Assembly: GCF_041886205.1 (NCBI RefSeq)
Contig: NZ_CP169029.1
From: Escherichia coli
GTDB lineage: Bacteria > Pseudomonadota > Gammaproteobacteria > Enterobacterales > Enterobacteriaceae
Length of the DNA stretch: 64,000 bases
Direction: 5' to 3' (one strand)
In this document: piece after piece, positions 1-64,000 of the stretch
Position numbering within the stretch: position 1 is the first letter of the stretch
Layout of the letters: each line of letters starts with the position of its first letter
Notes under the pieces: model-generated
The model's database searches: none
The model's input: the letters and a program-made list of their open reading frames with translations, nothing else
Told to the model about the DNA's origin: nothing
Made by a program: the position numbers and the translations under genes

Positions 1-1
1 A

Positions 2-1081
2 ATCATTGGTCAATTGCATAACATTCAGGGCCGACAATTATTTTTAATGGCATTTCACCAATCGCATACCAGTTTTTCTGTAGCAAATGCACCTGATGAA
101 CCACATATTGAACAATTGGTTGGCGAGTGCCGTGTTATGCGGCAATTAAAACGACTCATTAGCCGTATTGCACCCAGCCCATCCAGCGTTATGGTGGTTG
201 GTGAAAGCGGCACGGGTAAAGAAGTCGTCGCCCGAGCAATCCATAAGTTGAGCGGAAGACGGAATAAACCCTTTATTGCTATCAACTGTGCCGCGATTCC
301 GGAGCAGCTTCTGGAAAGCGAACTGTTCGGTTATGTTAAAGGCGCATTTACTGGCGCTTCTGCCAACGGTAAAACAGGGTTGATTCAGGCGGCGAATACG
401 GGCACGCTGTTTCTCGATGAAATAGGTGATATGCCATTAATGTTGCAGGCTAAATTACTGCGCGCTATTGAGGCGCGTGAAATTCTGCCGATTGGTGCCA
501 GTAGCCCAATACAAGTCGACATTCGCATCATTTCTGCAACTAATCAGAATTTGGCCCAGTTCATTGCCGAAGGTAAATTCCGCGAAGATCTCTTCTACCG
601 ACTTAATGTTATCCCGATAACTCTGCCACCGCTGCGTGAACGTCAGGAAGATATTGAACTATTGGTGCATTACTTTTTACATCTGCATACCCGTCGTCTG
701 GGATCGGTTTATCCTGGCATTGCTCCCGATGTCGTCGAAATATTGCGTAAGCATCGTTGGCCCGGAAACCTGCGCGAGTTAAGCAATTTGATGGAATATC
801 TGGTTAACGTGGTTCCTTCAGGTGAAGTTATCGACAGCACGCTATTGCCGCCAAATCTGCTGAATAATGGCACAACGGAGCAAAGTGATGTAACAGAGGT
901 CAGTGAGGCGCACCTGTCACTCGATGATGCGGGCGGCACGGCGCTGGAGGAGATGGAAAAGCAAATGATCCGCGAGGCGCTTTCACGTCATAACAGCAAG
1001 AAGCAAGTTGCTGATGAACTGGGCATCGGCATTGCTACGCTCTATCGCAAGATTAAGAAATATGAGTTGTTAAACACATAA
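2..1081 (+). CDS. ygeV: sigma54-dependent transcriptional activator, C-terminal 359 codons (5' end lies outside the window)
   Basis: The reading frame is open from the window edge. AAA+ Walker A 'GESGTGKE', the sigma54-contact 'GAFTGA' loop, Walker B 'LFLDEIGD' and a C-terminal Fis-type HTH 'IATLYRKIKKY' are present. It sits next to xdhCBA as in K-12. Confidence 0.9.
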   Translation: MIGQLHNIQGRQLFLMAFHQSHTSFSVANAPDEPHIEQLVGECRVMRQLKRLISRIAPSPSSVMVVGESGTGKEVVARAIHKLSGRRNKPFIAINCAAIPEQLLESELFGYVKGAFTGASANGKTGLIQAANTGTLFLDEIGDMPLMLQAKLLRAIEAREILPIGASSPIQVDIRIISATNQNLAQFIAEGKFREDLFYRLNVIPITLPPLRERQEDIELLVHYFLHLHTRRLGSVYPGIAPDVVEILRKHRWPGNLRELSNLMEYLVNVVPSGEVIDSTLLPPNLLNNGTTEQSDVTEVSEAHLSLDDAGGTALEEMEKQMIREALSRHNSKKQVADELGIGIATLYRKIKKYELLNT

Positions 1082-1090
1082 CCTCAGTGA

Positions 1091-1114
1091 ATCCGGCCTG
1101 AATTCAGGCCGGAT
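1091..1114. terminator. perfect 24-bp palindrome between convergent ygeV and xdhC (likely bidirectional terminator hairpin)
   Basis: The sequence 'atccggcctgaattcaggccggat' is self-complementary and lies between two convergent stop codons. Confidence 0.5.
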
Positions 1115-1120
1115 ATCCTT

Positions 1121-1600
1121 TTACTTCGTTTTCTCGCAATCCAGAACTGTATTTACAATCATCTGATACCCCGTGCAGCGACAAAGATTTCCCGCCAGTC
1201 CGCGACGAATTTCCGTAATGGTTAATGGCTTCTCGCGTGGTTTCGCCAGCATTGCCGTGGTAGCCATAATCAGGCCAGGCGTACAAAACCCGCACTGCAC
1301 TGCGCCGGATTTCGCATAAGCCTGCTGAACATGAGAAAGTTTTCCGCCTTTCGCTTCACCTTCCAGCGTGCGGATCTCTTTTCCTTCAGCCCAGGCGGCA
1401 AGGTATAAGCAACTGTCTATTGCTGTGCCGTCGACCAACACCGTACAGGCACCACATTCACCCACGCAGCACCCTTGTTTGACACTTAGCAGTCCTTGTT
1501 CGCGGAGTAATTCCGAGAGCGGCGTGCCTGGTGCGGCGTGAAGCTGAAAAGGCATCCCGTTAATGGTGCATTCGATGGTAATTGTTTCGCTGTGATTCAT
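1121..1600 (-). CDS. xdhC: xanthine dehydrogenase [2Fe-2S] iron-sulfur subunit
   Basis: 159 aa with the two ferredoxin-type Cys clusters '[11 protein letters not shown]' and 'CGFCTPG...CRCTGY'. It overlaps the xdhB stop. Confidence 0.9.
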
Positions 1601-2475
1601 TGCAATTTTCCCCCCGCCGCGGCGACGGCTTCGCTAATCACTTTTTTGGTCATCGTCTGGATGAGATGCAGACGAAACTCTTTACTGGCCCGCCATGAAG
1701 AACGCGGGGCGACATCTTGCAGGACAGATTCGCTGATAGCTTCCAGCGTTTGCAGGTTTAATGGCGCATTTTGTGCAGTCTGTTCGGCATGTTGGCAGCG
1801 AATCGGCGTTGGCGCGGCAACACCAAATGCCAGGCGTAATTCGCTGAAATTGCCGTTATCCAGTCGGCAATGTGCGGCGCAGCCAATCGTTGAAATATCC
1901 ATTGCGTCGCGCATGGCATATTTAAAATGCGCGCTGCCCGCGTGTTCTTTCGGCTGTGGCGGAAAATGAAAGGCGACGAGGATTTCGTCATGCTCAAGAG
2001 ACACTTTGCCCGGCCCGGTGTGAAAGCCATTAATCGGGACGAAACGAACACCGCGCGGGGAGTGGATCTCCAGTTTCGCGTCATAAATTAGCGTTGGCGT
2101 GGCAGAATCTGCGCTGGTGGCACCGTTGCAAATATTTCCACCGTAGGTAGCGACGTTACGGATCTGCGGTCCAGCAATGGACGTGGCCGCAGCACATAAC
2201 GCCGGGAGATGACGTTGAGTTATAGGATCTTCTATTAGCTGGGTAAATGTCGTTGCAGAGCCGATACGTAGCGAGCCATCTTCCGCCAGCGTAATTCCCC
2301 GCAGCTCCGCCAGATTATGAATATCAACAATATGGCGATAACGGTCATTGTGATGGTGGAGCTGAATCAGTACGTCAGTGCCACCGGCGAGCAGTTTGGC
2401 CTGCGGGTTGTCAGCCAGCAGGTTGATGGCATCGGCAAGGGTTGCTGCGCGATGGTAAGAAGCAAAATCAAACAT
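1597..2475 (-). CDS. xdhB: xanthine dehydrogenase FAD-binding subunit
   Basis: 292 aa with CO-dehydrogenase flavoprotein-type motifs ('LLAGGTDV', 'TYGGNICNG'). It lies between xdhA and xdhC. Confidence 0.9.
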
Positions 2476-2485
2476 GATGTTATCC

Positions 2486-4744
2486 TCAAATCAATCCTAC
2501 CAGATGGAACTCTTCATATAACCGTTTTGGCGTCAGCGGCAGTGTATTGATTGCAACACCGGTAGCCATCTTCACCGCGTTACGAATAGCAGCGGCAACA
2601 GGAATTATTGGTGGCTCACCCAGTGACTTATGTCCGTATGCGGATTGCGGCTCATTGATTTCGACGAACGCGCTTTCCAGTTGTGGCAGATCCGGCATGG
2701 TCGGCATTTTGTAATCCAGCAGATTGGGGTTACGGACCACGCCGCTTTTAGCATCGATGATCATCTCTTCAAATAGCGCCCAGCCAATGCCCATTCCCAT
2801 TCCGCCGTGTACCTGACCTTCTGCCAGCAGTGGATTAAGAATATGCCCTGAATCATGAACGTTGAGGATGCGGTTGATGGTGACTTTGCACAGCGCAATA
2901 TCGACCGTCAGATCAACAAAGGTACAGCCAAACGCCGGTGGGTTAGTGGTGGTTTTGATGGAGCTTTCAGCAGAGAGCTGCCCGCCGCGTTCAGGGTGGT
3001 AGAAAGCGTCCATCGCCAAATCTTTTAACGACATTAACGGCTCTTCCGGTCGTTCAACCAGCACGATATGGCCTTTTATCAGGGTCAGATTCATCGCTGA
3101 CTGATGTAGCATGACTGCGGCGTGAGCGATGATTTTCTCTTTTAATAATAGTGCCGCACTGCGCAGCGCAGGCGCGGCAACATAGCTCTGGCGTGAGGCA
3201 AATGCGCCGGGATCGAACGGCGTAACGTCGGTATCTTGAGTTGAAATAACGCGAACGTCGCTGACCGGAACCCCCACGGTTTCTGCCACCATTTGCGAGA
3301 AGACGGTGTCGGCACCCTGACCGATTTCCGTCGCGCCGCTTTGCACGTTGATGGTTCCATCCTGATTCATCAGAAGGCGCGCGCCTGCTATTTCTACGCC
3401 GACAGGCCAGGTGTTAGAGGTGTAGCTAAAACAGGCGACGCCAACGCCGCGGCGCAAATTGCCTTGCTGGTTCTGGCATTCTGCACGGCGTTTTTCCCAT
3501 TCAAAGATTTTCCGGCCTTTTTCAAGACACTCCGGCAACCCTGCGCTGTAAATACGTTTGCCCGTGAGCGGATTAGCATCTCCTTCGCGGGCGGCGTTGC
3601 GTAAACGAATTTCAACAGGATCAATACCTAACGCTGTCGCGGCGTCATCAAGCATAGACTCAACGGCAAATACGACTTGTGGCGCGCCATAACCACGCAT
3701 CGCACCAGCCGAGGGGAGGTTGGTATAGCAGGTCTTTGAACTGTAAGCGTAGGCACAACGAGGATAAAGGTAAGCGACTTTATTCCCCCCCGCAGAAGCG
3801 ATGGAGTGCCCGTGAGATGCATAAGCGCCGGTGTTAGACAGAACATCCAGACTATAACCTTTCAATGTTCCGTCGCGGTTCACGCCCATTTGCCCGTCAA
3901 TAGTAAAAGCGTGGCGGGTACGGGTTGCGAGGAAACACTCTTCACGGCTAAGGGAAACTTTCACCGGAATGCCGCCAAGCTTGCTGGTCAGGAATGCCGC
4001 CATTGGCTCTTCCAGTACATCCTGTTTATTACCAAAACCGCCACCGACAAATGGTTTGATGACTCGTACGCATGACCAGGGAATATCCAGCGCCTGACCA
4101 ACCACGCGGCGAACAATGTGCGGGATCTGGGTGCTGGAAACGATGGTAATTCGCGAGTCATTCTCCATCCACGCCAGCGATGTTACGCTTTCCATGTGAC
4201 AATGTTGAATAACGGGGGTCTGATAGTGCCCCTGTACCTGGTAGTCGGCGGCATCGATTGTTTGTTGGACATTGCCCGTCGACATCGTGCTTTGTTTCAG
4301 TAAATTGCCGCCGTTATGGATTGGTGCAGCGTCCTCTGCCAGCGCCGCTTCTGGCGTGGTGATAACGGGTAATTCTTGCCACTCAATGCTGACCAATTGC
4401 GCCGCTTTTTCTGCCGTGAGTTCATCGCGGGCCACGACGATGGCAACGGCGTCACCATGATGACGAACATGGCGAGTTAGCAGTGCGCGATCGGCGGTAT
4501 CGCGCTTGTTTTCGTCAAGTGTCCATGCATGTCCAGCTGTAGCGAATGGGATATCAGGCACATCTTCCCAGGTAAAAATCGCCAGTACGCCCGGTAAACT
4601 TCTGGCTTGTTCATCATTAATACTTACGGCATAACCATGTGCGATAGGGCTACGTACATATTTCGCATAACACATGCCCGCCATAACATAATCGTCAGTA
4701 TATCGTGCCCGCCCGGTGACCTTAGCAATGGCATCGACGCGCAT
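2486..4744 (-). CDS. xdhA: xanthine dehydrogenase molybdenum-binding subunit
   Basis: Aldehyde oxidase/xanthine dehydrogenase a/b-hammerhead and MoCo-binding domains. The start is taken at 'MRVDAIAKVTGRARY' (752 aa, the length I recall for K-12) rather than at the 13-codon upstream extension in the ORF track. Confidence 0.88.
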   Translation of the reverse strand: MRVDAIAKVTGRARYTDDYVMAGMCYAKYVRSPIAHGYAVSINDEQARSLPGVLAIFTWEDVPDIPFATAGHAWTLDENKRDTADRALLTRHVRHHGDAVAIVVARDELTAEKAAQLVSIEWQELPVITTPEAALAEDAAPIHNGGNLLKQSTMSTGNVQQTIDAADYQVQGHYQTPVIQHCHMESVTSLAWMENDSRITIVSSTQIPHIVRRVVGQALDIPWSCVRVIKPFVGGGFGNKQDVLEEPMAAFLTSKLGGIPVKVSLSREECFLATRTRHAFTIDGQMGVNRDGTLKGYSLDVLSNTGAYASHGHSIASAGGNKVAYLYPRCAYAYSSKTCYTNLPSAGAMRGYGAPQVVFAVESMLDDAATALGIDPVEIRLRNAAREGDANPLTGKRIYSAGLPECLEKGRKIFEWEKRRAECQNQQGNLRRGVGVACFSYTSNTWPVGVEIAGARLLMNQDGTINVQSGATEIGQGADTVFSQMVAETVGVPVSDVRVISTQDTDVTPFDPGAFASRQSYVAAPALRSAALLLKEKIIAHAAVMLHQSAMNLTLIKGHIVLVERPEEPLMSLKDLAMDAFYHPERGGQLSAESSIKTTTNPPAFGCTFVDLTVDIALCKVTINRILNVHDSGHILNPLLAEGQVHGGMGMGIGWALFEEMIIDAKSGVVRNPNLLDYKMPTMPDLPQLESAFVEINEPQSAYGHKSLGEPPIIPVAAAIRNAVKMATGVAINTLPLTPKRLYEEFHLVGLI

Positions 4745-5197
4745 GCATGATTCACCCGTAGCGGTTGCTTCCCGCGCTTCCATAGAAATCCCCTCGATTT
4801 GAACATTTGGTTCTTATGGCAAAGATTTAGTCTAAGCAGGCAAGATTTACGCCAGAAACGACGATAAGCGTTAGGGGAGGAAGGAAGTGTGATGACGTTA
4901 AAAAAACACAGATATGATACGAAACAGGACTCTGAATAGGGACAGTGATACGTATCAATATGAGTGGCGATAAAATCAATGTGATAAATCAGGATTATTA
5001 CGCATCAGGATGGGAAATAGGGTAAAAAGTCAGGAACTTCGATACCTCTACAGCGAATATTTTGCTGATGATACTTCCCTTTGCCAAATGAAATTAACCT
5101 CTTTCTCTATTACCACGTTTTTCCAGAAGCAAGAGATTGGGTATCAAGAGGCTGGCTGCTATGATATGGCGTCTTGTTTTTTAAGCGAGGAAAGATT

Positions 5198-5953
5198 TTG
5201 AGTGCGGGACGCCTGAATAAAAAATCTCTGGGTATCGTGATGTTGTTATCGGTTGGACTGCTTTTGGCGGGCTGTTCGGGTAGCAAATCATCCGATACAG
5301 GAACGTATTCCGGCTCCGTTTACACCGTGAAACGGGGGGATACGCTATATCGTATTTCGCGCACCACGGGAACCAGCGTAAAAGAACTGGCGCGACTGAA
5401 CGGCATTTCCCCCCCTTACACCATTGAAGTTGGTCAGAAACTAAAACTGGGTGGGGCGAAAAGTAGCAGTAGTACACGTAAATCAACCGCCAAATCAACG
5501 ACCAAAACCGCATCGGTTACACCGTCATCAGCGGTACCGAAATCATCCTGGCCGCCAGTAGGGCAACGTTGTTGGTTATGGCCAACGACAGGGAAAGTTA
5601 TCATGCCGTATTCGACAGCAGATGGCGGCAATAAAGGGATTGATATCTCAGCTCCACGGGGTACACCTATTTACGCCGCGGGTGCAGGAAAGGTGGTGTA
5701 TGTGGGCAACCAGCTGCGTGGCTACGGTAATCTCATCATGATTAAACACAGTGAAGATTACATTACGGCTTACGCCCATAATGACACGATGCTGGTAAAT
5801 AATGGGCAAAGCGTGAAGGCTGGGCAAAAAATCGCCACCATGGGGAGCACTGATGCGGCATCTGTTCGCCTGCATTTCCAGATTCGTTACCGTGCAACGG
5901 CAATTGATCCGCTACGTTACTTGCCGCCTCAGGGCAGCAAGCCAAAATGCTGA
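5198..5953 (+). CDS. ygeR: LysM + M23 peptidase-domain lipoprotein
   Basis: Lipobox 'LLAGCSG', a LysM domain ('YTVKRGDTLYRISR...'), and a C-terminal M23/LytM domain ('GIDISAPRGTPIYAAGAGKVVY...HLHFQIR'). The TTG start gives 251 aa, as I recall for K-12. Confidence 0.88.
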   Translation: MSAGRLNKKSLGIVMLLSVGLLLAGCSGSKSSDTGTYSGSVYTVKRGDTLYRISRTTGTSVKELARLNGISPPYTIEVGQKLKLGGAKSSSSTRKSTAKSTTKTASVTPSSAVPKSSWPPVGQRCWLWPTTGKVIMPYSTADGGNKGIDISAPRGTPIYAAGAGKVVYVGNQLRGYGNLIMIKHSEDYITAYAHNDTMLVNNGQSVKAGQKIATMGSTDAASVRLHFQIRYRATAIDPLRYLPPQGSKPKC

Positions 5954-6031
5954 TGGCGAATTAATCAGCAGTCAGCAGCGTGGCACTTGCTAAGGAGAGC
6001 GTAAGGTTTATAATGCCTTACGCATCTCGAA

Positions 6032-6105
6032 GCGGGCGTAGTTCAATGGTAGAACGAGAGCTTCCCAAGCTCTATACGAGGGTTCGATTCCCTTCGCCCG
6101 CTCCA
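6032..6105 (+). tRNA. glyU: tRNA-Gly, anticodon CCC
   Basis: A 74-nt cloverleaf can be read by eye: acceptor gcgggcg/cgcccgc, anticodon loop 'cttcccaag' (CCC), T-arm 'gagggttcgattccctt', and an encoded CCA. Confidence 0.92.
6076..6105 (+). repeat. attL: 30 bp of the tRNA-Gly 3' end, repeated exactly at 19239-19268
   Basis: 'acgagggttcgattcccttcgcccgctcca' occurs in direct orientation at both positions. Confidence 0.9.
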
Positions 6106-6110
6106 GTTTA

Positions 6111-6140
6111 CTGATAAATAAGCATATTTTTATTTATCAG
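6111..6140 (+). other. AT-rich hairpin just downstream of glyU (11-bp stem, 8-nt loop)
   Basis: 'ctgataaataa' pairs with 'ttatttatcag'. There is no U-tail, so terminator function is uncertain. Confidence 0.3.
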
Positions 6141-6453
6141 CTAGTTACTTAGCCCCGCTAATGCAGGTACAGTCGTAACTACACATTGCACAATCGCCGC
6201 GCCTGTCGCGTGGTTGGTGTGTGGTAGTCGGGAGCATATCACCGCGCTGGCAGTGGTTTCAACGTTCTTACTGCGACAGCCCAACAACGAACAAAAGCCG
6301 CCTGCCCGGCATAATCCCGAAGACTTTTAGTGAAGCGCATTTTAGCCCGATGCCCCCGTTCTGTCGCCGTCGCGAGACGCCGCAGGGGATAAACAGGTTT
6401 ATGGTGGTCACGGTACTTGCAGACCATATGCAAGCTCTGCCAGCGGTTCGGCC

Positions 6454-6562
6454 TCGCTCCCCTTGGGTACATGGTCATCCTGATAAACTTCACTAACTGA
6501 CATAACGCTGATAAAGTCGCCAGAGGCTCCGCTTGTCTCTTTACCACTAATGGGGCTTTATG
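6454..6562. repeat. copy A of a ~110-bp diverged direct repeat
   Basis: By eye it aligns with 7004-7110 at roughly three-quarters identity. Shared blocks include 'ctcgctcc..gggtacatg.tcat', 'ttcact..ctgacataac.ctgat', 'gtcgcc', 'ctccgc' and 'ttaccac.aa.ggggct.tatg'. Confidence 0.7.
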
Positions 6563-6635
6563 GCTTCTATTGCCTTGATTTTTAATGTTTATGTTCTAGT
6601 CTGAATGTAACTTTGACACAGCAAGGAGTGAAAAA

Positions 6636-6914
6636 ATGTCTGATAATATGAAACGTTTCGAAGTTAAACGAGAAGGCATAGTTTACGGATATGTAGAAGA
6701 GGGTACATTTGAAACCCGGCGTTGGAATTTCGTCTACCCAATCGTAGATGGAAAGATATCTATGGACATTACGACCGTTAATATCCAAAAACAAGACGGA
6801 AAGACCCTTTTGGAATCACAAATCAAAAATATTGGTTTTGATGTCGATTTTGAAAAAAGAACCCTTACAAGAAATGATGGTACAGTTTTTGATTTAGTTG
6901 AAATCGATAGTTAA
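6636..6914 (+). CDS. hypothetical 92-aa protein (no family recognised)
   Basis: A strong RBS 'aaggag' lies 8 nt upstream of the ATG. The gene is AT-rich and followed by a hairpin. It sits between the two repeat copies. Confidence 0.55.
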   Translation: MSDNMKRFEVKREGIVYGYVEEGTFETRRWNFVYPIVDGKISMDITTVNIQKQDGKTLLESQIKNIGFDVDFEKRTLTRNDGTVFDLVEIDS

Positions 6915-6939
6915 TCATCACTAAAAGTCTTCACACTTG

Positions 6940-6972
6940 GGCAGGAGTACCCACCCCTTGGGAACTCCTGCC
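6940..6972 (+). terminator. stem-loop downstream of the 92-aa ORF
   Basis: 'ggcaggagtaccca' pairs with 'tgggaactcctgcc' (14-bp stem, one mismatch, 5-nt loop). There is no clear U-tract. Confidence 0.35.
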
Positions 6973-7003
6973 TGTATTCAAACCCGTTTCAAGTAGCTAC
7001 GTT

Positions 7004-7110
7004 CTCGCTCCTTCGGGTACATGATCATGATAAAATTCACTGTCTGACATAACCCTGATGCTGTCGCCTGACGACTCCGCGTGTTGTCTTACCACCAACG
7101 GGGCTATATG
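7004..7110. repeat. copy B of the ~110-bp diverged direct repeat
   Basis: See copy A (6454-6562). Confidence 0.7.
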
Positions 7111-7247
7111 CGCGCTTTGTTTAAATGGCCCCAATTTAAAGATTCACATGGGAAAGGCCTGCACTTCTGAAAACCCGCTTTCTCAAATTCAATTGAAAAC
7201 GGGTTAATATACTATTACTCAATTTTTTTTCTAAATAATAATCAGTC

Positions 7248-8387
7248 TTATTTGATTAAAGAGTAAATTCCATCTCTATCTAAAAAATCAATGACGTCGT
7301 AGTATGATATTGATAACTCCCACGATCCTAATGCATAGCATTGAATTTCGTACGGGCGGAAATGAAAAGTTAATCCTGAATCATGTATAGTAAAAATATC
7401 TAAACGGCTTTCTAAAATCCCCTTTACCATTTCAGCTAAAGTAGTGTCGTCCGGTTTTTGACCAGTCCTCTCCCAAAATACACGTGGAGCATCTGACATG
7501 AGTTTTTCTTTAATTTTTTTAATAGCATCTAAGTGGGTGCCTCGAATGAAAAGCTCAGATAGAGAAAATTTATATGCGTAGTCATTATCTGTAACCACAA
7601 AATTACTCACAGCAAAGTGGCTGTTTGGGTGTGCAGCGCCAGCGCCGTACCAGTCTACGTTATGTAAGATGCTTATAACATTTTTATTGCAATAAGCAAT
7701 ATAATACATTTCATTGTAATAGCTTGTGTACGTACTTTTATATTCTTCATGCCAGCCAAAATTGTGTGGCCAAGGCGACGTTCTGTTATCAAACACTAAG
7801 CTTGCTACACGGCCTGAAAAATAATTAGATATTATTTCTGCCGACTCTGGAAATAGTTGACTGCTTATTTTCGGGTAAGTTATTTCAAGCTCATGGCTAG
7901 GGATGGTGTTGTGATCTTCTTTATGTGTTAGGCTTATGAATGTAAAGCTGCCGTGTGTAACCCCGCTTGTTACTTCAAGGTTTTGTTGGGTTGCAGCCAG
8001 GTTTAATGATCTTTCTAAAATATCCCAGCCATCAGATCTTTTGTAGTCGATGTATTGGATTTTACTAGATATTAAGGATGGGACTTCGGCGTCGTCAATC
8101 AGCAGTGGGACTACGACGACATCATCTGGTTTATAATATTTTAACTTTTCAATGGCGTCATTTATTTCGCGCCTGATGTATCCATTTTTATTACAGCTAA
8201 CTTTGCTAAGTATTATTATGATAACATTTGCATTGTTAAAATTCTTTTGTATTTCATAATCCCAAATCACACCACCCGGAATATCTTTTATATCCATCCA
8301 CGGTTTATAGCCATTGTTTTTCAACTTTTCATAAATTGACTCGGTTATTTTTTCATCTTCTTTAGCGTGAGCCAAGAATATCTTCAT
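7248..8387 (-). CDS. TIR-domain protein with C-terminal DUF4163/DUF3298 (RsiV/PdaC-like) domain, 379 aa
   Basis: The N-terminus follows the TIR_2 pattern ('KIFLAHAKEDEK..', 'PWMDIKDIPGGVIW', 'VIIIILSKVS', conserved Glu in 'YIRREINDAIE'). The C-terminus carries DUF3298 signatures ('DWYGAGAAHPNSHF', 'FTIHDSGLTFHFRPYEIQCYALGSWELSISY'). The RBS is 'agagga'. There is no signal peptide or TM segment. The gene is very AT-rich. Confidence 0.75.
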   Translation of the reverse strand: MKIFLAHAKEDEKITESIYEKLKNNGYKPWMDIKDIPGGVIWDYEIQKNFNNANVIIIILSKVSCNKNGYIRREINDAIEKLKYYKPDDVVVVPLLIDDAEVPSLISSKIQYIDYKRSDGWDILERSLNLAATQQNLEVTSGVTHGSFTFISLTHKEDHNTIPSHELEITYPKISSQLFPESAEIISNYFSGRVASLVFDNRTSPWPHNFGWHEEYKSTYTSYYNEMYYIAYCNKNVISILHNVDWYGAGAAHPNSHFAVSNFVVTDNDYAYKFSLSELFIRGTHLDAIKKIKEKLMSDAPRVFWERTGQKPDDTTLAEMVKGILESRLDIFTIHDSGLTFHFRPYEIQCYALGSWELSISYYDVIDFLDRDGIYSLIK

Positions 8388-8991
8388 GTTTAATCCTCTA
8401 TGTGAATCACTCTATAAGGTTGATACTTGTGACATATAAAATGCATTTATTATATTGCAATAAGTAAGGTATCGATAGTCTGTGTTTTCTAAAGCCCAAT
8501 GCGTTGAGAGCAAAAGTTAGTGCTAAGATGAGTTAACTTTTTGACTATCAAAAGCGGTCTTTGAGAAGCAGTGACCCATAAATGTGATATCCGTGCTAGA
8601 TGTCTGAAAATTTCCTGCTTCAGGCCACATTTTACTCTTGGCTGTTAAGCAAACTGGGGAGTTTTATCTCGACTTGAAAAATTGCACGCTTATGGTTGCC
8701 CCTCCCTCAACGATTAAGGCTTCAACTTCCCCCGTGCGCCTCTCCCAGCCGAAGGCTGGGCGGGCTGTATATCGATTTGCCTTTCTCTGTGGCGTTTATG
8801 ACCCTGTTTCGCGTTCTGATCATGAGGCTGTGGGTTAGGGTTAATCTTCTCTTTAAACGCTAAATCACTCTTGACTCTCCGCTGTTAAAGCACTTTGCGT
8901 TGATGCTTGGCGCTTCTCTTGGCTGTCGTTATTGTTTTGGCTTCGGTGTCATCAATCGTTCGATTCTTGCTACCTGTCTGAGTGATTACTA

Positions 8992-9065
8992 TCTGGTATC
9001 ATCAATTTAGGGTTTGACTAAATGCTACCACCAATGCAATGATGCTACCGTTTTGTGATACCAGA
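8992..9065. promoter_or_regulatory. res-like recombinase binding region upstream of the serine recombinase gene
   Basis: A perfect 10-bp inverted repeat 'tctggtatca' (8992-9001) / 'tgataccaga' (9056-9065). Internal direct repeats are 'tcatcaat' (8949, 8998) and 'atgctacc' (9022, 9042). The region ends 15 bp before the ATG. Confidence 0.4.
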
Positions 9066-9080
9066 CGGGTGAGGTGAACC

Positions 9081-9656
9081 ATGAGGACTTTTATCTACTG
9101 CCGCGTTTCAACACGCGAGCAGGATACGCAGAATCAGGTGCTGGCTATTGAGCGTGCCGGGTATAAGGTGCCGGAGAGCAGGGTAATCAGCGAGGACATT
9201 TCCGGCAGCGTTCAGGCTATGCAGCGCCCTAAGTTCCGGGCGATGGTTGAGCACAAGCTGGAAGCGGGAGATCAGCTTGTCGTGCTGAAACTGGACAGGC
9301 TGGGGCGTGACAACATCGATGTGCAGCAGACCATCGACATGCTGTTAGAACGCGGCGTGAAGGTGGTGTCTCTTGACCTGCCAGCGCGTGATCTGACTTC
9401 ATCTGAGGGCAAGCTAATCCGCCAGATGTTTGGAGCCTTTGCTGAGTTCGAGCGAAACCGTATCCGTGAGAGGACGCTGGACGGGCTGGAGAAGGCGAAA
9501 GCCAATGGCGTTAAGCTGGGACGCAAGGAAGCCACCGACACCACTCAAAAGGTGCAGGAGTTGCGGAGTGAGGGACTGTCTCAATCGAAGGTAGCGAAGC
9601 GTCTCGGCGTTAGCGTGAGCACCGTTAAACGCCACTGGAACAAGGGCGAGGGGTGA
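9081..9656 (+). CDS. small serine recombinase (resolvase/invertase family), 191 aa
   Basis: N-terminal catalytic motif 'IYCRVSTREQ' (Ser nucleophile), then 'VLKLDRLGRD' and 'FAEFERNRIRERT', with a C-terminal HTH 'SQSKVAKRLGVSVSTVKRH'. Confidence 0.88.
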   Translation: MRTFIYCRVSTREQDTQNQVLAIERAGYKVPESRVISEDISGSVQAMQRPKFRAMVEHKLEAGDQLVVLKLDRLGRDNIDVQQTIDMLLERGVKVVSLDLPARDLTSSEGKLIRQMFGAFAEFERNRIRERTLDGLEKAKANGVKLGRKEATDTTQKVQELRSEGLSQSKVAKRLGVSVSTVKRHWNKGEG

Positions 9657-10737
9657 TGACCTACAAGCGAACGAGGTGCTACGACTGGCCGTTACTGGGC
9701 TGTGGGTGATGGATGACCTACAGTTTTTATATGGATATCAGGGTGTCATGTTATGCGTAATATCGTAATGATATGATTTATAATGTATTTTCGTATTACT
9801 TGCGGCTCTCGATGTGAAGAGGTGGCGGGGCTTTAGCCGTGCCAGACGATGAACATCGAGATCAGATTGTGAATGTGATTCATCACTGAACAATTCGGGG
9901 GATGGGGAGGGAAGGGGAGCAAGAGGTAATTGGTTACGTTCGGCGGCTGGGCTGAATCCTCTCTGTTCCCTGATTAACTTATTTCAGCGTACATGTGTAC
10001 ACTTAACTAATTATCTAGCCTCCCCTACTTACTTATCCTCCCCTCGGGAGGTACGCGCTGCACCTCGTTTACACGTCCCGTCCGCCTGCCGGAGACAGGG
10101 CTTCGCCCCTTCTCCAGACCTCTTCCCCTGCTGCGCTTCTCGCTCGCTTTGCTCTCTGTGATGCTCGGTGCTCATCGCTGCCACGCTTGCCGCACTGGCT
10201 AGGTGGCGGGGGTATACAGTGACACGACATTAACCATAGTTATTTGCACTTTACTGGTAATGGCACTGTATTCTCCATGCCATCTTCACTGTCTGCCGCC
10301 TGCCATTCTTTAGGATTCCATCCCTTAACATTCCGCGCTCGCTCTGCATATCTGGCGACACATTATCAAAATGTATCTTTCATAATTTTATAATCAATAC
10401 AATGAATTACATCTTTAATATTTAAAGGCTACTAATAAGGAAAGCTGGAACATACCTTTCCTGCTTTTAAACCTACGTGAATTGTTTTGTTAACTCCTCT
10501 CGGCCTAGACGCAACAAGGCTTTACCGGGCGTTGCAATCAGTTAAACCGCTAGAAAGCGGCTACTGTGGCAAGACGAACACCACTCGCTTGTGCATCCGT
10601 AGTTACCTACATGAGAGTGACTGCTAAGGATAGGCGGAACATTGTCACCAACACCGACAACGAAACCTCCACTACGGGAATGCAACCAATTCCCTGCGGA
10701 GCCTTTCAAATCCAAACCATTTACTGGAGTCTGTACA

Positions 10738-12582
10738 ATGCCAACAATTTTAGAGCGGCTGCTGGCGCATGCCGACAGGGCTGATGTGCTCAATGTGGGG
10801 TGCGCGGATGCTCAACAATTAATTGCAGATAAGGTTGTTATTCCCCGTTCCAAGTTGTGTCCTGTCAGTGGTAAGCCCGTTAAAGCTGTGTTTAATACTG
10901 AGCAGAACGTATTTTATTTTCACGCTGATGGTTCGGTTATGACTTTCCGCGAATGGAAAATCATAAACGGGATTGGCCGCAAGATACACGCCCGACGCGC
11001 TGATGCTGGGCTTCGTCAGGTTATTCAGCCCGGTGATGCAACTCACTGCCGACGCGCTGAGATTGAGCAGTGGCTGGACAAGAAGCCTGCTCGTTATGTT
11101 GACCCGCTGCCGCCAGACTTCCCCGGCGTTCGTGTCGATGACGCTGCACTTAAACCGCGTGAACACTCCATTCCAGAATCGACAACCGGGCAGAATGCTT
11201 TTCTCAAAGCCTGCCGCGAGTTCCTGATTTGTGATGAGAAGACCATGCACCGTATCAACAGGGGCATGAATAAACTGGAAGCGATGCGCAATACAGATTT
11301 CAAACGCTACGGGGACTCAGCGGAGTTTCGTCAATTGTGGTGTGGAGAGTCGAAACCTGCCGAGGATAAATTTAACAGTACAAATCATCATTGTGACCCG
11401 AACGGCTTGGCTGCATTGCCGTCTGTGCCGTCACTGAATACTGCGCCGTATGAGTTCCGCCCGCTGGCTCGCTGTGACCGAAACGCACGCGTTAGCCTGC
11501 TGCCACCTGATGGGCTGGAGTGGAGGCCGGGGCAGTTGTCTGTTGCTGATGTGATCTTTTCCCGTGGTGGTGATGTGCTGGCCGTTCTTCCCACGGGTTA
11601 TGGCAAAAGTGCTGCCTTCACTTACCCATTGATTTATGAGTCCCGTGCTGGCGTTGGTCTGTCTGTAATCGTTGTTCCTACTAATACCCTTAAACGCCAG
11701 ATTCTCCGACAGTTGCGGGAAGCGGGCGTTCACGCAGTGGCCTTTGGCGATAAGCTACCGAAGCACCGCAACGCGCAACAACTGGCGGGGCTGGCTGCCG
11801 GGGCGTTCCGTGTTGCTGTTGTTTCGCCTGAACATCTGGTTCCGTCGAATCAGGTTTTCGCGGCGCTGATGGCTTACGGTGTTGATCGTTTTATCATCGA
11901 CGAAGCGCACACGGTTAAAGACTGGGATTTTCGGCCTGCTTACGAGGCAATGCAGCACTCGCTACAACATGCCTTTCCTTCGGCTCAGCGCTGCGTGTTT
12001 ACGGCTACGCTACTACGTGAAAATGAGCGCGGTTTAATGGAGTCGCTGGGATGCCGTGGCGATTACGTCACATTCCGTGCTGATGTTGCTCGCGAGAATA
12101 TCCAGTTGATTCCGGTCAGGCAGTGCCGCCAGCGATACCGCGCGGCTGTTGGTCTGGTCGAGGCTCTGCCGAAGGAAGAGAAGACCCTCATTCTCGTCAA
12201 TGACCTTAAGACCTTGCGGGCGTACCTGAAACTCTTAGGCGACCGGGCGCGGCCATATCACTCGAAGACGATGCACCTGAGTAACGAAGAACGCCACGCA
12301 AACGCTGAGTGGTTTGCCACTACGCCGGGCGCAATTCTGGTTGCGACTAAAGCTTTCGGACTGGGGGCTGATGTTCCCGATATCCGTAACGTTATCGTGA
12401 CTTACATTCCTGATGACCTGCCTGATCTCGTTCAGATGATTGGACGAGCCGGGCGCGATGGTCAACCTGCCCGCGCGTTTCTGCTGTGGTCATCTCTGGC
12501 GCTGGATGCTGCGCCTGATGAGCTTGCTTACTTCTACCGCGCTGAAAACTGCAACTGGGATTACATCTCCCGCTTCCTCTGA
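10738..12582 (+). CDS. RecQ-family superfamily-2 helicase with a ~270-aa N-terminal region of unknown family
   Basis: Motif 0 'WRPGQ', I 'LPTGYGKSAAF', II 'IIDEAHTV', III 'TATL', V 'VATKAFGLGADVPD', VI 'QMIGRAGRDGQ'. The start is chosen at 'MPTILERL' after 'ggag'. The 32-codon upstream extension in the ORF track is probably not translated. Confidence 0.8.
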   Translation: MPTILERLLAHADRADVLNVGCADAQQLIADKVVIPRSKLCPVSGKPVKAVFNTEQNVFYFHADGSVMTFREWKIINGIGRKIHARRADAGLRQVIQPGDATHCRRAEIEQWLDKKPARYVDPLPPDFPGVRVDDAALKPREHSIPESTTGQNAFLKACREFLICDEKTMHRINRGMNKLEAMRNTDFKRYGDSAEFRQLWCGESKPAEDKFNSTNHHCDPNGLAALPSVPSLNTAPYEFRPLARCDRNARVSLLPPDGLEWRPGQLSVADVIFSRGGDVLAVLPTGYGKSAAFTYPLIYESRAGVGLSVIVVPTNTLKRQILRQLREAGVHAVAFGDKLPKHRNAQQLAGLAAGAFRVAVVSPEHLVPSNQVFAALMAYGVDRFIIDEAHTVKDWDFRPAYEAMQHSLQHAFPSAQRCVFTATLLRENERGLMESLGCRGDYVTFRADVARENIQLIPVRQCRQRYRAAVGLVEALPKEEKTLILVNDLKTLRAYLKLLGDRARPYHSKTMHLSNEERHANAEWFATTPGAILVATKAFGLGADVPDIRNVIVTYIPDDLPDLVQMIGRAGRDGQPARAFLLWSSLALDAAPDELAYFYRAENCNWDYISRFL

Positions 12583-12627
12583 GTTAACTGGCTCGCCTGT
12601 TTAAATTCTTTTCTGGAGAAAATTTGT

Positions 12628-13062
12628 ATGCCTGATGAAACCGCGCTGCATCGCGCGGGGCGTTCTGACGCCCTGATTAATGCACAACTCGCCTTTGCCC
12701 TGAACGGGTATTCATTTGACGGACTGGCGTCACGCCATGTTCACGCTCTTAATCGTGAGGCCATATTGCGCCGGGTAAGCTCGCCACTACAGCGGTATTG
12801 CCTGCTGAATGATTGCGAGCCGTGGGAATGCATCGCGGCGGTGTTGAACAGATTCCGACGCCGGGAGGATGGCTCTCGCGTTTGGCCGACCTACCGCATG
12901 GCTCGCGAGATATTTAACGGAACTGTTCACCCGGATATTAAGACGCGCGATGAGATATTCCAGTCTGTACAACGCCGCCTCTTTTTACCAAAACCAGTAC
13001 ACGCCGAAGTAATTCAGTATCTGCGCGTAATGGGGCTGATAGGAGTTAATCCGCATGACTAA
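12628..13062 (+). CDS. hypothetical protein, 144 aa
   Basis: RBS 'ggagaa', and its 3' end overlaps the next ORF. No family recognised. Confidence 0.55.
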   Translation: MPDETALHRAGRSDALINAQLAFALNGYSFDGLASRHVHALNREAILRRVSSPLQRYCLLNDCEPWECIAAVLNRFRRREDGSRVWPTYRMAREIFNGTVHPDIKTRDEIFQSVQRRLFLPKPVHAEVIQYLRVMGLIGVNPHD

Positions 13063-13261
13063 AACCGAGTTTGAAAATGAAACGTGGCGGATGAAAGGCT
13101 TGCTCCTTGGAGCGCTAATTCGCCGCCTTGAGGAAGACAAGGTTGGTGAGTCGCGCATGGCCGCAGCGGAGTTATCCAGTGCGGTCAACTTCCTTAAGGC
13201 CAATGCCGTAGAAGCGCCGGACACGTCATTTAACCGTGTATTTGAGGATGACGAGCAATGA
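13055..13261 (+). CDS. hypothetical 68-aa helical protein (weak resemblance to small phage DNA-packaging subunits)
   Basis: Translationally coupled on both sides (ATGA overlaps). 'AAAELSSAVNFLKANAV' resembles a motif I associate with small terminase subunits. This is a very tentative link. Confidence 0.45.
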   Translation: MTKTEFENETWRMKGLLLGALIRRLEEDKVGESRMAAAELSSAVNFLKANAVEAPDTSFNRVFEDDEQ

Positions 13262-13434
13262 CACCCGCAGAGTTTAGAGCTTGGTTTGCAACCCTGCCGC
13301 CGAACTATCAGAGCGCAGCACGAGCCATGTATGAAAGCGCCCGCAAGACGGGAACACATACCGCTTCCAGCCTGTTACTCATTCGCTCGCTGATTGAAGA
13401 TCAAATCAATTTCGATGGAGATTTTACTCTATGA
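13258..13434 (+). CDS. hypothetical 58-aa protein (below the ORF-track size cut-off)
   Basis: Its ATG overlaps the upstream stop (caATGa), and its stop overlaps the next start (ctATGAg). It fills an otherwise empty slot in a tightly packed operon. Confidence 0.45.
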   Translation: MTPAEFRAWFATLPPNYQSAARAMYESARKTGTHTASSLLLIRSLIEDQINFDGDFTL

Positions 13435-13994
13435 GAGTTTTAAACCTGACCGATATTCAGCGCATTAATACCCTTGTGAAGCGCGACCTTCTCAATGTGG
13501 AGGAGGTTGTCGCTGCAACCGGATTCGACCCGGTAGATGTGGACGCGGTGCTGAGAGGCGTCTATGTCGCCGATCTTGCCAGCCAGTGGAAGGACGACGC
13601 CGCTATCTCACTGGAGGAATACAACGCTATCCGTAAGCGCTGGAAACCGGGGCGCGGTCACTGGGACACTGCACACGCCATTGCACGCGATTTTCTAATC
13701 CGGCCTGAAACGGTATTAGCTATCGCCCATTCCCGCTTTAGCAATGCCCAAACGCACCCGATGCCGAAAGCTGTTAAAGCGAAGCCTGAGAAGCCGCAGA
13801 CGATGCGCCGCCTGTCTGGCGCTGATCTTGACGAGGCGCACAAGCTGGAGCGCTTTGGCTGGCCTGTTGCTGAGATTGCCGGAAAGCTTGAAATTCCAGT
13901 CGAAGCGGCTGCTCAAGCGCTGCGCCTGATGCGTAATCGCTGGAGCTATCCCGATATTTTAGAAGACGTTAACGCGCGATACGGGGCTAAGTGA
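13431..13994 (+). CDS. hypothetical 187-aa protein with HTH-like segments
   Basis: Coupled to its neighbours. 'GWPVAEIAGKLEIPVEAAAQALRLM' looks like a helix-turn-helix. Confidence 0.5.
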   Translation: MRVLNLTDIQRINTLVKRDLLNVEEVVAATGFDPVDVDAVLRGVYVADLASQWKDDAAISLEEYNAIRKRWKPGRGHWDTAHAIARDFLIRPETVLAIAHSRFSNAQTHPMPKAVKAKPEKPQTMRRLSGADLDEAHKLERFGWPVAEIAGKLEIPVEAAAQALRLMRNRWSYPDILEDVNARYGAK

Positions 13995-14230
13995 TGGCAG
14001 AGCATAACGAACCACTGCATCCCGCAGTTAACCCTGATCTCTATGTGAATCTTGATGAACAACGCGAGGGATACGCGCCGATTGAATCACGGGGCTGGGG
14101 TGTGTTGACGCAGAACCTGACCGGGGAAGGGCGAACCGACTCCAGCCAAACGCTTAACCAGAATCGAAGACAACGCCCGCGCGGCTCTGTTGGTGAACGC
14201 CGTTGGCTTCGCAGGCATGGGTTACTTTAA
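13991..14230 (+). CDS. small hypothetical gene, possibly frameshifted at a G4 run (alternative 3' end at 14246)
   Basis: The tail of frame A is Arg-rich and looks non-native. The other frame, from 14121, reads 'PGKGEPTPAKRLTRIEDNARAALLVNAVGFAGMGYFNEELP*' and ends in an ATGA overlap with the next gene. Confidence 0.4.
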   Translation: MMAEHNEPLHPAVNPDLYVNLDEQREGYAPIESRGWGVLTQNLTGEGRTDSSQTLNQNRRQRPRGSVGERRWLRRHGLL

Positions 14231-14242
14231 CGAGGAATTACC

Positions 14243-14482
14243 ATGAGCAAAACCATTGTACTGTTGCCGCCCCGAAAGAATACCGACTGGGCTGCACAAT
14301 TAAAGCTGATTTCTGAATCGCTTGAGGTGAGTCAGGCAGACCTTGCCCGCGCCTATCAGGTTGACCGTCAGGATATGGGGAAAGCGTATCACGGTGTACG
14401 CAAACTGCCGGAGCGATGTGTGCCTGTTCATATGCTGTTGTTAGCGCAGGTTCACGACTTTAGAGCATTATCAGGAGAATAA
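14243..14482 (+). CDS. hypothetical 79-aa protein with putative HTH
   Basis: RBS 'gagga'. 'LEVSQADLARAYQVDRQDMGKAY' is HTH-like. Confidence 0.5.
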   Translation: MSKTIVLLPPRKNTDWAAQLKLISESLEVSQADLARAYQVDRQDMGKAYHGVRKLPERCVPVHMLLLAQVHDFRALSGE

Positions 14483-14485
14483 TTT

Positions 14486-15166
14486 ATGTCTGATCAGAAT
14501 GTTAATCCGTACCTTTCCGGTGGTGATGCTGCACCGCAGCAATCGCCATACATGGCCGCACCAGTGGGCGCTGACAATGGCGCATCTCGCTTTAGCGCTG
14601 AGCCTGCTGATGCTGATTTCCTCCGTACCCAGCCCGTTAACGGCAATGATGGCGGCCAATGGAATAATAGCAATATTGCTAATCAGCAAGACCGGAACAC
14701 TGACAGCGCCGAGGCGCAGGTGGGCGATACTATCCCCCTGATGGATGGAACAGCTATTGAGTACACCGCCGAGCTACAAGGTTTAATGGGGCAGTTTCAC
14801 CAGTCCATAGAAAGCCAGCTAGGGCAGGGTACAGTTGACGCTATGTTGCAGTACGCTGGCACGCTCGATGCCGGGACTCAATCAACCCTTGAACGGATGG
14901 TTATGTCTGGCGACCCTGCACAGATGCAGCGGGCGGTTCAGTATCTGCAAGAGCGTATGGCTGGCGGTTCCATTACCGGTTACGTCCCGAACGGCCAGAC
15001 CGCCGCGCAACCTGTCGGAATGTCTCATGCTGAGTTTATTGCAGCGTATGACCAGCTTTCGCAGTGGGCACAGCAATCAGGGTATGGCCCCGGCCATCGT
15101 CAGTACGACGAGCAATACCGCGCTCTGGTTGCGCAGCGCTCCGCTGGCAAACGTGCTGGCCGCTAA
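14486..15166 (+). CDS. acidic/Gln-rich 226-aa protein resembling T7-group scaffolding protein (gp9) in its C-terminal half
   Basis: The N-terminus is disordered. The C-terminal segment 'VDAMLQYAGTLDAGTQSTLERMV...GMSHAEFIAAYDQL...YDEQYRALVAQRS' parallels T7 gp9 '..FDALYNHLETHNPEAAQSLDNAL...GFADRSEMIKAMSDPRY..YRRQVEQKV', recalled from memory. It lies upstream of the capsid-like ORF, as in T7. Confidence 0.45.
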   Translation: MSDQNVNPYLSGGDAAPQQSPYMAAPVGADNGASRFSAEPADADFLRTQPVNGNDGGQWNNSNIANQQDRNTDSAEAQVGDTIPLMDGTAIEYTAELQGLMGQFHQSIESQLGQGTVDAMLQYAGTLDAGTQSTLERMVMSGDPAQMQRAVQYLQERMAGGSITGYVPNGQTAAQPVGMSHAEFIAAYDQLSQWAQQSGYGPGHRQYDEQYRALVAQRSAGKRAGR

Positions 15167-15325
15167 GCAATCGCCCGTCCTGTCTTCTCCGCGTCTTAAC
15201 CTTACGTTTTAGAGCCTGAATCGCGTTGTACATCGCCAGATGTGTATTCGTACACCTGCGCCTGTAAAACGCGAAATTACCTCTCAAACACCACACATAA
15301 ACCCACTTTGCATTGAGATCTGACA

Positions 15326-15673
15326 ATGACCTTACTGACACCTGAAAACGTGGCAGCGGCTAGGGCTGCCCGTAGTGCGAGGATTGAACACTGGAAAGCC
15401 AACGCCAGCCAGCTTAAACAGGACTTTGCTGACGAAGCGCACTGGCGGCGGCTCGCCTCACTCTACGGCGTGCGTATGCCCTCGGCGTATGTTCCCGGCT
15501 CTGAGCTGCGATTGTTGCGCAGGGCGGCCAAACGCGCGGGCATCTCTGGTGCTGACATGCGCGATGCTTTCGGTGGAGGCGTTGCGCACCTGCACGAGCT
15601 TAATCCCCACTGGCCTGCTTTCGCGCTTATCGGCCTGATTCTTGAGATCGCGGCTGAAAAAGCTGCTGCCTGA
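15326..15673 (+). CDS. hypothetical protein, 115 aa
   Basis: An ORF in the operon with no family recognised. Confidence 0.45.
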   Translation: MTLLTPENVAAARAARSARIEHWKANASQLKQDFADEAHWRRLASLYGVRMPSAYVPGSELRLLRRAAKRAGISGADMRDAFGGGVAHLHELNPHWPAFALIGLILEIAAEKAAA

Positions 15674-15740
15674 CCCGTCACATTCTCTTTTCCCATTTCT
15701 ATAAATCGCGCTGGCTATAGCTGGCGCGGGAGCTATTCCT

Positions 15741-16553
15741 ATGACTGACAATGTTTATACCCCTGATCAATTCCGCCCGCACTGGGGCGGTGTAGGTGCT
15801 GACAACGACATTCACATTGAAGCGTATGACCGGGACGTTCAGACCCGTCTTGAGGCAAAGAGCGTCTTTCTGGCCGAGGGGCTGAGCACATACAAGCCGC
15901 TGAAAGCCAGCAACCATTACCGCATTGATCGCCTGAGTGGTGATCTTGAGGTGAAGGGCAGAACCTCAGGGCAATCGCTGGAGCCTACCGCTGTTAAGTC
16001 GGACAAGCTGATTATCTCTGTGGATACGCTGAGTTATATCCGCATCCCGATTGATTATCAGGATGACTGGACTGCACCCACCTTTCGCGCAGAGCTGAGC
16101 CGCAATATCGGCACTGCGCACGCTAAGTTCTACGACGAAGCGCACACCATCCAGTTAATCAAAGCGACTGACTTTGTACCGCCGCCGACACTGCAACCAA
16201 CGTTTAACCCGCTTACCGGGCAATGCACCCAGCTTACAGAGAGGATAAATAAGATGATAACCACGATTAAGCTGAGGTGGCGGTACATCGAGCCGCCGCC
16301 AATGACTGGCGCACTTGCTGACCTGAAACAATGGGTAATTGATGCCGGAGAGCCTGAGCTTGAAGATGAATTTCGTAAGCTGCTGGGGCTGATGCGTCGC
16401 AATGGTATCAGTGATGAACGTGTTAAGGCGATTGCTGATGAGCTTTATGCTCTGGTATGCCAACGCCAGCGCGAAGAATACGAAGCCTGCAAGCGGGCTG
16501 CCTCTGACAATGGAGACTTTGAATCATGGTTACACGGACAGACCAACTACTAA
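15741..16553 (+). CDS. 270-aa protein; its N-terminal ~150 aa resemble the N-terminal part of T7-group major capsid protein (gp10), and its C-terminal ~120 aa are unrelated
   Basis: RBS 'gggag'. 'KSDKLIISVDTLSYIRIPIDYQDDWTAPTFRAELSRNIGTAHAKFYDEAHTIQLIKA' parallels T7 gp10 'HTEKVITIDGLLTADVLIYDIEDAMNHYDVRSEYTSQLGESLAMAADGAVLAEIAG', recalled rather than computed. It is too short to form a complete HK97-fold capsid protein. Confidence 0.45.
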   Translation: MTDNVYTPDQFRPHWGGVGADNDIHIEAYDRDVQTRLEAKSVFLAEGLSTYKPLKASNHYRIDRLSGDLEVKGRTSGQSLEPTAVKSDKLIISVDTLSYIRIPIDYQDDWTAPTFRAELSRNIGTAHAKFYDEAHTIQLIKATDFVPPPTLQPTFNPLTGQCTQLTERINKMITTIKLRWRYIEPPPMTGALADLKQWVIDAGEPELEDEFRKLLGLMRRNGISDERVKAIADELYALVCQRQREEYEACKRAASDNGDFESWLHGQTNY

Positions 16554-16561
16554 GAAAAGTG

Positions 16562-16954
16562 ATGCGGGGCTATTTGGAACACCTCGGCAATATACCGCTG
16601 GCGGAACGGATTACAAACGCTGCTGCATTCGAAGATGTTTATCGCTTCCTGTTGAATGGTTCCGGGCGGCTGGAGCTGCGCCGTGCTGACGTGGCTGCTG
16701 TCCGTGTCTTCTTGTGGAATTATCAGTACCGTCGCTGTGCGGTGACAGGTAAGCCGCTGCGCCTTGCGTCTGCCGTGCTGGATCACTGCCACCGAACCGG
16801 GCGCGTGCGTGCTGTGGTGCATCGTTCTGCTAATGCTGCCGAGGGCGGCTATCACGTAGGGCGTTTGTGCGGTATGTCCCCAACCAGCATGGGGGCGATG
16901 CTGAGTTGCTATCGCCAGCAATATAAAGGACTCGGCATTATTTATCCGAAATGA
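16562..16954 (+). CDS. endonuclease VII-like protein (start uncertain: 16526 or 16562)
   Basis: 'LDHCHRTGRVRAVVHRSANAAEG' matches the recombination endonuclease VII core 'DHDHxTGxVRGLLCxxCNxxLG'. The Cys residues of the Zn cluster are replaced here. Confidence 0.6.
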   Translation: MRGYLEHLGNIPLAERITNAAAFEDVYRFLLNGSGRLELRRADVAAVRVFLWNYQYRRCAVTGKPLRLASAVLDHCHRTGRVRAVVHRSANAAEGGYHVGRLCGMSPTSMGAMLSCYRQQYKGLGIIYPK

Positions 16955-16996
16955 CGGGGCTACTATGCCCCGTATTTTAACTGGCGGGAGGTGTTA

Positions 16997-17914
16997 TCAA
17001 ACAGGAATATTCAAGTAAGCGCAGATTGCATTAGTCAGCAGAGCCGGAGCTACCGCACCCGCAATTTTGAGGCTGCCAGAGTAAGCTTTGCCTATCATAG
17101 CTCCGACCCAGTTACCAATTTCCCCTCCAAGATTATTTGATGATGTGGGGGCTGGGGACTGCTCTATTGCTTGTTTCAACGTCTTAATGTCGCTGTCTTC
17201 AATGCCATATTCTTTTAGTTGACGCTCAAGAGTATTGAAGTCACCAGCTGTTATGGAATTTTGCTGATTAATATCCCCAGTGTTTCCAGCACCAATTGCA
17301 CCAGAGTTGTTAACATTTCCGTTGAAATTATTAATGTTATTTACTGTCATACCTGCCGCCTCTTTCTTTTCTTCGAGAGAAAATAACAACCCTTCACCGA
17401 GTATCCCTTTTCTTTCAAGTAATAAAGCCCAGTCGAGAATCCTTGAGCGAGTATTTGAAAGTATTTTGGTTATCTGTGTGGGGTTAATGCTATATGCCAT
17501 CCGAAAATCGCAGTCGCCCATTTCCTGCAAGAAGTCAGCCAGAAAAGATGGGAGGTCACTATATAGTGTGCTGTCCCGTTTCGCGTACTCAATCAACATT
17601 GATACAGGATTGTTTATGTGAACAGTTGTTAAGGTATCGTAGATATCTTGATGCTTTTCCTGTGTATTACTTAGTTGATATGGAATCCAACCGACATATG
17701 GATTGAACGCTCGAATCGGAACATTTCTGAGAACTCTGTAGTCGGGAAGTAGATCATGTGATGGATAGCCGTTTAATTCATGCTCAAGCCACTCAGATAT
17801 ATCCTTTAGGTCTAGTTTGACTGAGATCATTTTTGCTCGTGCCAATAGCTCCTCAATATCGGTTGAGCTTGAGCTAGCCATTTCTTGTAACTTAAGGACG
17901 GGAGAATTGTTCAT
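16997..17914 (-). CDS. AbiTii-like abortive-infection protein with Asn/Gly-rich linker and glycine-zipper C-terminus, 305 aa
   Basis: The N-terminus 'LKLQEMASSSSTDIEELLARAKMISVKLDLKDISEWLEHELNGYP...PDYR' fits the AbiTii N-terminal pattern as I recall it. The C-terminus 'GGEIGNWVGAMIGKAYSGSLKIAGAVAPALL' contains GxxxGxxxG. The gene is AT-rich and adjacent to the integrase. Confidence 0.6.
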   Translation of the reverse strand: MNNSPVLKLQEMASSSSTDIEELLARAKMISVKLDLKDISEWLEHELNGYPSHDLLPDYRVLRNVPIRAFNPYVGWIPYQLSNTQEKHQDIYDTLTTVHINNPVSMLIEYAKRDSTLYSDLPSFLADFLQEMGDCDFRMAYSINPTQITKILSNTRSRILDWALLLERKGILGEGLLFSLEEKKEAAGMTVNNINNFNGNVNNSGAIGAGNTGDINQQNSITAGDFNTLERQLKEYGIEDSDIKTLKQAIEQSPAPTSSNNLGGEIGNWVGAMIGKAYSGSLKIAGAVAPALLTNAICAYLNIPV

Positions 17915-17934
17915 TGAAGCCCCTCAAAAGTTTT

Positions 17935-19152
17935 TCAGCATGTTATCGCATCATATTTGACTAACTCAACATGTCTCGATAACTCTTGCATCCCAGCTCC
18001 CTTGCTGTATGTCCTGAATGCTTCAGTTTTGGCCTTTTGTTCGGTGTGCCCTGTGATTGCACCTATCCGCTGTTCTGGTACGCCAGCCCTATCTAAGCAG
18101 GTGATGAAGTGACCGCGCAGTGAATGGAAGCATTGGCGATCTGTAGCCGCTGGCAGCACGCGACGGCGTAGCCGTGTGAATGCCTGAGAATACCACGGGC
18201 CGCGCTTACCATCGGCGCGTTTAATCTTGTTTGATTGGGGCAGTAGGTATTCCCCGTTGTTCTGCGAAAGGTATTTATCAACGATGCTAATTAATAGCGA
18301 GTGTATGGGGACGTGCCTTACGCCCGCTTTAGTTTTAGATTTGCTGACGTAGAAGCACCGTATCCCTTCAACTGTGACGATCTCATCTCGTTTGATGCTG
18401 GCGATTTCGTCGAGACGCATACCGGAATACAAGCCGATTATGATTACGTCGCGCACCTCGCCACCTGCCTCTTTTATTAATGCCTGTAGTTGGTGAGGCT
18501 CAAACGGCTGGTAACTTTCAATGGTGCGGCGGGCTTCCAGATTGTGGCCGTGGAACGGGTTGCTGTCCGGTATCTGATCGTAACGTCTCTTGGCGAACTC
18601 ATAAAGACTGCCCAAGGAGGTTAACCAGTTTTGCACAGTCTGCGGAGCTGCATCACTTTGCTGCTGGGTATCAACGAACTCTGAAACGAGCCGCCGCCCA
18701 ACTTTATCTAAGGTGATATCTGTCTTCTTGATGCTTTGGAGAAATACCTCTACCGCTCTGGCCGACTTGCTCAATGTAGAGAATGTTCGGCGCTCGCTAT
18801 ACACCGCCATGTACTCATCACGGATAGCGGACAGCTTGGGAATCATTGTTGAAACATGTGTAGTTTCGGGTGATTTATTGCTGGCCTGTTTTAATAAAAT
18901 TTGCAGGGAGCTAAGCGTGTTCTGGATTCTAATATCTTCGCGCTCAGGATTTAGTAATGTCTTGATGTTATTGAACTCAATCAGCATGTGGTTGCGAAAA
19001 TGCCGAGCCTTTACGATGTCCCTAGTTCCCGTGGATTTGCGCCAAGCCCGTTTATTGCCAAACAGATGGCGCATGTATTTTGGGACAAAGATTTGAAATA
19101 TCCAGACGCCGTTATGGCTTTGAAAAAGATACTGATTGTGCTTGATAGGCAT
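17935..19152 (-). CDS. int: tyrosine recombinase / phage-type integrase, 405 aa
   Basis: The catalytic tetrad context is present: 'GMRLDEI' (Arg), 'HSLRGHF' (His-x-x-Arg), 'ITGHTE' (His) and 'FRTYSKG' (Tyr). It lies 87 bp from attR. Confidence 0.9.
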   Translation of the reverse strand: MPIKHNQYLFQSHNGVWIFQIFVPKYMRHLFGNKRAWRKSTGTRDIVKARHFRNHMLIEFNNIKTLLNPEREDIRIQNTLSSLQILLKQASNKSPETTHVSTMIPKLSAIRDEYMAVYSERRTFSTLSKSARAVEVFLQSIKKTDITLDKVGRRLVSEFVDTQQQSDAAPQTVQNWLTSLGSLYEFAKRRYDQIPDSNPFHGHNLEARRTIESYQPFEPHQLQALIKEAGGEVRDVIIIGLYSGMRLDEIASIKRDEIVTVEGIRCFYVSKSKTKAGVRHVPIHSLLISIVDKYLSQNNGEYLLPQSNKIKRADGKRGPWYSQAFTRLRRRVLPAATDRQCFHSLRGHFITCLDRAGVPEQRIGAITGHTEQKAKTEAFRTYSKGAGMQELSRHVELVKYDAITC

Positions 19153-19238
19153 AGCTTTTTGTCCTATAAAAGCACGCTATCAGGTACAGCCATTTGTACA
19201 ATGTTGGGATGGGTAAGCAAGTTTCCGACTTGTTTTAA

Positions 19239-19268
19239 ACGAGGGTTCGATTCCCTTCGCCCGCTCCA
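19239..19268 (+). repeat. attR: duplicated 30-bp tRNA-Gly 3' end
   Basis: Identical to 6076-6105. Confidence 0.9.
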
Positions 19269-19505
19269 ATCAATTTATCTTCACCTCATCAACCTGCCAT
19301 TTTTGTTGTATCCGATTTTCTATATTATCTTAATTCAATCGCTTCAGACTTTTCGCAATCGCCGTAATACTTCCCCATTTTGTTGTAAATAAAAAGCATT
19401 TACGCAATGCAATCCTTTTGTAACAACCCAGGTAAAACACCTTATTTTCAAGTTGTTAAATAAGTGGTTATCTACGCTTTTAACAAACGATTGATGGAAT
19501 ATTTT

Positions 19506-21116
19506 ATGAAAGGGAAATCTGCATTAACTCTTCTGCTCGCTGGTATATTTTCGTGCGGCACATGCCAGGCGACAGGGGCAGAAGTGACGAGTGAATCTGT
19601 ATTTAACATTCTTAATTCCACGGGGGCAGCAACAGATAAAAGTTATTTATCGTTAAATCCAGATAAGTATCCTAATTATCGTCTTTTGATTCACTCAGCC
19701 AAATTACAAAATGAAATAAAGAGCCACTATACCAAAGACGAAATTCAAGGATTGCTAACATTAACAGAAAACACACGAAAGTTAACGTTGACGGAGAAAC
19801 CCTGGGGAACGTTTATTCTTGCTTCTACTTTCGAAGATGACAAAACAGCGGCAGAAACCCACTATGATGCTGTCTGGTTGAGGGATAGTTTATGGGGCTA
19901 TATGGCATTAGTATCAGATCAGGGAAATAGTGTAGCCGCAAAAAAGGTTCTGCTCACCCTGTGGGATTATATGTCTACGCCCGACCAGATTAAGCGGATG
20001 CAGGACGTCATTAGCAACCCAAAACGACTGGATGGAATTCCCGTGCAAATGAATGCTGTGCATATCCGATTTGACAGCAACTCCCCCGTGATGGCAGATG
20101 TGCAGGAAGAAGGCAAGCCGCAGCTGTGGAACCATAAACAAAATGATGCTTTAGGTCTTTACCTTGATCTCCTTATACAAGCAATCAACACTGGTACTAT
20201 TAACGCTGAAGATTGGGAAAAAGGTGACCGATTAAAGTCGGTTGCGCTGCTGATTGCTTATCTGGATAAAGCCAATTTCTATGTTATGGAAGATTCCGGA
20301 GCATGGGAAGAAGATGCCCGATTAAACACATCTTCCGTTGCTCTGGTGACCTCTGGACTGGAACGTTTGTCAAACCTACTCTCGAAGAAAGACTCTGTTT
20401 TTGTCTCTGATTTACTACGCGAAGCTAAAGTCAATGAACTGGATGAAACTCTTTCAACAACGAGGTTGAACCACCTCATAGATAAAGGTTATGAAAGAAT
20501 AACGTTACAGCTTGATTTAGGGGGAGAATCCCCAGGTTATCTGGAAAAAGATAAACATTACAGAGAAGCCGATGCGGCTTTACTTAATGTTATTTATCCT
20601 GCAAATCTTTCAAAGATAAACACCAGAAGAAAAGAGTAAGTTCTAAAAATAGTTAAAAAACTAGCAGGTCCGTATGGTATAAAAAGATACGAGAAGGATA
20701 ATTATCAGTCGGCAAATTTTTGGTTCAATGATATTAAAACCGATACCGATCAAAATTCGCATACAAAAAGAGAAAAGAGCTTCATTCCATCAACAGAAGC
20801 AGAATGGTTTTTTGACTCATGGTATGCAAAATCAGCAGCAATTGTTTATAAAGAATCAAGAAAAGAAGAGTATTTGAATGACTCAGTGCAATTTATGAAT
20901 AGATCATTGGCCCAAATAACAGGCGAGAATATGATTGGTGCAAATGGCAGGAGCGTACCAGAAATGGCACTTCCCGAAAGCTATAACTATATCCACAAGT
21001 CGGGAACTTTGCATGAAGCGCCAAGCCCTATCATTCCGCTAAATTGGTCGAAAGCTTCAATGACTCTCATGTTGAAAGAGATGTCCAATCTTATCAATGA
21101 TGAGGGAATTAAATAG
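19506..21116 (+). pseudogene. ygeQ: glycoside hydrolase family 15-like lipoprotein gene interrupted by one in-frame TAA (20637-20639)
   Basis: ORFs 19464-20639 and 20874-21116 share a frame, and no other stop lies between them. Signal/lipobox 'LLLAGIFSCG' and the GH15-type 'AVWLRDS' motif are present. Confidence 0.7.
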
Positions 21117-21128
21117 TTTTCATAATGA

Positions 21129-21248
21129 GTTACAGCACAACGTTGGGTATTGACTGAGCAAGATGAACGACAAGGACAACGACATCAGCCTTATGAGGAG
21201 CAAGAAAATGAAAGCAAATTCGAAAACGATCAGAAGGATGAAAGTTAA
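21129..21248 (+). pseudogene. 39-codon 3' remnant of the gene preceding epaO (probably eivJ, the SpaN/InvJ homologue)
   Basis: An open frame '...EQDERQGQRHQPYEEQENESKFENDQKDES*' whose TAA overlaps the epaO ATG (tAAtg). It has no start codon or 5' part. Confidence 0.4.
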
Positions 21249-22194
21249 TGTTCGGTCTGAGGAAAGTAAATCGAAACACTCATACGTTTGAAACCACTTT
21301 TCAAAATTGGAAAGAAAATGGCGAAGATGTTGCATTATTAATGCCCGAATTTAGTGCTAAATGGCTACCGATAGCAGAAGAGAGTGGCAGCTGGTCTGGA
21401 TGGGTATTGCTTGGAGAAATATTTCCCTTAATTTCATCTGAGCTCGCTGGGATGGCTTTAATGCCAGAAACGGAAAGGTTAATAGGGGAATGGCTCAGTT
21501 TATCCAGTTCCCCGTTAAATCTAAAGCATCCTGAACTAAAATATAATCGTTTGCGCGTAGGTAAAGTATTTGATGGAGTATTGAGCCCTGCTCAACCACT
21601 AATAAGAATATGGACAGGGGAATTGAATCTTTGGTTAGATAAAGTCACAGTCTGCCAATACGGAAACGCTCCAGCGTTAGACAAAAAATCGTTATATTGC
21701 TCCATTCATTTTGTAATTGGATTTAGTAAAACATGTTACAGAAGTCTTGTTGATATTGAAGTTGGTGATGTTTTATTAATCTCAAATAATTTGGCTTATG
21801 CGGTTATTTATAATACAAAAATTTTTGATTTAATTTATCCAGAGGAGTTAAAAATGGCTGATCATTTTGAGTACGAGGAAGATTTTGAAACAGATGATTT
21901 TGATATCAAAAAAAACGAGAGTGAGATTTATGATGAAAATGACGATCAGATGATTAATAGTTTTGAAGACTTGCCTGTAAAAATTGAGTTTGTTCTTGGT
22001 AAGAAAATAATGAATCTATATGAAATAGACGAACTCTGTGCAAAAAGAATAATATCTCTGCTTTCTGAATCTGAGAAAAATATAGAAATACGTGTAATGG
22101 CGCGCTAACTGGCTATGGAGAACTTGTTGAAGTGGATGATAAATTGGGCGTAGAGATTCATTCTTGGTTATCAGGGCATAATAATGTCAAATAG
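21248..22194 (+). pseudogene. epaO: T3SS sorting-platform/C-ring protein (SpaO/YscQ family), 1-bp frameshift about 32 codons before the natural end
   Basis: It is collinear with Salmonella SpaO. The ORF ends '...NIEIRVMAR*', and the adjacent frame continues 'NGALTGYGELVEVDDKLGVEIHSWLSGHNNVK*' (the SpoA domain), overlapping the epaP start. Confidence 0.75.
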
Positions 22195-22849
22195 CATTTC
22201 GCTGATAGCTATACTATCATTATTTACACTATTGCCGTTTATAATAGCATCCGGGACATATTTTATTAAATTCTCGATTGTTTTTGTTATTGTCCGAAAC
22301 GCGCTGGGGCTTCAGCAAGTGCCATCAAATATGACACTTAATGGGGTTGCTTTGCTATTGTCAATGTTTGTAATGATGCCGGTTGGGAAGGAAATATATT
22401 ATAACAGTCAGAATGAGAATCTTTCATTCAATAATGTAGCGTCGGTTGTTAATTTTGTTGAGACAGGCATGAGTGGTTATAAATCATATTTGATAAAATA
22501 TTCCGAACCGGAGTTGGTTAACTTTTTTGAAAAGATTCAGAAGGTGAATAGCTCTGAAGACAATGAAGAGATATTCGATGATGATAATATTTCAATTTTC
22601 TCGTTACTCCCGGCATATGCGTTGAGTGAGATAAAAAGTGCATTTATTATAGGTTTTTATATCTATTTACCCTTTGTTGTAGTGGATCTGGTTATATCCA
22701 GCGTTCTGTTAACGTTAGGTATGATGATGATGAGTCCGGTAACCATATCTACACCGATAAAATTAATTTTGTTTGTCGCGATGGACGGTTGGACAATGTT
22801 ATCAAAAGGACTCATTTTACAATATTTTGACCTATCCATTAATCCCTGA
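22184..22849 (+). CDS. epaP: T3SS export apparatus protein SpaP/FliP family
   Basis: 221 aa, polytopic. 'ALGLQQVPSN' and 'AFIIGFYIYLPFVVVDLV' are typical FliP/SpaP motifs. Confidence 0.9.
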   Translation: MSNSISLIAILSLFTLLPFIIASGTYFIKFSIVFVIVRNALGLQQVPSNMTLNGVALLLSMFVMMPVGKEIYYNSQNENLSFNNVASVVNFVETGMSGYKSYLIKYSEPELVNFFEKIQKVNSSEDNEEIFDDDNISIFSLLPAYALSEIKSAFIIGFYIYLPFVVVDLVISSVLLTLGMMMMSPVTISTPIKLILFVAMDGWTMLSKGLILQYFDLSINP

Positions 22850-22858
22850 GAAAAAAAT

Positions 22859-23119
22859 ATGGACGATATTGTTTTTGCGGGGAATAGGGCGCTGTATCTG
22901 ATTTTAGTTATGTCTGCAGGACCTATTGCAGTTGCGACATTTGTTGGTTTATTGGTAGGGCTTTTTCAAACGGTAACACAGTTACAAGAACAGACGTTGC
23001 CATTTGGCGTCAAATTATTATGCGTAAGTATTTGCTTTTTTTTAATGAGCGGATGGTATGGTGAAAAATTATATTCGTTTGGTATCGAAATGCTGAATTT
23101 AGCATTCGCGAGAGGATAG
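22859..23119 (+). CDS. epaQ: T3SS export apparatus protein SpaQ/FliQ family
   Basis: 86 aa, two TM segments, located between the P and R genes. Confidence 0.88.
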
Positions 23120-23120
23120 G

Positions 23121-23888
23121 ATGGGGGAGGCGATACTCTATCAGTTGCATAGTCTGCTGGCTGCTACAGCGCTCGGTTTTTGCCGATTGGCACCAACTTT
23201 CTATTTGTTACCATTTTTCGCCAGTGGGAATATACCAACAGTAGTCCGTCATCCAATAATAATAGTGGTATCATGTGCATTAGTTCAGCATTACCACTAT
23301 GAATTATCGACCTTAAATGAAATCGATATCGCTTTGTTTGCTGCCAGAGAAATTATCATAGGGCTGTTCATTGCTTGCTTATTATCATCCCCGTTTTGGA
23401 TTTTCCTTGCTATAGGTAGTTTTATCGATAACCAACGTGGTGCAACGTTAAGTAGTACTTTGGATCCTGCTACAGGTGTCGATACTTCGGAATTAGCAAG
23501 ATTATTTAACCTATTCTCTGCAGCGGTTTATCTTACTAACGGTGGATTGAACTTTATTCTGGAAACTCTTTGGCAAAGTTATAATTTATGGCCTTCAGGC
23601 AATTTTAATTTTCCTAAATTAGAGCCTTTATTCTCATATATTAATAACATAATGACTCATACTATCGTTTACGCAAGTCCCGTGATTGCCGTTATGCTGG
23701 GCGGTGAGGCTGTCCTGGGATTGCTGGCACGTTATGCTTCACAACTAAATGCTTTTGCCATTTCACTGACTGTCAAAAGTGCGCTGGCATTTTTAATATT
23801 AATTATTTATTTTGGCCCAATACTGGCTGAACGAGTAATGCCGTTATCCTTTTTCCCAGAACAATTGCAACTATACATTGAGAAATAG
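23121..23888 (+). CDS. epaR: T3SS export apparatus protein SpaR/FliR family
   Basis: 255 aa, polytopic, located in the conserved P-Q-R-S order. Confidence 0.88.
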   Translation: MGEAILYQLHSLLAATALGFCRLAPTFYLLPFFASGNIPTVVRHPIIIVVSCALVQHYHYELSTLNEIDIALFAAREIIIGLFIACLLSSPFWIFLAIGSFIDNQRGATLSSTLDPATGVDTSELARLFNLFSAAVYLTNGGLNFILETLWQSYNLWPSGNFNFPKLEPLFSYINNIMTHTIVYASPVIAVMLGGEAVLGLLARYASQLNAFAISLTVKSALAFLILIIYFGPILAERVMPLSFFPEQLQLYIEK

Positions 23889-23896
23889 AGTGTTTC

Positions 23897-25016
23897 ATGG
23901 CCAATAAAACTGAAAAGCCAACACAAAGAAACTCCAGGATGCTTCTAAAAAAGGGCAAATTCTAAAAAGTAGAGACTTAACCATCTCTGTAATAATGCTT
24001 GTGGGTACTTTATATCTCGGATATGTTTTTGATGTGCATCACATTATGTCGATTCTTGAATACATCCTTGATCATAACGCTAAACCAGATATTTGGGACT
24101 ATTTTAAAGCTATGGGGGTTGGTTGGTTGAAAACGATCATTCCTTTTTTGCTGGTTTGCATGTTCACAACAATACTTGTCTCCTGGTTTCAAAGTAAAAT
24201 GCAATTAGCAACTGAAGCTGTTAAATTTAAGTTTGATTCATTGAATCCAGTAAATGGCTTAAAGCGTATATTTGGCTTAAAAACCGTAAAAGAATTTGTT
24301 AAAGCAATTCTTTATATTATTTTTTTTGCATTGGCGAACAAAGTATTTTGGAGTAATCATAAATCACTGCTTTTTAAAACTCTTGATGGAGATATCATAT
24401 CTTTATTATCAGATTGGGGAGAGATGCTATTCCTTCTTATACTGTATTGTCTCGGCAGTATGATAATTGTCTTAATTTTTGATTTTATCGCTGAATATTT
24501 TTTATTTATGAAAGATATGAAAATGGATAAACAAGAAGTTAAAAGAGAACACAAGGAGCAAGAAGGAAATCCAGAAATTAAGTCTAAACGCAGAGAGCGC
24601 ATCAGGAAATTCTTTCTGAGCAATTGAAGTCTGATGTCAGTAATAGTCGTTTGATGATTGCCAACCCTACTCACATTGCAATAGGGATATACTTTAAGCC
24701 ACATCTTTCACCTATTCCATTGATTTCTGTAAGAGAAACTAATGAGGTAGCCTTAGCCGTAAGGAAATATGCAAAGGAAATCGGAATACCAATTATCACA
24801 GATAAAAAATTAGCACGAAAAATTTATGCTACCCATCGTCGCTACGATTATGTTAGCTTCGAAAATATAGATGAAATATTACGTCTTCTGCTGTGGCTTG
24901 AAGATGTAGAGAATGCTGGACAACCTGTTCCAGATGAACAGCTCTCTTCAGAAGATAAATTCATTGAAGGTGAAGAGAAAGAAATCGAGAATAAAGACGA
25001 TAATTTAAAAAATTAA
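23897..25016 (+). pseudogene. epaS: T3SS substrate-specificity switch protein SpaS/FlhB family, two 1-bp frameshifts
   Basis: The three frame segments read collinearly with SpaS: 'MANKTEKPTQ|KKLQDASKKGQ...KSKRRE|AHQEILSEQLKSD..ANPTHIAIGIYF'. The shifts lie near 23925-23927 and near 24597. Confidence 0.8.
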
Positions 25017-25095
25017 ACATCTGTCGTAGTCAGAAATTTATAAGAATCTACACGCAAAAACCGTGTAGATTCATTATTTAATGAGTTAAACGATC

Positions 25096-25371
25096 TTATG
25101 AAATGACAAGCAATTGATACATACTCATCTCTTTATAAGCTGGAACTGTAGTAACCTGTGCAAATTCGCGATATAGCTTTTGCTCCAGTTCTGCTGAAGA
25201 TATATATTCCGGGTGTTCGCTAAAGAACTGTCTTGCATCTACTATCGCTTGGGATTCGCCACTTCTTTTATTTTGATTCTTCTTTAATGAATTTTCTCTG
25301 GTGCATGCAGAGAGCAACGATATCAGCGCGATGGTTATTATGATTTTACTATTATATCCTACTAATGACAT
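25096..25371 (-). CDS. small putative lipoprotein, 91 aa
   Basis: Signal peptide with lipobox 'LLSAC'. It starts 1 nt after the etrA stop. Confidence 0.55.
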   Translation of the reverse strand: MSLVGYNSKIIITIALISLLSACTRENSLKKNQNKRSGESQAIVDARQFFSEHPEYISSAELEQKLYREFAQVTTVPAYKEMSMYQLLVIS

Positions 25372-25372
25372 A

Positions 25373-25873
25373 TCAACTTTCTCTTACGCAAGATTGGAGT
25401 TTAAAATAATGTTTATCCCATTCACAGAGTGCTATAAACAACTCAACAGTACCTTTTATGTTAAGTTTATTTAGGGCTCTTATTTTGTGATATGATACTG
25501 TTTTATAATCAATTCCTTTAATAATGGCTATTTGTTTTAACGAGTAAGAAACACATAACCGCAGGATATCTATATCATCATGGGTAAGTGGTTCTTGTGT
25601 GGGATACACATTTTGTGTATGAAGATTCGAAATCAGGAAATGCGTTAAATCAGATAATCTAATATTCTTATTGATCCTGATGAAATTGTTGCTTAAAAGG
25701 ATGTTTACAGGTTCTGTATTTGGTTTGAGATTTCGATGTTGATACTCATCAATAACAACGAACGAATGCCCAAGATCAACCAACGCAACTAAATCGCTGT
25801 AATATTCTTTTTGGGATGCTAATAATGCATTAGTGCCTACAGTGAAGTAGACATCACTGGAAAAGACTTGCAT
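25373..25873 (-). CDS. etrA: LuxR-type HTH transcriptional regulator of ETT2
   Basis: 166 aa with a C-terminal LuxR/GerE HTH 'LKQIAIIKGIDYKTVSYHKIRALNKL'. Its position between the epa and epr operons matches the O157 ETT2 layout as I recall it. Confidence 0.7.
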   Translation of the reverse strand: MQVFSSDVYFTVGTNALLASQKEYYSDLVALVDLGHSFVVIDEYQHRNLKPNTEPVNILLSNNFIRINKNIRLSDLTHFLISNLHTQNVYPTQEPLTHDDIDILRLCVSYSLKQIAIIKGIDYKTVSYHKIRALNKLNIKGTVELFIALCEWDKHYFKLQSCVRES

Positions 25874-26129
25874 ATGCCAACCTGTACTCTAAAATCATTT
25901 AGGGTAAATATTACGTGTAAAAGTTAAAATAAGAGTAATTGTTATATTTGCTTAACATTGAGGGAATAGGGTTTATACCTTAAATTGTAAATAAAGTTAT
26001 GCATAGAGGCATTTAAAATAGTCCTCGAAATTATAATTTTTTATTCTGTATCATCATATTTTGGTCATGAAATTTCCGTCTTGTTACACTACTCTAAACT
26101 AGAGCTTATGGAATTAGCGGGGGGTATTC

Positions 26130-27310
26130 ATGGAAAATAATGATAAATTCTTATCACAAGACTTATTGGAATCTTATGCCATTCGTTTGTTGAGCGGACC
26201 ATTGAATGGATGCGAGTATGAAATACTTAATGGGCGTCTACTTGTTATCATTGGTAATGATGTTTCGTTAGGAAGAAGTGATGCTTTTTCTGAGTTACCA
26301 GAAAACACAATAGTCGTTCCTTATGGCGAGCTTACAGGTAGTTTTGAGATAATAATTACTACCGACCCTGATATAGTAGTAACAATCAGAGAATTAACAG
26401 CACAAGAACCTGAAGATAGAACGTTAACATTCAATCAGCAAGTAGAAGTTTTAGGTCTCAAATTTGCTGTAAAAGAAAAAAATGAAGTTTGGCAGTATTC
26501 ATTGCCAGGCATTATTGAAAATAACATTATTTCTACAAAACAACATTTCTTTAGCAGTAAGCTGTTTAAGTATGTAATGCTTTTTTTCTTTTTGCTATCA
26601 TTTTCTTTGCTTTTTATATTGTTAATGCCAGTAATGATCCGCAGCTGAGACATATCGATAAAATTCTTGTAAACAAAAACAGGAATTATGAAATTTTATA
26701 TGGTAGAGATCATGTTATCTATATCAATACCAATAGTTTGGATGAAGCAGTCTGGGTCAAACAAGCACTGGAAAAAAATCAACCTGGAAAGCCAGTACGG
26801 GTGATAAATCCTGATGATGAATCGATACGAATTTTTTCATGGCTTGCTGATAATTTCCCTGATTTACAATATTTTAAACTTCAGCTATTAGATGCCAGTA
26901 ATCCCAGACTGACCGTGAGTAAGCAACGGAATGCTATCACACAGCAACTAATCGACAATCTTATTAAAGGGTTACTACAAACTATGCCATATGCCAGCAA
27001 TATAAGTATTGCGGTATTAGATGATAATGTATTGGAAAGTCAGGCTATTGAAACATTGTCAGCGATAGGTCTTTCTTATGAAAAATATAAAACAGCTAAC
27101 AATGTGTATTTCAATATCATTGGTACGTTAAGTGACAGTGAATTAAATAAAATTAATAACTATGTTGACGAATATTATAAACAATGGGGTAAACAATATG
27201 TAAGATTTAATGTGAATTTGAAAAATCAGGACACAAATAATAGTTCATTTAGCTACGGAGATAACCGATTCGAGAAGTCTCAAGGTAGCAACTGGACGTT
27301 TCAGGAATAA
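26130..27310 (+). pseudogene. eprH: T3SS inner-membrane ring protein PrgH family, frameshift in a T7 run (26581-26587)
   Basis: The N-terminal ORF (26130-26648) is collinear with PrgH 1-170 ('VRLLSGPLNGCEY'). The other frame is open from 26570 and joins ORF 26738-27310 ('..YVRFNVNLK..' cf. PrgH 'YVQFAIELK'). Confidence 0.8.
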
Positions 27311-27347
27311 TTGAGGAGGACTTATAGCAGATTGGAATGGTTATATT

Positions 27348-27563
27348 ATGGATATCAGCAAACAATTTGATCAGGGCGTTGATGATCTGAACCAGCAAGT
27401 TGAAAAAGCGTTGGAGGTTTTAGCAACCAATCCCTCCGACCCGAAATTTCTTGCCGAATATCAAAGTGCATTAGCTGAGTATACATTATATCGAAATGCG
27501 CAATCTAACGTTGTAAAAGCGTATAAAGATCTTGATTCAGCAATCATACAAAACTTCCGCTAA
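27348..27563 (+). CDS. eprI: T3SS needle filament protein (PrgI/MxiH family)
   Basis: 71 aa. 'NPSDPKFLAEYQSALAEYTLYRNAQSNVVKAYKDLDSAIIQNFR' is the canonical needle-protein hairpin and C-terminus. Confidence 0.9.
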   Translation: MDISKQFDQGVDDLNQQVEKALEVLATNPSDPKFLAEYQSALAEYTLYRNAQSNVVKAYKDLDSAIIQNFR

Positions 27564-27582
27564 ACTGGATAAGGATTTTATT

Positions 27583-27915
27583 ATGTCAGTAAGCAATATG
27601 CCACCTATTGATAGAGCTGAGCAATCAACTGCTCATGAAATACAGCAAGCGAAAGTGATTGATTTAAATGACCGGGTTCTCAATCTTGACAACCCGGATG
27701 ATAAAATGATCTCCGCTTTTGCCAACTATGCTGTACAAACTGAAAATTGGCAGCAAAATGCGTTACAAGCATTAAGGTCTGATAAAAAGGGGTTAACTCC
27801 TGAAAAATTATTAGTCTTGCAGGATCATGTGCTTAATTATAATGTCGAGGTTTCATTGGTGGGAACATTAGCAAGAAAGATTGTCGCTGCAGTTGAGACG
27901 TTGACCCGCTCATGA
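27583..27915 (+). CDS. eprJ: T3SS inner rod protein (PrgJ family)
   Basis: 110 aa from 'MSVSNMPP' after 'aaggat'. It lies between the needle and PrgK homologues. Confidence 0.75.
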   Translation: MSVSNMPPIDRAEQSTAHEIQQAKVIDLNDRVLNLDNPDDKMISAFANYAVQTENWQQNALQALRSDKKGLTPEKLLVLQDHVLNYNVEVSLVGTLARKIVAAVETLTRS

Positions 27916-28646
27916 AATATATATCATTATTATTGTTTATCCTGCTGTTGTGCGGCTGCAAGCAGCAGGAATTATTGAACCATCTTGATCAACAGCAAGC
28001 TAATGATGTCCTTGCTGTTTTACAAAGACATAATATTAATGCTGAAAAGAAGGATCAAGGCAAAACTGGATTCTCAATCTATGTTGAACCAACGGATTTT
28101 GCTTCTGCGGTGGATTGGCTAAAAATCTACAATCTCCCGGGTAAGCCTGATATTCAAATATCGCAGATGTTCCCTGCAGATGCACTCGTTTCATCTCCAC
28201 GAGCGGAAAAAGCAAGGCTATATTCTGCTATTGAGCAGTGGTTAGAGCAATCTCTCAAAATTATGGATGGCATTATTTCTTCGAGAGTACATGTTAGTTA
28301 CGATGTTGATAATGGCGATAGTGGTAAAACTGCTTTACCAATTCATATTTCTGTACTTGCAGTATATGAAAAAGATATCAACCCAGAAATAAAAATAAAT
28401 GACATCAAGAGATTTATTGTTAATAGTTTTGCAAGCGTACAATATGAAAATATTTCTGTTGTATTGTCAAAACGAAGAGACATTATTGAGCAAGCACCAA
28501 CATATGAAATTAGCGAACTTGTTTTTGCTTATGATAAGGCTATGCCGGTTTCTATCTTACTTGCATTAATATCCGTAGCGACTTGCTGGCTGTTATGGAA
28601 GTATAGGGCCATTCTAACTAATTTAGTCAGGTTGAAAATTAAGTAG
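27912..28646 (+). CDS. eprK: T3SS inner-membrane ring lipoprotein (PrgK/EscJ family)
   Basis: Lipobox 'LLLCGC', an EscJ-like periplasmic domain and a C-terminal TM segment. Confidence 0.9.
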   Translation: MKYISLLLFILLLCGCKQQELLNHLDQQQANDVLAVLQRHNINAEKKDQGKTGFSIYVEPTDFASAVDWLKIYNLPGKPDIQISQMFPADALVSSPRAEKARLYSAIEQWLEQSLKIMDGIISSRVHVSYDVDNGDSGKTALPIHISVLAVYEKDINPEIKINDIKRFIVNSFASVQYENISVVLSKRRDIIEQAPTYEISELVFAYDKAMPVSILLALISVATCWLLWKYRAILTNLVRLKIK

Positions 28647-28661
28647 ACATATGAGAGCGTT

Positions 28662-29255
28662 ATGAATCTTGCCCTAAGAAAGATTATATATGATCCAATT
28701 AGTTGTATTCATCCTCAACGAGTAAGCTTGAATAATACACCTATTAACAATCCGGTGCTTAGATCTATTACCAATGAAATGATTGTTCTGCAGTACAATC
28801 TTTCAGTTGAACATTTTAATCTGAATAGTTCACTTATTTAATACATAAACAATTGGAATTTATTTCCATTGATCTGTTTATTCAGTGGTTATCACTTTTA
28901 TCGAGAAAGGTTTGCAGAACGCGGATTTTTTTATAAGGTTCCTGCTGTGCTAAGGGATTATTTATCAGCTATACCGGTGGAAATAAATGAAAAGGCACGA
29001 TACAAACCCGGCATCGCTAACTATCACAATATCATCACATGTGGTTTTTCAACGTTGTTACCCTATATAAGGCAACAACCATTGGCAATGCAGCAACGAT
29101 TTAATTTATTATTTCCTGATTTTGTTGATCACATACAATTGCCGTTACCACTTGCATCAACTCTTTTAGAGAGAAATACATTTTATGCGAAAAAAATAGA
29201 GATGAGCTTGATAAAATCTCCTGCAAATGGTGTTGTGATTAAAAAAAATTTCTGA
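28662..29255 (+). pseudogene. ygeO: OrgA-like T3SS sorting-platform gene with an in-frame TAA at 28839-28841
   Basis: 'IIYDPISCIHPQR' parallels OrgA 'IIFDPLSYIHPQR'. The segments 28662-28841 and 28869-29255 share a frame, with a single stop between them. Confidence 0.7.
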
Positions 29256-29259
29256 TGGA

Positions 29260-29887
29260 TTGAAAGAAATAGTTTCTCTTAAAGAAAATATCCTTATTGA
29301 AACCAACGCAAAAATTCAGAGCATTGAGGTAAAGAGAGAAGAAAAATTTATTCAAGGTTATTATGATGGCTATACAAAAGGCATTATTGATGTGATGGAT
29401 AATTTTATACCCTTGATAAGCTTGTTGAGCTCAGAACTAGAAAAAAAGAATAAACATGATAAACGATCTGAAGAGTATATTGTTAAAATCCTCAGAGGAA
29501 GTTGATGTTTTTATCAAAATTTTTGAAAGTTGGAGAAAAAAATTACCGGCAATATCAGGTCCTGTAAATCTCTATATACCTACCAGTTTCAAAAATAAGT
29601 ATCTTGAAGTAGAGTCATATTTTGTCGACAAATCAATATGGAATGTCCATATTACATTTCATGATGATAAGCGTTTTGTGTTTTTTACCGATCAATTTAT
29701 TGCTGAATTTAGTCCGCAGGAATTTGTGGATAATTGTGAGCAATATTTAATTAATAATCATTGTTTCGCCCCTGACAAGGTTAACGAAATCTGCGAACAA
29801 GCCAGACATTATTTAGTTGAAAAAATGTTTGAAACACATTCTTTGGATATGAATAATTCTGTTTTGGCAAGCCCTGAGGACTTATAG
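29260..29887 (+). pseudogene. ygeN: OrgB-like T3SS stator gene, frameshift in an A7 run (29441-29447)
   Basis: Two overlapping ORFs (29260-29505 and 29456-29887). Removing one A gives a continuous '...ELEKRINMINDLKSILL...'. Confidence 0.65.
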
Positions 29888-30105
29888 CTCACTGGCTCAG
29901 GTTTAATGATTTGAATATAATCTAATTGTAATATTTTAATCATCTCATGATTTTTTAATGCCTGTGGTATTTTTTTACGCAAAAATTTTATTTTTAATTA
30001 TATTTCATTATTATTTCATCAATGTATTCTTTGGATTTTGCTTATAATAATGGAAGGGATGATTATAAATGAATACGTTAAAGCATTTACACTCAGGATG
30101 AATAT

Positions 30106-30738
30106 ATGGGAAAAATTAAAATTGTACTTTCAGATCAGCAGCCGTTTATGATTGATGGGATAATTGGATTTCTCGGACATTATCCTGATTTATATGAGGT
30201 TGTTGGGGGCTATAAAGATCTGAAGAAAGCTATAGCGGAGTGTAACAAATCTACAGCCCAAATATTTATTTTAGGAGAATTTGCAGGTGGAATGATGGGG
30301 TCCGAACTCGTAAAATGGGTTAAATCGCATAAGATAGATGCTCATATTATTACATTTGTAGCAAAGATGCCGTATATTGATTCAATAAAATTGCTTGAAG
30401 CAGGTGCGAAAGGATGCGTATGGAAAACCAGTCACCCGGCGAAACTAAATCGTGCTATTGATTCGATTAGTAATGGTTACACTTATTTTGATAGTGTACA
30501 TATGGATTGTGAAAAAATATCTTCCAGGTATTCCTCTGATAATCAACTTACAAATCGTGAGTCAGAAATATTACAACTCATAGCTGATGGTAAAACAAAC
30601 AAAGAAATCGCTAATTTCTTGCAGTTAAGCAGGAAAACAGTCGAAACTCATAGACTCAATATCATGAAGAAATTAGATGTTCACAGTGGTATCGAGTTGA
30701 TCAAAACAGCTTTACGTATGGGTGTTTGCACTATATAA
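30106..30738 (+). CDS. ygeK: NarL/FixJ-type response-regulator-like protein with LuxR HTH, 210 aa
   Basis: A receiver-like N-terminus whose usual phospho-acceptor Asp position appears substituted ('QIFILGEF'). The C-terminal HTH is '[36 protein letters not shown]'. Confidence 0.8.
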
Positions 30739-30782
30739 AAAAAAGAGGCTTTAGGCTCATTTTGCTGAAGCCTCACGATTGT

Positions 30783-31259
30783 CTAGTTCATTAAGCCTGG
30801 TATATACAATATATATTTTGGGGCATATTGCTGTCTCTTTTTTTGGTTATCCATTGCAAAACCCGCATTATAAGTCCCCAGGCATTGCCACGTTACTCCA
30901 CAACGTGAAAAATGGTTATATAAAATCTCGGTTCCTATTTTAATGTTCAGACAAGGGTTATCTAACAAATCTCGTTCATCTTTTATTATTCCACGTTTTT
31001 TTAACAGGGGAATATGCATCTGGTTTATCTGCATTAACCAATAATCTAAACTCTTTATATTGTTATTCTTATCGCTGTTCTTGCCTATGCTATCCTTTTT
31101 TAGATTGCTTTCAACAAGAGCGATAGCTTTAATTAAATTTGGTTCGATTCTGAACATTGTTCCTGCTTCATTAGAGCAAGAGTTGCTGGCGAAAGACATT
31201 TTTGTAATAAATATACAAAACGTGAAGATGGTTAAGAATTTAACTTTTGGTGAGCGCAT
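30783..31259 (-). CDS. pbl: T3SS-associated lytic transglycosylase (IagB/IpgF-like)
   Basis: Signal peptide and SLT motif 'LIKAIALVESNLKKDSIG' with the catalytic Glu. Confidence 0.85.
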   Translation of the reverse strand: MRSPKVKFLTIFTFCIFITKMSFASNSCSNEAGTMFRIEPNLIKAIALVESNLKKDSIGKNSDKNNNIKSLDYWLMQINQMHIPLLKKRGIIKDERDLLDNPCLNIKIGTEILYNHFSRCGVTWQCLGTYNAGFAMDNQKKRQQYAPKYILYIPGLMN

Positions 31260-31341
31260 ATTTTTTCATGTGTGAGGATTGAATGAAAGGAACGAGATAC
31301 TATTATAAAAGTATCTCGTTATGATTTATTTGGTCAATCGT

Positions 31342-31560
31342 CTACCATTCAATTTTATAGTAAGGTGAGATAGGATTATCTTCTGAATACATATCATTTT
31401 GAAAAGGCGCCATCCATGTTGAAACTATAAATGCTTGTATTTGATCTGTATCAGTAGCACTGGTGTTGATGTGTTTATCTAATGATACGACTTCATCACC
31501 CGTTGCATTCGCTATATTTGAACTTTGAGATAAATTATTGATACCGATTGGATTAGTCAT
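31342..31560 (-). CDS. ygeI: small ETT2 protein, 72 aa
   Basis: The start is taken at 'MTNPIGINNL' (72 aa as I recall for K-12 YgeI), preceded by 'aaggga'. Confidence 0.6.
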   Translation of the reverse strand: MTNPIGINNLSQSSNIANATGDEVVSLDKHINTSATDTDQIQAFIVSTWMAPFQNDMYSEDNPISPYYKIEW

Positions 31561-31727
31561 AAAGCTCCCTTTTTTAATTGTCCAGGCCAATGGTCTTTAC
31601 ATCATACTTTTAACTCTAGAGCATTTTAAATATCTTGCAATAAGGTGAATATCTTAGATATTTTTATCTCTGTTGTTTAAATAACAAGTTGCATACATCT
31701 AAATAATAAAATTGCGTCAATAAAAAT

Positions 31728-33103
31728 TTATCGCATACAAATTCTCGTCAGCTGCTTTAATTTCAAAATGTTGTCAATTATAACTCGATGGCTTTCACTC
31801 TCAGTTTCTTTATAGTAGAGTTTAATGTTGTTTTTCAGCGGGTTAGGCACATACATATCTACACATTCTTTTATCACAACTGCTTTTCGTCTTCTGGGTT
31901 CGAGTTGTAGTGATTTGTCTATACAAATCCTTGCCTCTTCAATTTTTTCATTATGAAAGTGGACTAGTGCCCTATAGTAGTAGAGAGAGGCTATATCAGT
32001 TGAGTGTATCTTAGCCTGCTCAAATAAGATATGAGATACTTTTGCTTGTCCAGACAGACCAGTTATCAGTCCCATAATAGCTAAAATTTTTCCATCGACA
32101 GTGGTTATGTCTGATACATAATCTAAAAGCTCTAATGCTTTTTGAGCAGCAAGTTCAAGTTCACTTTTTCCATGAAGTGCCAAAGACATATGGCATTCCG
32201 CTAGAAGGCAATAACATTCTGTTTTTAGCGTCTGTATATCACTTTTATTTTGTAATCTATCAAATATAGTCATGGCCCTGTAAATGCTTTCAGGGGTGAA
32301 GTCGTAAAGTTCTTTCTTTCCGGCTAACATTTCATCTGATAAATAATGATTCTTATATCCTTGGTCCTGCTTAGCTAATCTTACAGATCGTTCTGGTTTA
32401 TGTACCGTTTGAAGGATATTATCTATAATAAATTGTGATGTATTATGTAGTTCATCAACAGGGAGATGATTACTGGCGATGAGGAAAAGGTTTTTAGCGT
32501 CGATCAACTCAATGTATAAAGTGTTCACTGCATTATTCTGGTTTATTCTTCCTGTAACGAAATAATCTGGCTTGAATCTGCTCAAGAATGAATTTTGAGA
32601 TATGTGATCATTACAAAAATTTGTCGCAGCCATCGGATAGGTATAGAGACCATCGATTTTTTATTTGAAATGATTTGCACTAATTCCTGATTAAGTATTA
32701 ATGGATCCAGTGTATTCAATGAAGTAGTGAAAGGGAATATAGCTATGGAATAGTCTGAAGTATTATCTTCATTAATTTTAGTTTTGAAAACCTGCCCGCT
32801 GAAACGATAACCTTTCCGGTAGATTGTTTCTATGCAACGATCATAGCCAATTTTTTCAAAAATGCAGCGCAAAGAATAGATACATCTTGTCAGGGACTCG
32901 TCACTAACAATAATATTTTTCCATACTGATTCGATGATCATATCTTTCAGTACAACATGACCAGCGGATTCAAGTAATACTATTAATACACCTAACTCTT
33001 TCTGTGGAATATAAACTTGCTCATTTCCTTGAGTAAGAATTCCATCTTCCGTGAGCGTTAATCCCTCAAGAAAATGATATGAGAATTTATTTTCTAAGTC
33101 CAT
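31728..33103 (-). pseudogene. ygeH: HilA-like regulator (OmpR/PhoB-type winged helix + TPR), frameshift in a 6-nt A/T run (32657-32662)
   Basis: ORF 32582-33103 carries the winged-helix part ('[14 protein letters not shown]...[11 protein letters not shown]'). ORF 31728-32633 carries the TPR part. Adding one A restores '...[19 protein letters not shown]...'. Confidence 0.8.
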
Positions 33104-33437
33104 TAGTTAACCTCTATGAAAAAATTGGTTTCTTGCATCCTGCTTAAGCAATAGAAATTATGGCTATTCATATTTATGTGTCATTAATGCTACAGGAAAT
33201 TACATTCGACATATCTATGGTTGTGTTCACTAATTTATCTTAGGAATTCAGTGATGTAATCTGAAATAGCCTTATTCAATTTTTATAAAGTAGATTGTTC
33301 TCTAACGCATTGAAAAATAATGATTTATAGAATGCTCTTAACTGTTTTAAGATGCTGATTTAAGAAAACATAAGAGGTGCTGGTTATAGTGGTTAACTGC
33401 ACTATAACCAGCAAATTTAACCAAATGATTGTAATGC

Positions 33438-33929
33438 TTAGCCATTATCTTCTGAATTATCGTTTAAGAGTTCAATATATGCCTGCGCTTTACTCTTAAC
33501 ACTATCATCCTCACAATTGTTAATAATGTGATAGAAACATTGCATTGCGTTATCGATATTTTTAGCCCCAATCTGACATTGACCCATACGATAAATAACT
33601 GAATAGTCATCATACGGGGAGTAATTGTAACTTAGTTTGTAAAGGTCATATGCTTGTTGATATTTCTTTTTTGGCTGACATACTGATGCAAAATCTTTTA
33701 GATACTCATGATTTTCGAACGCATAAATGCACAAAAATTTATAATAAATTTCTGCGTCCGTTATATTACCTTTTTCATGGTAGTCGAATGCATATGCATA
33801 TATTCTATCAAGGATATCAGGAGTTAAACCATGTAGTAATGCCAGATTTTCTCCTTTCGATAATGCGTGTTTTAGTTGATTTGCCCATTCATCACTATTA
33901 TTGAATATTTCAATTGTTTCTGTGCTCAT
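33438..33929 (-). CDS. ygeG: class II T3SS chaperone with TPR repeats (SicA/IpgC family)
   Basis: 163 aa. 'LHGLTPDILDRIYAYAFDYHEKGNITDAEIYYKFLCIYAFENHEY' is SicA-like. Confidence 0.85.
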   Translation of the reverse strand: MSTETIEIFNNSDEWANQLKHALSKGENLALLHGLTPDILDRIYAYAFDYHEKGNITDAEIYYKFLCIYAFENHEYLKDFASVCQPKKKYQQAYDLYKLSYNYSPYDDYSVIYRMGQCQIGAKNIDNAMQCFYHIINNCEDDSVKSKAQAYIELLNDNSEDNG

Positions 33930-34205
33930 AATATTCCTCTGTGATGTGTCTCGTGATGCTAAATTATTATTGATTGACTCATTAATATTTTACATTTATC
34001 TTTTTTAAATTATTAGTTTTAAGCTTGCATTGCTTATGGTATATTTTTCATTATTGGTAAAAGTACTGTTCACTACAAACTAATAACATCATTAGTTGTT
34101 TTACTAATATTCACCTTATTAGTTATCTTAATTACGACATTACATAAATGCCTTAATGTGTATGACCTGGATTCATAGTATCAATTGCCATTTTTTCAAT
34201 GAAAA

Positions 34206-34643
34206 TTAAAAAGGGGATTTTTGCGAAGGGTAGAATGTCGTTTGTTTTTTTTCTTTATTATGTCTGGTGACGAGGGGGGATAGAACGTCTGTGCATATAG
34301 TAGTGAATTTATTCAGGTCTACATTATTCTCTATTTTGGTCAGTTTTATGAGTTCATTTACAGCCATACTCATTAAATCATCTGTTATCGAAAATTTATA
34401 TATGCTCATAGCAGATAATATTGCTTGCTGAATTATCTCTTCAAAAATATCCGCTATCTTTATTGACAAATCATGTGTTAGATATTTTCCTCCAAGAGAT
34501 TCTTGTTCAATATAATTTAAACCAGACCCCATTTTGATTTTAACTGGATTAACGGATTTCTCTTCATTTTTCTTATTTTTGTTCTCCTTATCAGGAACTA
34601 ATGGTTGCAGTGGTAGGCTATTATTAATATTTCGTGGCTTCAT
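34206..34643 (-). CDS. ygeF: hypothetical ETT2 protein, 145 aa
   Basis: Assigned by its position between ygeG and yqeK; the product is not recognised. Confidence 0.45.
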   Translation of the reverse strand: MKPRNINNSLPLQPLVPDKENKNKKNEEKSVNPVKIKMGSGLNYIEQESLGGKYLTHDLSIKIADIFEEIIQQAILSAMSIYKFSITDDLMSMAVNELIKLTKIENNVDLNKFTTICTDVLSPLVTRHNKEKKQTTFYPSQKSPF

Positions 34644-34949
34644 TTTACATTTCTCTCATTTGATTAGAGCAAAATCCGAATTCGCAGCTTCTGATAATGT
34701 CAAATATCACCTTTTCTCATGCTTTATTCTATCAAAAATCGCTCATTTTTACTTTTTTTACCATAATGTTACTTAGTAGCATCGGCAATTTACATAACTT
34801 ACACGTTGTTTTTTATATCTCGAAAAAACAGATAGATAGTGTGCGCACTCGAAATGATATTGGTAACATAAATAGCTTTATTCGTGATAAATATCTCAAA
34901 AGATTTCCTTTATTATATTCGAAATTCATTTGATCAAGGTTATCACCTT

Positions 34950-35033
34950 ATGGAGACGTTACGTAGAATGACTATATTTGTTATCGGCACATTAGGGGTA
35001 TTAATTTTAGTATTGATGGAAGGTGATTATTGA
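34950..35033 (+). CDS. yqeL: 27-codon hydrophobic small ORF (yqeL-like)
   Basis: 'METLRRMTIFVIGTLGVLILVLMEGDY*' lies in the position where K-12 annotates a ~26-aa yqeL, as I recall. Confidence 0.3.
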   Translation: METLRRMTIFVIGTLGVLILVLMEGDY

Positions 35034-35060
35034 ACAGTAACATCGAGTCACGGTAAAAAT

Positions 35061-35384
35061 GTGAGGTATACAATGGACATTGAGTTTTCGCAGATTCATG
35101 AAATGGTCTATATGCATGATATTGTAAATTCGGACTCGAAAAAGAAACCAAGGATTCCGTTAAAAAAATTCCTTAATGCTGAGAAGGTTCTCACGCAAAC
35201 AACATCATGGACATTAAATTCAAGATATGTGAATGTTAATTCTGTCAATAAAGTCAACGTAAAGAGTAAAGTTAAAAACAGTTATATCTCACGATCTGTC
35301 AATGATGAGTTTAGTTTAACAGATGATGAAATCAATTCTTTTAAAGAAACGTTAGTCCTTTCCTCTATTGATTCACTGAGTTAA
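35061..35384 (+). CDS. yqeK: hypothetical ETT2 protein, 107 aa
   Basis: Position and strand fit yqeK. I recall a longer K-12 product (141 aa), so the assignment is tentative. Confidence 0.4.
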
Positions 35385-35646
35385 CTGGTTCTTAATAATC
35401 CTCTTTCTGTATTGTTTACATCGACTGTACGAAGGAATAATAATCGAGCTAAGATGAATGTCGAGTTCGACTCATGGATTTGCACCAGATGTTGTTGATA
35501 CATGATATTTTACATTGCAAGGAGATGTCTAAAATGAAAGATGTTGATCAAAACTTTGATGCTTTAGACTGCCATATACTGCGAGAATATTTAATTTTAT
35601 TGTTTTATGATTAACGAGGTTCCATCTTTTTGTTATCTATTTTAGT

Positions 35647-36141
35647 TTACCTTGCACAATGCATTATTGCTCTGTTACCAATGCTCAAAATAAAAGCATG
35701 CTTACCTTGCTTTAGTATATTATAGCTTACACTTTTTTCTGGAAAGACATAAAAATCAGGAATAAGTTGTGCAAGTCTATCATCATCAACTTGATCCATA
35801 ATCTCAAACTTATTAACTTTCTTTGATGTTAAATGGGCTGTGTCATAGTTTTCAATCCATGTGTATTCAATATTTCGCCGTATTGATTTACTTTCTCTGT
35901 TACCTTGTTGCCAGGTTCCACTCAACGCAACAGTTCCTGTTTTATTTTTTTTGTTATACATAAAGTCGATGGTAAGATTTGCTCGTCCCTGGTCATTAAA
36001 AATTACCCAATTTGCAGTGCATGTTTCGTTATATATCATTTTTTCTGCAGTGTAAGAATAGACAGTGAAGAGAATAAACCCACTGATAAAAACTAAAATA
36101 AATAATAAGTTTTTTTTATAATCAATCACGATTAACCTCAC
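35647..36141 (-). CDS. yqeJ: membrane-anchored hypothetical protein
   Basis: An N-terminal TM segment 'LLFILVFISGFILFTVY'. It overlaps the yqeI stop. The start may be the GTG four codons in. Confidence 0.6.
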   Translation of the reverse strand: MRLIVIDYKKNLLFILVFISGFILFTVYSYTAEKMIYNETCTANWVIFNDQGRANLTIDFMYNKKNKTGTVALSGTWQQGNRESKSIRRNIEYTWIENYDTAHLTSKKVNKFEIMDQVDDDRLAQLIPDFYVFPEKSVSYNILKQGKHAFILSIGNRAIMHCAR

Positions 36142-36931
36142 GGTAAGACAGGGTTAAACAGTCTGCCACTTCATGTTGGTTATAGTTTTTATTGCATGCC
36201 ATAACAATCATCCCCGGTGAGGATTTTGCAATAGGGAAGTATAACCACGGATGTTTTTTACAGTTAATCCCCGAATCCAGTATCCGTGTTTTATATTTAT
36301 CGAACTCTTTCAACCCATCAATTGTATCTTCTGTTACATTAAAATGGCAGCCATTAATTTCCGCAACAGTCTTGTAATCCTTGAAAAATGGCTTCGGTTG
36401 ATTATTATTCCATAGCCAATATGCAGAATATGCGCCTATGACAAATGCGCTCAACATAATTAGATGACTTTTTATATGTTTGAGGATTTTGTTATTGAAA
36501 TTCTTTGCGCCACCAATGCTCTCTTTGTATCCCGCATTAACTTTTATGGCAGGTGGGGCATTGTGTGTATGTGCGTCTGTTAACGAGTTTATTACATGAT
36601 TTTGTATGTTAATGTCATTATGGATCTTGAATCCTCTTCTCGGCACGGTTGCAATTAGCGAGTGGGTAGTATCACCAACAGCGCGAAATCCGCGTCTGAT
36701 AATGGATATGTTCTGATATAACGTGTTAGTAGGCACACGCATACCTTCTTCTTCCCAGACTCTGGTGAAAAAATCTTGTTGTGCAACCACATCAGGAAAA
36801 GCTTCAAGTAGAAGTGATAAACATCGACTGGCTGGCGTTGTCAGAACGACGTTAAGATCGGCGTTATGTACCGATATTAATTTTCGGTGCTCAGGCCAGA
36901 ACTCGATATTATCGTTAATAATCCAGTACAT
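36122..36931 (-). CDS. yqeI: ToxR/CadC-like membrane-bound winged-helix transcriptional regulator, 269 aa
   Basis: An N-terminal OmpR-type DNA-binding domain ('LSLLLEAFPDVVAQQDFFTRVWEEEG..NTLYQNISIIRRGF') and a central TM segment. Confidence 0.8.
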   Translation of the reverse strand: MYWIINDNIEFWPEHRKLISVHNADLNVVLTTPASRCLSLLLEAFPDVVAQQDFFTRVWEEEGMRVPTNTLYQNISIIRRGFRAVGDTTHSLIATVPRRGFKIHNDINIQNHVINSLTDAHTHNAPPAIKVNAGYKESIGGAKNFNNKILKHIKSHLIMLSAFVIGAYSAYWLWNNNQPKPFFKDYKTVAEINGCHFNVTEDTIDGLKEFDKYKTRILDSGINCKKHPWLYFPIAKSSPGMIVMACNKNYNQHEVADCLTLSYREVNRD

Positions 36932-37264
36932 ACGTCAATAAACACTAAATCAATCGAAATGGAGATCACATAGTTTGCTAAGTATATTGGTATTTACGGC
37001 ATAAATATATATTAATTTTATATTTATCATGATGATTGAAATGAGGCTTTAATGTTGCAACGTAAAACTTTACGTAAGTTAACATAGTTAACATTTATGC
37101 CACTATTGTTTGTAAATTCATATTTCGTAATGCTTCTGAATTTTTCGTGTGATGGTTTTAAATACTATGGTGTTTACTCTTGAGGGGACGGCCTATTTAT
37201 AAAATACGGACATTTCAATAAATGCCCGTATAAACAGAGTATGATTCTGGCTGGTCGTTGAGTA

Positions 37265-37897
37265 TCAATGTTGGACCGAATGTGAACGAATAAATAATTC
37301 GTTTATTTTACCACCCATTCTCTTTTCGATTCGTTGCTTGTACGCGTAGATGCTACGGATATCCATATCCAGAACTTCAGCAATCTGATATGGATTATAA
37401 CCAGAAACCATATACCCCATTATGGTGAATTCCATCTGAGTTAATGTGTTACCTCTGGTAAATGATAAATAACGACCAATAAATAGTTGTCTGATCTTTT
37501 CATTGGCAACATCAAGACCATCATCATTATATATGACAGCAGATATTGCTGAGTTGTGTTTTCGCCAGTAATTAGCTAACGATTGCATATTGCGGTCGCT
37601 GACTAAAACAATCCCCATGTCAGTACTTGCAAGATAGTCAATCCAGTCTTTTTCAAGGAATAGACGTAAAAAACTTACTGAAAAATCGACAAAAATATAT
37701 CCGCTTAATCTCGCATTGTGGTTTTTTGTTAAGATACCTTCTACCACACCACGATTAAAATATGAACTTTCTTCGGGCCACATACAAAAACACGAGTTTG
37801 CGCAGTACTGCAAACGCGGTGACTCTTCTGGCATTATTTGGCAATGCATTGAGCAACTATTGCATGTAAGACTTTTATAACGACTACAAAGCCCCAT
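37265..37897 (-). CDS. yqeH: LuxR-type HTH regulator, 210 aa
   Basis: A C-terminal HTH 'LTQMEFTIMGYMVSGYNPYQIAEVLDMDIRSIYAYKQRI'. The start is taken at 'MGLCSRY'. Confidence 0.75.
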   Translation of the reverse strand: MGLCSRYKSLTCNSCSMHCQIMPEESPRLQYCANSCFCMWPEESSYFNRGVVEGILTKNHNARLSGYIFVDFSVSFLRLFLEKDWIDYLASTDMGIVLVSDRNMQSLANYWRKHNSAISAVIYNDDGLDVANEKIRQLFIGRYLSFTRGNTLTQMEFTIMGYMVSGYNPYQIAEVLDMDIRSIYAYKQRIEKRMGGKINELFIRSHSVQH

Positions 37898-38356
37898 GTT
37901 AAGAACCTCCCTATCCGTATATAATTGCATAATTTCATTGGTGATTGATGATGTCAATACACCATGATTTTGTAATTTTGCTGGGAAAAATTGCGATTAA
38001 TCTGTATTTGCTATAATTCTGATTAAGACATTTTAAAATGCATTTCTCGTTATTAAATATGATTATGTTTCACTGATTTAATCTTACCTGGTTGAGGGTG
38101 GTTCAGATAACTATCTCATGGTATGAGAATATCTATATCGCAAATTGTTTTTGAATGACCGGAAGATATCTTGCGAATCTAAGTTATGCATCTTAAATAG
38201 TCTTATTTAAGATGTTCAGATCTCTTTGTGTGTTTAACTAACTGATAATACTAGGATATGATGAGGGAAGTGATAGTGCGGAATAATAACGAATGAACAT
38301 TATGAAAACTGGAATGGTTCAAAATTGTAGCAATTTTGAACCATTCACAATGGATA

Positions 38357-39586
38357 TCAGCTAAAGAACATTACCGATACGCACAGGATACCCACGATCA
38401 GCGTAATCAGATTTCCGATGGAACGCCAGGGTTTAAGCGCCGGGATCAGATACGTTGACAACGTAGGCATGATGAAAAGTATCATGGCAATGAGCGGGCC
38501 GCTGATCGCGTAAATCATCGAAATCGCGTTCGGGTTAATGCAACAAACAATGAAGGTGATCAGCGATACCAACATAATTGATAGTGCGCGGTTAAATGCA
38601 CGACTTTTCTTTACACCAACCTGCTGTAGTGTTGTTTTGACGACCTCCGTGGCACCTTCAATAACGCCAAAGTACGTACCCAGGAATGATTTCGACATCG
38701 CAACTACTGCGACAATAATCCCGGAAATTGACAGCCATGCTGGGGCGTTCGGCAGCATAGAAAGCGCCGATAAAATGGTGACCCCTTCTTCTTTAGCCGC
38801 TTCAATATACGAAGGTGGAATAGAAAGCAGGCAGCTAAAGACAAAGAACAGTACACTTATGCAGATGATGAGATAAGCGACTTTCATAATTTTTTTGCAT
38901 TTATCCATAGCGTGTTCGCCATATTTTTCACGTCTGTCTATGGCAAACGTAGAAATAATGGGCGTATGGCTAAAGGCGAAAACCATCACGGGAATCGATA
39001 TCCATATCTGGTGAAGGGTATTCTGATTGAACTCTACCTGGGTCGTTAATAGATCAGGTTGCCAACTACCGACAAGGTAAATGGAAAGAAATAAGAAATA
39101 GGCAATCAATGGGAATACCAAAAAACCCATTACCCGAATGGTTGCATGGCGTCCCATCAGAAAAATGAGATTCAGGATTAATACAACACCCAGACTCACC
39201 AACATACGGATGCGAAGATCAATAACCATATGCTTTGCCAGCTGTTCCGTAAGTGAGTTGGTAATTGCCACTGCATATATCAACACGACGACAAAAAAGG
39301 CGATGAAGTACAGCGTGGTAATCAGATTACCAATCTTCTTGCCATAGTAGTGTGTTACTGCGCCCGTTATCCCTTCACCTGCTGATGTTTTCGATGAGAG
39401 GATGAACTGGCATAAGGCTTTATGTGGCCAATATGTTAAAGGCCAGGCGACCAGAGCAGTAATAAACAGGACCACAGCCCCTGCCGAACCTAACTGAATA
39501 GGAAGGAAGAGCGTGCCTGCACCAACGGCTGTGCCGTAGAGCGCGAAACTCCACAGAGTTTCTTCTTTAGACCAAATATTAGACAT
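38357..39586 (-). CDS. yqeG: HAAAP-family (SdaC/TdcC-like) amino-acid transporter, 409 aa
   Basis: About 11 TM segments, and 'LYGTAVGAGTLFLPIQLG' is typical of the Ser/Thr transporter family. Confidence 0.85.
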   Translation of the reverse strand: MSNIWSKEETLWSFALYGTAVGAGTLFLPIQLGSAGAVVLFITALVAWPLTYWPHKALCQFILSSKTSAGEGITGAVTHYYGKKIGNLITTLYFIAFFVVVLIYAVAITNSLTEQLAKHMVIDLRIRMLVSLGVVLILNLIFLMGRHATIRVMGFLVFPLIAYFLFLSIYLVGSWQPDLLTTQVEFNQNTLHQIWISIPVMVFAFSHTPIISTFAIDRREKYGEHAMDKCKKIMKVAYLIICISVLFFVFSCLLSIPPSYIEAAKEEGVTILSALSMLPNAPAWLSISGIIVAVVAMSKSFLGTYFGVIEGATEVVKTTLQQVGVKKSRAFNRALSIMLVSLITFIVCCINPNAISMIYAISGPLIAMILFIMPTLSTYLIPALKPWRSIGNLITLIVGILCVSVMFFS

Positions 39587-39840
39587 TATCTGAACGTATC
39601 ATCTACAAATTAAACTAAATGGAGGGCAATTTACCATAAACCAGGTTAAGTATGGGAGATTAACGCCCTATCTACCCCTCTATTGGTGGGTTAGTGGTTG
39701 CAAACCTTACGTGCCAGTTATGACTCTGACTACTGCTCAGGCATATTTCCTTTGTGATAAAAATCACTTTTTTTAAACAATTAAGATAACTGTAATTAAC
39801 AATCATTTACTATTGCACTGTTAATTGGTGCGAGGTTGTG

Positions 39841-41022
39841 ATGAAAGACGTTGTGATTGTCGGGGCGTTACGGACACCTATCGGCTGCTTTCGCGGTGCG
39901 TTAGCGGGTCATTCCGCCGTGGAACTTGGTAGTCTGGTCGTGAAAGCGTTAATAGAACGTACCAGCGTTCCTGCATATGCGGTGGATGAAGTAATTCTTG
40001 GTCAGGTGTTGACTGCAGGGGCAGGGCAGAATCCGGCAAGGCAATCGGCTATTAAAGGTGGTCTGCCTAATAGCGTTTCTGCAATCACGATTAATGACGT
40101 CTGCGGTTCCGGACTTAAAGCACTGCATCTGGCTACTCAGGCGATACAGTGTGGCGAGGCTGATATTGTCATCGCCGGTGGCCAGGAAAACATGAGCCGC
40201 GCACCACATGTTCTGACTGATAGCCGCACCGGTGCACAGCTTGGCAATAGCCAGTTGGTTGACAGTCTGGTGCATGATGGGTTGTGGGATGCCTTCAATG
40301 ATTATCATATTGGTGTCACCGCCGAAAATCTGGCTCGCGAATATGGCATCAGCCGTCAGTTGCAGGATGCTTACGCACTTAGCTCGCAACAAAAAGCGCG
40401 AGCGGCGATTGACGCCGGACGATTTAAAGATGAGATCGTCCCGGTAATGACCCAAAGTAATGGTCAGACGTTGGTTATTGATACCGATGAACAGCCACGC
40501 ACTGACGCCAGTGCAGAAGGCTTAGCCCGTTTAAATCCTTCATTTGATAGTCTCGGTTCTGTGACAGCGGGTAATGCATCATCCATAAACGATGGCGCAG
40601 CTGCGGTAATGATGATGAGCGAAGCCAAAGCACGAGCGTTGAATTTACCCGTGCTGGCCCGCATCCGCGCATTTGCCAGCGTTGGTGTAGATCCAGCATT
40701 GATGGGAATTGCGCCGGTGTATGCGACCCGCCGTTGCCTGGAGCGTGTGGGCTGGCAGTTGGCTGATGTCGATCTTATCGAGGCTAATGAAGCGTTTGCT
40801 GCACAGGCGCTTTCGGTTGGCAAGATGCTTGAATGGGATGAGCGTCGGGTCAATGTCAATGGTGGCGCGATCGCACTCGGTCACCCGATAGGCGCTTCCG
40901 GTTGCCGAATCCTGGTTTCTCTGGTTCATGAAATGGTGAAACGTAATGCCCGCAAAGGGCTGGCAACGCTTTGTATCGGCGGGGGCCAGGGCGTGGCATT
41001 GACCATTGAACGTGACGAGTAG
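39841..41022 (+). CDS. yqeF: acetyl-CoA C-acetyltransferase (thiolase II)
   Basis: Active-site Cys 'INDVCGSGLKA', 'NVNGGAIALGHPIGASG' and 'CIGGGQG'. 393 aa from 'MKDVVIVG'. Confidence 0.9.
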   Translation: MKDVVIVGALRTPIGCFRGALAGHSAVELGSLVVKALIERTSVPAYAVDEVILGQVLTAGAGQNPARQSAIKGGLPNSVSAITINDVCGSGLKALHLATQAIQCGEADIVIAGGQENMSRAPHVLTDSRTGAQLGNSQLVDSLVHDGLWDAFNDYHIGVTAENLAREYGISRQLQDAYALSSQQKARAAIDAGRFKDEIVPVMTQSNGQTLVIDTDEQPRTDASAEGLARLNPSFDSLGSVTAGNASSINDGAAAVMMMSEAKARALNLPVLARIRAFASVGVDPALMGIAPVYATRRCLERVGWQLADVDLIEANEAFAAQALSVGKMLEWDERRVNVNGGAIALGHPIGASGCRILVSLVHEMVKRNARKGLATLCIGGGQGVALTIERDE

Positions 41023-41308
41023 CTCTGCATTTCCTCCTTACCGATAAATATCTGCCGTCATTAATCTGTTGAATAATGATGGCTGGCAAGTCGACATACA
41101 TTTTCTGGGCTCCCTCATTTTTCCATTCTCATGACATATTCGTGATCGACACTGCACTTTTTTTAATCCTTAACTTAAAAATGAAACATTGTTTTATTTT
41201 TAATTGAAAACCCTAGCCCATGGGCATATCATCCCTTTATAGAGAAAACGAAACAGTGTTTCACTATCGTTTTCTATTTTCACGCTTCACTGATTATCGG
41301 AGGTTGAT

Positions 41309-42145
41309 GTGGACGTAAGACAGAGCATCCACAGTGCGCACGCAAAAACGCTGGATACCCAAGGGCTGCGCAATGAATTTTTGGTTGAAAAGGTATTTGT
41401 CGCCGATGAGTACACCATGGTTTACAGCCACATTGACCGAATTATTGTTGGCGGCATTATGCCGATAACTAAAACGGTTTCCGTTGGCGGGGAAGTTGGT
41501 AAACAACTCGGCGTAAGCTATTTCCTTGAACGTCGCGAGTTAGGTGTTATCAATATTGGCGGTGCCGGTACGATTACTGTCGATGGCCAATGCTATGAAA
41601 TCGGTCACCGCGACGCCCTGTATGTTGGTAAAGGTGCAAAAGAAGTTGTCTTTGCCAGTATTGATACCGCCACTCCGGCAAAGTTTTATTACAATTGCGC
41701 ACCCGCGCATACGACGTATCCCACCAAAAAAGTCACACCGGACGAAGTATCTCCAGTCATGTTAGGCGATAACCTCACCAGTAACCGTCGCACAATTAAC
41801 AAATATTTTGTCCCGGATGTGCTGGAAACCTGCCAATTGAGTATGGGGCTGACGGAGCTGGCTCCAGGTAACTTGTGGAACACCATGCCGTGTCACACTC
41901 ACGAGCGCCGGATGGAAGTTTATTTCTATTTCAATATGGATGATGACGCCTGCGTTTTCCACATGATGGGGCAGCCGCAAGAAACGCGTCACATTGTGAT
42001 GCATAACGAGCAGGCGGTGATCTCCCCGAGCTGGTCGATTCATTCCGGCGTCGGAACCAAAGCTTATACCTTTATCTGGGGCATGGTCGGTGAAAACCAG
42101 GTCTTTGATGATATGGACCATGTGGCCGTTAAAGATTTGCGCTAG
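41309..42145 (+). CDS. kduI: 5-dehydro-4-deoxy-D-glucuronate isomerase
   Basis: 278 aa; matches KduI as I recall it ('[24 protein letters not shown]'). Confidence 0.92.
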
Positions 42146-42174
42146 TTGTGGGCATAAACGAATAAGGTATTGTT

Positions 42175-42936
42175 ATGATTTTAAGTGCATTTTCTCTCGA
42201 AGGTAAAGTTGCGGTCGTCACTGGCTGTGATACTGGGCTGGGCCAGGGGATGGCGTTGGGGCTGGCGCAAGCGGGCTGTGACATTGTTGGCATTAACATC
42301 GTTGAACCTACTGAAACCATCAAGCAGGTCACGGCGCTGGGGCGTCGTTTTTTAAGCCTGACCGCCGATCTGCGAAAGATTGATGGTATTCCAGCACTGC
42401 TGGATCGCGCGGTAGCGGAGTTTGGTCATATTGATATCCTGGTGAATAACGCCGGATTGATTCGCCGCGAAGATGCTCTCGAGTTCAGCGAAAAGGACTG
42501 GGACGATGTCATGAACCTGAATATCAAGAGCGTATTCTTCATGTCTCAGGCAGCGGCGAAACACTTTATCGCGCAAGGCAATGGCGGCAAGATTATCAAT
42601 ATCGCGTCAATGCTCTCCTTCCAGGGCGGGATCCGTGTGCCTTCTTATACCGCATCAAAAAGCGGCGTGATGGGTGTGACGCGATTGATGGCGAACGAAT
42701 GGGCTAAACACAACATTAATGTTAATGCGATAGCCCCGGGTTACATGGCGACCAACAATACTCAACAACTACGGGCAGATGAACAACGTAGCGCGGAAAT
42801 TCTCGACCGCATTCCAGCTGGTCGTTGGGGACTGCCGAGTGACCTGATGGGGCCGATAGTGTTCCTTGCCTCCAGCGCTTCAGATTATGTGAATGGTTAT
42901 ACCATTGCCGTGGATGGCGGTTGGCTGGCGCGTTAA
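42175..42936 (+). CDS. kduD: 2-dehydro-3-deoxy-D-gluconate 5-dehydrogenase (SDR)
   Basis: SDR motifs 'VTGCDTGLGQG', 'NNAG' and 'YTASK'. 253 aa. Confidence 0.92.
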   Translation: MILSAFSLEGKVAVVTGCDTGLGQGMALGLAQAGCDIVGINIVEPTETIKQVTALGRRFLSLTADLRKIDGIPALLDRAVAEFGHIDILVNNAGLIRREDALEFSEKDWDDVMNLNIKSVFFMSQAAAKHFIAQGNGGKIINIASMLSFQGGIRVPSYTASKSGVMGVTRLMANEWAKHNINVNAIAPGYMATNNTQQLRADEQRSAEILDRIPAGRWGLPSDLMGPIVFLASSASDYVNGYTIAVDGGWLAR

Positions 42937-42958
42937 TTCATTCTTCTTACTTTTATGA

Positions 42959-42982
42959 CCCTGCCGCATGGCAGGGTTTTTT
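42959..42982 (+). terminator. intrinsic terminator after kduD
   Basis: 'ccctgcc gcat ggcaggg' followed by T6. Confidence 0.75.
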
Positions 42983-43250
42983 ATACCTGTAGATCATCAT
43001 AATCCATATCATGGTTATGAAATAATCCATATTAATTATCAATTAATGAACTTTATGAATTTTATCTGCTGTAAAATTAGGTGGTTAATAATAATCTCAA
43101 TAATTCAACTTAATTTGAAAATTGGAATATCCATCACATAACGACATGTCGCAGCAATTTAATCCATATTTATGCTGTTTCCGACCTGACACCTGCGTGA
43201 GTTGTTCACGTATTTTTTCACTATGTCTTACTCTCTGCTGGCAGGAAAAA

Positions 43251-44669
43251 ATGGTTACTATCAATACGGAATCTGCTTTAACGCCACGTTCTTTGCGGGA
43301 TACGCGGCGTATGAATATGTTTGTTTCGGTAGCTGCTGCGGTCGCAGGATTGTTATTTGGTCTTGATATCGGCGTAATCGCCGGAGCGTTGCCGTTCATT
43401 ACCGATCACTTTGTGCTGACCAGTCGTTTGCAGGAATGGGTGGTTAGTAGCATGATGCTCGGTGCAGCAATTGGTGCGCTGTTTAATGGTTGGCTGTCGT
43501 TCCGCCTGGGGCGTAAATACAGCCTGATGGCGGGGGCCATCCTGTTTGTACTCGGTTCTATAGGGTCCGCTTTTGCGACCAGCGTAGAGATGTTAATCGC
43601 CGCTCGTGTGGTGCTGGGCATTGCTGTCGGGATCGCGTCTTACACCGCTCCTCTGTATCTTTCTGAAATGGCAAGTGAAAACGTTCGCGGTAAGATGATC
43701 AGTATGTACCAGTTGATGGTCACACTCGGCATCGTGCTGGCGTTTTTATCCGATACAGCGTTCAGTTATAGCGGTAACTGGCGCGCAATGTTGGGGGTTC
43801 TTGCTTTACCAGCAGTTCTGCTGATTATTCTGGTAGTCTTCCTGCCAAATAGCCCGCGCTGGCTGGCGGAAAAGGGGCGTCATATTGAGGCGGAAGAAGT
43901 ATTGCGTATGCTGCGCGATACGTCGGAAAAAGCGCGAGAAGAACTCAACGAAATTCGTGAAAGCCTGAAGTTAAAACAGGGCGGTTGGGCACTGTTTAAG
44001 ATCAACCGTAACGTCCGTCGTGCTGTGTTTCTCGGTATGTTGTTGCAGGCGATGCAGCAGTTTACCGGTATGAACATCATCATGTACTACGCGCCGCGTA
44101 TCTTCAAAATGGCGGGCTTTACGACCACAGAACAACAGATGATTGCGACTCTGGTCGTAGGGCTGACCTTTATGTTCGCCACCTTTATTGCGGTGTTTAC
44201 GGTAGATAAAGCAGGGCGTAAACCGGCTCTGAAAATTGGTTTCAGCGTGATGGCGTTAGGCACTCTGGTGCTGGGCTATTGCCTGATGCAGTTTGATAAC
44301 GGTACGGCTTCCAGTGGCTTGTCCTGGCTCTCTGTTGGCATGACGATGATGTGTATTGCCGGTTATGCGATGAGCGCCGCGCCAGTGGTGTGGATCCTGT
44401 GCTCTGAAATTCAGCCGCTGAAATGCCGCGATTTCGGTATTACCTGTTCGACCACCACGAACTGGGTGTCGAATATGATTATCGGCGCGACCTTCCTGAC
44501 GCTGCTCGACAGCATTGGCGCTGCCGGTACGTTCTGGCTCTACACTGCGCTGAACATTGCGTTTGTGGGCATCACTTTCTGGCTCATTCCGGAAACCAAA
44601 AATGTCACGCTGGAACATATCGAACGCAAACTGATGGCAGGCGAGAAGTTGAGAAATATCGGCATCTGA
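43251..44669 (+). CDS. araE: arabinose:H+ symporter (MFS sugar porter)
   Basis: 472 aa from '[22 protein letters not shown]', with the sugar-porter motifs 'GRKYSL' and '[12 protein letters not shown]'. The upstream 43 codons in the ORF track are not part of the gene. Confidence 0.92.
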
Positions 44670-44675
44670 TTTCAC

Positions 44676-44708
44676 GGGCCGGATGTGCTGTACATCCGGC
44701 CCTTTTTT
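44676..44708 (+). terminator. intrinsic terminator after araE
   Basis: 'gggccggatgt' pairs with 'acatccggccc', followed by T6. Confidence 0.8.
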
Positions 44709-44797
44709 CGTTAATAGAGATCGGGCACTTGGCCGTTGAGGCGTTTGTCTCGTTCCTTATTCAGCCTTGTTGCGGTAACGCACATCAGGAGAGAGGA

Positions 44798-45490
44798 ATG
44801 AAAACAATTGGTTTGCTGGGAGGAATGAGCTGGGAATCCACCATTCCTTACTATCGTTTGATAAATGAAGGCATTAAACAGCGGCTTGGTGGGCTTCACT
44901 CTGCGCAAGTGCTGCTACATAGCGTCGATTTTCATGAAATAGAAGAGTGCCAGCGTCGCGGGGAATGGGATAAAACCGGGGACATTCTGGCTGAGGCGGC
45001 GCTTGGCTTACAGCGGGCGGGCGCAGAAGGTATTGTGTTATGTACCAATACGATGCATAAAGTGGCGGATGCCATTGAGTCACGTTGCACTCTGCCTTTC
45101 TTACACATTGCGGATGCCACCGGACGTGCAATTACCGGGGCCGGAATGACTCGTGTGGCGCTGCTGGGTACGCGTTACACCATGGAACAGGATTTTTATC
45201 GCGGGCGGCTGACGGAACAATTTTCCATCAATTGTCTTATTCCTGAAGCGGATGAACGGGCGAAAATTAATCAGATTATTTTTGAAGAACTGTGTCTGGG
45301 GCAATTTACCGAAGCGTCACGCGCTTATTATGCGCAAGTGATTGCTCGCCTTGCAGAACAGGGCGCACAGGGCGTCATTTTTGGCTGCACAGAAATTGGT
45401 TTACTGGTGCCAGAAGAGCGCAGTGTTTTGCCTGTGTTTGATACCGCGGCGATCCATGCCGAGGATGCTGTCGCTTTTATGCTGTCGTAG
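44798..45490 (+). CDS. ygeA: Asp/Glu-racemase-family amino-acid racemase
   Basis: 230 aa from '[15 protein letters not shown]', with the catalytic Cys contexts 'LCTNTMH' and 'FGCTEIG'. RBS 'ggagagagg'. Confidence 0.9.
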
Positions 45491-46412
45491 CTGACGACAA
45501 AATAGCGTCAAGAGAAGTGACCAGTTTCGGTAACCCCGCTTGTAAATGCCCACTAAACGCCTGAACCAGCGCTGATGACGGGCGGTGCAGGGGGCGGATC
45601 AGGCTGACGGTGAACGGAACCGCAATACTGAACCGCCGCACCACTAAACCGCTTGCCGCATAATCTAGTGCGGTGAGCGGGTTAACCACCGAAACACCTA
45701 CCCCCGCCCGTACCATTGCGCAGACTGACGCGGCGCTGTGGGTTTCTACGATCATGCGTCGTTTAACCTGATGTTCAGTAAATAGCTGATCCAGCAACTG
45801 GCGATAGCTGTCAGTACGGGAAAGGCTGATGTAGTTCTCACCCTGAAAATCATCCGGCGTTAATACCTTTTTTACCGCCAGCGGATGACCCGGAGGTAAC
45901 ACACACACTTCATCTAAAGAGAGTAATTCGGTACGTTCTGTTCCCGCAGGCGTATGGAGCGTTTCAGTGAGTCCTAAATCATGACGCTGGGCCGAGAGCC
46001 ACTCTTCAAGTAGCGGTGATTCCTGGGGCACGATATTTAAGCTGACATCGGGATAACGTGCCAGAAAGGGTTGCAGGAGCTGCGGTAAAAAAGATTGCGA
46101 AAAGACCGGCAGGCAGGCAATAGACAGTTCTCCCTGGCGAAACTCGCGCAGACTTTCTGCGGCGCTGACAATGCGATCCAGTCCGTACCAGGATCGTTGC
46201 ACTTCTTCAAACAGACGCAGTCCTTGCACGGTAGGATGTAATCGCCCACGTACGCGCTCAAACAATTTCAGCCCGATCACCTTCTCAAAGCGCGCAAGTT
46301 CGCGGCTGACGGTTGGCTGTGAGGTGTGTAGCAGGTGTGCCGCCTCAGTCAGGCTTCCGGCGGTCATTACCGCATGAAAAATTTCAATATGACGTAAGTT
46401 AACGGCGGCCAT
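45477..46412 (-). CDS. lysR: LysR-family activator of lysA
   Basis: 311 aa with an N-terminal HTH '[24 protein letters not shown]', divergent from lysA. Confidence 0.92.
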
Positions 46413-46533
46413 TAGCGCTCTCTCGCAATCCGGTAATCCATATCATTTTTGCATAGACTCGACATAAATCGATATTTTTTATTCTTTTTATGATGTGGCG
46501 TAATCATAAAAAAGCACTTATCTGGAGTTTGTT

Positions 46534-47796
46534 ATGCCACATTCACTGTTCAGCACCGATACCGATCTCACCGCCGAAAATCTGCTGCGTTTGCCCGCTG
46601 AATTTGGCTGCCCGGTGTGGGTCTACGATGCGCAAATTATTCGTCGGCAGATTGCAGCGCTGAAACAGTTTGATGTGGTGCGCTTTGCACAGAAAGCCTG
46701 TTCCAATATTCATATTTTGCGCTTAATGCGTGAGCAGGGCGTGAAAGTGGATTCCGTCTCGTTAGGCGAAATAGAGCGTGCGTTGGCGGCGGGTTACAAT
46801 CCGCAAACGCACCCCGATGATATTGTTTTTACGGCAGATGTTATCGATCAGGCGACGCTTGAACGCGTCAGTGAATTGCAAATTCCGGTGAATGCGGGTT
46901 CTGTTGATATGCTCGACCAACTGGGCCAGGTTTCGCCAGGGCATCGGGTATGGCTGCGCGTTAATCCGGGGTTTGGTCACGGACATAGCCAAAAAACCAA
47001 TACCGGTGGCGAAAACAGCAAGCACGGTATCTGGTACACCGATCTGCCCGCCGCACTGGACGTGATACAACGTCATCATCTGCAGCTGGTCGGCATTCAC
47101 ATGCACATTGGTTCTGGCGTTGATTATGCCCATCTGGAACAGGTGTGTGGTGCTATGGTGCGTCAGGTCATCGAATTCGGTCAGGATTTACAGGCTATTT
47201 CTGCGGGCGGTGGGCTTTCTGTTCCTTATCAACAGGGTGAAGAGGCGGTTGATACCGAACATTATTATGGTCTGTGGAATGCCGCGCGTGAGCAAATCGC
47301 CCGCCATTTGGGCCACCCTGTGAAACTGGAAATTGAACCGGGTCGCTTCCTGGTAGCGCAGTCTGGCGTATTAATTACTCAGGTGCGGAGCGTCAAACAA
47401 ATGGGGAGCCGCCACTTTGTGCTGGTTGATGCCGGGTTCAACGATCTGATGCGCCCGGCAATGTACGGTAGTTACCACCATATCAGTGCCCTGGCAGCTG
47501 ATGGTCGTTCTCTGGAACACGCGCCAACGGTGGAAACCGTCGTCGCCGGACCGTTATGTGAATCGGGCGATGTCTTTACCCAGCAGGAAGGGGGAAATGT
47601 TGAAACCCGCGCCTTGCCGGAAGTGAAGGCAGGTGATTATCTGGTACTGCATGATACAGGGGCATATGGCGCATCAATGTCATCCAACTACAATAGCCGT
47701 CCGCTGTTACCAGAAGTTCTGTTTGATAATGGTCAGGCGCGGTTGATTCGCCGTCGCCAGACCATCGAAGAATTACTGGCGCTGGAATTGCTTTAA
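46534..47796 (+). CDS. lysA: diaminopimelate decarboxylase
   Basis: 420 aa, a PLP fold-III decarboxylase ('FAQKACSN', 'GPLCESGD'). Confidence 0.92.
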   Translation: MPHSLFSTDTDLTAENLLRLPAEFGCPVWVYDAQIIRRQIAALKQFDVVRFAQKACSNIHILRLMREQGVKVDSVSLGEIERALAAGYNPQTHPDDIVFTADVIDQATLERVSELQIPVNAGSVDMLDQLGQVSPGHRVWLRVNPGFGHGHSQKTNTGGENSKHGIWYTDLPAALDVIQRHHLQLVGIHMHIGSGVDYAHLEQVCGAMVRQVIEFGQDLQAISAGGGLSVPYQQGEEAVDTEHYYGLWNAAREQIARHLGHPVKLEIEPGRFLVAQSGVLITQVRSVKQMGSRHFVLVDAGFNDLMRPAMYGSYHHISALAADGRSLEHAPTVETVVAGPLCESGDVFTQQEGGNVETRALPEVKAGDYLVLHDTGAYGASMSSNYNSRPLLPEVLFDNGQARLIRRRQTIEELLALELL

Positions 47797-47802
47797 CTGC
47801 GG

Positions 47803-48834
47803 TTAGTCGCTGGTTGCATGATGACTTGCCTCCAGCGACGGAGTTGACACTGAATGACGACGTACCAGCGTCGGACTAAAGACATTAGTGATTTCCGGGA
47901 GAGGGCGATTATCCGCCAGCGCCAAAGCCAGTTCGGCAGCCTGGGTCGCCATCGTCACGATTGGGTAACGCACGGTGGTCAGGCGCGGACGCACATAGCG
48001 TGACACCAGCACATCATCAAAGCCAATTAACGAAATCTCACCCGGTACATCAATACCATTATCATTGAGAACGCCCATCGCACCCGCCGCCATTGAATCG
48101 TTATAACAGGCTACCGCAGTGAAATTTCTTCCTCGTCCCAAAAGCTCGGTCATTGCCTGTTCGCCGCCGCTTTCGTCTGGTTCGCCAAATGTCACCAGCC
48201 GGTCATTGGCCGCAATACCACTTTCAGCAAGGGCATCGTAATACCCTTGCAGACGATCTTCGGCGTCAGAAATAGAGTGGTTAGAGCACAGATAACCAAT
48301 GCGGGTATGACCTTGCTGAATTAAATGACGCGTTGCCAGCCAGGCACCGTAACGATCGTCAAGAGCAATACAACGGTTTTCAAAGCCAGGCAGGATACGG
48401 TTGATCAGCACCATACCGGGCATTTGTTTCATTAATGAGGCTAAATCGGCATCCGGGATCATTTTGGCATGGACGACCAACGCAGCACAGCGATGGCGGA
48501 TCAGTTGCTCAATAGCCTGACGCTCTTTTTGTTCGTTGTGGTAACCGTTGCCAATCAATAAGAAATTACCGGTGTGATAAGCCACCTGTTCGACCGCTTT
48601 CACCATTGCACCGAAAAACGGATCGGAAACATCACCAACGATCAGACCGACCGTTTCAGTGGTCTGCTGCGCCAGCGCACGGGCGTTGGCGTTCGGGTGA
48701 TAGCTAAGAGACTCCATTGCACTATGCACAGCCAGCCGGGAAGCTTCACTGGCTTTAGGTGAATTATTAATGACGCGGGAAACGGTGGCGACTGAAACGC
48801 CTGCCAGTCGGGCTACATCCTTTATGGTCGCCAT
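47803..48834 (-). CDS. galR: galactose repressor (LacI family)
   Basis: 'MATIKDVARLAGVSVATVSRVINN' HTH and a periplasmic-binding-protein-like core. 343 aa. Confidence 0.92.
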   Translation of the reverse strand: MATIKDVARLAGVSVATVSRVINNSPKASEASRLAVHSAMESLSYHPNANARALAQQTTETVGLIVGDVSDPFFGAMVKAVEQVAYHTGNFLLIGNGYHNEQKERQAIEQLIRHRCAALVVHAKMIPDADLASLMKQMPGMVLINRILPGFENRCIALDDRYGAWLATRHLIQQGHTRIGYLCSNHSISDAEDRLQGYYDALAESGIAANDRLVTFGEPDESGGEQAMTELLGRGRNFTAVACYNDSMAAGAMGVLNDNGIDVPGEISLIGFDDVLVSRYVRPRLTTVRYPIVTMATQAAELALALADNRPLPEITNVFSPTLVRRHSVSTPSLEASHHATSD

Positions 48835-49047
48835 GAAAATACCTTAGTGGGTAAACGCTTACATTCTTTCAGTGTTACGGAAAACGCCCGTTGGTTCAAG
48901 GGGTGGCGTGTTTTCATCGTGGGAATGTGAGCCAAACGCAAATAAGTAAGACAAAAAAAGAGATTGCAAACCTTTGGTTACACTTTGCGAAACGCTGTTG
49001 CGATTGACCGCTGGTGGCGTTTGGCTTCAGGTTGCTAAAGTGGTGAT

Positions 49048-49130
49048 CCCAGAGGTATTGATAGGTGAAGTCAACTTCGGGTTGAGCACATGAATTACAC
49101 CAGCCTGCGCAGATGCGCAGGTTTTTTTTT
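49048..49130 (+). ncRNA. omrB: OmrB small RNA
   Basis: The conserved 5' end is 'cccagaggtattgataggtgaag'. The 3' terminator 'cctgcgcagatgcgcagg' is followed by a T-run. It sits in the galR-aas spacer. Confidence 0.85.
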
Positions 49131-49244
49131 GCCGGTCATCAATCTGTAACAGTAACCGACAATTTACACACCTCGTTGCATTTCCCTTCATTCCTTTGCG
49201 TTTTCTCGCTGGCGAAGAGTCGTCGTGCAGACCACAATCAAGAT

Positions 49245-49332
49245 CCCAGAGGTATTGATTGGTGAGATTATTCGGTACGCTCTTCGTACCCTGTCTCTTG
49301 CACCAACCTGCGCGGATGCGCAGGTTTTTTTT
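49245..49332 (+). ncRNA. omrA: OmrA small RNA
   Basis: The 5' end is 'cccagaggtattgattggtgagattattcgg'. The terminator 'cctgcgcggatgcgcagg' is followed by T8. Length 88 nt. Confidence 0.88.
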
Positions 49333-49398
49333 CGCACCTAATTTACTGTCGCTCGCGTTCTTTATCTCGTGTAATCTCCCTCCATTCGCTTTTACTGA

Positions 49399-52765
<3,367 letters not shown>

Positions 52766-52769
52766 GCTT

Positions 52770-52800
52770 TCACCAGATGGTATATTCCGCCATCTGGTGA
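52770..52800. terminator. hairpin between convergent lplT and the DUF4139 gene
   Basis: 'tcaccagatgg' pairs with 'ccatctggtga' (11-bp stem, 9-nt loop). Confidence 0.5.
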
Positions 52801-52803
52801 AGG

Positions 52804-54474
52804 TCACATTCCCGAAGGGTGCATACCTTTCGGATACTTTACGCTGTATGAGAATGGCAGACTCACGTTCTCTTTGCCTGACAGTTTCAGCGTCCAGGAC
52901 AGTTCACCTGTTTTCGCATCAAACTGCGCCTGGTCATACTGCATTTTTTCCACCGTAATATCACTATTAGCACTGACAGGGATCTGGTCGAGCAGAGTGA
53001 TATCTACCGCTTCGCCGTAGCTGTTCTTTACATTGAGGGTGTAACTGAAGTTGCGTACCGCGCTGTCGTTAAAGATAGATAACGCATTCTCTTTTTTGAG
53101 TACGGCTTTACGCTGAATAATCAGCTTAGGATCGCGGTTAAGCTGAATATCAAGTGACTTACCATCTTCTGGCGGCTGCAAATAGCCCACACCGGTACGG
53201 TTGTTACCAAAGAAGATCTGACTTTCGCCGGGGATTAAATTTAACTGTTCCCACTCTTTAATTTGCACCTGAAGATATGCGTCATTACTGATCTTCGGAA
53301 TAGCAAAGAAGCGATATTTACCGCTGACCGACTCTTCCTTAATGACCACCGTGCGCGCGGTATTATCGCTGTCGATTTGCCATGGCAGCGAAAGCGCATA
53401 GCGAACATTTTGCGCCGTGAAACTTTCTGGTCGCGCCGAAGCTGGCACTGCCTGTGGGGCATACTTGCGCCCGGCATGTCGCTCCCTTGTTTTTTGCATG
53501 TCTGCCTCCAGGGTTTTCTGCAATTCTGAGGCATCCAGGTTAGACGAATATTCCAAACGCTGTTCCATCACGGGTGATGCTGAAAGCGAGCCGCTTACAC
53601 CACCATACTCCGGAACATCCACATACAGGGTTTCCAGGTGTGGCAACGTGAGATGAGTATCAGGTTCACTGGTCGAGAGCACGAGATTAACGCCTTTCCA
53701 GGGCAACCCCGTATACTGGCGAATATTAGCCTTATAAACCAGACGCAGCGGCTGGTTTATGGCCGTGGCGTGAATATCATAGATCGGCGTCCATGTAGCA
53801 TCTGGGGTCATATAACGCACCACCGCTTTCGCAGTGACGGTTTTTGGGGCATAGACCTTAGCGATAATAACCTGCGGATCATCGGCTGCCATTGAATCGC
53901 CGTTACTCATACTCTCGCGTTGCTCCAGCTTTTCAATTTCAAGCTGCTTATCAGCAAGTTTCTGCGTCAACTCATTGTCGACTTGTAATAACTCACCATT
54001 TTTCTCTTTCACCATTTGCAAATACTTGCCAACTTCGGCGGCACTTTTATTGGTTAATGTGCTATTTGCCTCTAATACCTTAATTTGAGCCGCGATATTG
54101 TTTTTCTCGGCGGTCAGTTTTGCCTGTTCCACTTTTGCTGCTTTTAACTGTTGCTGAATATCTGGCGGCAGCGCATTCGGCTGTGTTTCCATTAGCGCAA
54201 TACGTGAGGAAAGCACCGTCACTCCGTTATCGATAGAAATGGCGATGCTGTCGTCGGTTACCGAATTGGCGATATTTGTGAAAATAATTTCGCTTTCACC
54301 AGCCGGTAAGTTGAGTGTCTCTTCACCTTGCAGGCTGGCACCATGCAGATAAACAGTGACGTCTTTAAGTGTTAGCGGTTGAGTTAACTGCGCCCCCCAG
54401 GCGGAGGACAGACACCCGGTAAGCAACATGGCGAGGGGAAGAGGTTTGAAAATCAACATAGTTATCCTTAACAA
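52804..54474 (-). CDS. DUF4140/DUF4139-family (MuiA-like) putative lipoprotein with central coiled coil, 556 aa
   Basis: Signal/lipobox 'AMLLTGCLSS'. 'VTVYLHGASLQGEETLNLPAGESEIIFTNIANSVTDDSIAIS' fits the DUF4140 pattern. A long heptad-rich segment follows, 'QQQLKAAKVEQAKLTAEKNNIAAQIKVLE'. Confidence 0.7.
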   Translation of the reverse strand: MLRITMLIFKPLPLAMLLTGCLSSAWGAQLTQPLTLKDVTVYLHGASLQGEETLNLPAGESEIIFTNIANSVTDDSIAISIDNGVTVLSSRIALMETQPNALPPDIQQQLKAAKVEQAKLTAEKNNIAAQIKVLEANSTLTNKSAAEVGKYLQMVKEKNGELLQVDNELTQKLADKQLEIEKLEQRESMSNGDSMAADDPQVIIAKVYAPKTVTAKAVVRYMTPDATWTPIYDIHATAINQPLRLVYKANIRQYTGLPWKGVNLVLSTSEPDTHLTLPHLETLYVDVPEYGGVSGSLSASPVMEQRLEYSSNLDASELQKTLEADMQKTRERHAGRKYAPQAVPASARPESFTAQNVRYALSLPWQIDSDNTARTVVIKEESVSGKYRFFAIPKISNDAYLQVQIKEWEQLNLIPGESQIFFGNNRTGVGYLQPPEDGKSLDIQLNRDPKLIIQRKAVLKKENALSIFNDSAVRNFSYTLNVKNSYGEAVDITLLDQIPVSANSDITVEKMQYDQAQFDAKTGELSWTLKLSGKENVSLPFSYSVKYPKGMHPSGM

Positions 54475-54616
54475 TGGGCACAGACATTGAAACGCGCGCT
54501 GGCGTTGACCAAAAGAGTCTATTGCGCTTTGTCAGGAAAGATGCGGCGAAAAGTAGTGAATATATTCTGAAAAGTGGAGAAAAGAGACGCCTGGTGCAAA
54601 ACACCAGGCGAAAGGA

Positions 54617-55657
54617 TCACGGTGCCGGATAAGTATAAACCTGATGTACCGCTTCAATTTCAGCTAATACGTCTTCGCTTAACTCCAGATGCAAACTTTC
54701 GACGTTAGTTTTCAGCTGCTCCATCGTGGTTGCGCCCAGCAGAGTGCTGGCAACAAACGGTTGACGGCGTACAAAAGCGAGCGCCATCTGAGCAGGATCC
54801 AGCCCATGACGTCTGGCAATATCAACATACGCCGCGACGGCTTTTTGCGTTTGCTCACCGCTATAGCGGGTGAACCGACTAAAGAGCGTATTACGTGCGC
54901 CAGCGGGTTTTGCACCATTGAGATATTTCCCGGTCAGCGTACCGAAACCCAGGCACGAATAGGCCAGCAGTTCGACCCCTTCATACTGGCTGACTTCTGC
55001 CAGACCTACTTCAAAACTGCGGTTTAATAGACTGTAGGGGTTCTGAATGGTGACAATACGCGGCAGATCGTGTTTGTCCGCCAGATGCAGGTAGCGCATT
55101 ACGCCAAATGCAGTTTCGTTCGACACGCCGATATAACGAATTTTTCCCGCGCGTTGGTACTCTGCCAGTGCGTCCAGCGTATCCAGCAGCGAAACCGCAG
55201 GCGCAGAATCCGTCCAGCTATAACCGAGTTTGCCGAAGCAGTTGGTTGGGCGCTGCGGCCAGTGCACCTGATAAAGATCGAGGTAATCAGTCTGCAGACG
55301 CTTGAGGCTGTCATGCAGCGCTTCGCGGATATTCTTCCGATCCAGCGCCTGATCCGGGCGGATGCCCTTGTCATTATTGCGCGACGGTCCGCTCACTTTG
55401 GAGGCGATAATTAACTTTTCGCGGCTGCCATGTTTCGCCAGCCAGTTGCCGACGTAGGTTTCGGTTAACCCTTGCGTTTCGGGGCGCGGAGGTACTGGGT
55501 ACATTTCGGCAACGTCGATAAGGTTAATGCCCTGAGCGACGGCATAGTCGAGTTGTGCGTGGGCGTCGGCTTCGCTGTTCTGTTCACCAAACGTCATCGT
55601 GCCAAGCCCCAGCGTGCTGACTTCCAGCGAACTGTGGGGTATACGGTGATATTGCAT
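54617..55657 (-). CDS. tas: NADP(H)-dependent aldo-keto reductase
   Basis: 346 aa, AKR fold ('LGLGTMTFG', 'IDVAEMYP'). Confidence 0.9.
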   Translation of the reverse strand: MQYHRIPHSSLEVSTLGLGTMTFGEQNSEADAHAQLDYAVAQGINLIDVAEMYPVPPRPETQGLTETYVGNWLAKHGSREKLIIASKVSGPSRNNDKGIRPDQALDRKNIREALHDSLKRLQTDYLDLYQVHWPQRPTNCFGKLGYSWTDSAPAVSLLDTLDALAEYQRAGKIRYIGVSNETAFGVMRYLHLADKHDLPRIVTIQNPYSLLNRSFEVGLAEVSQYEGVELLAYSCLGFGTLTGKYLNGAKPAGARNTLFSRFTRYSGEQTQKAVAAYVDIARRHGLDPAQMALAFVRRQPFVASTLLGATTMEQLKTNVESLHLELSEDVLAEIEAVHQVYTYPAP

Positions 55658-55764
55658 AGCCGTTTCCTTTTTATAATCACGACATAAGGAATATAAAAAT
55701 GGCAGAGGGAAGGGAAAAGGGAAAGAGAAAAATCTTAAGGCCAGCCGGATGCTGACCTTATTTG

Positions 55765-55983
55765 TTAACGTTCAATAATTTGCGAAACATCATCACGGTT
55801 AATTTGCATCGCGTTACCTTGCTGATCGTGATAACTCACCAACCCGGTATCATCATCAATTTCAGGTTTTCCATCGGTCAAAATCATACGGCCATCTTTG
55901 GTCGCCATGACGTAATCACTGGAACACCCGGAAACAGCAAACGCCAGTCCGACTGCAGAAATTATTACTGCCCATTTTTTCAT
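55765..55983 (-). CDS. ygdR: small lipoprotein (DUF903)
   Basis: 72 aa with lipobox 'AVSGCSS'. Confidence 0.85.
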
Positions 55984-56120
55984 CCGGTTATCCTCATTTG
56001 GCCCACCTATGATAATAGTCTGTTTATAAACCGACGTTATATATCTTGAAAGCAGGAAAATCTTAAACTGTGAGGGTAACAGGAGTGAGTACGCTCTCCC
56101 GCAGGAGAGCGTACGGAGTA

Positions 56121-56834
56121 TCAGAGCGGATTCTTTTTGTTGCGAATCAGGTTGAGGCTTTCAACCGCAATAGAGAAGAACATCGCGAAGTAGATGTAAC
56201 CTTTCGGTACGTGGATGTCGAAACTTTCCAGAATCAGGGTAAAGCCCACCAGAATCAGGAAAGAGAGCGCCAGCATTTTTACCGAAGGATGGCGTTCGAC
56301 AAAATCACCAATCGAGCGCGCGGCGAACATCATCACGCCTACGGCAATCACCACGGCGGCCATCATAATAAACAGGTGATCTGACAGACCCACAGCGGTA
56401 ATCACCGAGTCGAGGCTGAAGATAATATCCAGCAGCATAATCTGCACGATAGCGCCGAGGAATGATGAAACGCGTGTTTTCAGCCCTTCTTCTTCACCTT
56501 CGATGGATTCGTGGATTTCCTTGCTGGCTTTCCAGATAAGGAACAAGCCACCCAGAAGCAGAATCAAATCACGGGCGGAAATTTCCTGACTGAATATTGT
56601 AAAAAGCGGATTCGTCAGGCGCGTAACCCAGGCGATTGATGCCAGCAGCGCCAGACGCATAACCATGGCTCCCGCCAACCCCAGACGGCGCGCATGAGCA
56701 CGTTGTGCTGTGGGAAGCTTTGCCACCACCAGAGAAAGGAAAATAATATTGTCGATCCCAAGAACGATCTCCAGCAGCGTCAGCGTACCGAGCGCAAGCC
56801 AGGCGTTAGGATCGGTTATCCATGCAAATAACAT
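56121..56834 (-). CDS. ygdQ: TerC-family inner membrane protein
   Basis: 237 aa, polytopic, with '[12 protein letters not shown]' and 'DIIFSLDSV' (TerC repeats). Confidence 0.88.
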
Positions 56835-56902
56835 CTAAAAAGCCCTGCCAAAAAAATGAAGCGGTAATTATATGCCCGGAAAGCGGCAGGTCAAAGCGAT
56901 GG

Positions 56903-57592
56903 CTACTGGATCAGAAAATGACGGGCCAGTAGCGCACTGGTGAAATTCTTTTTCAAATAAAAGCCGCGCGGCAGTGTCAGAATCCGTTCGCCCCGGGCAC
57001 CAATGGCTTCGGTAAGCGCTTTCGCATTCGCTGCTTTCGGTCGTATCTGTAAATACTCCCCGTGACGAGCGGTAATCCGCTCAACCTGACCGAGAACAAT
57101 CATATCCATTAATTCTTCCCAGTCTTCGCGTAGCTGCCGGTCTTCCTCTTCATTCGGGCTCCACAGCAACGGTGATCCAACGCGACGCTGCGCCAGCGGG
57201 ATGCTGCGCTCGCCTTCAACCGGTATCCACAGTACGCGTTTGAGTTTGTGGCGCACGTGGCTGGTTTCCCAGGTCACCCCGCTATTGCCCGTTAACGGGG
57301 CAACACAAACGAATGTTGTTTCCAGCGGACGACCAAGACTATCCACAGGGATAGTTTTAAGTTCCACGCCCAGAGCAGCAAAATCTTGCTCAGGTTTACT
57401 CCCTGCGCTGGCACCTAGCCAGATCTCCAGTAACACGCCAATCCAGCCCTTATCGCGTTTTAAATTCTCTGGCGTAACCAGCCCGGCAAGTGCAGCCAGT
57501 TCTCCCAATGTATAACCAGAAAGTTGCTGTGCTTGCGCTAACAACTGTTCTTCAGTTTCGGGAGGAGAGAGCAGTGGGCGAGGTTGGGACAT
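56903..57592 (-). CDS. mutH: DNA mismatch repair endonuclease MutH
   Basis: 229 aa with the catalytic 'D..ELK' context ('[16 protein letters not shown]'). Confidence 0.92.
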
Positions 57593-57777
57593 GTCATGAT
57601 ACCTTGGTTAAAAAACAAACAGCAATTATGTGCCGAATATTCGCAGTGTAACTTTTTCCACATGCGTTGTTCAATTCTCTGATTTATATTGCTTTTTAGG
57701 TTGCCGGTAATCGAGTTGCGCAACACTGCAACGGGTTTTCCAAATCTGGTCACTGAAAATAAACAGGATCTTACACC

Positions 57778-57924
57778 ATGTTATCCACAGAAAGCTGGGA
57801 TAACTGTGAAAAACCTCCACTACTGTTTCCATTTACAGCCTTGACGTGCGACGAAACTCTAGTTTTTAGTGGTTCAGTGCTTAACTTAGTGGCACATTCT
57901 GTGGATAAATACGGCATTGGTTGA
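57778..57924 (+). CDS. ygdT: 48-aa small ORF
   Basis: 'MLSTESWDNCEKPPLLFPFTALTCDETLVFSGSVLNLVAHSVDKYGIG*' matches the length and position I recall for K-12 ygdT. Its expression is uncertain. Confidence 0.35.
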   Translation: MLSTESWDNCEKPPLLFPFTALTCDETLVFSGSVLNLVAHSVDKYGIG

Positions 57925-58276
57925 TCTTTCGCCAACCCGTAAATGAGAGGTGTGACCTGGGTCACGAATTACTCTTTTTCATTACTCAAATTACATGTAA
58001 TGCATTGACTAATAATGAATATTTTAAAATGTCTATATCGGGCTTATTCAGAATGCTCCGGGTTTTCCCGTAGTAATTCCGTAGTTCTTCACAACTCTAT
58101 CCACAGAAAAGGTGAATAAAAACGGCTATCCACCCCTTCCTCTGTTTATAACTCTGCACATAACTGTGAGTTATTCAATTGTTATTAGTGTGTAATGCCC
58201 TGCAGAGAGTGGTTTACCGTCTTCCTGGAGTATGAAACAATCATTCGTATATAAAGCTTTATATTGAGGTAGTCCG

Positions 58277-58807
58277 GTGATTGATGACGATGGCTACCGC
58301 CCAAACGTAGGTATCGTGATTTGTAATCGCCAGGGGCAGGTAATGTGGGCCCGGCGATTTGGTCAGCACTCCTGGCAATTTCCGCAAGGCGGAATCAACC
58401 CCGGAGAATCCGCAGAGCAGGCGATGTACCGTGAATTGTTTGAAGAAGTAGGATTAAGCCGCAAAGACGTTCGAATCCTTGCTTCAACGCGTAACTGGTT
58501 GCGCTACAAATTACCGAAACGTTTGGTGCGTTGGGACACGAAGCCGGTTTGTATCGGCCAAAAACAAAAATGGTTTCTCTTGCAGCTGGTGAGCGGCGAT
58601 GCAGAAATCAATATGCAAACCAGCAGTACACCAGAGTTTGACGGCTGGCGATGGGTAAGTTACTGGTATCCGGTCAGACAGGTGGTGTCATTTAAACGTG
58701 ATGTCTACCGTAGGGTAATGAAAGAGTTCGCGAGTGTGGTGATGTCACTGCAGGAAAATACGCCAAAACCACAAAACGCATCTGCTTATCGACGTAAAAG
58801 AGGTTAA
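58277..58807 (+). CDS. rppH: RNA pyrophosphohydrolase (Nudix)
   Basis: 176 aa with the Nudix box '[23 protein letters not shown]'. Confidence 0.92.
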
Positions 58808-58819
58808 GTCACGCCAATT

Positions 58820-61066
58820 ATGCTCACTCGCCTGCGCGAAATAGTCGAAAAGGTAGCCAGCGCACCACGCTTGAATGAGGCGTTAAATATTCTGGTTACC
58901 GACATCTGTCTTGCGATGGATACCGAGGTCTGTTCGGTCTACCTGGCCGATCATGATCGACGTTGTTACTACCTGATGGCGACCCGGGGGCTGAAAAAAC
59001 CACGCGGTCGCACTGTAACGCTCGCGTTTGATGAAGGGATCGTCGGCCTGGTTGGCAGGCTGGCGGAACCGATAAACCTCGCAGATGCGCAAAAACACCC
59101 CAGCTTCAAATACATCCCCTCCGTAAAAGAAGAACGTTTCCGCGCGTTTTTAGGCGTACCAATTATTCAACGTCGCCAGTTGCTTGGTGTACTGGTGGTA
59201 CAGCAACGAGAGTTGCGCCAGTATGACGAAAGTGAAGAATCCTTCCTGGTGACGCTTGCCACCCAGATGGCAGCTATTCTTTCTCAGTCGCAGTTGACTG
59301 CCCTGTTTGGGCAATATCGCCAGACGCGAATCCGCGCATTACCGGCAGCACCTGGTGTGGCGATTGCCGAAGGCTGGCAGGATGCCACGTTACCTTTAAT
59401 GGAACAGGTGTATCAGGCATCAACGCTGGATCCGGCTCTGGAACGCGAACGACTGACCGGGGCGCTGGAAGAAGCGGCAAACGAGTTTCGCCGCTACAGC
59501 AAACGCTTTGCCGCCGGAGCACAAAAAGAAACGGCGGCTATTTTCGATCTTTACTCGCACCTGCTTTCGGACACCCGGCTGCGTCGCGAATTGTTTGCCG
59601 AGGTTGATAAAGGCTCGGTGGCAGAGTGGGCGGTAAAAACGGTTATTGAAAAATTTGCCGAACAGTTTGCCGCGCTAAGCGATAACTATCTCAAAGAGCG
59701 GGCTGGCGATTTACGTGCGCTGGGTCAGCGATTGCTGTTTCATCTTGATGACGCTAATCAAGGGCCGAACGCCTGGCCGGAACGTTTCATTCTGGTGGCA
59801 GATGAACTGTCAGCGACAACTCTTGCTGAGCTGCCCCAGGATCGCTTAGTCGGTGTTGTCGTGCGAGATGGCGCAGCCAACTCCCATGCTGCGATCATGG
59901 TACGTGCGCTGGGGATCCCTACCGTGATGGGCGCGGATATTCAGCCTTCGGTGCTGCATCGTCGGACGCTGATCGTTGATGGCTATCGCGGTGAATTGCT
60001 GGTCGATCCGGAGCCGGTACTGCTGCAAGAATATCAGCGGCTAATTAGTGAAGAGATTGAGCTTAGCCGTCTGGCGGAAGATGACGTCAATTTACCCGCG
60101 CAGTTAAAAAGCGGTGAGCGTATAAAAGTCATGCTCAATGCTGGTTTAAGCCCGGAACATGAAGAAAAACTTGGCAGCCGTATTGATGGCATCGGTCTTT
60201 ATCGCACTGAAATCCCATTCATGCTGCAAAGTGGTTTCCCGTCGGAAGAAGAACAGGTGGCGCAGTATCAGGGGATGCTGCAAATGTTCAATGATAAACC
60301 CGTCACCTTGCGTACGCTGGATGTCGGAGCAGATAAGCAGCTGCCTTACATGCCGATTAGCGAAGAGAATCCATGCCTGGGTTGGCGTGGGATTCGCATT
60401 ACGCTCGATCAGCCGGAGATCTTCTTGATCCAGGTGCGGGCGATGCTGCGTGCTAATGCCGCTACGGGCAACCTGAATATTCTGTTGCCGATGGTCACCA
60501 GCCTCGATGAAGTTGACGAAGCACGCCGCCTGATTGAACGTGCCGGACGTGAAGTCGAGGAGATGATCGGTTACGAAATTCCCAAACCACGTATCGGTAT
60601 CATGCTGGAAGTGCCGTCAATGGTATTTATGCTGCCGCATCTGGCAAAGCGGGTCGATTTTATCTCTGTTGGCACCAACGATCTGACTCAGTACATCCTG
60701 GCCGTTGATCGCAACAATACCCGGGTGGCGAACATTTATGACAGTCTTCATCCTGCAATGTTACGAGCTCTGGCAATGATCGCCCGGGAAGCGGAAATAC
60801 ATGGTATCGATCTCCGTTTGTGCGGTGAAATGGCGGGCGATCCCATGTGCGTGGCAATCCTCATTGGGCTTGGATATCGCCATCTGTCTATGAACGGACG
60901 TTCTGTAGCGAGGGTAAAATACCTGCTGCGGCGCATTGATTTTGCCGAAGCAGAAAATCTTGCGCAGCGTAGTCTGGAAGCGCAACTGGCGACCGAAGTT
61001 CGCCATCAGGTTGCAGCCTTTATGGAGCGTCGCGGCATGGGCGGGCTGATTCGCGGAGGCTTATAG
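58820..61066 (+). CDS. ptsP: PTS-Ntr enzyme I (GAF + PEP-utilising domains)
   Basis: 748 aa with an N-terminal GAF domain and the phospho-His region 'GAANSHAAIMVRALGIP'. Confidence 0.92.
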   Translation: MLTRLREIVEKVASAPRLNEALNILVTDICLAMDTEVCSVYLADHDRRCYYLMATRGLKKPRGRTVTLAFDEGIVGLVGRLAEPINLADAQKHPSFKYIPSVKEERFRAFLGVPIIQRRQLLGVLVVQQRELRQYDESEESFLVTLATQMAAILSQSQLTALFGQYRQTRIRALPAAPGVAIAEGWQDATLPLMEQVYQASTLDPALERERLTGALEEAANEFRRYSKRFAAGAQKETAAIFDLYSHLLSDTRLRRELFAEVDKGSVAEWAVKTVIEKFAEQFAALSDNYLKERAGDLRALGQRLLFHLDDANQGPNAWPERFILVADELSATTLAELPQDRLVGVVVRDGAANSHAAIMVRALGIPTVMGADIQPSVLHRRTLIVDGYRGELLVDPEPVLLQEYQRLISEEIELSRLAEDDVNLPAQLKSGERIKVMLNAGLSPEHEEKLGSRIDGIGLYRTEIPFMLQSGFPSEEEQVAQYQGMLQMFNDKPVTLRTLDVGADKQLPYMPISEENPCLGWRGIRITLDQPEIFLIQVRAMLRANAATGNLNILLPMVTSLDEVDEARRLIERAGREVEEMIGYEIPKPRIGIMLEVPSMVFMLPHLAKRVDFISVGTNDLTQYILAVDRNNTRVANIYDSLHPAMLRALAMIAREAEIHGIDLRLCGEMAGDPMCVAILIGLGYRHLSMNGRSVARVKYLLRRIDFAEAENLAQRSLEAQLATEVRHQVAAFMERRGMGGLIRGGL

Positions 61067-61216
61067 CGCGGATCATATACATATCTTTTAACGGTATCCG
61101 GCAACCAGCCAGGTCCCCTTGTGCTATTATTCGCACCTTTGGAGCGCCTGAAACCTGCGGCGCGCATTTCAATCGCTGTTCTCTTTCAGCGAAATAACAA
61201 GAACTTGTGGTGACAG

Positions 61217-62092
61217 ATGACCAGTAGCTATCTGCATTTTCCGGAGTTTGATCCGGTCATTTTCTCAATAGGACCCGTGGCGCTTCACTGGTACGGCCTG
61301 ATGTATCTGGTGGGTTTCATTTTTGCAATGTGGCTGGCAACACGTCGGGCGAATCGTCCGGGCAGCGGCTGGACCAAAAATGAAGTTGAAAACTTACTCT
61401 ATGCGGGTTTCCTCGGCGTCTTCCTCGGGGGACGTATTGGTTATGTTCTGTTCTACAATTTCCCGCAGTTTATGGCCGATCCGCTGTATCTGTTCCGTGT
61501 CTGGGACGGCGGCATGTCCTTCCACGGCGGCCTGATTGGCGTTATCGTGGTGATGATTATCTTCGCCCGCCGTACTAAACGTTCCTTCTTCCAGGTTTCT
61601 GATTTTATCGCACCACTCATTCCGTTTGGTCTTGGTGCCGGGCGTCTGGGCAACTTTATTAACGGTGAATTGTGGGGCCGCGTTGACCCGAACTTCCCGT
61701 TTGCCATGCTGTTCCCAGGCTCCCGTACAGAAGATATTTTGCTGCTGCAAACCAACCCGCAGTGGCAATCCATTTTCGACACTTACGGTGTGCTGCCGCG
61801 CCACCCATCACAGCTTTACGAACTGCTGCTGGAAGGTGTGGTGCTGTTTATTATCCTCAATCTGTATATTCGTAAACCGCGCCCAATGGGAGCTGTCTCA
61901 GGCTTGTTCCTGATTGGCTACGGCGCGTTTCGCATCATTGTTGAGTTTTTCCGCCAGCCCGACGCGCAGTTTACCGGTGCCTGGGTGCAGTACATCAGCA
62001 TGGGGCAAATTCTTTCCATCCCGATGATTGTCGCGGGTGTGATCATGATGGTCTGGGCATATCGTCGCAGCCCACAGCAACACGTTTCCTGA
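61217..62092 (+). CDS. lgt: phosphatidylglycerol-prolipoprotein diacylglyceryl transferase
   Basis: 291 aa with '[11 protein letters not shown]' and '[14 protein letters not shown]'. Confidence 0.92.
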
Positions 62093-62098
62093 GGAACC

Positions 62099-62893
62099 AT
62101 GAAACAGTATTTAGAACTGATGCAAAAAGTGCTCGACGAAGGCACACAGAAAAACGACCGTACCGGAACCGGAACGCTTTCCATTTTTGGTCATCAGATG
62201 CGTTTTAACCTGCAGGATGGATTCCCGCTGGTGACAACTAAACGTTGCCACCTGCGTTCCATCATCCATGAACTGCTGTGGTTTCTGCAGGGCGACACTA
62301 ACATTGCTTATCTACACGAAAACAATGTCACCATCTGGGACGAATGGGCCGATGAAAACGGCGACCTCGGGCCAGTGTATGGTAAACAGTGGCGCGCCTG
62401 GCCAACGCCGGATGGTCGTCATATTGACCAGATCACTACGGTACTGAACCAGCTGAAAAACGACCCGGATTCGCGCCGCATTATTGTTTCAGCGTGGAAC
62501 GTAGGCGAACTGGATAAAATGGCGCTGGCACCGTGCCATGCGTTCTTCCAGTTCTATGTGGCAGACGGCAAACTCTCTTGCCAGCTTTATCAGCGCTCCT
62601 GTGACGTTTTCCTCGGCCTGCCGTTTAACATTGCCAGCTACGCGTTACTGGTGCATATGATGGCGCAGCAGTGTGATCTGGAAGTGGGCGATTTTGTCTG
62701 GACGGGGGGCGACACGCACCTGTACAGCAATCATATGGATCAAACTCATCTGCAATTAAGCCGCGAACCGCGTCCGCTGCCGAAGTTGATTATCAAACGT
62801 AAACCCGAATCCATCTTCGACTACCGTTTCGAAGATTTTGAGATTGAAGGCTACGATCCGCATCCGGGCATTAAAGCGCCGGTGGCTATCTAA
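62099..62893 (+). CDS. thyA: thymidylate synthase
   Basis: 264 aa. '[26 protein letters not shown]' and the active-site '[12 protein letters not shown]'. Confidence 0.95.
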
Positions 62894-62914
62894 TTACGAA
62901 ACATCCTGCCAGAG

Positions 62915-62942
62915 CCGACGCTAGTGTGCGTCGGTTTTTTTT
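62915..62942 (+). terminator. intrinsic terminator after thyA
   Basis: 'ccgacgc tagtgt gcgtcgg' followed by T8. Confidence 0.8.
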
Positions 62943-63077
62943 ACCCTCCATTAAATTCTTCGAGACGCCTTCCCGAAATTTTGCAACGTCCTGCAACGGC
63001 GTAAATAGTCCGGAAGATGCGCCGAAGAAATAGAAACTGGCCCTCGTCTTTTTTTCTCCTCGCTCCATACTGCCGGC

Positions 63078-63548
63078 ATGAAAACACAACGTGGTTATAC
63101 GCTGATTGAAACGCTGGTCGCGATGCTGATTCTGGTCATGCTAAGCGCAAGTGGACTCTATGGCTGGCAATACTGGCAGCAGTCGCAACGGCTTTGGCAA
63201 ACCGCCAGCCAGGCGCGGGACTATTTGCTCTATTTACGTGAAGATGCCAACTGGCATAACCGCGACCACAGTATCAGTGTTATCAGAGAGGGGACGTTAT
63301 GGTGCCTTGTGAGTTCCGTTGCTGGGGCGAATACCTGTCATGGCAGTTCACCATTGGTCTTTGTGCCACGCTGGCCCGAAGTCGAAATGAGCGACCTGAC
63401 ACCTTCGCTTGCTTTCTTTGGCCTGCGCAATACCGCATGGGCCGGGCATATTCGCTTCAAAAACTCAACGGGCGAGTGGTGGCTGGTGGTTTCGCCGTGG
63501 GGAAGACTCCGGCTTTGTCAGCAAGGAGAAACAGAAGGATGCCTGTAA
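63078..63548 (+). CDS. ppdA: prepilin-type N-terminal cleavage/methylation protein
   Basis: 156 aa with the type IV pilin leader '[13 protein letters not shown]'. Confidence 0.88.
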
Positions 63549-64000
63549 AAGAGCAAGGTTTTTCTCTGCTGGAAGTGTTGATTGCTATGGCGATCAGTAG
63601 CGTATTGTTGCTGGGAGCGGCACGCTTTCTGCCTGCGTTACAGCGTGAAAGTTTAACGGGCACCCGTAAGCTGGCGCTGGAAGATGAAATCTGGCTGCGG
63701 GTATTTACCGTCGCGAAGCATCTCCAGAGGGCGGGTTATTGTCATGGCAGCTGTACCGGCGAAGGGCTGGAAATTGTCGGACAGGGTGACTGTATCATTG
63801 TGCAGTGGGATGCGAACAGTAACGGTATCTGGGATCGCGAACCGGTAAAAGAGTCCGACCAGATTGGATTTCGTCTGAAGGAGCATGTGCTGGAAACGCT
63901 ACGCGGTGCGACATCCTGTGAAGGTAAGGGCTGGGATAAAGTCACTAATCCGGATGCCATCATTATCGACACTTTTCAGGTCGTACGTCAGGATGTCAGC
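63539..64000 (+). CDS. ppdB: prepilin-type protein, N-terminal 154 codons (3' end outside the window)
   Basis: '[21 protein letters not shown]' pilin-like leader. Its start overlaps the ppdA stop, and the frame is open to the window end. Confidence 0.8.

Follow-up and report, generated by a model that had tools for sequence, protein, structure and literature searches.

An insertion of 13,163 bp (positions 6106–19268) lies at glyU in the analyzed window, which comprises the whole stretch of 64,000 nucleotides from Escherichia coli. The features found at this locus were the following.

6032–6105, plus strand: tRNA-Gly(CCC), glyU, whose last 30 nt (6076–6105) form the attL core (ARAGORN; Rfam tRNA, 71.6 bits; exact repeat)
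6106–6312, no strand: left arm of the element, glyU-type-specific, common to NCTC11023 and absent from the leuX and thrW elements (alignment)
6313–6566, no strand: conserved non-coding segment of ~250 nt, left border of slot 1 (93–99% identical across all family members, whichever integrase they carry)
6567–9080, no strand: slot 1, variable cargo hotspot (not homologous to NCTC11023; Pfam/PADLOC; slot catalogue)
6636–6914, plus strand: 92-aa ORF in slot 1
7004–7110: partial repeat of the conserved ~250-nt segment, in slot 1
7248–8387, minus strand: TIR_2 and DUF3298/PdaC-like protein, in slot 1 (TIR_2, E 6.5e-22)
9081–9656, plus strand: small serine recombinase of the resolvase/invertase type, 191 aa (PF00239, E 8e-37; phrog_125 DNA invertase, E 5e-55)
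9657–10737, no strand: non-coding region of ~1.08 kb upstream of the helicase gene, candidate ori/regulatory region (10611–10632 identical to phage Lidtsur over 22 nt)
10738–12582, plus strand: SF2 DEAD/DEAH helicase, 614 aa, candidate replication protein (PF00270/PF00271; start at the ATG used in annotations of relatives)
12628–13062, plus strand: conserved ORF, 144 aa, no family match
13055–13261, plus strand: small-terminase-like protein, 68 aa, T7 gp18-type, N-terminal part (PF11123; BLASTP against Lidtsur TerS, E 9e-5)
13258–14482, plus strand: four small conserved ORFs (58, 187, 78 and 79 aa), candidate regulators, the 187-aa one with weak HTH signals
14486–15166, plus strand: short scaffolding-protein homologue, 226 aa, its C-terminal ~100 aa common to podophage scaffolds (hhalign, tblastn)
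15326–15673, plus strand: accessory ORF, 115 aa, phrog_21723, variable in position between the scaffold-like and capsid genes
15741–16553, plus strand: chimeric 270-aa ORF joining the first ~160 residues of the major-capsid-protein homologue, in frame, to the 99-aa ORF of the family (deletion junction at ~16208–16216)
16526–16954, plus strand: Endonuclease VII-domain protein, 142 aa (PF02945, E 3e-6; phrog_423, E 1e-15; weak match to Lidtsur EndoVII)
16955–17934, no strand: slot 2, variable cargo hotspot (variable across the family)
16997–17914, minus strand: AbiTii-domain protein, 305 aa, with a Gly/Asn-rich hydrophobic C-terminus, in slot 2 (PF18864, E 3.3e-38; PADLOC AbiTii PDLC02334, 6e-41)
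17935–19152, minus strand: full-length tyrosine integrase, 405 aa (PF00589, E 1.7e-10; DUF6538)
19153–19268, plus strand: right arm with a degenerate tRNA-like stretch and the attR core, 19239–19268 (exact repeat; empty-site alignment)

In line with the initial annotation, the insertion is bordered on both sides by the last 30 bp of glyU, repeated exactly. Exact copies were found at 6076–6105, the 3′ end of the tRNA gene, and at 19239–19268, with no others and a chance expectation of 0; the identity reaches 33 nt if one mismatch is allowed. In the empty-site alignment, the sequence to the left of attL and that to the right of attR gave an uninterrupted locus, and the search for an empty attB junction that had been proposed returned this precise site in thousands of E. 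coli genomes. Around 5,400 genomes showed a flank-only match or other content at the glyU site, the empty site being the common state. A tyrosine recombinase gene within the element, direct repeats of a tRNA 3′ end and a precise empty site, as expected of a tRNA-targeting island, show that the island is an element inserted into the tRNA 3′ end by a tyrosine integrase, and its description as a site-specific integrative element stands. Downstream of the island, GH15/ygeQ is followed by type III secretion export genes (SpaO, FliP, Bac_export_1/2/3 and PrgH), that is, ETT2, so that the two acquired blocks said to be stacked beside glyU were both located.

Judged by gene content and order, the island belongs to a conserved family of ~13–15 kb integrative elements of Enterobacteriaceae. 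The same gene order was found at glyU, thrW and leuX (the last serving as a P4 integration site as well) in E. coli, and also in Trabulsiella, Enterobacter, Kluyvera and Kosakonia. Further, the family of the 226-aa scaffold-like protein was also present in Klebsiella, Citrobacter, Cronobacter and Phytobacter. The integrase of the window is 93% identical to that of NCTC11023, 40% to the leuX and 38% to the thrW integrase, and the motifs of the catalytic region (GMRLxEI, HSLR, GH and TYSK) align; the three integrases of the family share only 38–40% identity. As previously stated, the integrase gene reads inward from the distal repeat. This placement had been regarded as a peculiarity, whereas it proved to be a fixed architecture across the family at three different tRNAs.

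Two fixed slots were observed, one just inside attL and the other between the EndoVII gene and the integrase gene, and their contents vary by genome (R-M systems, TIR proteins, AbiTii, AbiJ, toxins and unknowns). Comparison at the sequence level thus shows the slots to be hotspots for defence-gene exchange. The comparison of glyU across E. coli genomes that had been suggested revealed both presence or absence of the island and alternative cargo at its two ends, and the proposal of a carrier of exchangeable defence cassettes is well supported, since both slots hold different defence genes across genomes. The same TIR cassette (99.8% nucleotide identity) is also carried at thrW by an element with a different integrase. 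In the window, the TIR and AbiTii-like genes reported at the extremities were recovered in slots 1 and 2, respectively. Within the TIR protein, the TIR domain alone gives matches (PADLOC Aga_TIR, 3e-16, residues 2–118; PDB SPARTA TIR-APAZ, 2e-7), the C-terminus being DUF3298/PdaC-like, and no gene was found for a partner in a TIR system (Thoeris ThsA, or the SPARTA short pAgo with APAZ). Similarly, no AbiTi partner gene adjoins the AbiTii-domain gene; as slot 2 consists of a single ORF, we refer to this gene as AbiTii-like and not as a two-gene AbiT system (AbiTi and AbiTii).

With regard to composition, the extremities had been described as AT-rich and as minus-strand or convergent. The former applies to slot 1 (6.5–8.7 kb, GC 0.33–0.39) and to the AbiTii gene (GC 0.40–0.42), but not to the integrase part of the right extremity (GC 0.44–0.51). 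The TIR, AbiTii and integrase genes do lie on the minus strand, the correction being the 92-aa ORF of the left end, which is on the plus strand. The core (9.0–17.0 kb) is, as claimed, GC-richer (0.50–0.58), with all real genes on the plus strand.

The conserved ~250-nt segment may be a site or regulator for cassette exchange, and the serine recombinase gene is always on the other side of slot 1 from it. The segment was present in 846 of 5426 E. coli genomes (16%) and at 28 places on plasmids, and it is never annotated. Such a distribution, together with the constant position of the recombinase gene, would also be in line with an integrative mobilizable element moved by conjugation, in which the segment would be an oriT mimic or a serine-recombinase site and a co-resident conjugative plasmid would provide the machinery. 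We regard this as highly improbable: relaxase, coupling protein and mating-pair genes were not found with Pfam or PHROGs, the plasmid copies of the segment are diverged fragments in IS-rich mosaics, and the phage morphogenesis homologues of the core, described below, would be left unexplained.

Regarding the candidate replication genes of the core, the helicase matched PADLOC DpdF (PDLC02858) at 1e-269. A Dpd 7-deazaguanine DNA-modification system was considered and rejected, as DpdA/B/C and the other Dpd genes are absent from the island, and the DpdF match is therefore a family-level similarity only. Pfam detected the SF2 DEAD/Helicase_C helicase and no primase domain, and neither an AlpA-type regulator nor an excisionase was recognised in the island. 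The HNH protein of the family is of the HNH_3 type and looks like a mobile homing endonuclease and not like a packaging HNH; L104 has an extra copy.

The homologies detected identify the core as a module for morphogenesis and packaging that derives from phages. The element is therefore of another kind than initially considered, a point absent from the initial annotation. Three products of the core have homologues among the morphogenesis proteins of Bonnellvirus-type podophages (virulent, ~42 kb), namely the small terminase, the scaffold and the major capsid protein. The small-terminase-like ORF, which spans the N-terminal half of the PF11123 family only, scored 20.6 bits (E 5e-4), below the cutoff of 27.5, compared to 26.3 and 31.5 for family members and 63.5 for Lidtsur TerS. 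The scaffold homologue aligned with phage scaffolds in hhalign (probability 95.5%, E 1.6e-8), its tblastn matches fell at the 3′ end of phage scaffold genes, and one source labels a member of this 226-aa protein family ‘Scaffolding protein’. The order of scaffold followed by capsid gene is the same in element and phage. The capsid protein of the family matched phrog_267 (3e-64) and is 55–56% identical in amino acids to those of Lidtsur, forsur, J8-65 and relatives, all of them ~42-kb virulent phages. It is also the most uniformly conserved backbone protein across the family (90–94%), and its gene was full length in all 58 complete E. coli genomes carrying it. No backbone ORF matched portal, large terminase, tail or lysis families in Pfam and PHROGs, unmatched ORFs being of at most 187 aa; as in satellites, a complete virion gene set is thus absent. 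The element measures 13.2–15.1 kb and the phages 41–43 kb, a ratio of 0.31–0.36, roughly that of P4 relative to P2 and of SaPI1 relative to 80-alpha. Further, there is overlap between the genera infected by Bonnellvirus-like phages (Escherichia, Enterobacter, Kosakonia, Cronobacter and Pantoea) and those in which the element occurs. Neither promoters nor terminal repeats resembling those of a helper were found in the island; given a capsid identity to known phages of only 55%, any true helper may have escaped sampling.

The window copy lacks 1.45 kb compared to NCTC11023, owing to a microhomology-level deletion of the C-terminal half of the capsid gene, of the HNH gene and of the greater part of the ORF that follows. 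In the resulting chimeric ORF, phrog_267 matches residues 1–159 only, and identity to the Lidtsur capsid protein is 60% over 167 aa. This copy is a degraded derivative that has lost half of its capsid gene. At least 19 contigs carry the defective variant without change, a pattern consistent with vertical descent within one lineage. Phage-derived genes beside an integrase at a tRNA site, with decay ongoing in the form of this deletion, could also be expected of a decayed temperate T7-like prophage, a cryptic fragment gathering defence genes in which the phage-like genes would be leftovers without a current role. This explanation is highly improbable, since random decay would leave differing subsets and not a capsid identity of 90–94%. 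Moreover, the same ~13–15 kb gene set and order recurs across five or more genera and three different att sites, no larger intact relative was found in the family comparison, and the related capsid genes at ≤56% identity were all on ~42–45 kb phage genomes of the virulent type.

The element had been considered probably still mobilisable. This is only partly supported. The att sites and the integrase gene are indeed intact, but no excisionase was recognised and this copy carries the capsid/HNH deletion. In the search for the excised circle, the attP junction gave 0 pattern matches in the public contigs of IMG/VR and JGI metagenomes, a negative outcome that carries little information; the sole element-type IMG/VR contigs look integrated. 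The window copy is probably still able to excise; most likely, it has lost capsid-mediated transfer and is now maintained mostly as a defence island in the chromosome.

For the family as a whole, we lean towards undescribed phage satellites of virulent ~42-kb podophages of the Bonnellvirus type (order Autographivirales), as suggested by the gene homologies. Upon infection by such a phage, the element would excise and replicate by means of its SF2 helicase and the ~1 kb of non-coding DNA next to the helicase gene. The small-terminase homologue would redirect the helper large terminase to satellite DNA, the shortened scaffold, in which the C-terminus that binds the capsid in the phage is retained, and the element's own major capsid protein would be expressed, and the three products would yield capsids sized for a genome about one-third that of the helper, which would supply portal, large terminase, tail and lysis functions. 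Alternatively, the island could be devoted purely to defence and move rarely, by its integrase and generalized transduction or recombination, with the capsid, scaffold and TerS homologues acting as dominant-negative decoys that poison podophage assembly and packaging beside the slot cargo. Known satellites also interfere with helpers via the same proteins (PMC5644958, PMC8569155), defence genes are present at both ends, the open 270-aa frame for the N-terminal part of the capsid protein has been kept on the 19 or more contigs of the window lineage, and the attP search left packaging unsupported. We nevertheless find this alternative unlikely, because the element crosses genera at 90–94% capsid identity without other transfer machinery, no truncated capsid gene was seen among the 58 complete genomes that carry one, and a full set of TerS, scaffold and capsid genes at one-third size corresponds to packaging needs, beyond interference alone.

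The satellite reading can be compared with systems already described. As in SaPI1 and SaPIbov5, capsid-redirecting PICIs of Staphylococcus aureus, there is a shortened scaffold or capsid homologue, an own small terminase, about one-third of the helper size and a tyrosine integrase. SaPI1 CpmB shares the C-terminal capsid-binding motif of the helper scaffold (PMC5644958), and SaPIbov5 Ccm is a homologue of the helper capsid protein (PMC8569155). In contrast, none of the component families here is related to those of the S. aureus elements, the host is a Gram-negative bacterium, a virulent podophage and not a temperate siphophage is presumed to be the helper, and scaffold-like and capsid homologues occur together, without a Stl-type repressor or pri-rep. 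Candidate functional analogues of the PICI small terminase and capsid-morphogenesis genes are present (PF11123 TerS-like; capsid and scaffold homologues). In the scanned backbone ORFs, Pfam gave no match to an alpA-, merR- or stl-type regulator, the neighbour of int being slot-2 cargo, and the primase-replicase module of the SatelliteFinder definition (PMC10085698) was not found, with no primase domain detected. The element also resembles cfPICIs (de Sousa et al. 2023, PMC10085698) as a ~14-kb enterobacterial integrative element with its own major capsid protein and TerS and without tail or lysis genes. However, the definition of cfPICIs combines int-alpA-pri with portal, protease, head-tail adaptor, connector and TerL (PMC10085698), of which only int was found here, and the capsid protein is T7/phiKMV-type; neither the window nor the proteins of the intact leuX element of E2348/69 matched cfPICI portal, prohead protease, head-tail adaptor/connector or TerL.

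PLE of Vibrio cholerae and PICMI of Vibrionaceae are islands in the chromosome that exploit strictly virulent phages and shield the host population, as is presumed here, but they have no sequence relationship to the element. PLE integrates by a large serine recombinase, with TcaP remodelling the helper coat protein, and PICMIs encode no capsid-remodelling genes (PMC10803314). P4-like satellites and P2 prophages (Rousset et al. 2022, PMC9122126) likewise have a conserved mobile backbone with fixed hotspots that swap anti-phage systems, and are often tRNA-integrated in E. coli. The present element differs from P4-like satellites in its two hotspots at the element ends, its backbone and its presumed helper, and the P4-like psu-delta-sid operon, alpA, epsilon and alpha primase had no PHROG or Pfam matches.

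We tentatively propose that E. coli and its relatives may harbour undescribed satellites of strictly virulent T7/phiKMV-like podophages of the Bonnellvirus type. Such satellites would specify a mini small terminase, a capsid protein of their own and a truncated scaffold that shares with the helper the C-terminus for capsid binding, but neither portal nor large terminase. These elements would at the same time be two-slot defence shuttles that swap integrase modules among glyU, leuX and thrW, and in which the ~250-nt segment may mediate cassette exchange.

The 30-bp sequence ACGAGGGTTCGATTCCCTTCGCCCGCTCCA was found in two exact copies in the window, at 6076-6105 and 19239-19268, where none would be expected by chance, and identity between the repeats extends to 33 nt with one mismatch. 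The first copy forms the 3' end of a tRNA-Gly(CCC) gene (6032-6105). When both junctions were aligned with the empty locus of E. coli 1943 (actS, tRNA-Gly, GH15), the left side of attL and the right side of attR together gave an uninterrupted site, which sets the extent of the island at 6106-19268 (13,163 bp). The exact repeat pair and this alignment confirm the repeat-bounded island at glyU proposed in the initial annotation. The sole difference from the empty locus was a 4-bp indel just outside the repeat in the right flank of the window; it lies at 19269-19272 (GCTCCAATCAATTTATC vs. GCTCCAATTTATC), abuts the attR core, and is seen relative to both the empty site and strain NCTC11023. The island flanks were matched by 5,418 of 5,426 complete E. 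coli genomes, and in no genome was more than 62% of the island itself covered.

The ETT2 cluster named as the neighbour was also recovered: collinear contigs show GH15 and then SpaO, FliP, Bac_export_1/2/3 and PrgH-type genes. From 19464 to at least ~26500, GH15/ygeQ precedes an apparently complete ETT2 type III secretion export run (SpaO, FliP, Bac_export_3, Bac_export_1, Bac_export_2, a GerE-type regulator and PrgH). K-12-type strains retain mere remnants of this cluster. The right arm of the island upstream of the attR core (19153-19238) contains a degenerate tRNA-like stretch with an anticodon-arm-like hairpin.

Features of the island (window coordinates, strand, description)
6636-6914, plus strand, 92-aa ORF
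7248-8387, minus strand, TIR_2 and DUF3298/PdaC-like protein
9081-9656, plus strand, small serine recombinase
9657-10737, no strand, non-coding, ~1.08 kb
10738-12582, plus strand, SF2 helicase
12628-14482, plus strand, small ORFs
14486-15166, plus strand, 226-aa protein
15326-15673, plus strand, 115-aa ORF
15741-16553, plus strand, 270-aa ORF
16526-16954, plus strand, EndoVII-domain protein
16997-17914, minus strand, AbiTii-domain protein
17935-19152, minus strand, tyrosine integrase

In line with the composition described earlier, the core was GC-rich (0.50-0.58), and the variable segment just inside attL (slot 1; 0.33-0.39) and the AbiTii gene (0.40-0.42) were AT-rich; the integrase, which had been included in the AT-rich ends, had a GC content of 0.44-0.51 and does not belong there. 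The helicase (10738-12582) matched the PADLOC model "DpdF" (PDLC02858) at 1e-269. Other dpd genes were absent from the island, and a Dpd reading was rejected, the match being one at family level only; defence annotators may thus mislabel a satellite-like backbone helicase as a Dpd component.

The island belongs to a family of related integrative elements of ~13-15 kb. Its best E. coli relative, in NCTC11023, also lies at glyU and has most of the backbone in common with the window, including the first ~470 bp and the recombinase. The block from the helicase to the 226-aa gene is 80% identical at the nucleotide level, the capsid/EndoVII region 89% and the integrase 97%, and only two segments (6573-8945 and 16948-17950) are unrelated. 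The same backbone was found at glyU in VREC0864, at leuX in EPEC E2348/69, OkiPb01685, A16 and N9, and at thrW in N18-04097 and, as an IS26-truncated remnant, in P377; in Trabulsiella, Enterobacter, Kluyvera and Kosakonia it lies mostly at tRNA-Leu(CAA). Identity among the three integrase types is only 38-40%, as against ~80-95% for the nucleotide sequence of the backbone. The integrase is indeed distal and reads inward, but this placement, previously considered unusual, was the same in every case and is therefore the fixed design of the family.

Across a table of 21 loci the backbone proved to be mosaic, with at least two alleles each of the helicase, TerS-like, HNH and serine-recombinase genes. 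Of the 20 loci in which a recombinase was found to the right of slot 1, eight (L004, L008, L009, L012, L013, L014, L019 and L023) have a substitute there with only 26-35% identity, and a recombinase of whatever lineage seems to be required at this position. The HNH gene next to the capsid gene is of the HNH_3 type, with two alleles (~92% and ~63%), and an extra HNH copy lies between the 144-aa and TerS-like ORFs of one locus (L104, 5618-6136); in their behaviour, the HNH genes of the family resemble mobile homing endonucleases and not the HNH proteins of packaging. The capsid homologue was uniformly 90-94% identical to that of E2348/69 in the 21 loci. It was present in 58 of the 5,426 complete E. 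coli genomes, in each case full length and in single copy.

Cargo varied at two positions: slot 1, from a conserved ~250-nt segment to the recombinase (0.5-4 kb), and slot 2, from the EndoVII gene to int (0-2.4 kb). Together, they held ~45 ORF clusters in 20 elements. The cargo identified comprised three type II restriction-modification (R-M) systems (XcyI; Eco47II with a MerR-fused Dcm methylase; NmeDI_C-like with Dcm), an Mrr_cat nuclease, a ThsB-like TIR protein and the TIR-DUF3298 protein of the window, AbiTii (5 of 21 loci), AbiJ-NTD4, a YafO-family toxin, DUF3800 (PADLOC candidate PDC-M04A) and several unknowns. Further, the TIR cassette of the window was 99.8% identical to that of thrW elements bearing a different integrase. 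The earlier suggestion of exchangeable defence cassettes is thus well supported. Neither cargo gene of the window forms a complete known system: its TIR domain resembles SPARTA TIR-APAZ effectors, and both the Thoeris and SPARTA readings were rejected because the partner genes were absent, as was a two-gene AbiT reading because AbiTii occurs without AbiTi.

The ~250-nt segment just inside attL (6313-6566) is GC-rich and non-coding, and all family members share it at 93-99% identity, irrespective of integrase type and host genus. It occurred in 846 of the 5,426 complete E. coli genomes, with 28 occurrences on plasmids, and was annotated in none. Outside the family, Nissle 1917 has it immediately upstream of its AbiJ-NTD4 gene, a plasmid has it beside relBE, and strain 2013C-3492 retains it as a remnant at glyU. 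RNAalifold gave a covariation term of +1.1 on both strands with few compensatory pairs, and no Rfam match was found; we do not claim the segment as an RNA. Pieces of it flank the 92-aa ORF: its first 15 nt recur exactly, in inverted orientation, at 6918-6932, and its last ~110 nt recur in direct orientation with 77-81% identity at 7004-7110. This bracketing, repeated in the thrW elements with the TIR cassette, has the look of a scar left at this site by recombination or by the insertion of a cassette.

Of greater interest is what the core proved to be across the family. The intact capsid homologue (331 aa) matched phrog_267 "major head protein" at 3e-64. From end to end it was 54-56% identical to the major capsid proteins of Lidtsur, forsur, glasur and J8-65, all Escherichia phages, and of their Kosakonia, Cronobacter, Enterobacter and Pantoea relatives. 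These are virulent podophages of ~41-43 kb (genus Bonnellvirus, order Autographivirales). In IMG/VR, element-type capsids (90-92%) were clearly apart from phage capsids (at most 56%), the latter all on genomes of ~42-45 kb. A 68-aa ORF (13055-13261) matched PF11123 (DNA_Packaging_2) with 20.6 bits (E 5e-4) in the window copy and with 26.3 and 31.5 bits in two family members (cutoff 27.5). The annotated small terminase (TerS) of Lidtsur matched the same family with 63.5 bits, and a BLASTP comparison of the ORF with this protein gave an E value of 9e-5.

The 226-aa gene lies directly upstream of the capsid gene, as does the phage scaffold gene. Plain BLASTP against the phage scaffold was not significant (E 1.5), nor was there a match to a scaffold in PHROGs; by tblastn, the C-terminal ~100 residues fell on the scaffold gene of two podophage contigs, at its 3' end. 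Profile-profile comparison of 13 family members with eight podophage scaffolds gave 95.5% probability (E 1.6e-8) over 95 columns reaching the C-terminus of both, where a common terminal motif is visible by eye (...RQYDEQYRALVAQRSAGKRAGR vs. ...PQYNQHYNVLVEQRKQAKALGY). The element protein is about half as long as the phage scaffold (226 vs. ~400 aa). No ORF matched a family of portal, large-terminase, tail or lysis proteins.

Between the scaffold-like and capsid genes, the small ORFs vary among elements (115, 137, 157 and 87 aa). The 115-aa ORF (phrog_21723) was rejected as a link to a helper, its relatives being only hypothetical proteins of Aeromonas myophages. At the DNA level, the capsid N-terminus was the sole match of the core and non-coding regions to phages, and no repeated 13-mers from which a phage promoter might be derived were found in Lidtsur. 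A 22-nt stretch at 10611-10632 (ATGAGAGTGACTGCTAAGGATA), ~105 nt upstream of the helicase start, exactly matches the first 22 nt of Lidtsur gp37 (GNAT acetyltransferase; chance expectation ~2-5e-5). In IMG/VR it matched the Lidtsur genome alone, and it was absent from all other family elements; recombination could have left it as a footprint, or it could mimic a phage translation-initiation region.

On this basis, we lean towards the view that the element is a satellite of virulent podophages, the presumed helper being a ~42-kb phage of the Lidtsur type. The TerS homologue would redirect the helper's terminase to satellite DNA, the short scaffold would compete for capsid protein through its conserved C-terminus, and the element's own capsid protein would contribute to particles sized for 13-15 kb, that is, 0.31-0.36 of the helper genome. 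SaPI1 CpmB competes similarly, through a conserved C-terminus, against the 80-alpha scaffold (PMC5644958), and the capsid protein is analogous to SaPIbov5 Ccm (PMC8569155); the element resembles a hybrid of both strategies. Circumstantial support comes from the overlap in host genera with Bonnellvirus-like phages and from the presence of the element across genera without conjugation genes.

Compared with the SatelliteFinder definitions (PMC10085698), the element is not a PICI, as it has neither an alpA/merR/stl regulator nor a pri-rep module, nor a cfPICI, as portal, protease, head-tail connectors and TerL are absent; P4-like and PLE identities were likewise rejected. It would, as PLE and PICMI do, target virulent phages. 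No regulator, excisionase or primase was recognised in it, and evidence of excision, replication or packaging was not obtained. The attP junction of an excised circle is expected to read GCTATAACC-[leuX core]-AGTCACTAAA in the leuX type and TTGTTTTAA-[glyU core]-GTTTACTGAT in the glyU type. Searches of IMG/VR and JGI metagenomes for attP junctions, with patterns of both types and a relaxed pattern, gave 0 matches, which carries little weight because the element is rare in these collections. An element-sized Logan contig (L103) with the same 25 nt of att core at both ends was not used as evidence of a circle, because a repeat-bounded k-mer contig predicts the same ends. In another contig (L108, SRR9913979; 10663-10731) only 20 nt of the core remain before unrelated DNA begins, and at this point ARAGORN calls a pseudo-tRNA-Gly(TCC); its divergent right flank was rejected as attP and ascribed to rearrangement.

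The window copy lacks 1.45 kb found in all relatives (13373-14824 of the NCTC11023 locus, L001). The deletion, with only 2-5 nt of microhomology at its junction, removed the HNH_3 gene together with most of a 141-aa ORF, and joined capsid residues 1-~160 in frame to a downstream 99-aa ORF, yielding the 270-aa fusion. At least 19 contigs encode exactly this fusion; they come from independent samples, NCBI assembly GCA_000303635.2 among them, and every contig that reaches the TIR, AbiTii and int genes has the same ones. The proposal that the island is still mobilisable therefore stands only in part: att sites and int are intact and excision is plausible, but given the capsid/HNH deletion, capsid-dependent transfer has probably been lost and the copy is now passed on as a chromosomal defence island, whose present worth to the cell probably lies in its two defence genes.

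Hochhauser et al. (2023) noted that integrase-only defence islands might be uncharacterised satellites and called their mobilisation unclear (PMC10121019); the family described here is a concrete candidate. Among papers available without subscription, we found no published description of the family or of an E. coli satellite of virulent T7-like phages. The hypothesis is directly testable, since intact copies are present in well-known strains (EPEC E2348/69) and candidate helpers infect K-12. If true, it would provide a Gram-negative, E. coli-based model of a satellite exploiting virulent T7-like phages, combining its own capsid protein with a competing short scaffold, so far separate devices in staphylococcal islands, and would account for the intergenus movement of some "integrase-only" defence islands. 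In practice, elements of this kind could curb podophages used in therapy and help R-M, TIR and Abi genes to spread.

Follow-up and report, generated by a model that had tools for sequence, protein, structure and literature searches.

What is a gene for a TIR domain joined to a DUF3298 domain doing at the tRNA-proximal end of a mobile island in Escherichia coli? An initial annotation of the window (the whole 64,000-nucleotide stretch of contig NZ_CP169029.1 analysed here) had singled out this gene as a candidate single-gene anti-phage sensor and effector and had offered a phage endolysin or lysozyme as one guess for its trigger. Bacterial TIR domains are NAD+-consuming or signal-producing effectors in Thoeris, CBASS and other defence systems. 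We examined the architecture of the predicted protein, the island that carries its gene, the contexts of its homologues, and the alternatives to a role in defence.

Domain architecture of the predicted protein

The open reading frame was confirmed and lies on the minus strand, which had previously been left unstated (Table 1). Every peptide quoted in the initial annotation was found in the translation: KIFLAHAKED at residues 2-11, PWMDIKDIPGGVIW at 29-42, VIIIILSKVS at 55-64, YIRREINDAIE at 70-80, DWYGAGAAHPNSHF at 245-258, and FTIHDSGLTFHFRPYEIQCYALGSWELSISY at 332-362. The gene is AT-rich relative to the island core, as had been noted, with a GC content of 36.3%, compared with 53.6% in the core and 50.8% in the flanking chromosome. 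The promoters of this gene and of the divergent resolvase gene presumably lie within the 693 bp that separate them, but a promoter and terminator scan around the TIR gene gave only weak consensus promoter matches and nothing informative, so no promoter was established there.

Table 1. Features of the TIR gene and of the surrounding island, with positions in the window.
Feature	Position	Strand	Details and basis
tRNA-Gly(ccc), glyU	6032..6105	+	3' end 6073-6105 = attL; ARAGORN, Rfam tRNA, direct repeat
TIR-DUF4163/DUF3298 gene	7248..8387	-	379 aa, ATG start, stop codon 7248-7250; ORF list, translation
C-terminal DUF4163/DUF3298 (RsiV/PdaC-like) module	7251..7970	-	residues 140-379
Invariant loop W246-YGAGAAHPN-255 in C-terminal module	7623-7652	-	
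TIR domain	7983..8387	-	residues 1-135; E74 codon = 8166-8168
Intergenic region, TIR gene / resolvase gene (divergent)	8388..9080	.	693 bp
Serine recombinase (resolvase/invertase)	9081..9656	+	Pfam Resolvase 8e-37 + HTH_7; PHROG DNA invertase 5e-55
Island core	10642..16954	+	Pfam, PHROGs
DEAD/DEAH helicase, island core	10642-12582		
Truncated major head protein, island core	15741-16553		
Endonuclease VII, island core	16526-16954		
AbiTii-domain gene, next to integrase	16997..17914	-	Pfam AbiTii 3e-38; PADLOC AbiTii 6e-41
Tyrosine integrase	17935..19152	-	Pfam Phage_integrase, DUF6538
attR	19236..19268	+	33-nt copy (97%) of tRNA 3' end; repeat search

The N-terminal domain belongs to the TIR_2 superfamily, based on an above-cut-off match to Pfam TIR_2 (PF13676; residues 3-122, E = 6.5e-22, 78.7 bits against a cut-off of 28) together with a flavodoxin-like TIR fold. 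The catalytic Glu of TIR NADases occupies the position of SARM1 E642 and SPARTA E77. The residue proposed for this position, E74, was invariant across 44 diverse homologues with identities down to 23%, and a family profile alignment (E = 3e-12, residues 2-140) paired it with the catalytic E77 of SPARTA TIR-APAZ, the closest solved relatives of the domain. The best PADLOC matches of the protein were also Argonaute-associated TIRs. Judged from these alignments, the N-terminal domain is an effector (NADase)-type TIR with its putative catalytic Glu intact. SPARTA resembles the present protein in that its TIR comes first and a sensor-coupling region follows, and it depletes NAD+ upon oligomerisation, but our protein has neither an APAZ region nor an Argonaute partner gene, and the PADLOC Aga_TIR-PNTD models matched it in the TIR part only (positions 5-120 of 430). 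Because its C-terminal half is DUF3298, a different fold, and no Argonaute gene is nearby, SPARTA or another short pAgo system was rejected.

For the C-terminal half, Pfam DUF3298 (PF11738) matched residues 279-362 above its cut-off (E = 2.2e-8, 35.3 bits against 24.1), whereas the match of PdaC/DUF4163 (PF13739) to residues 166-256 (E = 1.6e-3) reached 20 bits and fell under its 29.1-bit cut-off. Relatives of this module were visible only to family profile and fold searches. The family profile matched the structures 3s5t (E = 1e-8) and 3cyg (E = 4e-8), the C-terminal 240 residues used as a single query against the PDB gave chance matches only, and RsiV was matched by neither search. An AF2 monomer model (pLDDT 88.5, pTM 0.64) was aligned to 3cyg, RsiV, 4e72, and 3s5t over 189-214 residues, that is, over both lobes. 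In this model the C-terminal 240 residues take the two-lobed DUF4163/DUF3298 fold of RsiV, without a secretion signal, although the placement of the two halves of the protein relative to each other is uncertain given the pTM. The proposed TIR plus DUF4163/DUF3298 architecture was therefore borne out by Pfam and by fold, and in full length it is common to 126 protein clusters.

Hydropathy analysis of the whole protein revealed no transmembrane helix or signal peptide (the highest 19-residue Kyte-Doolittle mean was 1.43), the N-terminus being the TIR strand itself, and by this prediction the protein is cytoplasmic, as first suggested. To our knowledge, the DUF4163/DUF3298 fold has hitherto been known only extracytoplasmically, either as a ligand receptor (RsiV) or as a domain without an assigned role; besides RsiV, the superfamily includes the N-terminal region of PdaC, MPT64, PA4972, and BF2082. 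RsiV resides in the membrane and combines an extracytoplasmic receptor with a sigma-binding domain, whereas the present protein is predicted to be cytoplasmic and has a TIR output, and an RsiV-type anti-sigma factor was rejected because the N-terminus is a TIR with no hydrophobic segment. Of the 93 relatives of the sensor domain that lack a TIR, 62 had such a segment at the N-terminus. Among 150 representatives of the sensor fold, 57 were fused to TIR and one to DUF4062, with one further TIR-DUF3298-beta-helix protein; the others mostly had a hydrophobic N-terminus and are apparently secreted, while about 30 were short, fragmentary, or had an N-terminal region without an assigned domain. Fusion to varied effectors was rejected on this set, as the partners come almost exclusively from the TIR superfamily; the exchange of effectors that usually marks defence sensors was not observed.

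The tRNA-Gly island and its cargo slot

The 3' end of the tRNA gene is repeated as attR, which places the TIR gene inside a 13.2-kb island (6106-19268) bounded by 33-nt att repeats, on the tRNA-proximal side and in the cargo slot to which it had been assigned. The content of the island looks like that of a phage satellite (Table 1). The remaining small ORFs of its core had no family match, and core genes of sister islands are annotated 'capsid protein' and 'HNH endonuclease'. An Rfam scan of 5900-10700 gave the tRNA alone above threshold, and no convincing iterons were seen in the 1-kb gap at 9657-10641. Islands of this family integrate at glyU, thrW, and a tRNA-Leu gene, and the present one adjoins the ETT2 type III secretion island.

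The variable cargo slot lies between attL and the resolvase, and its contents differ among sister islands. Its cargo there may be a methyltransferase with an XcyI-family restriction endonuclease, forming a type II restriction-modification (R-M) system (PADLOC 6e-206), AbiJ_NTD4/PDC-S32 (9e-103), or DUF3800/PDC-M04A (2.5e-21); the other cassettes include five proteins without any family match. Repeats of ~110 nt flank the cassettes. Based on the R-M, AbiJ/PDC-S32, and DUF3800/PDC-M04A genes in the same slot, we concluded that this position is a defence hotspot. The exchange of R-M, Abi, and candidate defence genes as a variable cassette at a fixed satellite position parallels the hotspots of P4/P2 and phage-inducible chromosomal islands, for which the concept has been described (PMC9122126), but the glyU island type differs in its genes for a tyrosine integrase, a serine recombinase, a DEAD helicase, a capsid protein, and HNH/EndoVII nucleases. 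The glyU island could not be assigned to a named satellite family. A small defence hotspot is thus exposed in a poorly described family of satellite-like islands, and it may hold further unknown systems.

The surroundings of the homologues pointed the same way at close and intermediate distances. Each of the 11 Pfam-annotated contexts was a satellite, an integrative element, the moron slot of a prophage, or another region of conflict genes. The homologue in IAI39 stands at the end of a PICI-like satellite at argU, and that of Enterobacter is in a satellite of the same type. In Yersinia, the homologues are in elements beside two reverse transcriptases and an integrase, a YobI-ATPase, or an SMC-like ATPase; in Pantoea, the gene is in an islet with GmrSD_N, HEPN, and RelA_SpoT; and in Burkholderia, it fills the moron slot of a prophage, close to a gene for an nSTAND3 protein. 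The Stenotrophomonas homologue lies in a variable region, beside an IS110 transposase and a T4SS effector/immunity pair, and none of the genes seen there was a defence gene. The 3.5-kb surroundings of the gene in 24 more distant genomes, examined with crude ORF calling, consisted mostly of genes that resemble housekeeping genes; PADLOC model matches there numbered 97 (heavily redundant) for 150 near genes against 15 for 119 far genes, on the same crude calls, and a clear association with defence genes did not emerge.

Because R-M, AbiJ/PDC-S32, or DUF3800/PDC-M04A genes take this slot in the sister islands, because close and mid-distance homologues are on satellites, a prophage, and integrative elements, and because AbiTii is the second cargo gene of the TIR-bearing island, we consider it somewhat probable that the TIR-DUF3298 protein is a stand-alone cytoplasmic sensor-effector, carried as cargo of a satellite-like island and protecting both the population and the island by abortive infection. 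The anti-phage role first proposed is in this respect supported circumstantially, with the mostly housekeeping neighbourhoods of the distant genomes falling outside that support.

The same mobile contexts could instead reflect a factor that maintains the island or prophage or serves in competition, either as an addiction or stress toxin stabilising the satellite or as a weapon against a helper or competitor phage, with the sensor reading a protein encoded by the element or its helper. The enterobacterial copies are indeed on satellites and integrative elements, and both the TIR gene and AbiTii persist in a derivative from which the island core has been deleted. This reading is nevertheless unlikely, as there is no conserved antitoxin or immunity partner and many homologues in other phyla have no visible mobile element, and in practice it overlaps with abortive-infection defence.

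Distribution and the absence of a partner

Proteins of the TIR-DUF3298 family are conserved, about 380 aa long, and spread over several phyla. Within E. coli the family is sporadic, with a member in 18 of 5426 complete genomes, and natural enterobacterial variants were found at 98%, 79%, and 65% identity. A tblastn search of 50,697 phage records gave no match to the family.

Across 38 genomic loci of homologues, no neighbour family recurred in more than three, and we concluded from this lack of a conserved neighbour that the TIR-DUF3298 protein works as a single gene. Two candidate partners in the island were rejected. The 92-aa ORF at 6636-6914 is convergent with the TIR gene and is missing from the 98%-identical loci L060-L066; AbiTii, considered as an obligatory partner, is also missing near distant homologues, and strain N18-04097 has the identical TIR gene with no AbiTii beside it.

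The island ORFs included no SIR2, SLOG, Macro, ThsA, or caspase-like partner, consistent with the earlier remark that no ThsA-like protein is encoded nearby. Thoeris (ThsA/ThsB) also contains a TIR protein, which responds to phage infection, but a canonical Thoeris system was rejected since no ThsA-type effector is adjacent in the island or at the 38 homologue loci. The TIR might still act as a Thoeris-like generator of a gcADPR- or His-ADPR-type messenger for an effector encoded elsewhere in the genome, an outcome which TIR chemistry permits and with which weak ThsB-type profile matches agree (Pfam ThsB_TIR, E = 0.17; PADLOC ThsB, E = 0.007-0.008; NCBIfam ThcB4, E = 0.016). With no effector in the island, no recurring partner, a gene that passes between hosts as a lone cassette, and NAD-depleting effectors such as SPARTA as its closest TIRs, we find this very unlikely.

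A third alternative draws on the fact that TIR virulence factors exist in E. coli and Brucella: the protein may be directed at a eukaryotic host in the manner of TcpC/TcpB, with its MPT64-like domain binding eukaryotic membranes. MPT64, which has the DUF3298 fold, is reported to bind such membranes (PMC6553557), and the ETT2 island is next door. However, the protein has no secretion signal, the family is widespread in soil and water bacteria (Methyloversatilis, Collimonas, Acidobacteria, Deinococcus), and R-M and Abi genes take the same slot in sister islands, making a virulence role extremely unlikely.

No full-length match to a catalogued defence model was found in PADLOC-DB v2.0.0 or NCBIfam 20.0, where all matches were partial and confined to the TIR region, and our literature searches on DUF3298, DUF4163, or RsiV with TIR, on RefSeq WP_000688839, and on the PICI in IAI39 gave no relevant publication. 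The TIRs mentioned in a 2026 domain-centric discovery paper are those of type IV Thoeris only (PMC13069673). The architecture is without a model in PADLOC v2 or NCBIfam and without a paper in the searchable literature, which matches the first impression that no characterised system shares it, and most likely represents an uncharacterised system.

The sensor module and its possible triggers

The guess of an endolysin or lysozyme as trigger stems from RsiV, which binds C-type lysozyme via two loops with a Kd of 70 nM and shows that the fold can serve as a high-affinity protein receptor, with ligand binding needed for downstream signalling (PMC5014341). By a positional estimate, which is not a residue-level alignment, these loops fall at about the positions of the most conserved motifs of our family, and the sensor might then be a cytoplasmic receptor specifically for phage lysozyme or endolysin. 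Yet MPT64/Rv1980c, with the same fold as RsiV, did not bind lysozyme (PMC5014341), and having the DUF4163/DUF3298 fold does not make a protein a lysozyme binder. The GAAHPN and PYxxxxYAxG motifs, put forward as DUF3298 hallmarks and indeed present, recur throughout the superfamily, which consists mostly of secreted proteins, so the best-conserved residues of the sensor are uninformative on a phage ligand. Phage endolysins are moreover structurally diverse and mostly not C-type lysozymes, and RsiV was unmatched by sequence. A receptor dedicated to lysozyme is therefore quite unlikely, and the suggested trigger was left unsupported. A fold search of BFVD gave nothing at E <= 0.001 and no DUF3298-like viral protein.

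In a broader version, the fold would work in the cytoplasm as a pattern-recognition module: a muralytic enzyme of a phage (endolysin or virion lysozyme), or some other conserved phage protein, would be bound directly and the TIR NADase thereby switched on. This version also seems improbable to us. If it were true, it would reveal an unrecognised class of bacterial immune receptor, which arose when a lysozyme receptor of the envelope was relocated to the cytoplasm.

By analogy with SpbK or SPARTA, the best reading is that binding at the sensor would cluster the TIR domains and lead to abortive infection. The protein would be autoinhibited and non-assembled at rest; the DUF4163/DUF3298 module would bind some component of phage origin, which is probably a protein and may be multimeric; and binding would bring the TIR domains into head-to-tail assemblies with composite active sites. 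The assembled TIRs would then cleave NAD+ to ADPR, cADPR, and nicotinamide, and the loss of NAD+ would arrest the infected cell ahead of phage release. SpbK (YddK) of the Bacillus subtilis element ICEBs1 is likewise a single-gene TIR NADase borne on a mobile element, and it is activated by a phage portal protein, YonE, which clusters its TIR domains and so causes abortive infection (PMC12847820). The present family combines an N-terminal TIR with a DUF4163/DUF3298 sensor, and beyond the TIR fold no relation to SpbK was found at the sequence level.

Should the protein protect against phage, it would add a new sensor fold to those TIR immune receptors that consist of a single protein, and the DUF4163/DUF3298 superfamily, which is large and functionally opaque, would gain a second assigned role, the first one in the cytoplasm. 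The system is also tractable, consisting of one 1.1-kb E. coli gene with a catalytic-dead control (E74A) and natural variants, and the search for its trigger through escape mutants should therefore be straightforward.

Domain architecture and family of the TIR protein

The reading frame proposed for the TIR gene in the initial annotation is real, with 379 codons and an ATG start on the minus strand, which that annotation had left unstated, and all six peptide strings quoted from it were found in the translation. Both proposed domains were recovered with Pfam, TIR_2 at residues 3-122 (E 6.5e-22, well over the curated cut-off) and DUF3298 at residues 279-362 (E 2.2e-8, over the cut-off), together with a PdaC/DUF4163 match at residues 166-256 that fell under the cut-off (E 1.6e-3). 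An AlphaFold2 model built from a 44-sequence alignment had a mean pLDDT of 88.5 and a pTM of 0.64, with uncertain inter-domain geometry. A Foldseek search against the PDB agreed with the Pfam domains, the C-terminal half resembling 3cyg, 3s5t, RsiV (5jen), and PA4972 (4e72) at E 6e-12 to 2e-8 and the N-terminal half resembling SPARTA TIR-APAZ, Cat1, AbTir, and SARM1. Despite the weak DUF4163 profile match, these fold matches argue that the RsiV-like two-lobed module (residues 140-379, here called the sensor) is present in full. The maximum 19-residue Kyte-Doolittle mean was 1.43, leaving no hydrophobic segment, as had been claimed, and the N-terminus leads directly into the first TIR strand; together these features predict a cytoplasmic protein.

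Among 5.8 billion proteins searched, 126 clusters belonged to this family, nearly all of them 376-405 AA long and sharing both Pfam domains. Their sources were Enterobacterales, Pseudomonas, Burkholderiales, Stenotrophomonas, and metagenomes, and they bore no name other than 'TIR domain-containing protein'. Scanning one genome for each species extended the family, with full-length members, to Alphaproteobacteria, Acidobacteriota, Deinococcus, and Bacteroidota. The Glu earlier placed at the catalytic position, Glu74 (RREIND/QREAND), was invariant in an alignment of 44 diverse members, as was the loop W246-YGAGAAHPN-255, while P345/Y346...Y351/A352/G354 were nearly so. Mean pairwise identity was higher in the TIR half (54%) than in the sensor half (41-44%). 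The best matches of the family profile were SPARTA TIR-APAZ chains (E 3e-12, residues 2-140), and by positions counted on the printed profile alignment E74 stood opposite the catalytic E77 of SPARTA. The TIR domain is thus predicted to be of the effector type, with its putative catalytic Glu intact. One sequence (P0019, representing 379 member sequences), a 307-AA version without the first ~70 TIR residues that is named 'DUF3298 domain-containing protein, partial' and comes from Salmonella Derby, could be an inactivated gene or could result from faulty assembly.

The glyU island and its cargo slot

The window comes from the E. coli chromosome (xdhABC, actS, glyU), and the mobile island proposed within it was borne out by a second copy of the 33-nt 3' end of tRNA-Gly(ccc), which delimits 13.2 kb inserted between glyU and the ETT2 type III secretion island. 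The TIR gene was more AT-rich than the island core, as stated earlier (36.3% vs 53.6% GC). The island content looks like that of a phage satellite and was matched to no named satellite family. In other genomes, sister islands of the same type have annotated genes for a capsid protein and an HNH endonuclease and occupy thrW, a tRNA-Leu gene beside ahr/yjgR, glyU, and another site in Enterobacter. Their major head proteins are 331-333 AA long, compared with 270 AA in the window, where their HNH gene is missing. Because of this truncation and loss the window island is probably defective, in which case it may now be the host, not a mobile satellite, that benefits from the TIR gene. The AbiTii gene is missing from the N18-04097 sister island, which carries an identical TIR gene. 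The ETT2 block (ygeH, EscU/YscU, PrgH, and others) was found at a coverage of at least 80% in 3017 of 5426 E. coli genomes.

Coordinates of features in the window and, where named, in other loci (L-numbers)
Feature	Position	Strand	Details
attL, end of tRNA-Gly(ccc)	6073-6105		33 nt
~110-nt element, first copy	6453-6562		
92-AA ORF			
~110-nt element, second copy	7004-7110		
TIR gene	7248-8387	-	379 AA
Serine recombinase			
Recombinase-helicase gap	9657-10641		~1 kb
DEAD/DEAH helicase			
Small ORFs			no family match
Major head protein, truncated	15741-16553		covers just positions 15-174 of 410-position PHROG profile
Endonuclease VII	16526-16954		
AbiTii-domain gene	16997-17914	-	Pfam 3e-38, PADLOC 6e-41; second cargo position, endonuclease VII/integrase
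Tyrosine integrase		-	
attR	19236-19268		33 nt
ETT2, low-GC block downstream of attR	19300-40000		30-40% GC
~110-nt element, sister islands	L002 8441-8558; L071 9284-9406; L060-L066 11271-11398		
Five unmatched slot proteins	L077 2457-3005, 3757-4449; L080 2747-3661; L002 8646-9218, 10113-10811		WP_000851053.1, WP_000569068.1, WP_000908169.1, WP_069915179.1, WP_105574347.1
argU satellite, IAI39 (L081)	NC_011750.1 532503-545185		

The cargo slot, from attL to the serine recombinase, holds differing cassettes across the sister islands. The TIR gene occupies it in the window, N18-04097, and P377, and its place is taken by restriction-modification genes in A16 (a DNA methyltransferase and an XcyI-family restriction endonuclease; PADLOC REase_II, 6e-206), an AbiJ_NTD4 protein in OkiPb01685 (PADLOC candidate PDC-S32, 9e-103), a DUF3800 protein with two unknowns in NCTC11023 (PDC-M04A, 2.5e-21), two unknown proteins in E2348/69, and one in KFu019. 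These contents support the cargo-slot assignment of the initial annotation and suggest that the slot is a defence hotspot. The five unknown proteins had neither Pfam nor PADLOC matches and are defence-gene candidates. In several enterobacterial assemblies with a 98%-identical protein (P0001; loci L060-L066), the sites equivalent to window positions 8900 and 16759 have been joined by a deletion; the whole island core is lost, and the TIR gene, AbiTii, and an integrase fragment remain beside glyU. There the accessory genes persist after loss of the element.

Two direct copies of a ~110-nt element, 77% identical, flank the 92-AA ORF as a cassette, and in the sister islands listed above a single copy separates the cargo gene's 3' end from the attL side. 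The element had no Rfam match. It may mark cassette boundaries or serve in recombination, possibly by the neighbouring serine recombinase, or it may instead be a terminator or an sRNA. The recombinase-helicase gap contains no ORF of at least 60 AA, nor did a search of it reveal convincing iterons or hairpins; the matching gap is longer still in N18-04097.

The sensor and its possible trigger

A search of 1.84 billion representatives with the sensor returned 347 relatives. The best 150 of these included 57 TIR fusions, 62 proteins with the hydrophobic N-terminus of the usual secreted or lipoprotein form, one TIR-DUF3298-beta-helix protein, and one DUF4062-DUF3298 fusion (DUF4062 being a member of the same TIR-like clan), and no effector swapping was seen among them. 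By these counts, cytoplasmic forms of the fold occur almost exclusively with TIR-type domains.

A phage endolysin or lysozyme had been guessed as the trigger. RsiV, which signals only on ligand binding, holds lysozyme with loops 163-171 and 255-261 at a Kd of 70 nM, so that the fold is capable of tight protein binding, and MPT64/Rv1980c has the same fold and does not bind lysozyme (PMC5014341). The GAAHPN and PY...YA.G motifs lie at the RsiV contact-loop sites by positional estimate, not by residue-level structural alignment, and because similar motifs occur in secreted relatives (e.g. '...YTGGAHG' in P0245) they are features of the superfamily rather than evidence for a lysozyme ligand. We therefore consider a lysozyme trigger improbable.

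By analogy with SpbK, SPARTA, TIR-SAVED, TIR-STING, and Cat1, a somewhat probable role is in abortive infection. The sensor would bind a phage component, this binding would cluster the TIR domains into head-to-tail assemblies, the clustered TIRs would destroy NAD+, and the loss of NAD+ would stop the infected cell, protecting kin cells and the resident island. SpbK is likewise a single protein on a mobile element, and its TIRs are clustered by a phage portal protein (PMC12847820).

Partners, related systems, and distribution

Partners were sought at 40 loci with full-length homologues, using our own ORF calls, which recovered the family gene in 38, and clustering every neighbour up to 6 kb away. 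No neighbour family within that distance, the TIR gene itself aside, occurred at more than three of the 38 loci, and the TIR-DUF3298 architecture is a single-gene unit. The window island ORFs carry no SIR2, SLOG, Macro, or other ThsA-like domain, in agreement with the earlier reading. The adjacent 92-AA ORF was rejected as a partner, being convergent to the TIR gene and missing at loci with a 98%-identical TIR gene.

The protein may share the working logic of SpbK and the TIR half of SPARTA. It falls outside Thoeris, having no ThsA, outside SPARTA, having neither APAZ nor Argonaute, and outside the RsiV anti-sigma family, having no TM segment or sigma-binding domain. No catalogued system in PADLOC or NCBIfam spanned the whole protein; matches were to the TIR part alone, from Argonaute-associated, retron, and ThsB models. 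As the initial annotation had supposed, no model or paper on a TIR-DUF4163/DUF3298 protein was found in PADLOC-DB (2023), NCBIfam, or the main text of openly accessible papers, and we therefore regard it as a putative TIR abortive-infection effector of the known single-protein type whose sensor fold had not been used before, and not as categorically new.

The TIR gene and its close and mid-distance homologues are carried in probable defence slots of mobile elements. The proposed association with defence genes held in the sister islands and in contexts read from pre-computed Pfam annotation, and was weaker, with no clear enrichment near the gene, in 24 more distant genomes, for which ORFs were called with our own crude script. 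There, Pfam matches among 150 crude ORFs within 3.5 kb were mostly to housekeeping families plus four integrases. At PADLOC E <= 1e-10 there were 97 highly redundant model matches near the gene (many from one reverse transcriptase; also IetA/IetS, PDC-S19, and a DinG-like helicase) and 15 models among 119 crude ORFs at least 6 kb from it.

A family member was present in 18 of 5426 complete E. coli genomes and absent from all 50,697 phage records. A 65% allele (WP_000688840.1, 68% nucleotide identity), found in 16 complete E. coli genomes including IAI39, closes a PICI-like satellite at argU (tRNA-Arg). In IAI39 this satellite has an integrase, an AlpA/HTH regulator, an Icd-like protein, DUF4222, SSB, capsid, and decoration genes, and a primase with an internal stop, and it abuts a truncated lambdoid prophage. 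The Enterobacter copy lies in the same resolvase/helicase island type, and the Yersinia copies lie within TrfA/TrbL elements beside two reverse transcriptases and an integrase, a YobI-type ATPase, or an SMC-like ATPase. The Pantoea copy adjoins integrase, GmrSD_N, HEPN_RiboL-PSP, and RelA_SpoT genes, and the Stenotrophomonas copy a T4SS effector/immunity pair. In Burkholderia cepacia the gene occupies a classic moron slot of a prophage, flanked by the late-regulation genes on one side and the small terminase on the other and lying on the strand opposite to them, with an nSTAND3 protein nearby. Two distant members are on rhizobial megaplasmids.
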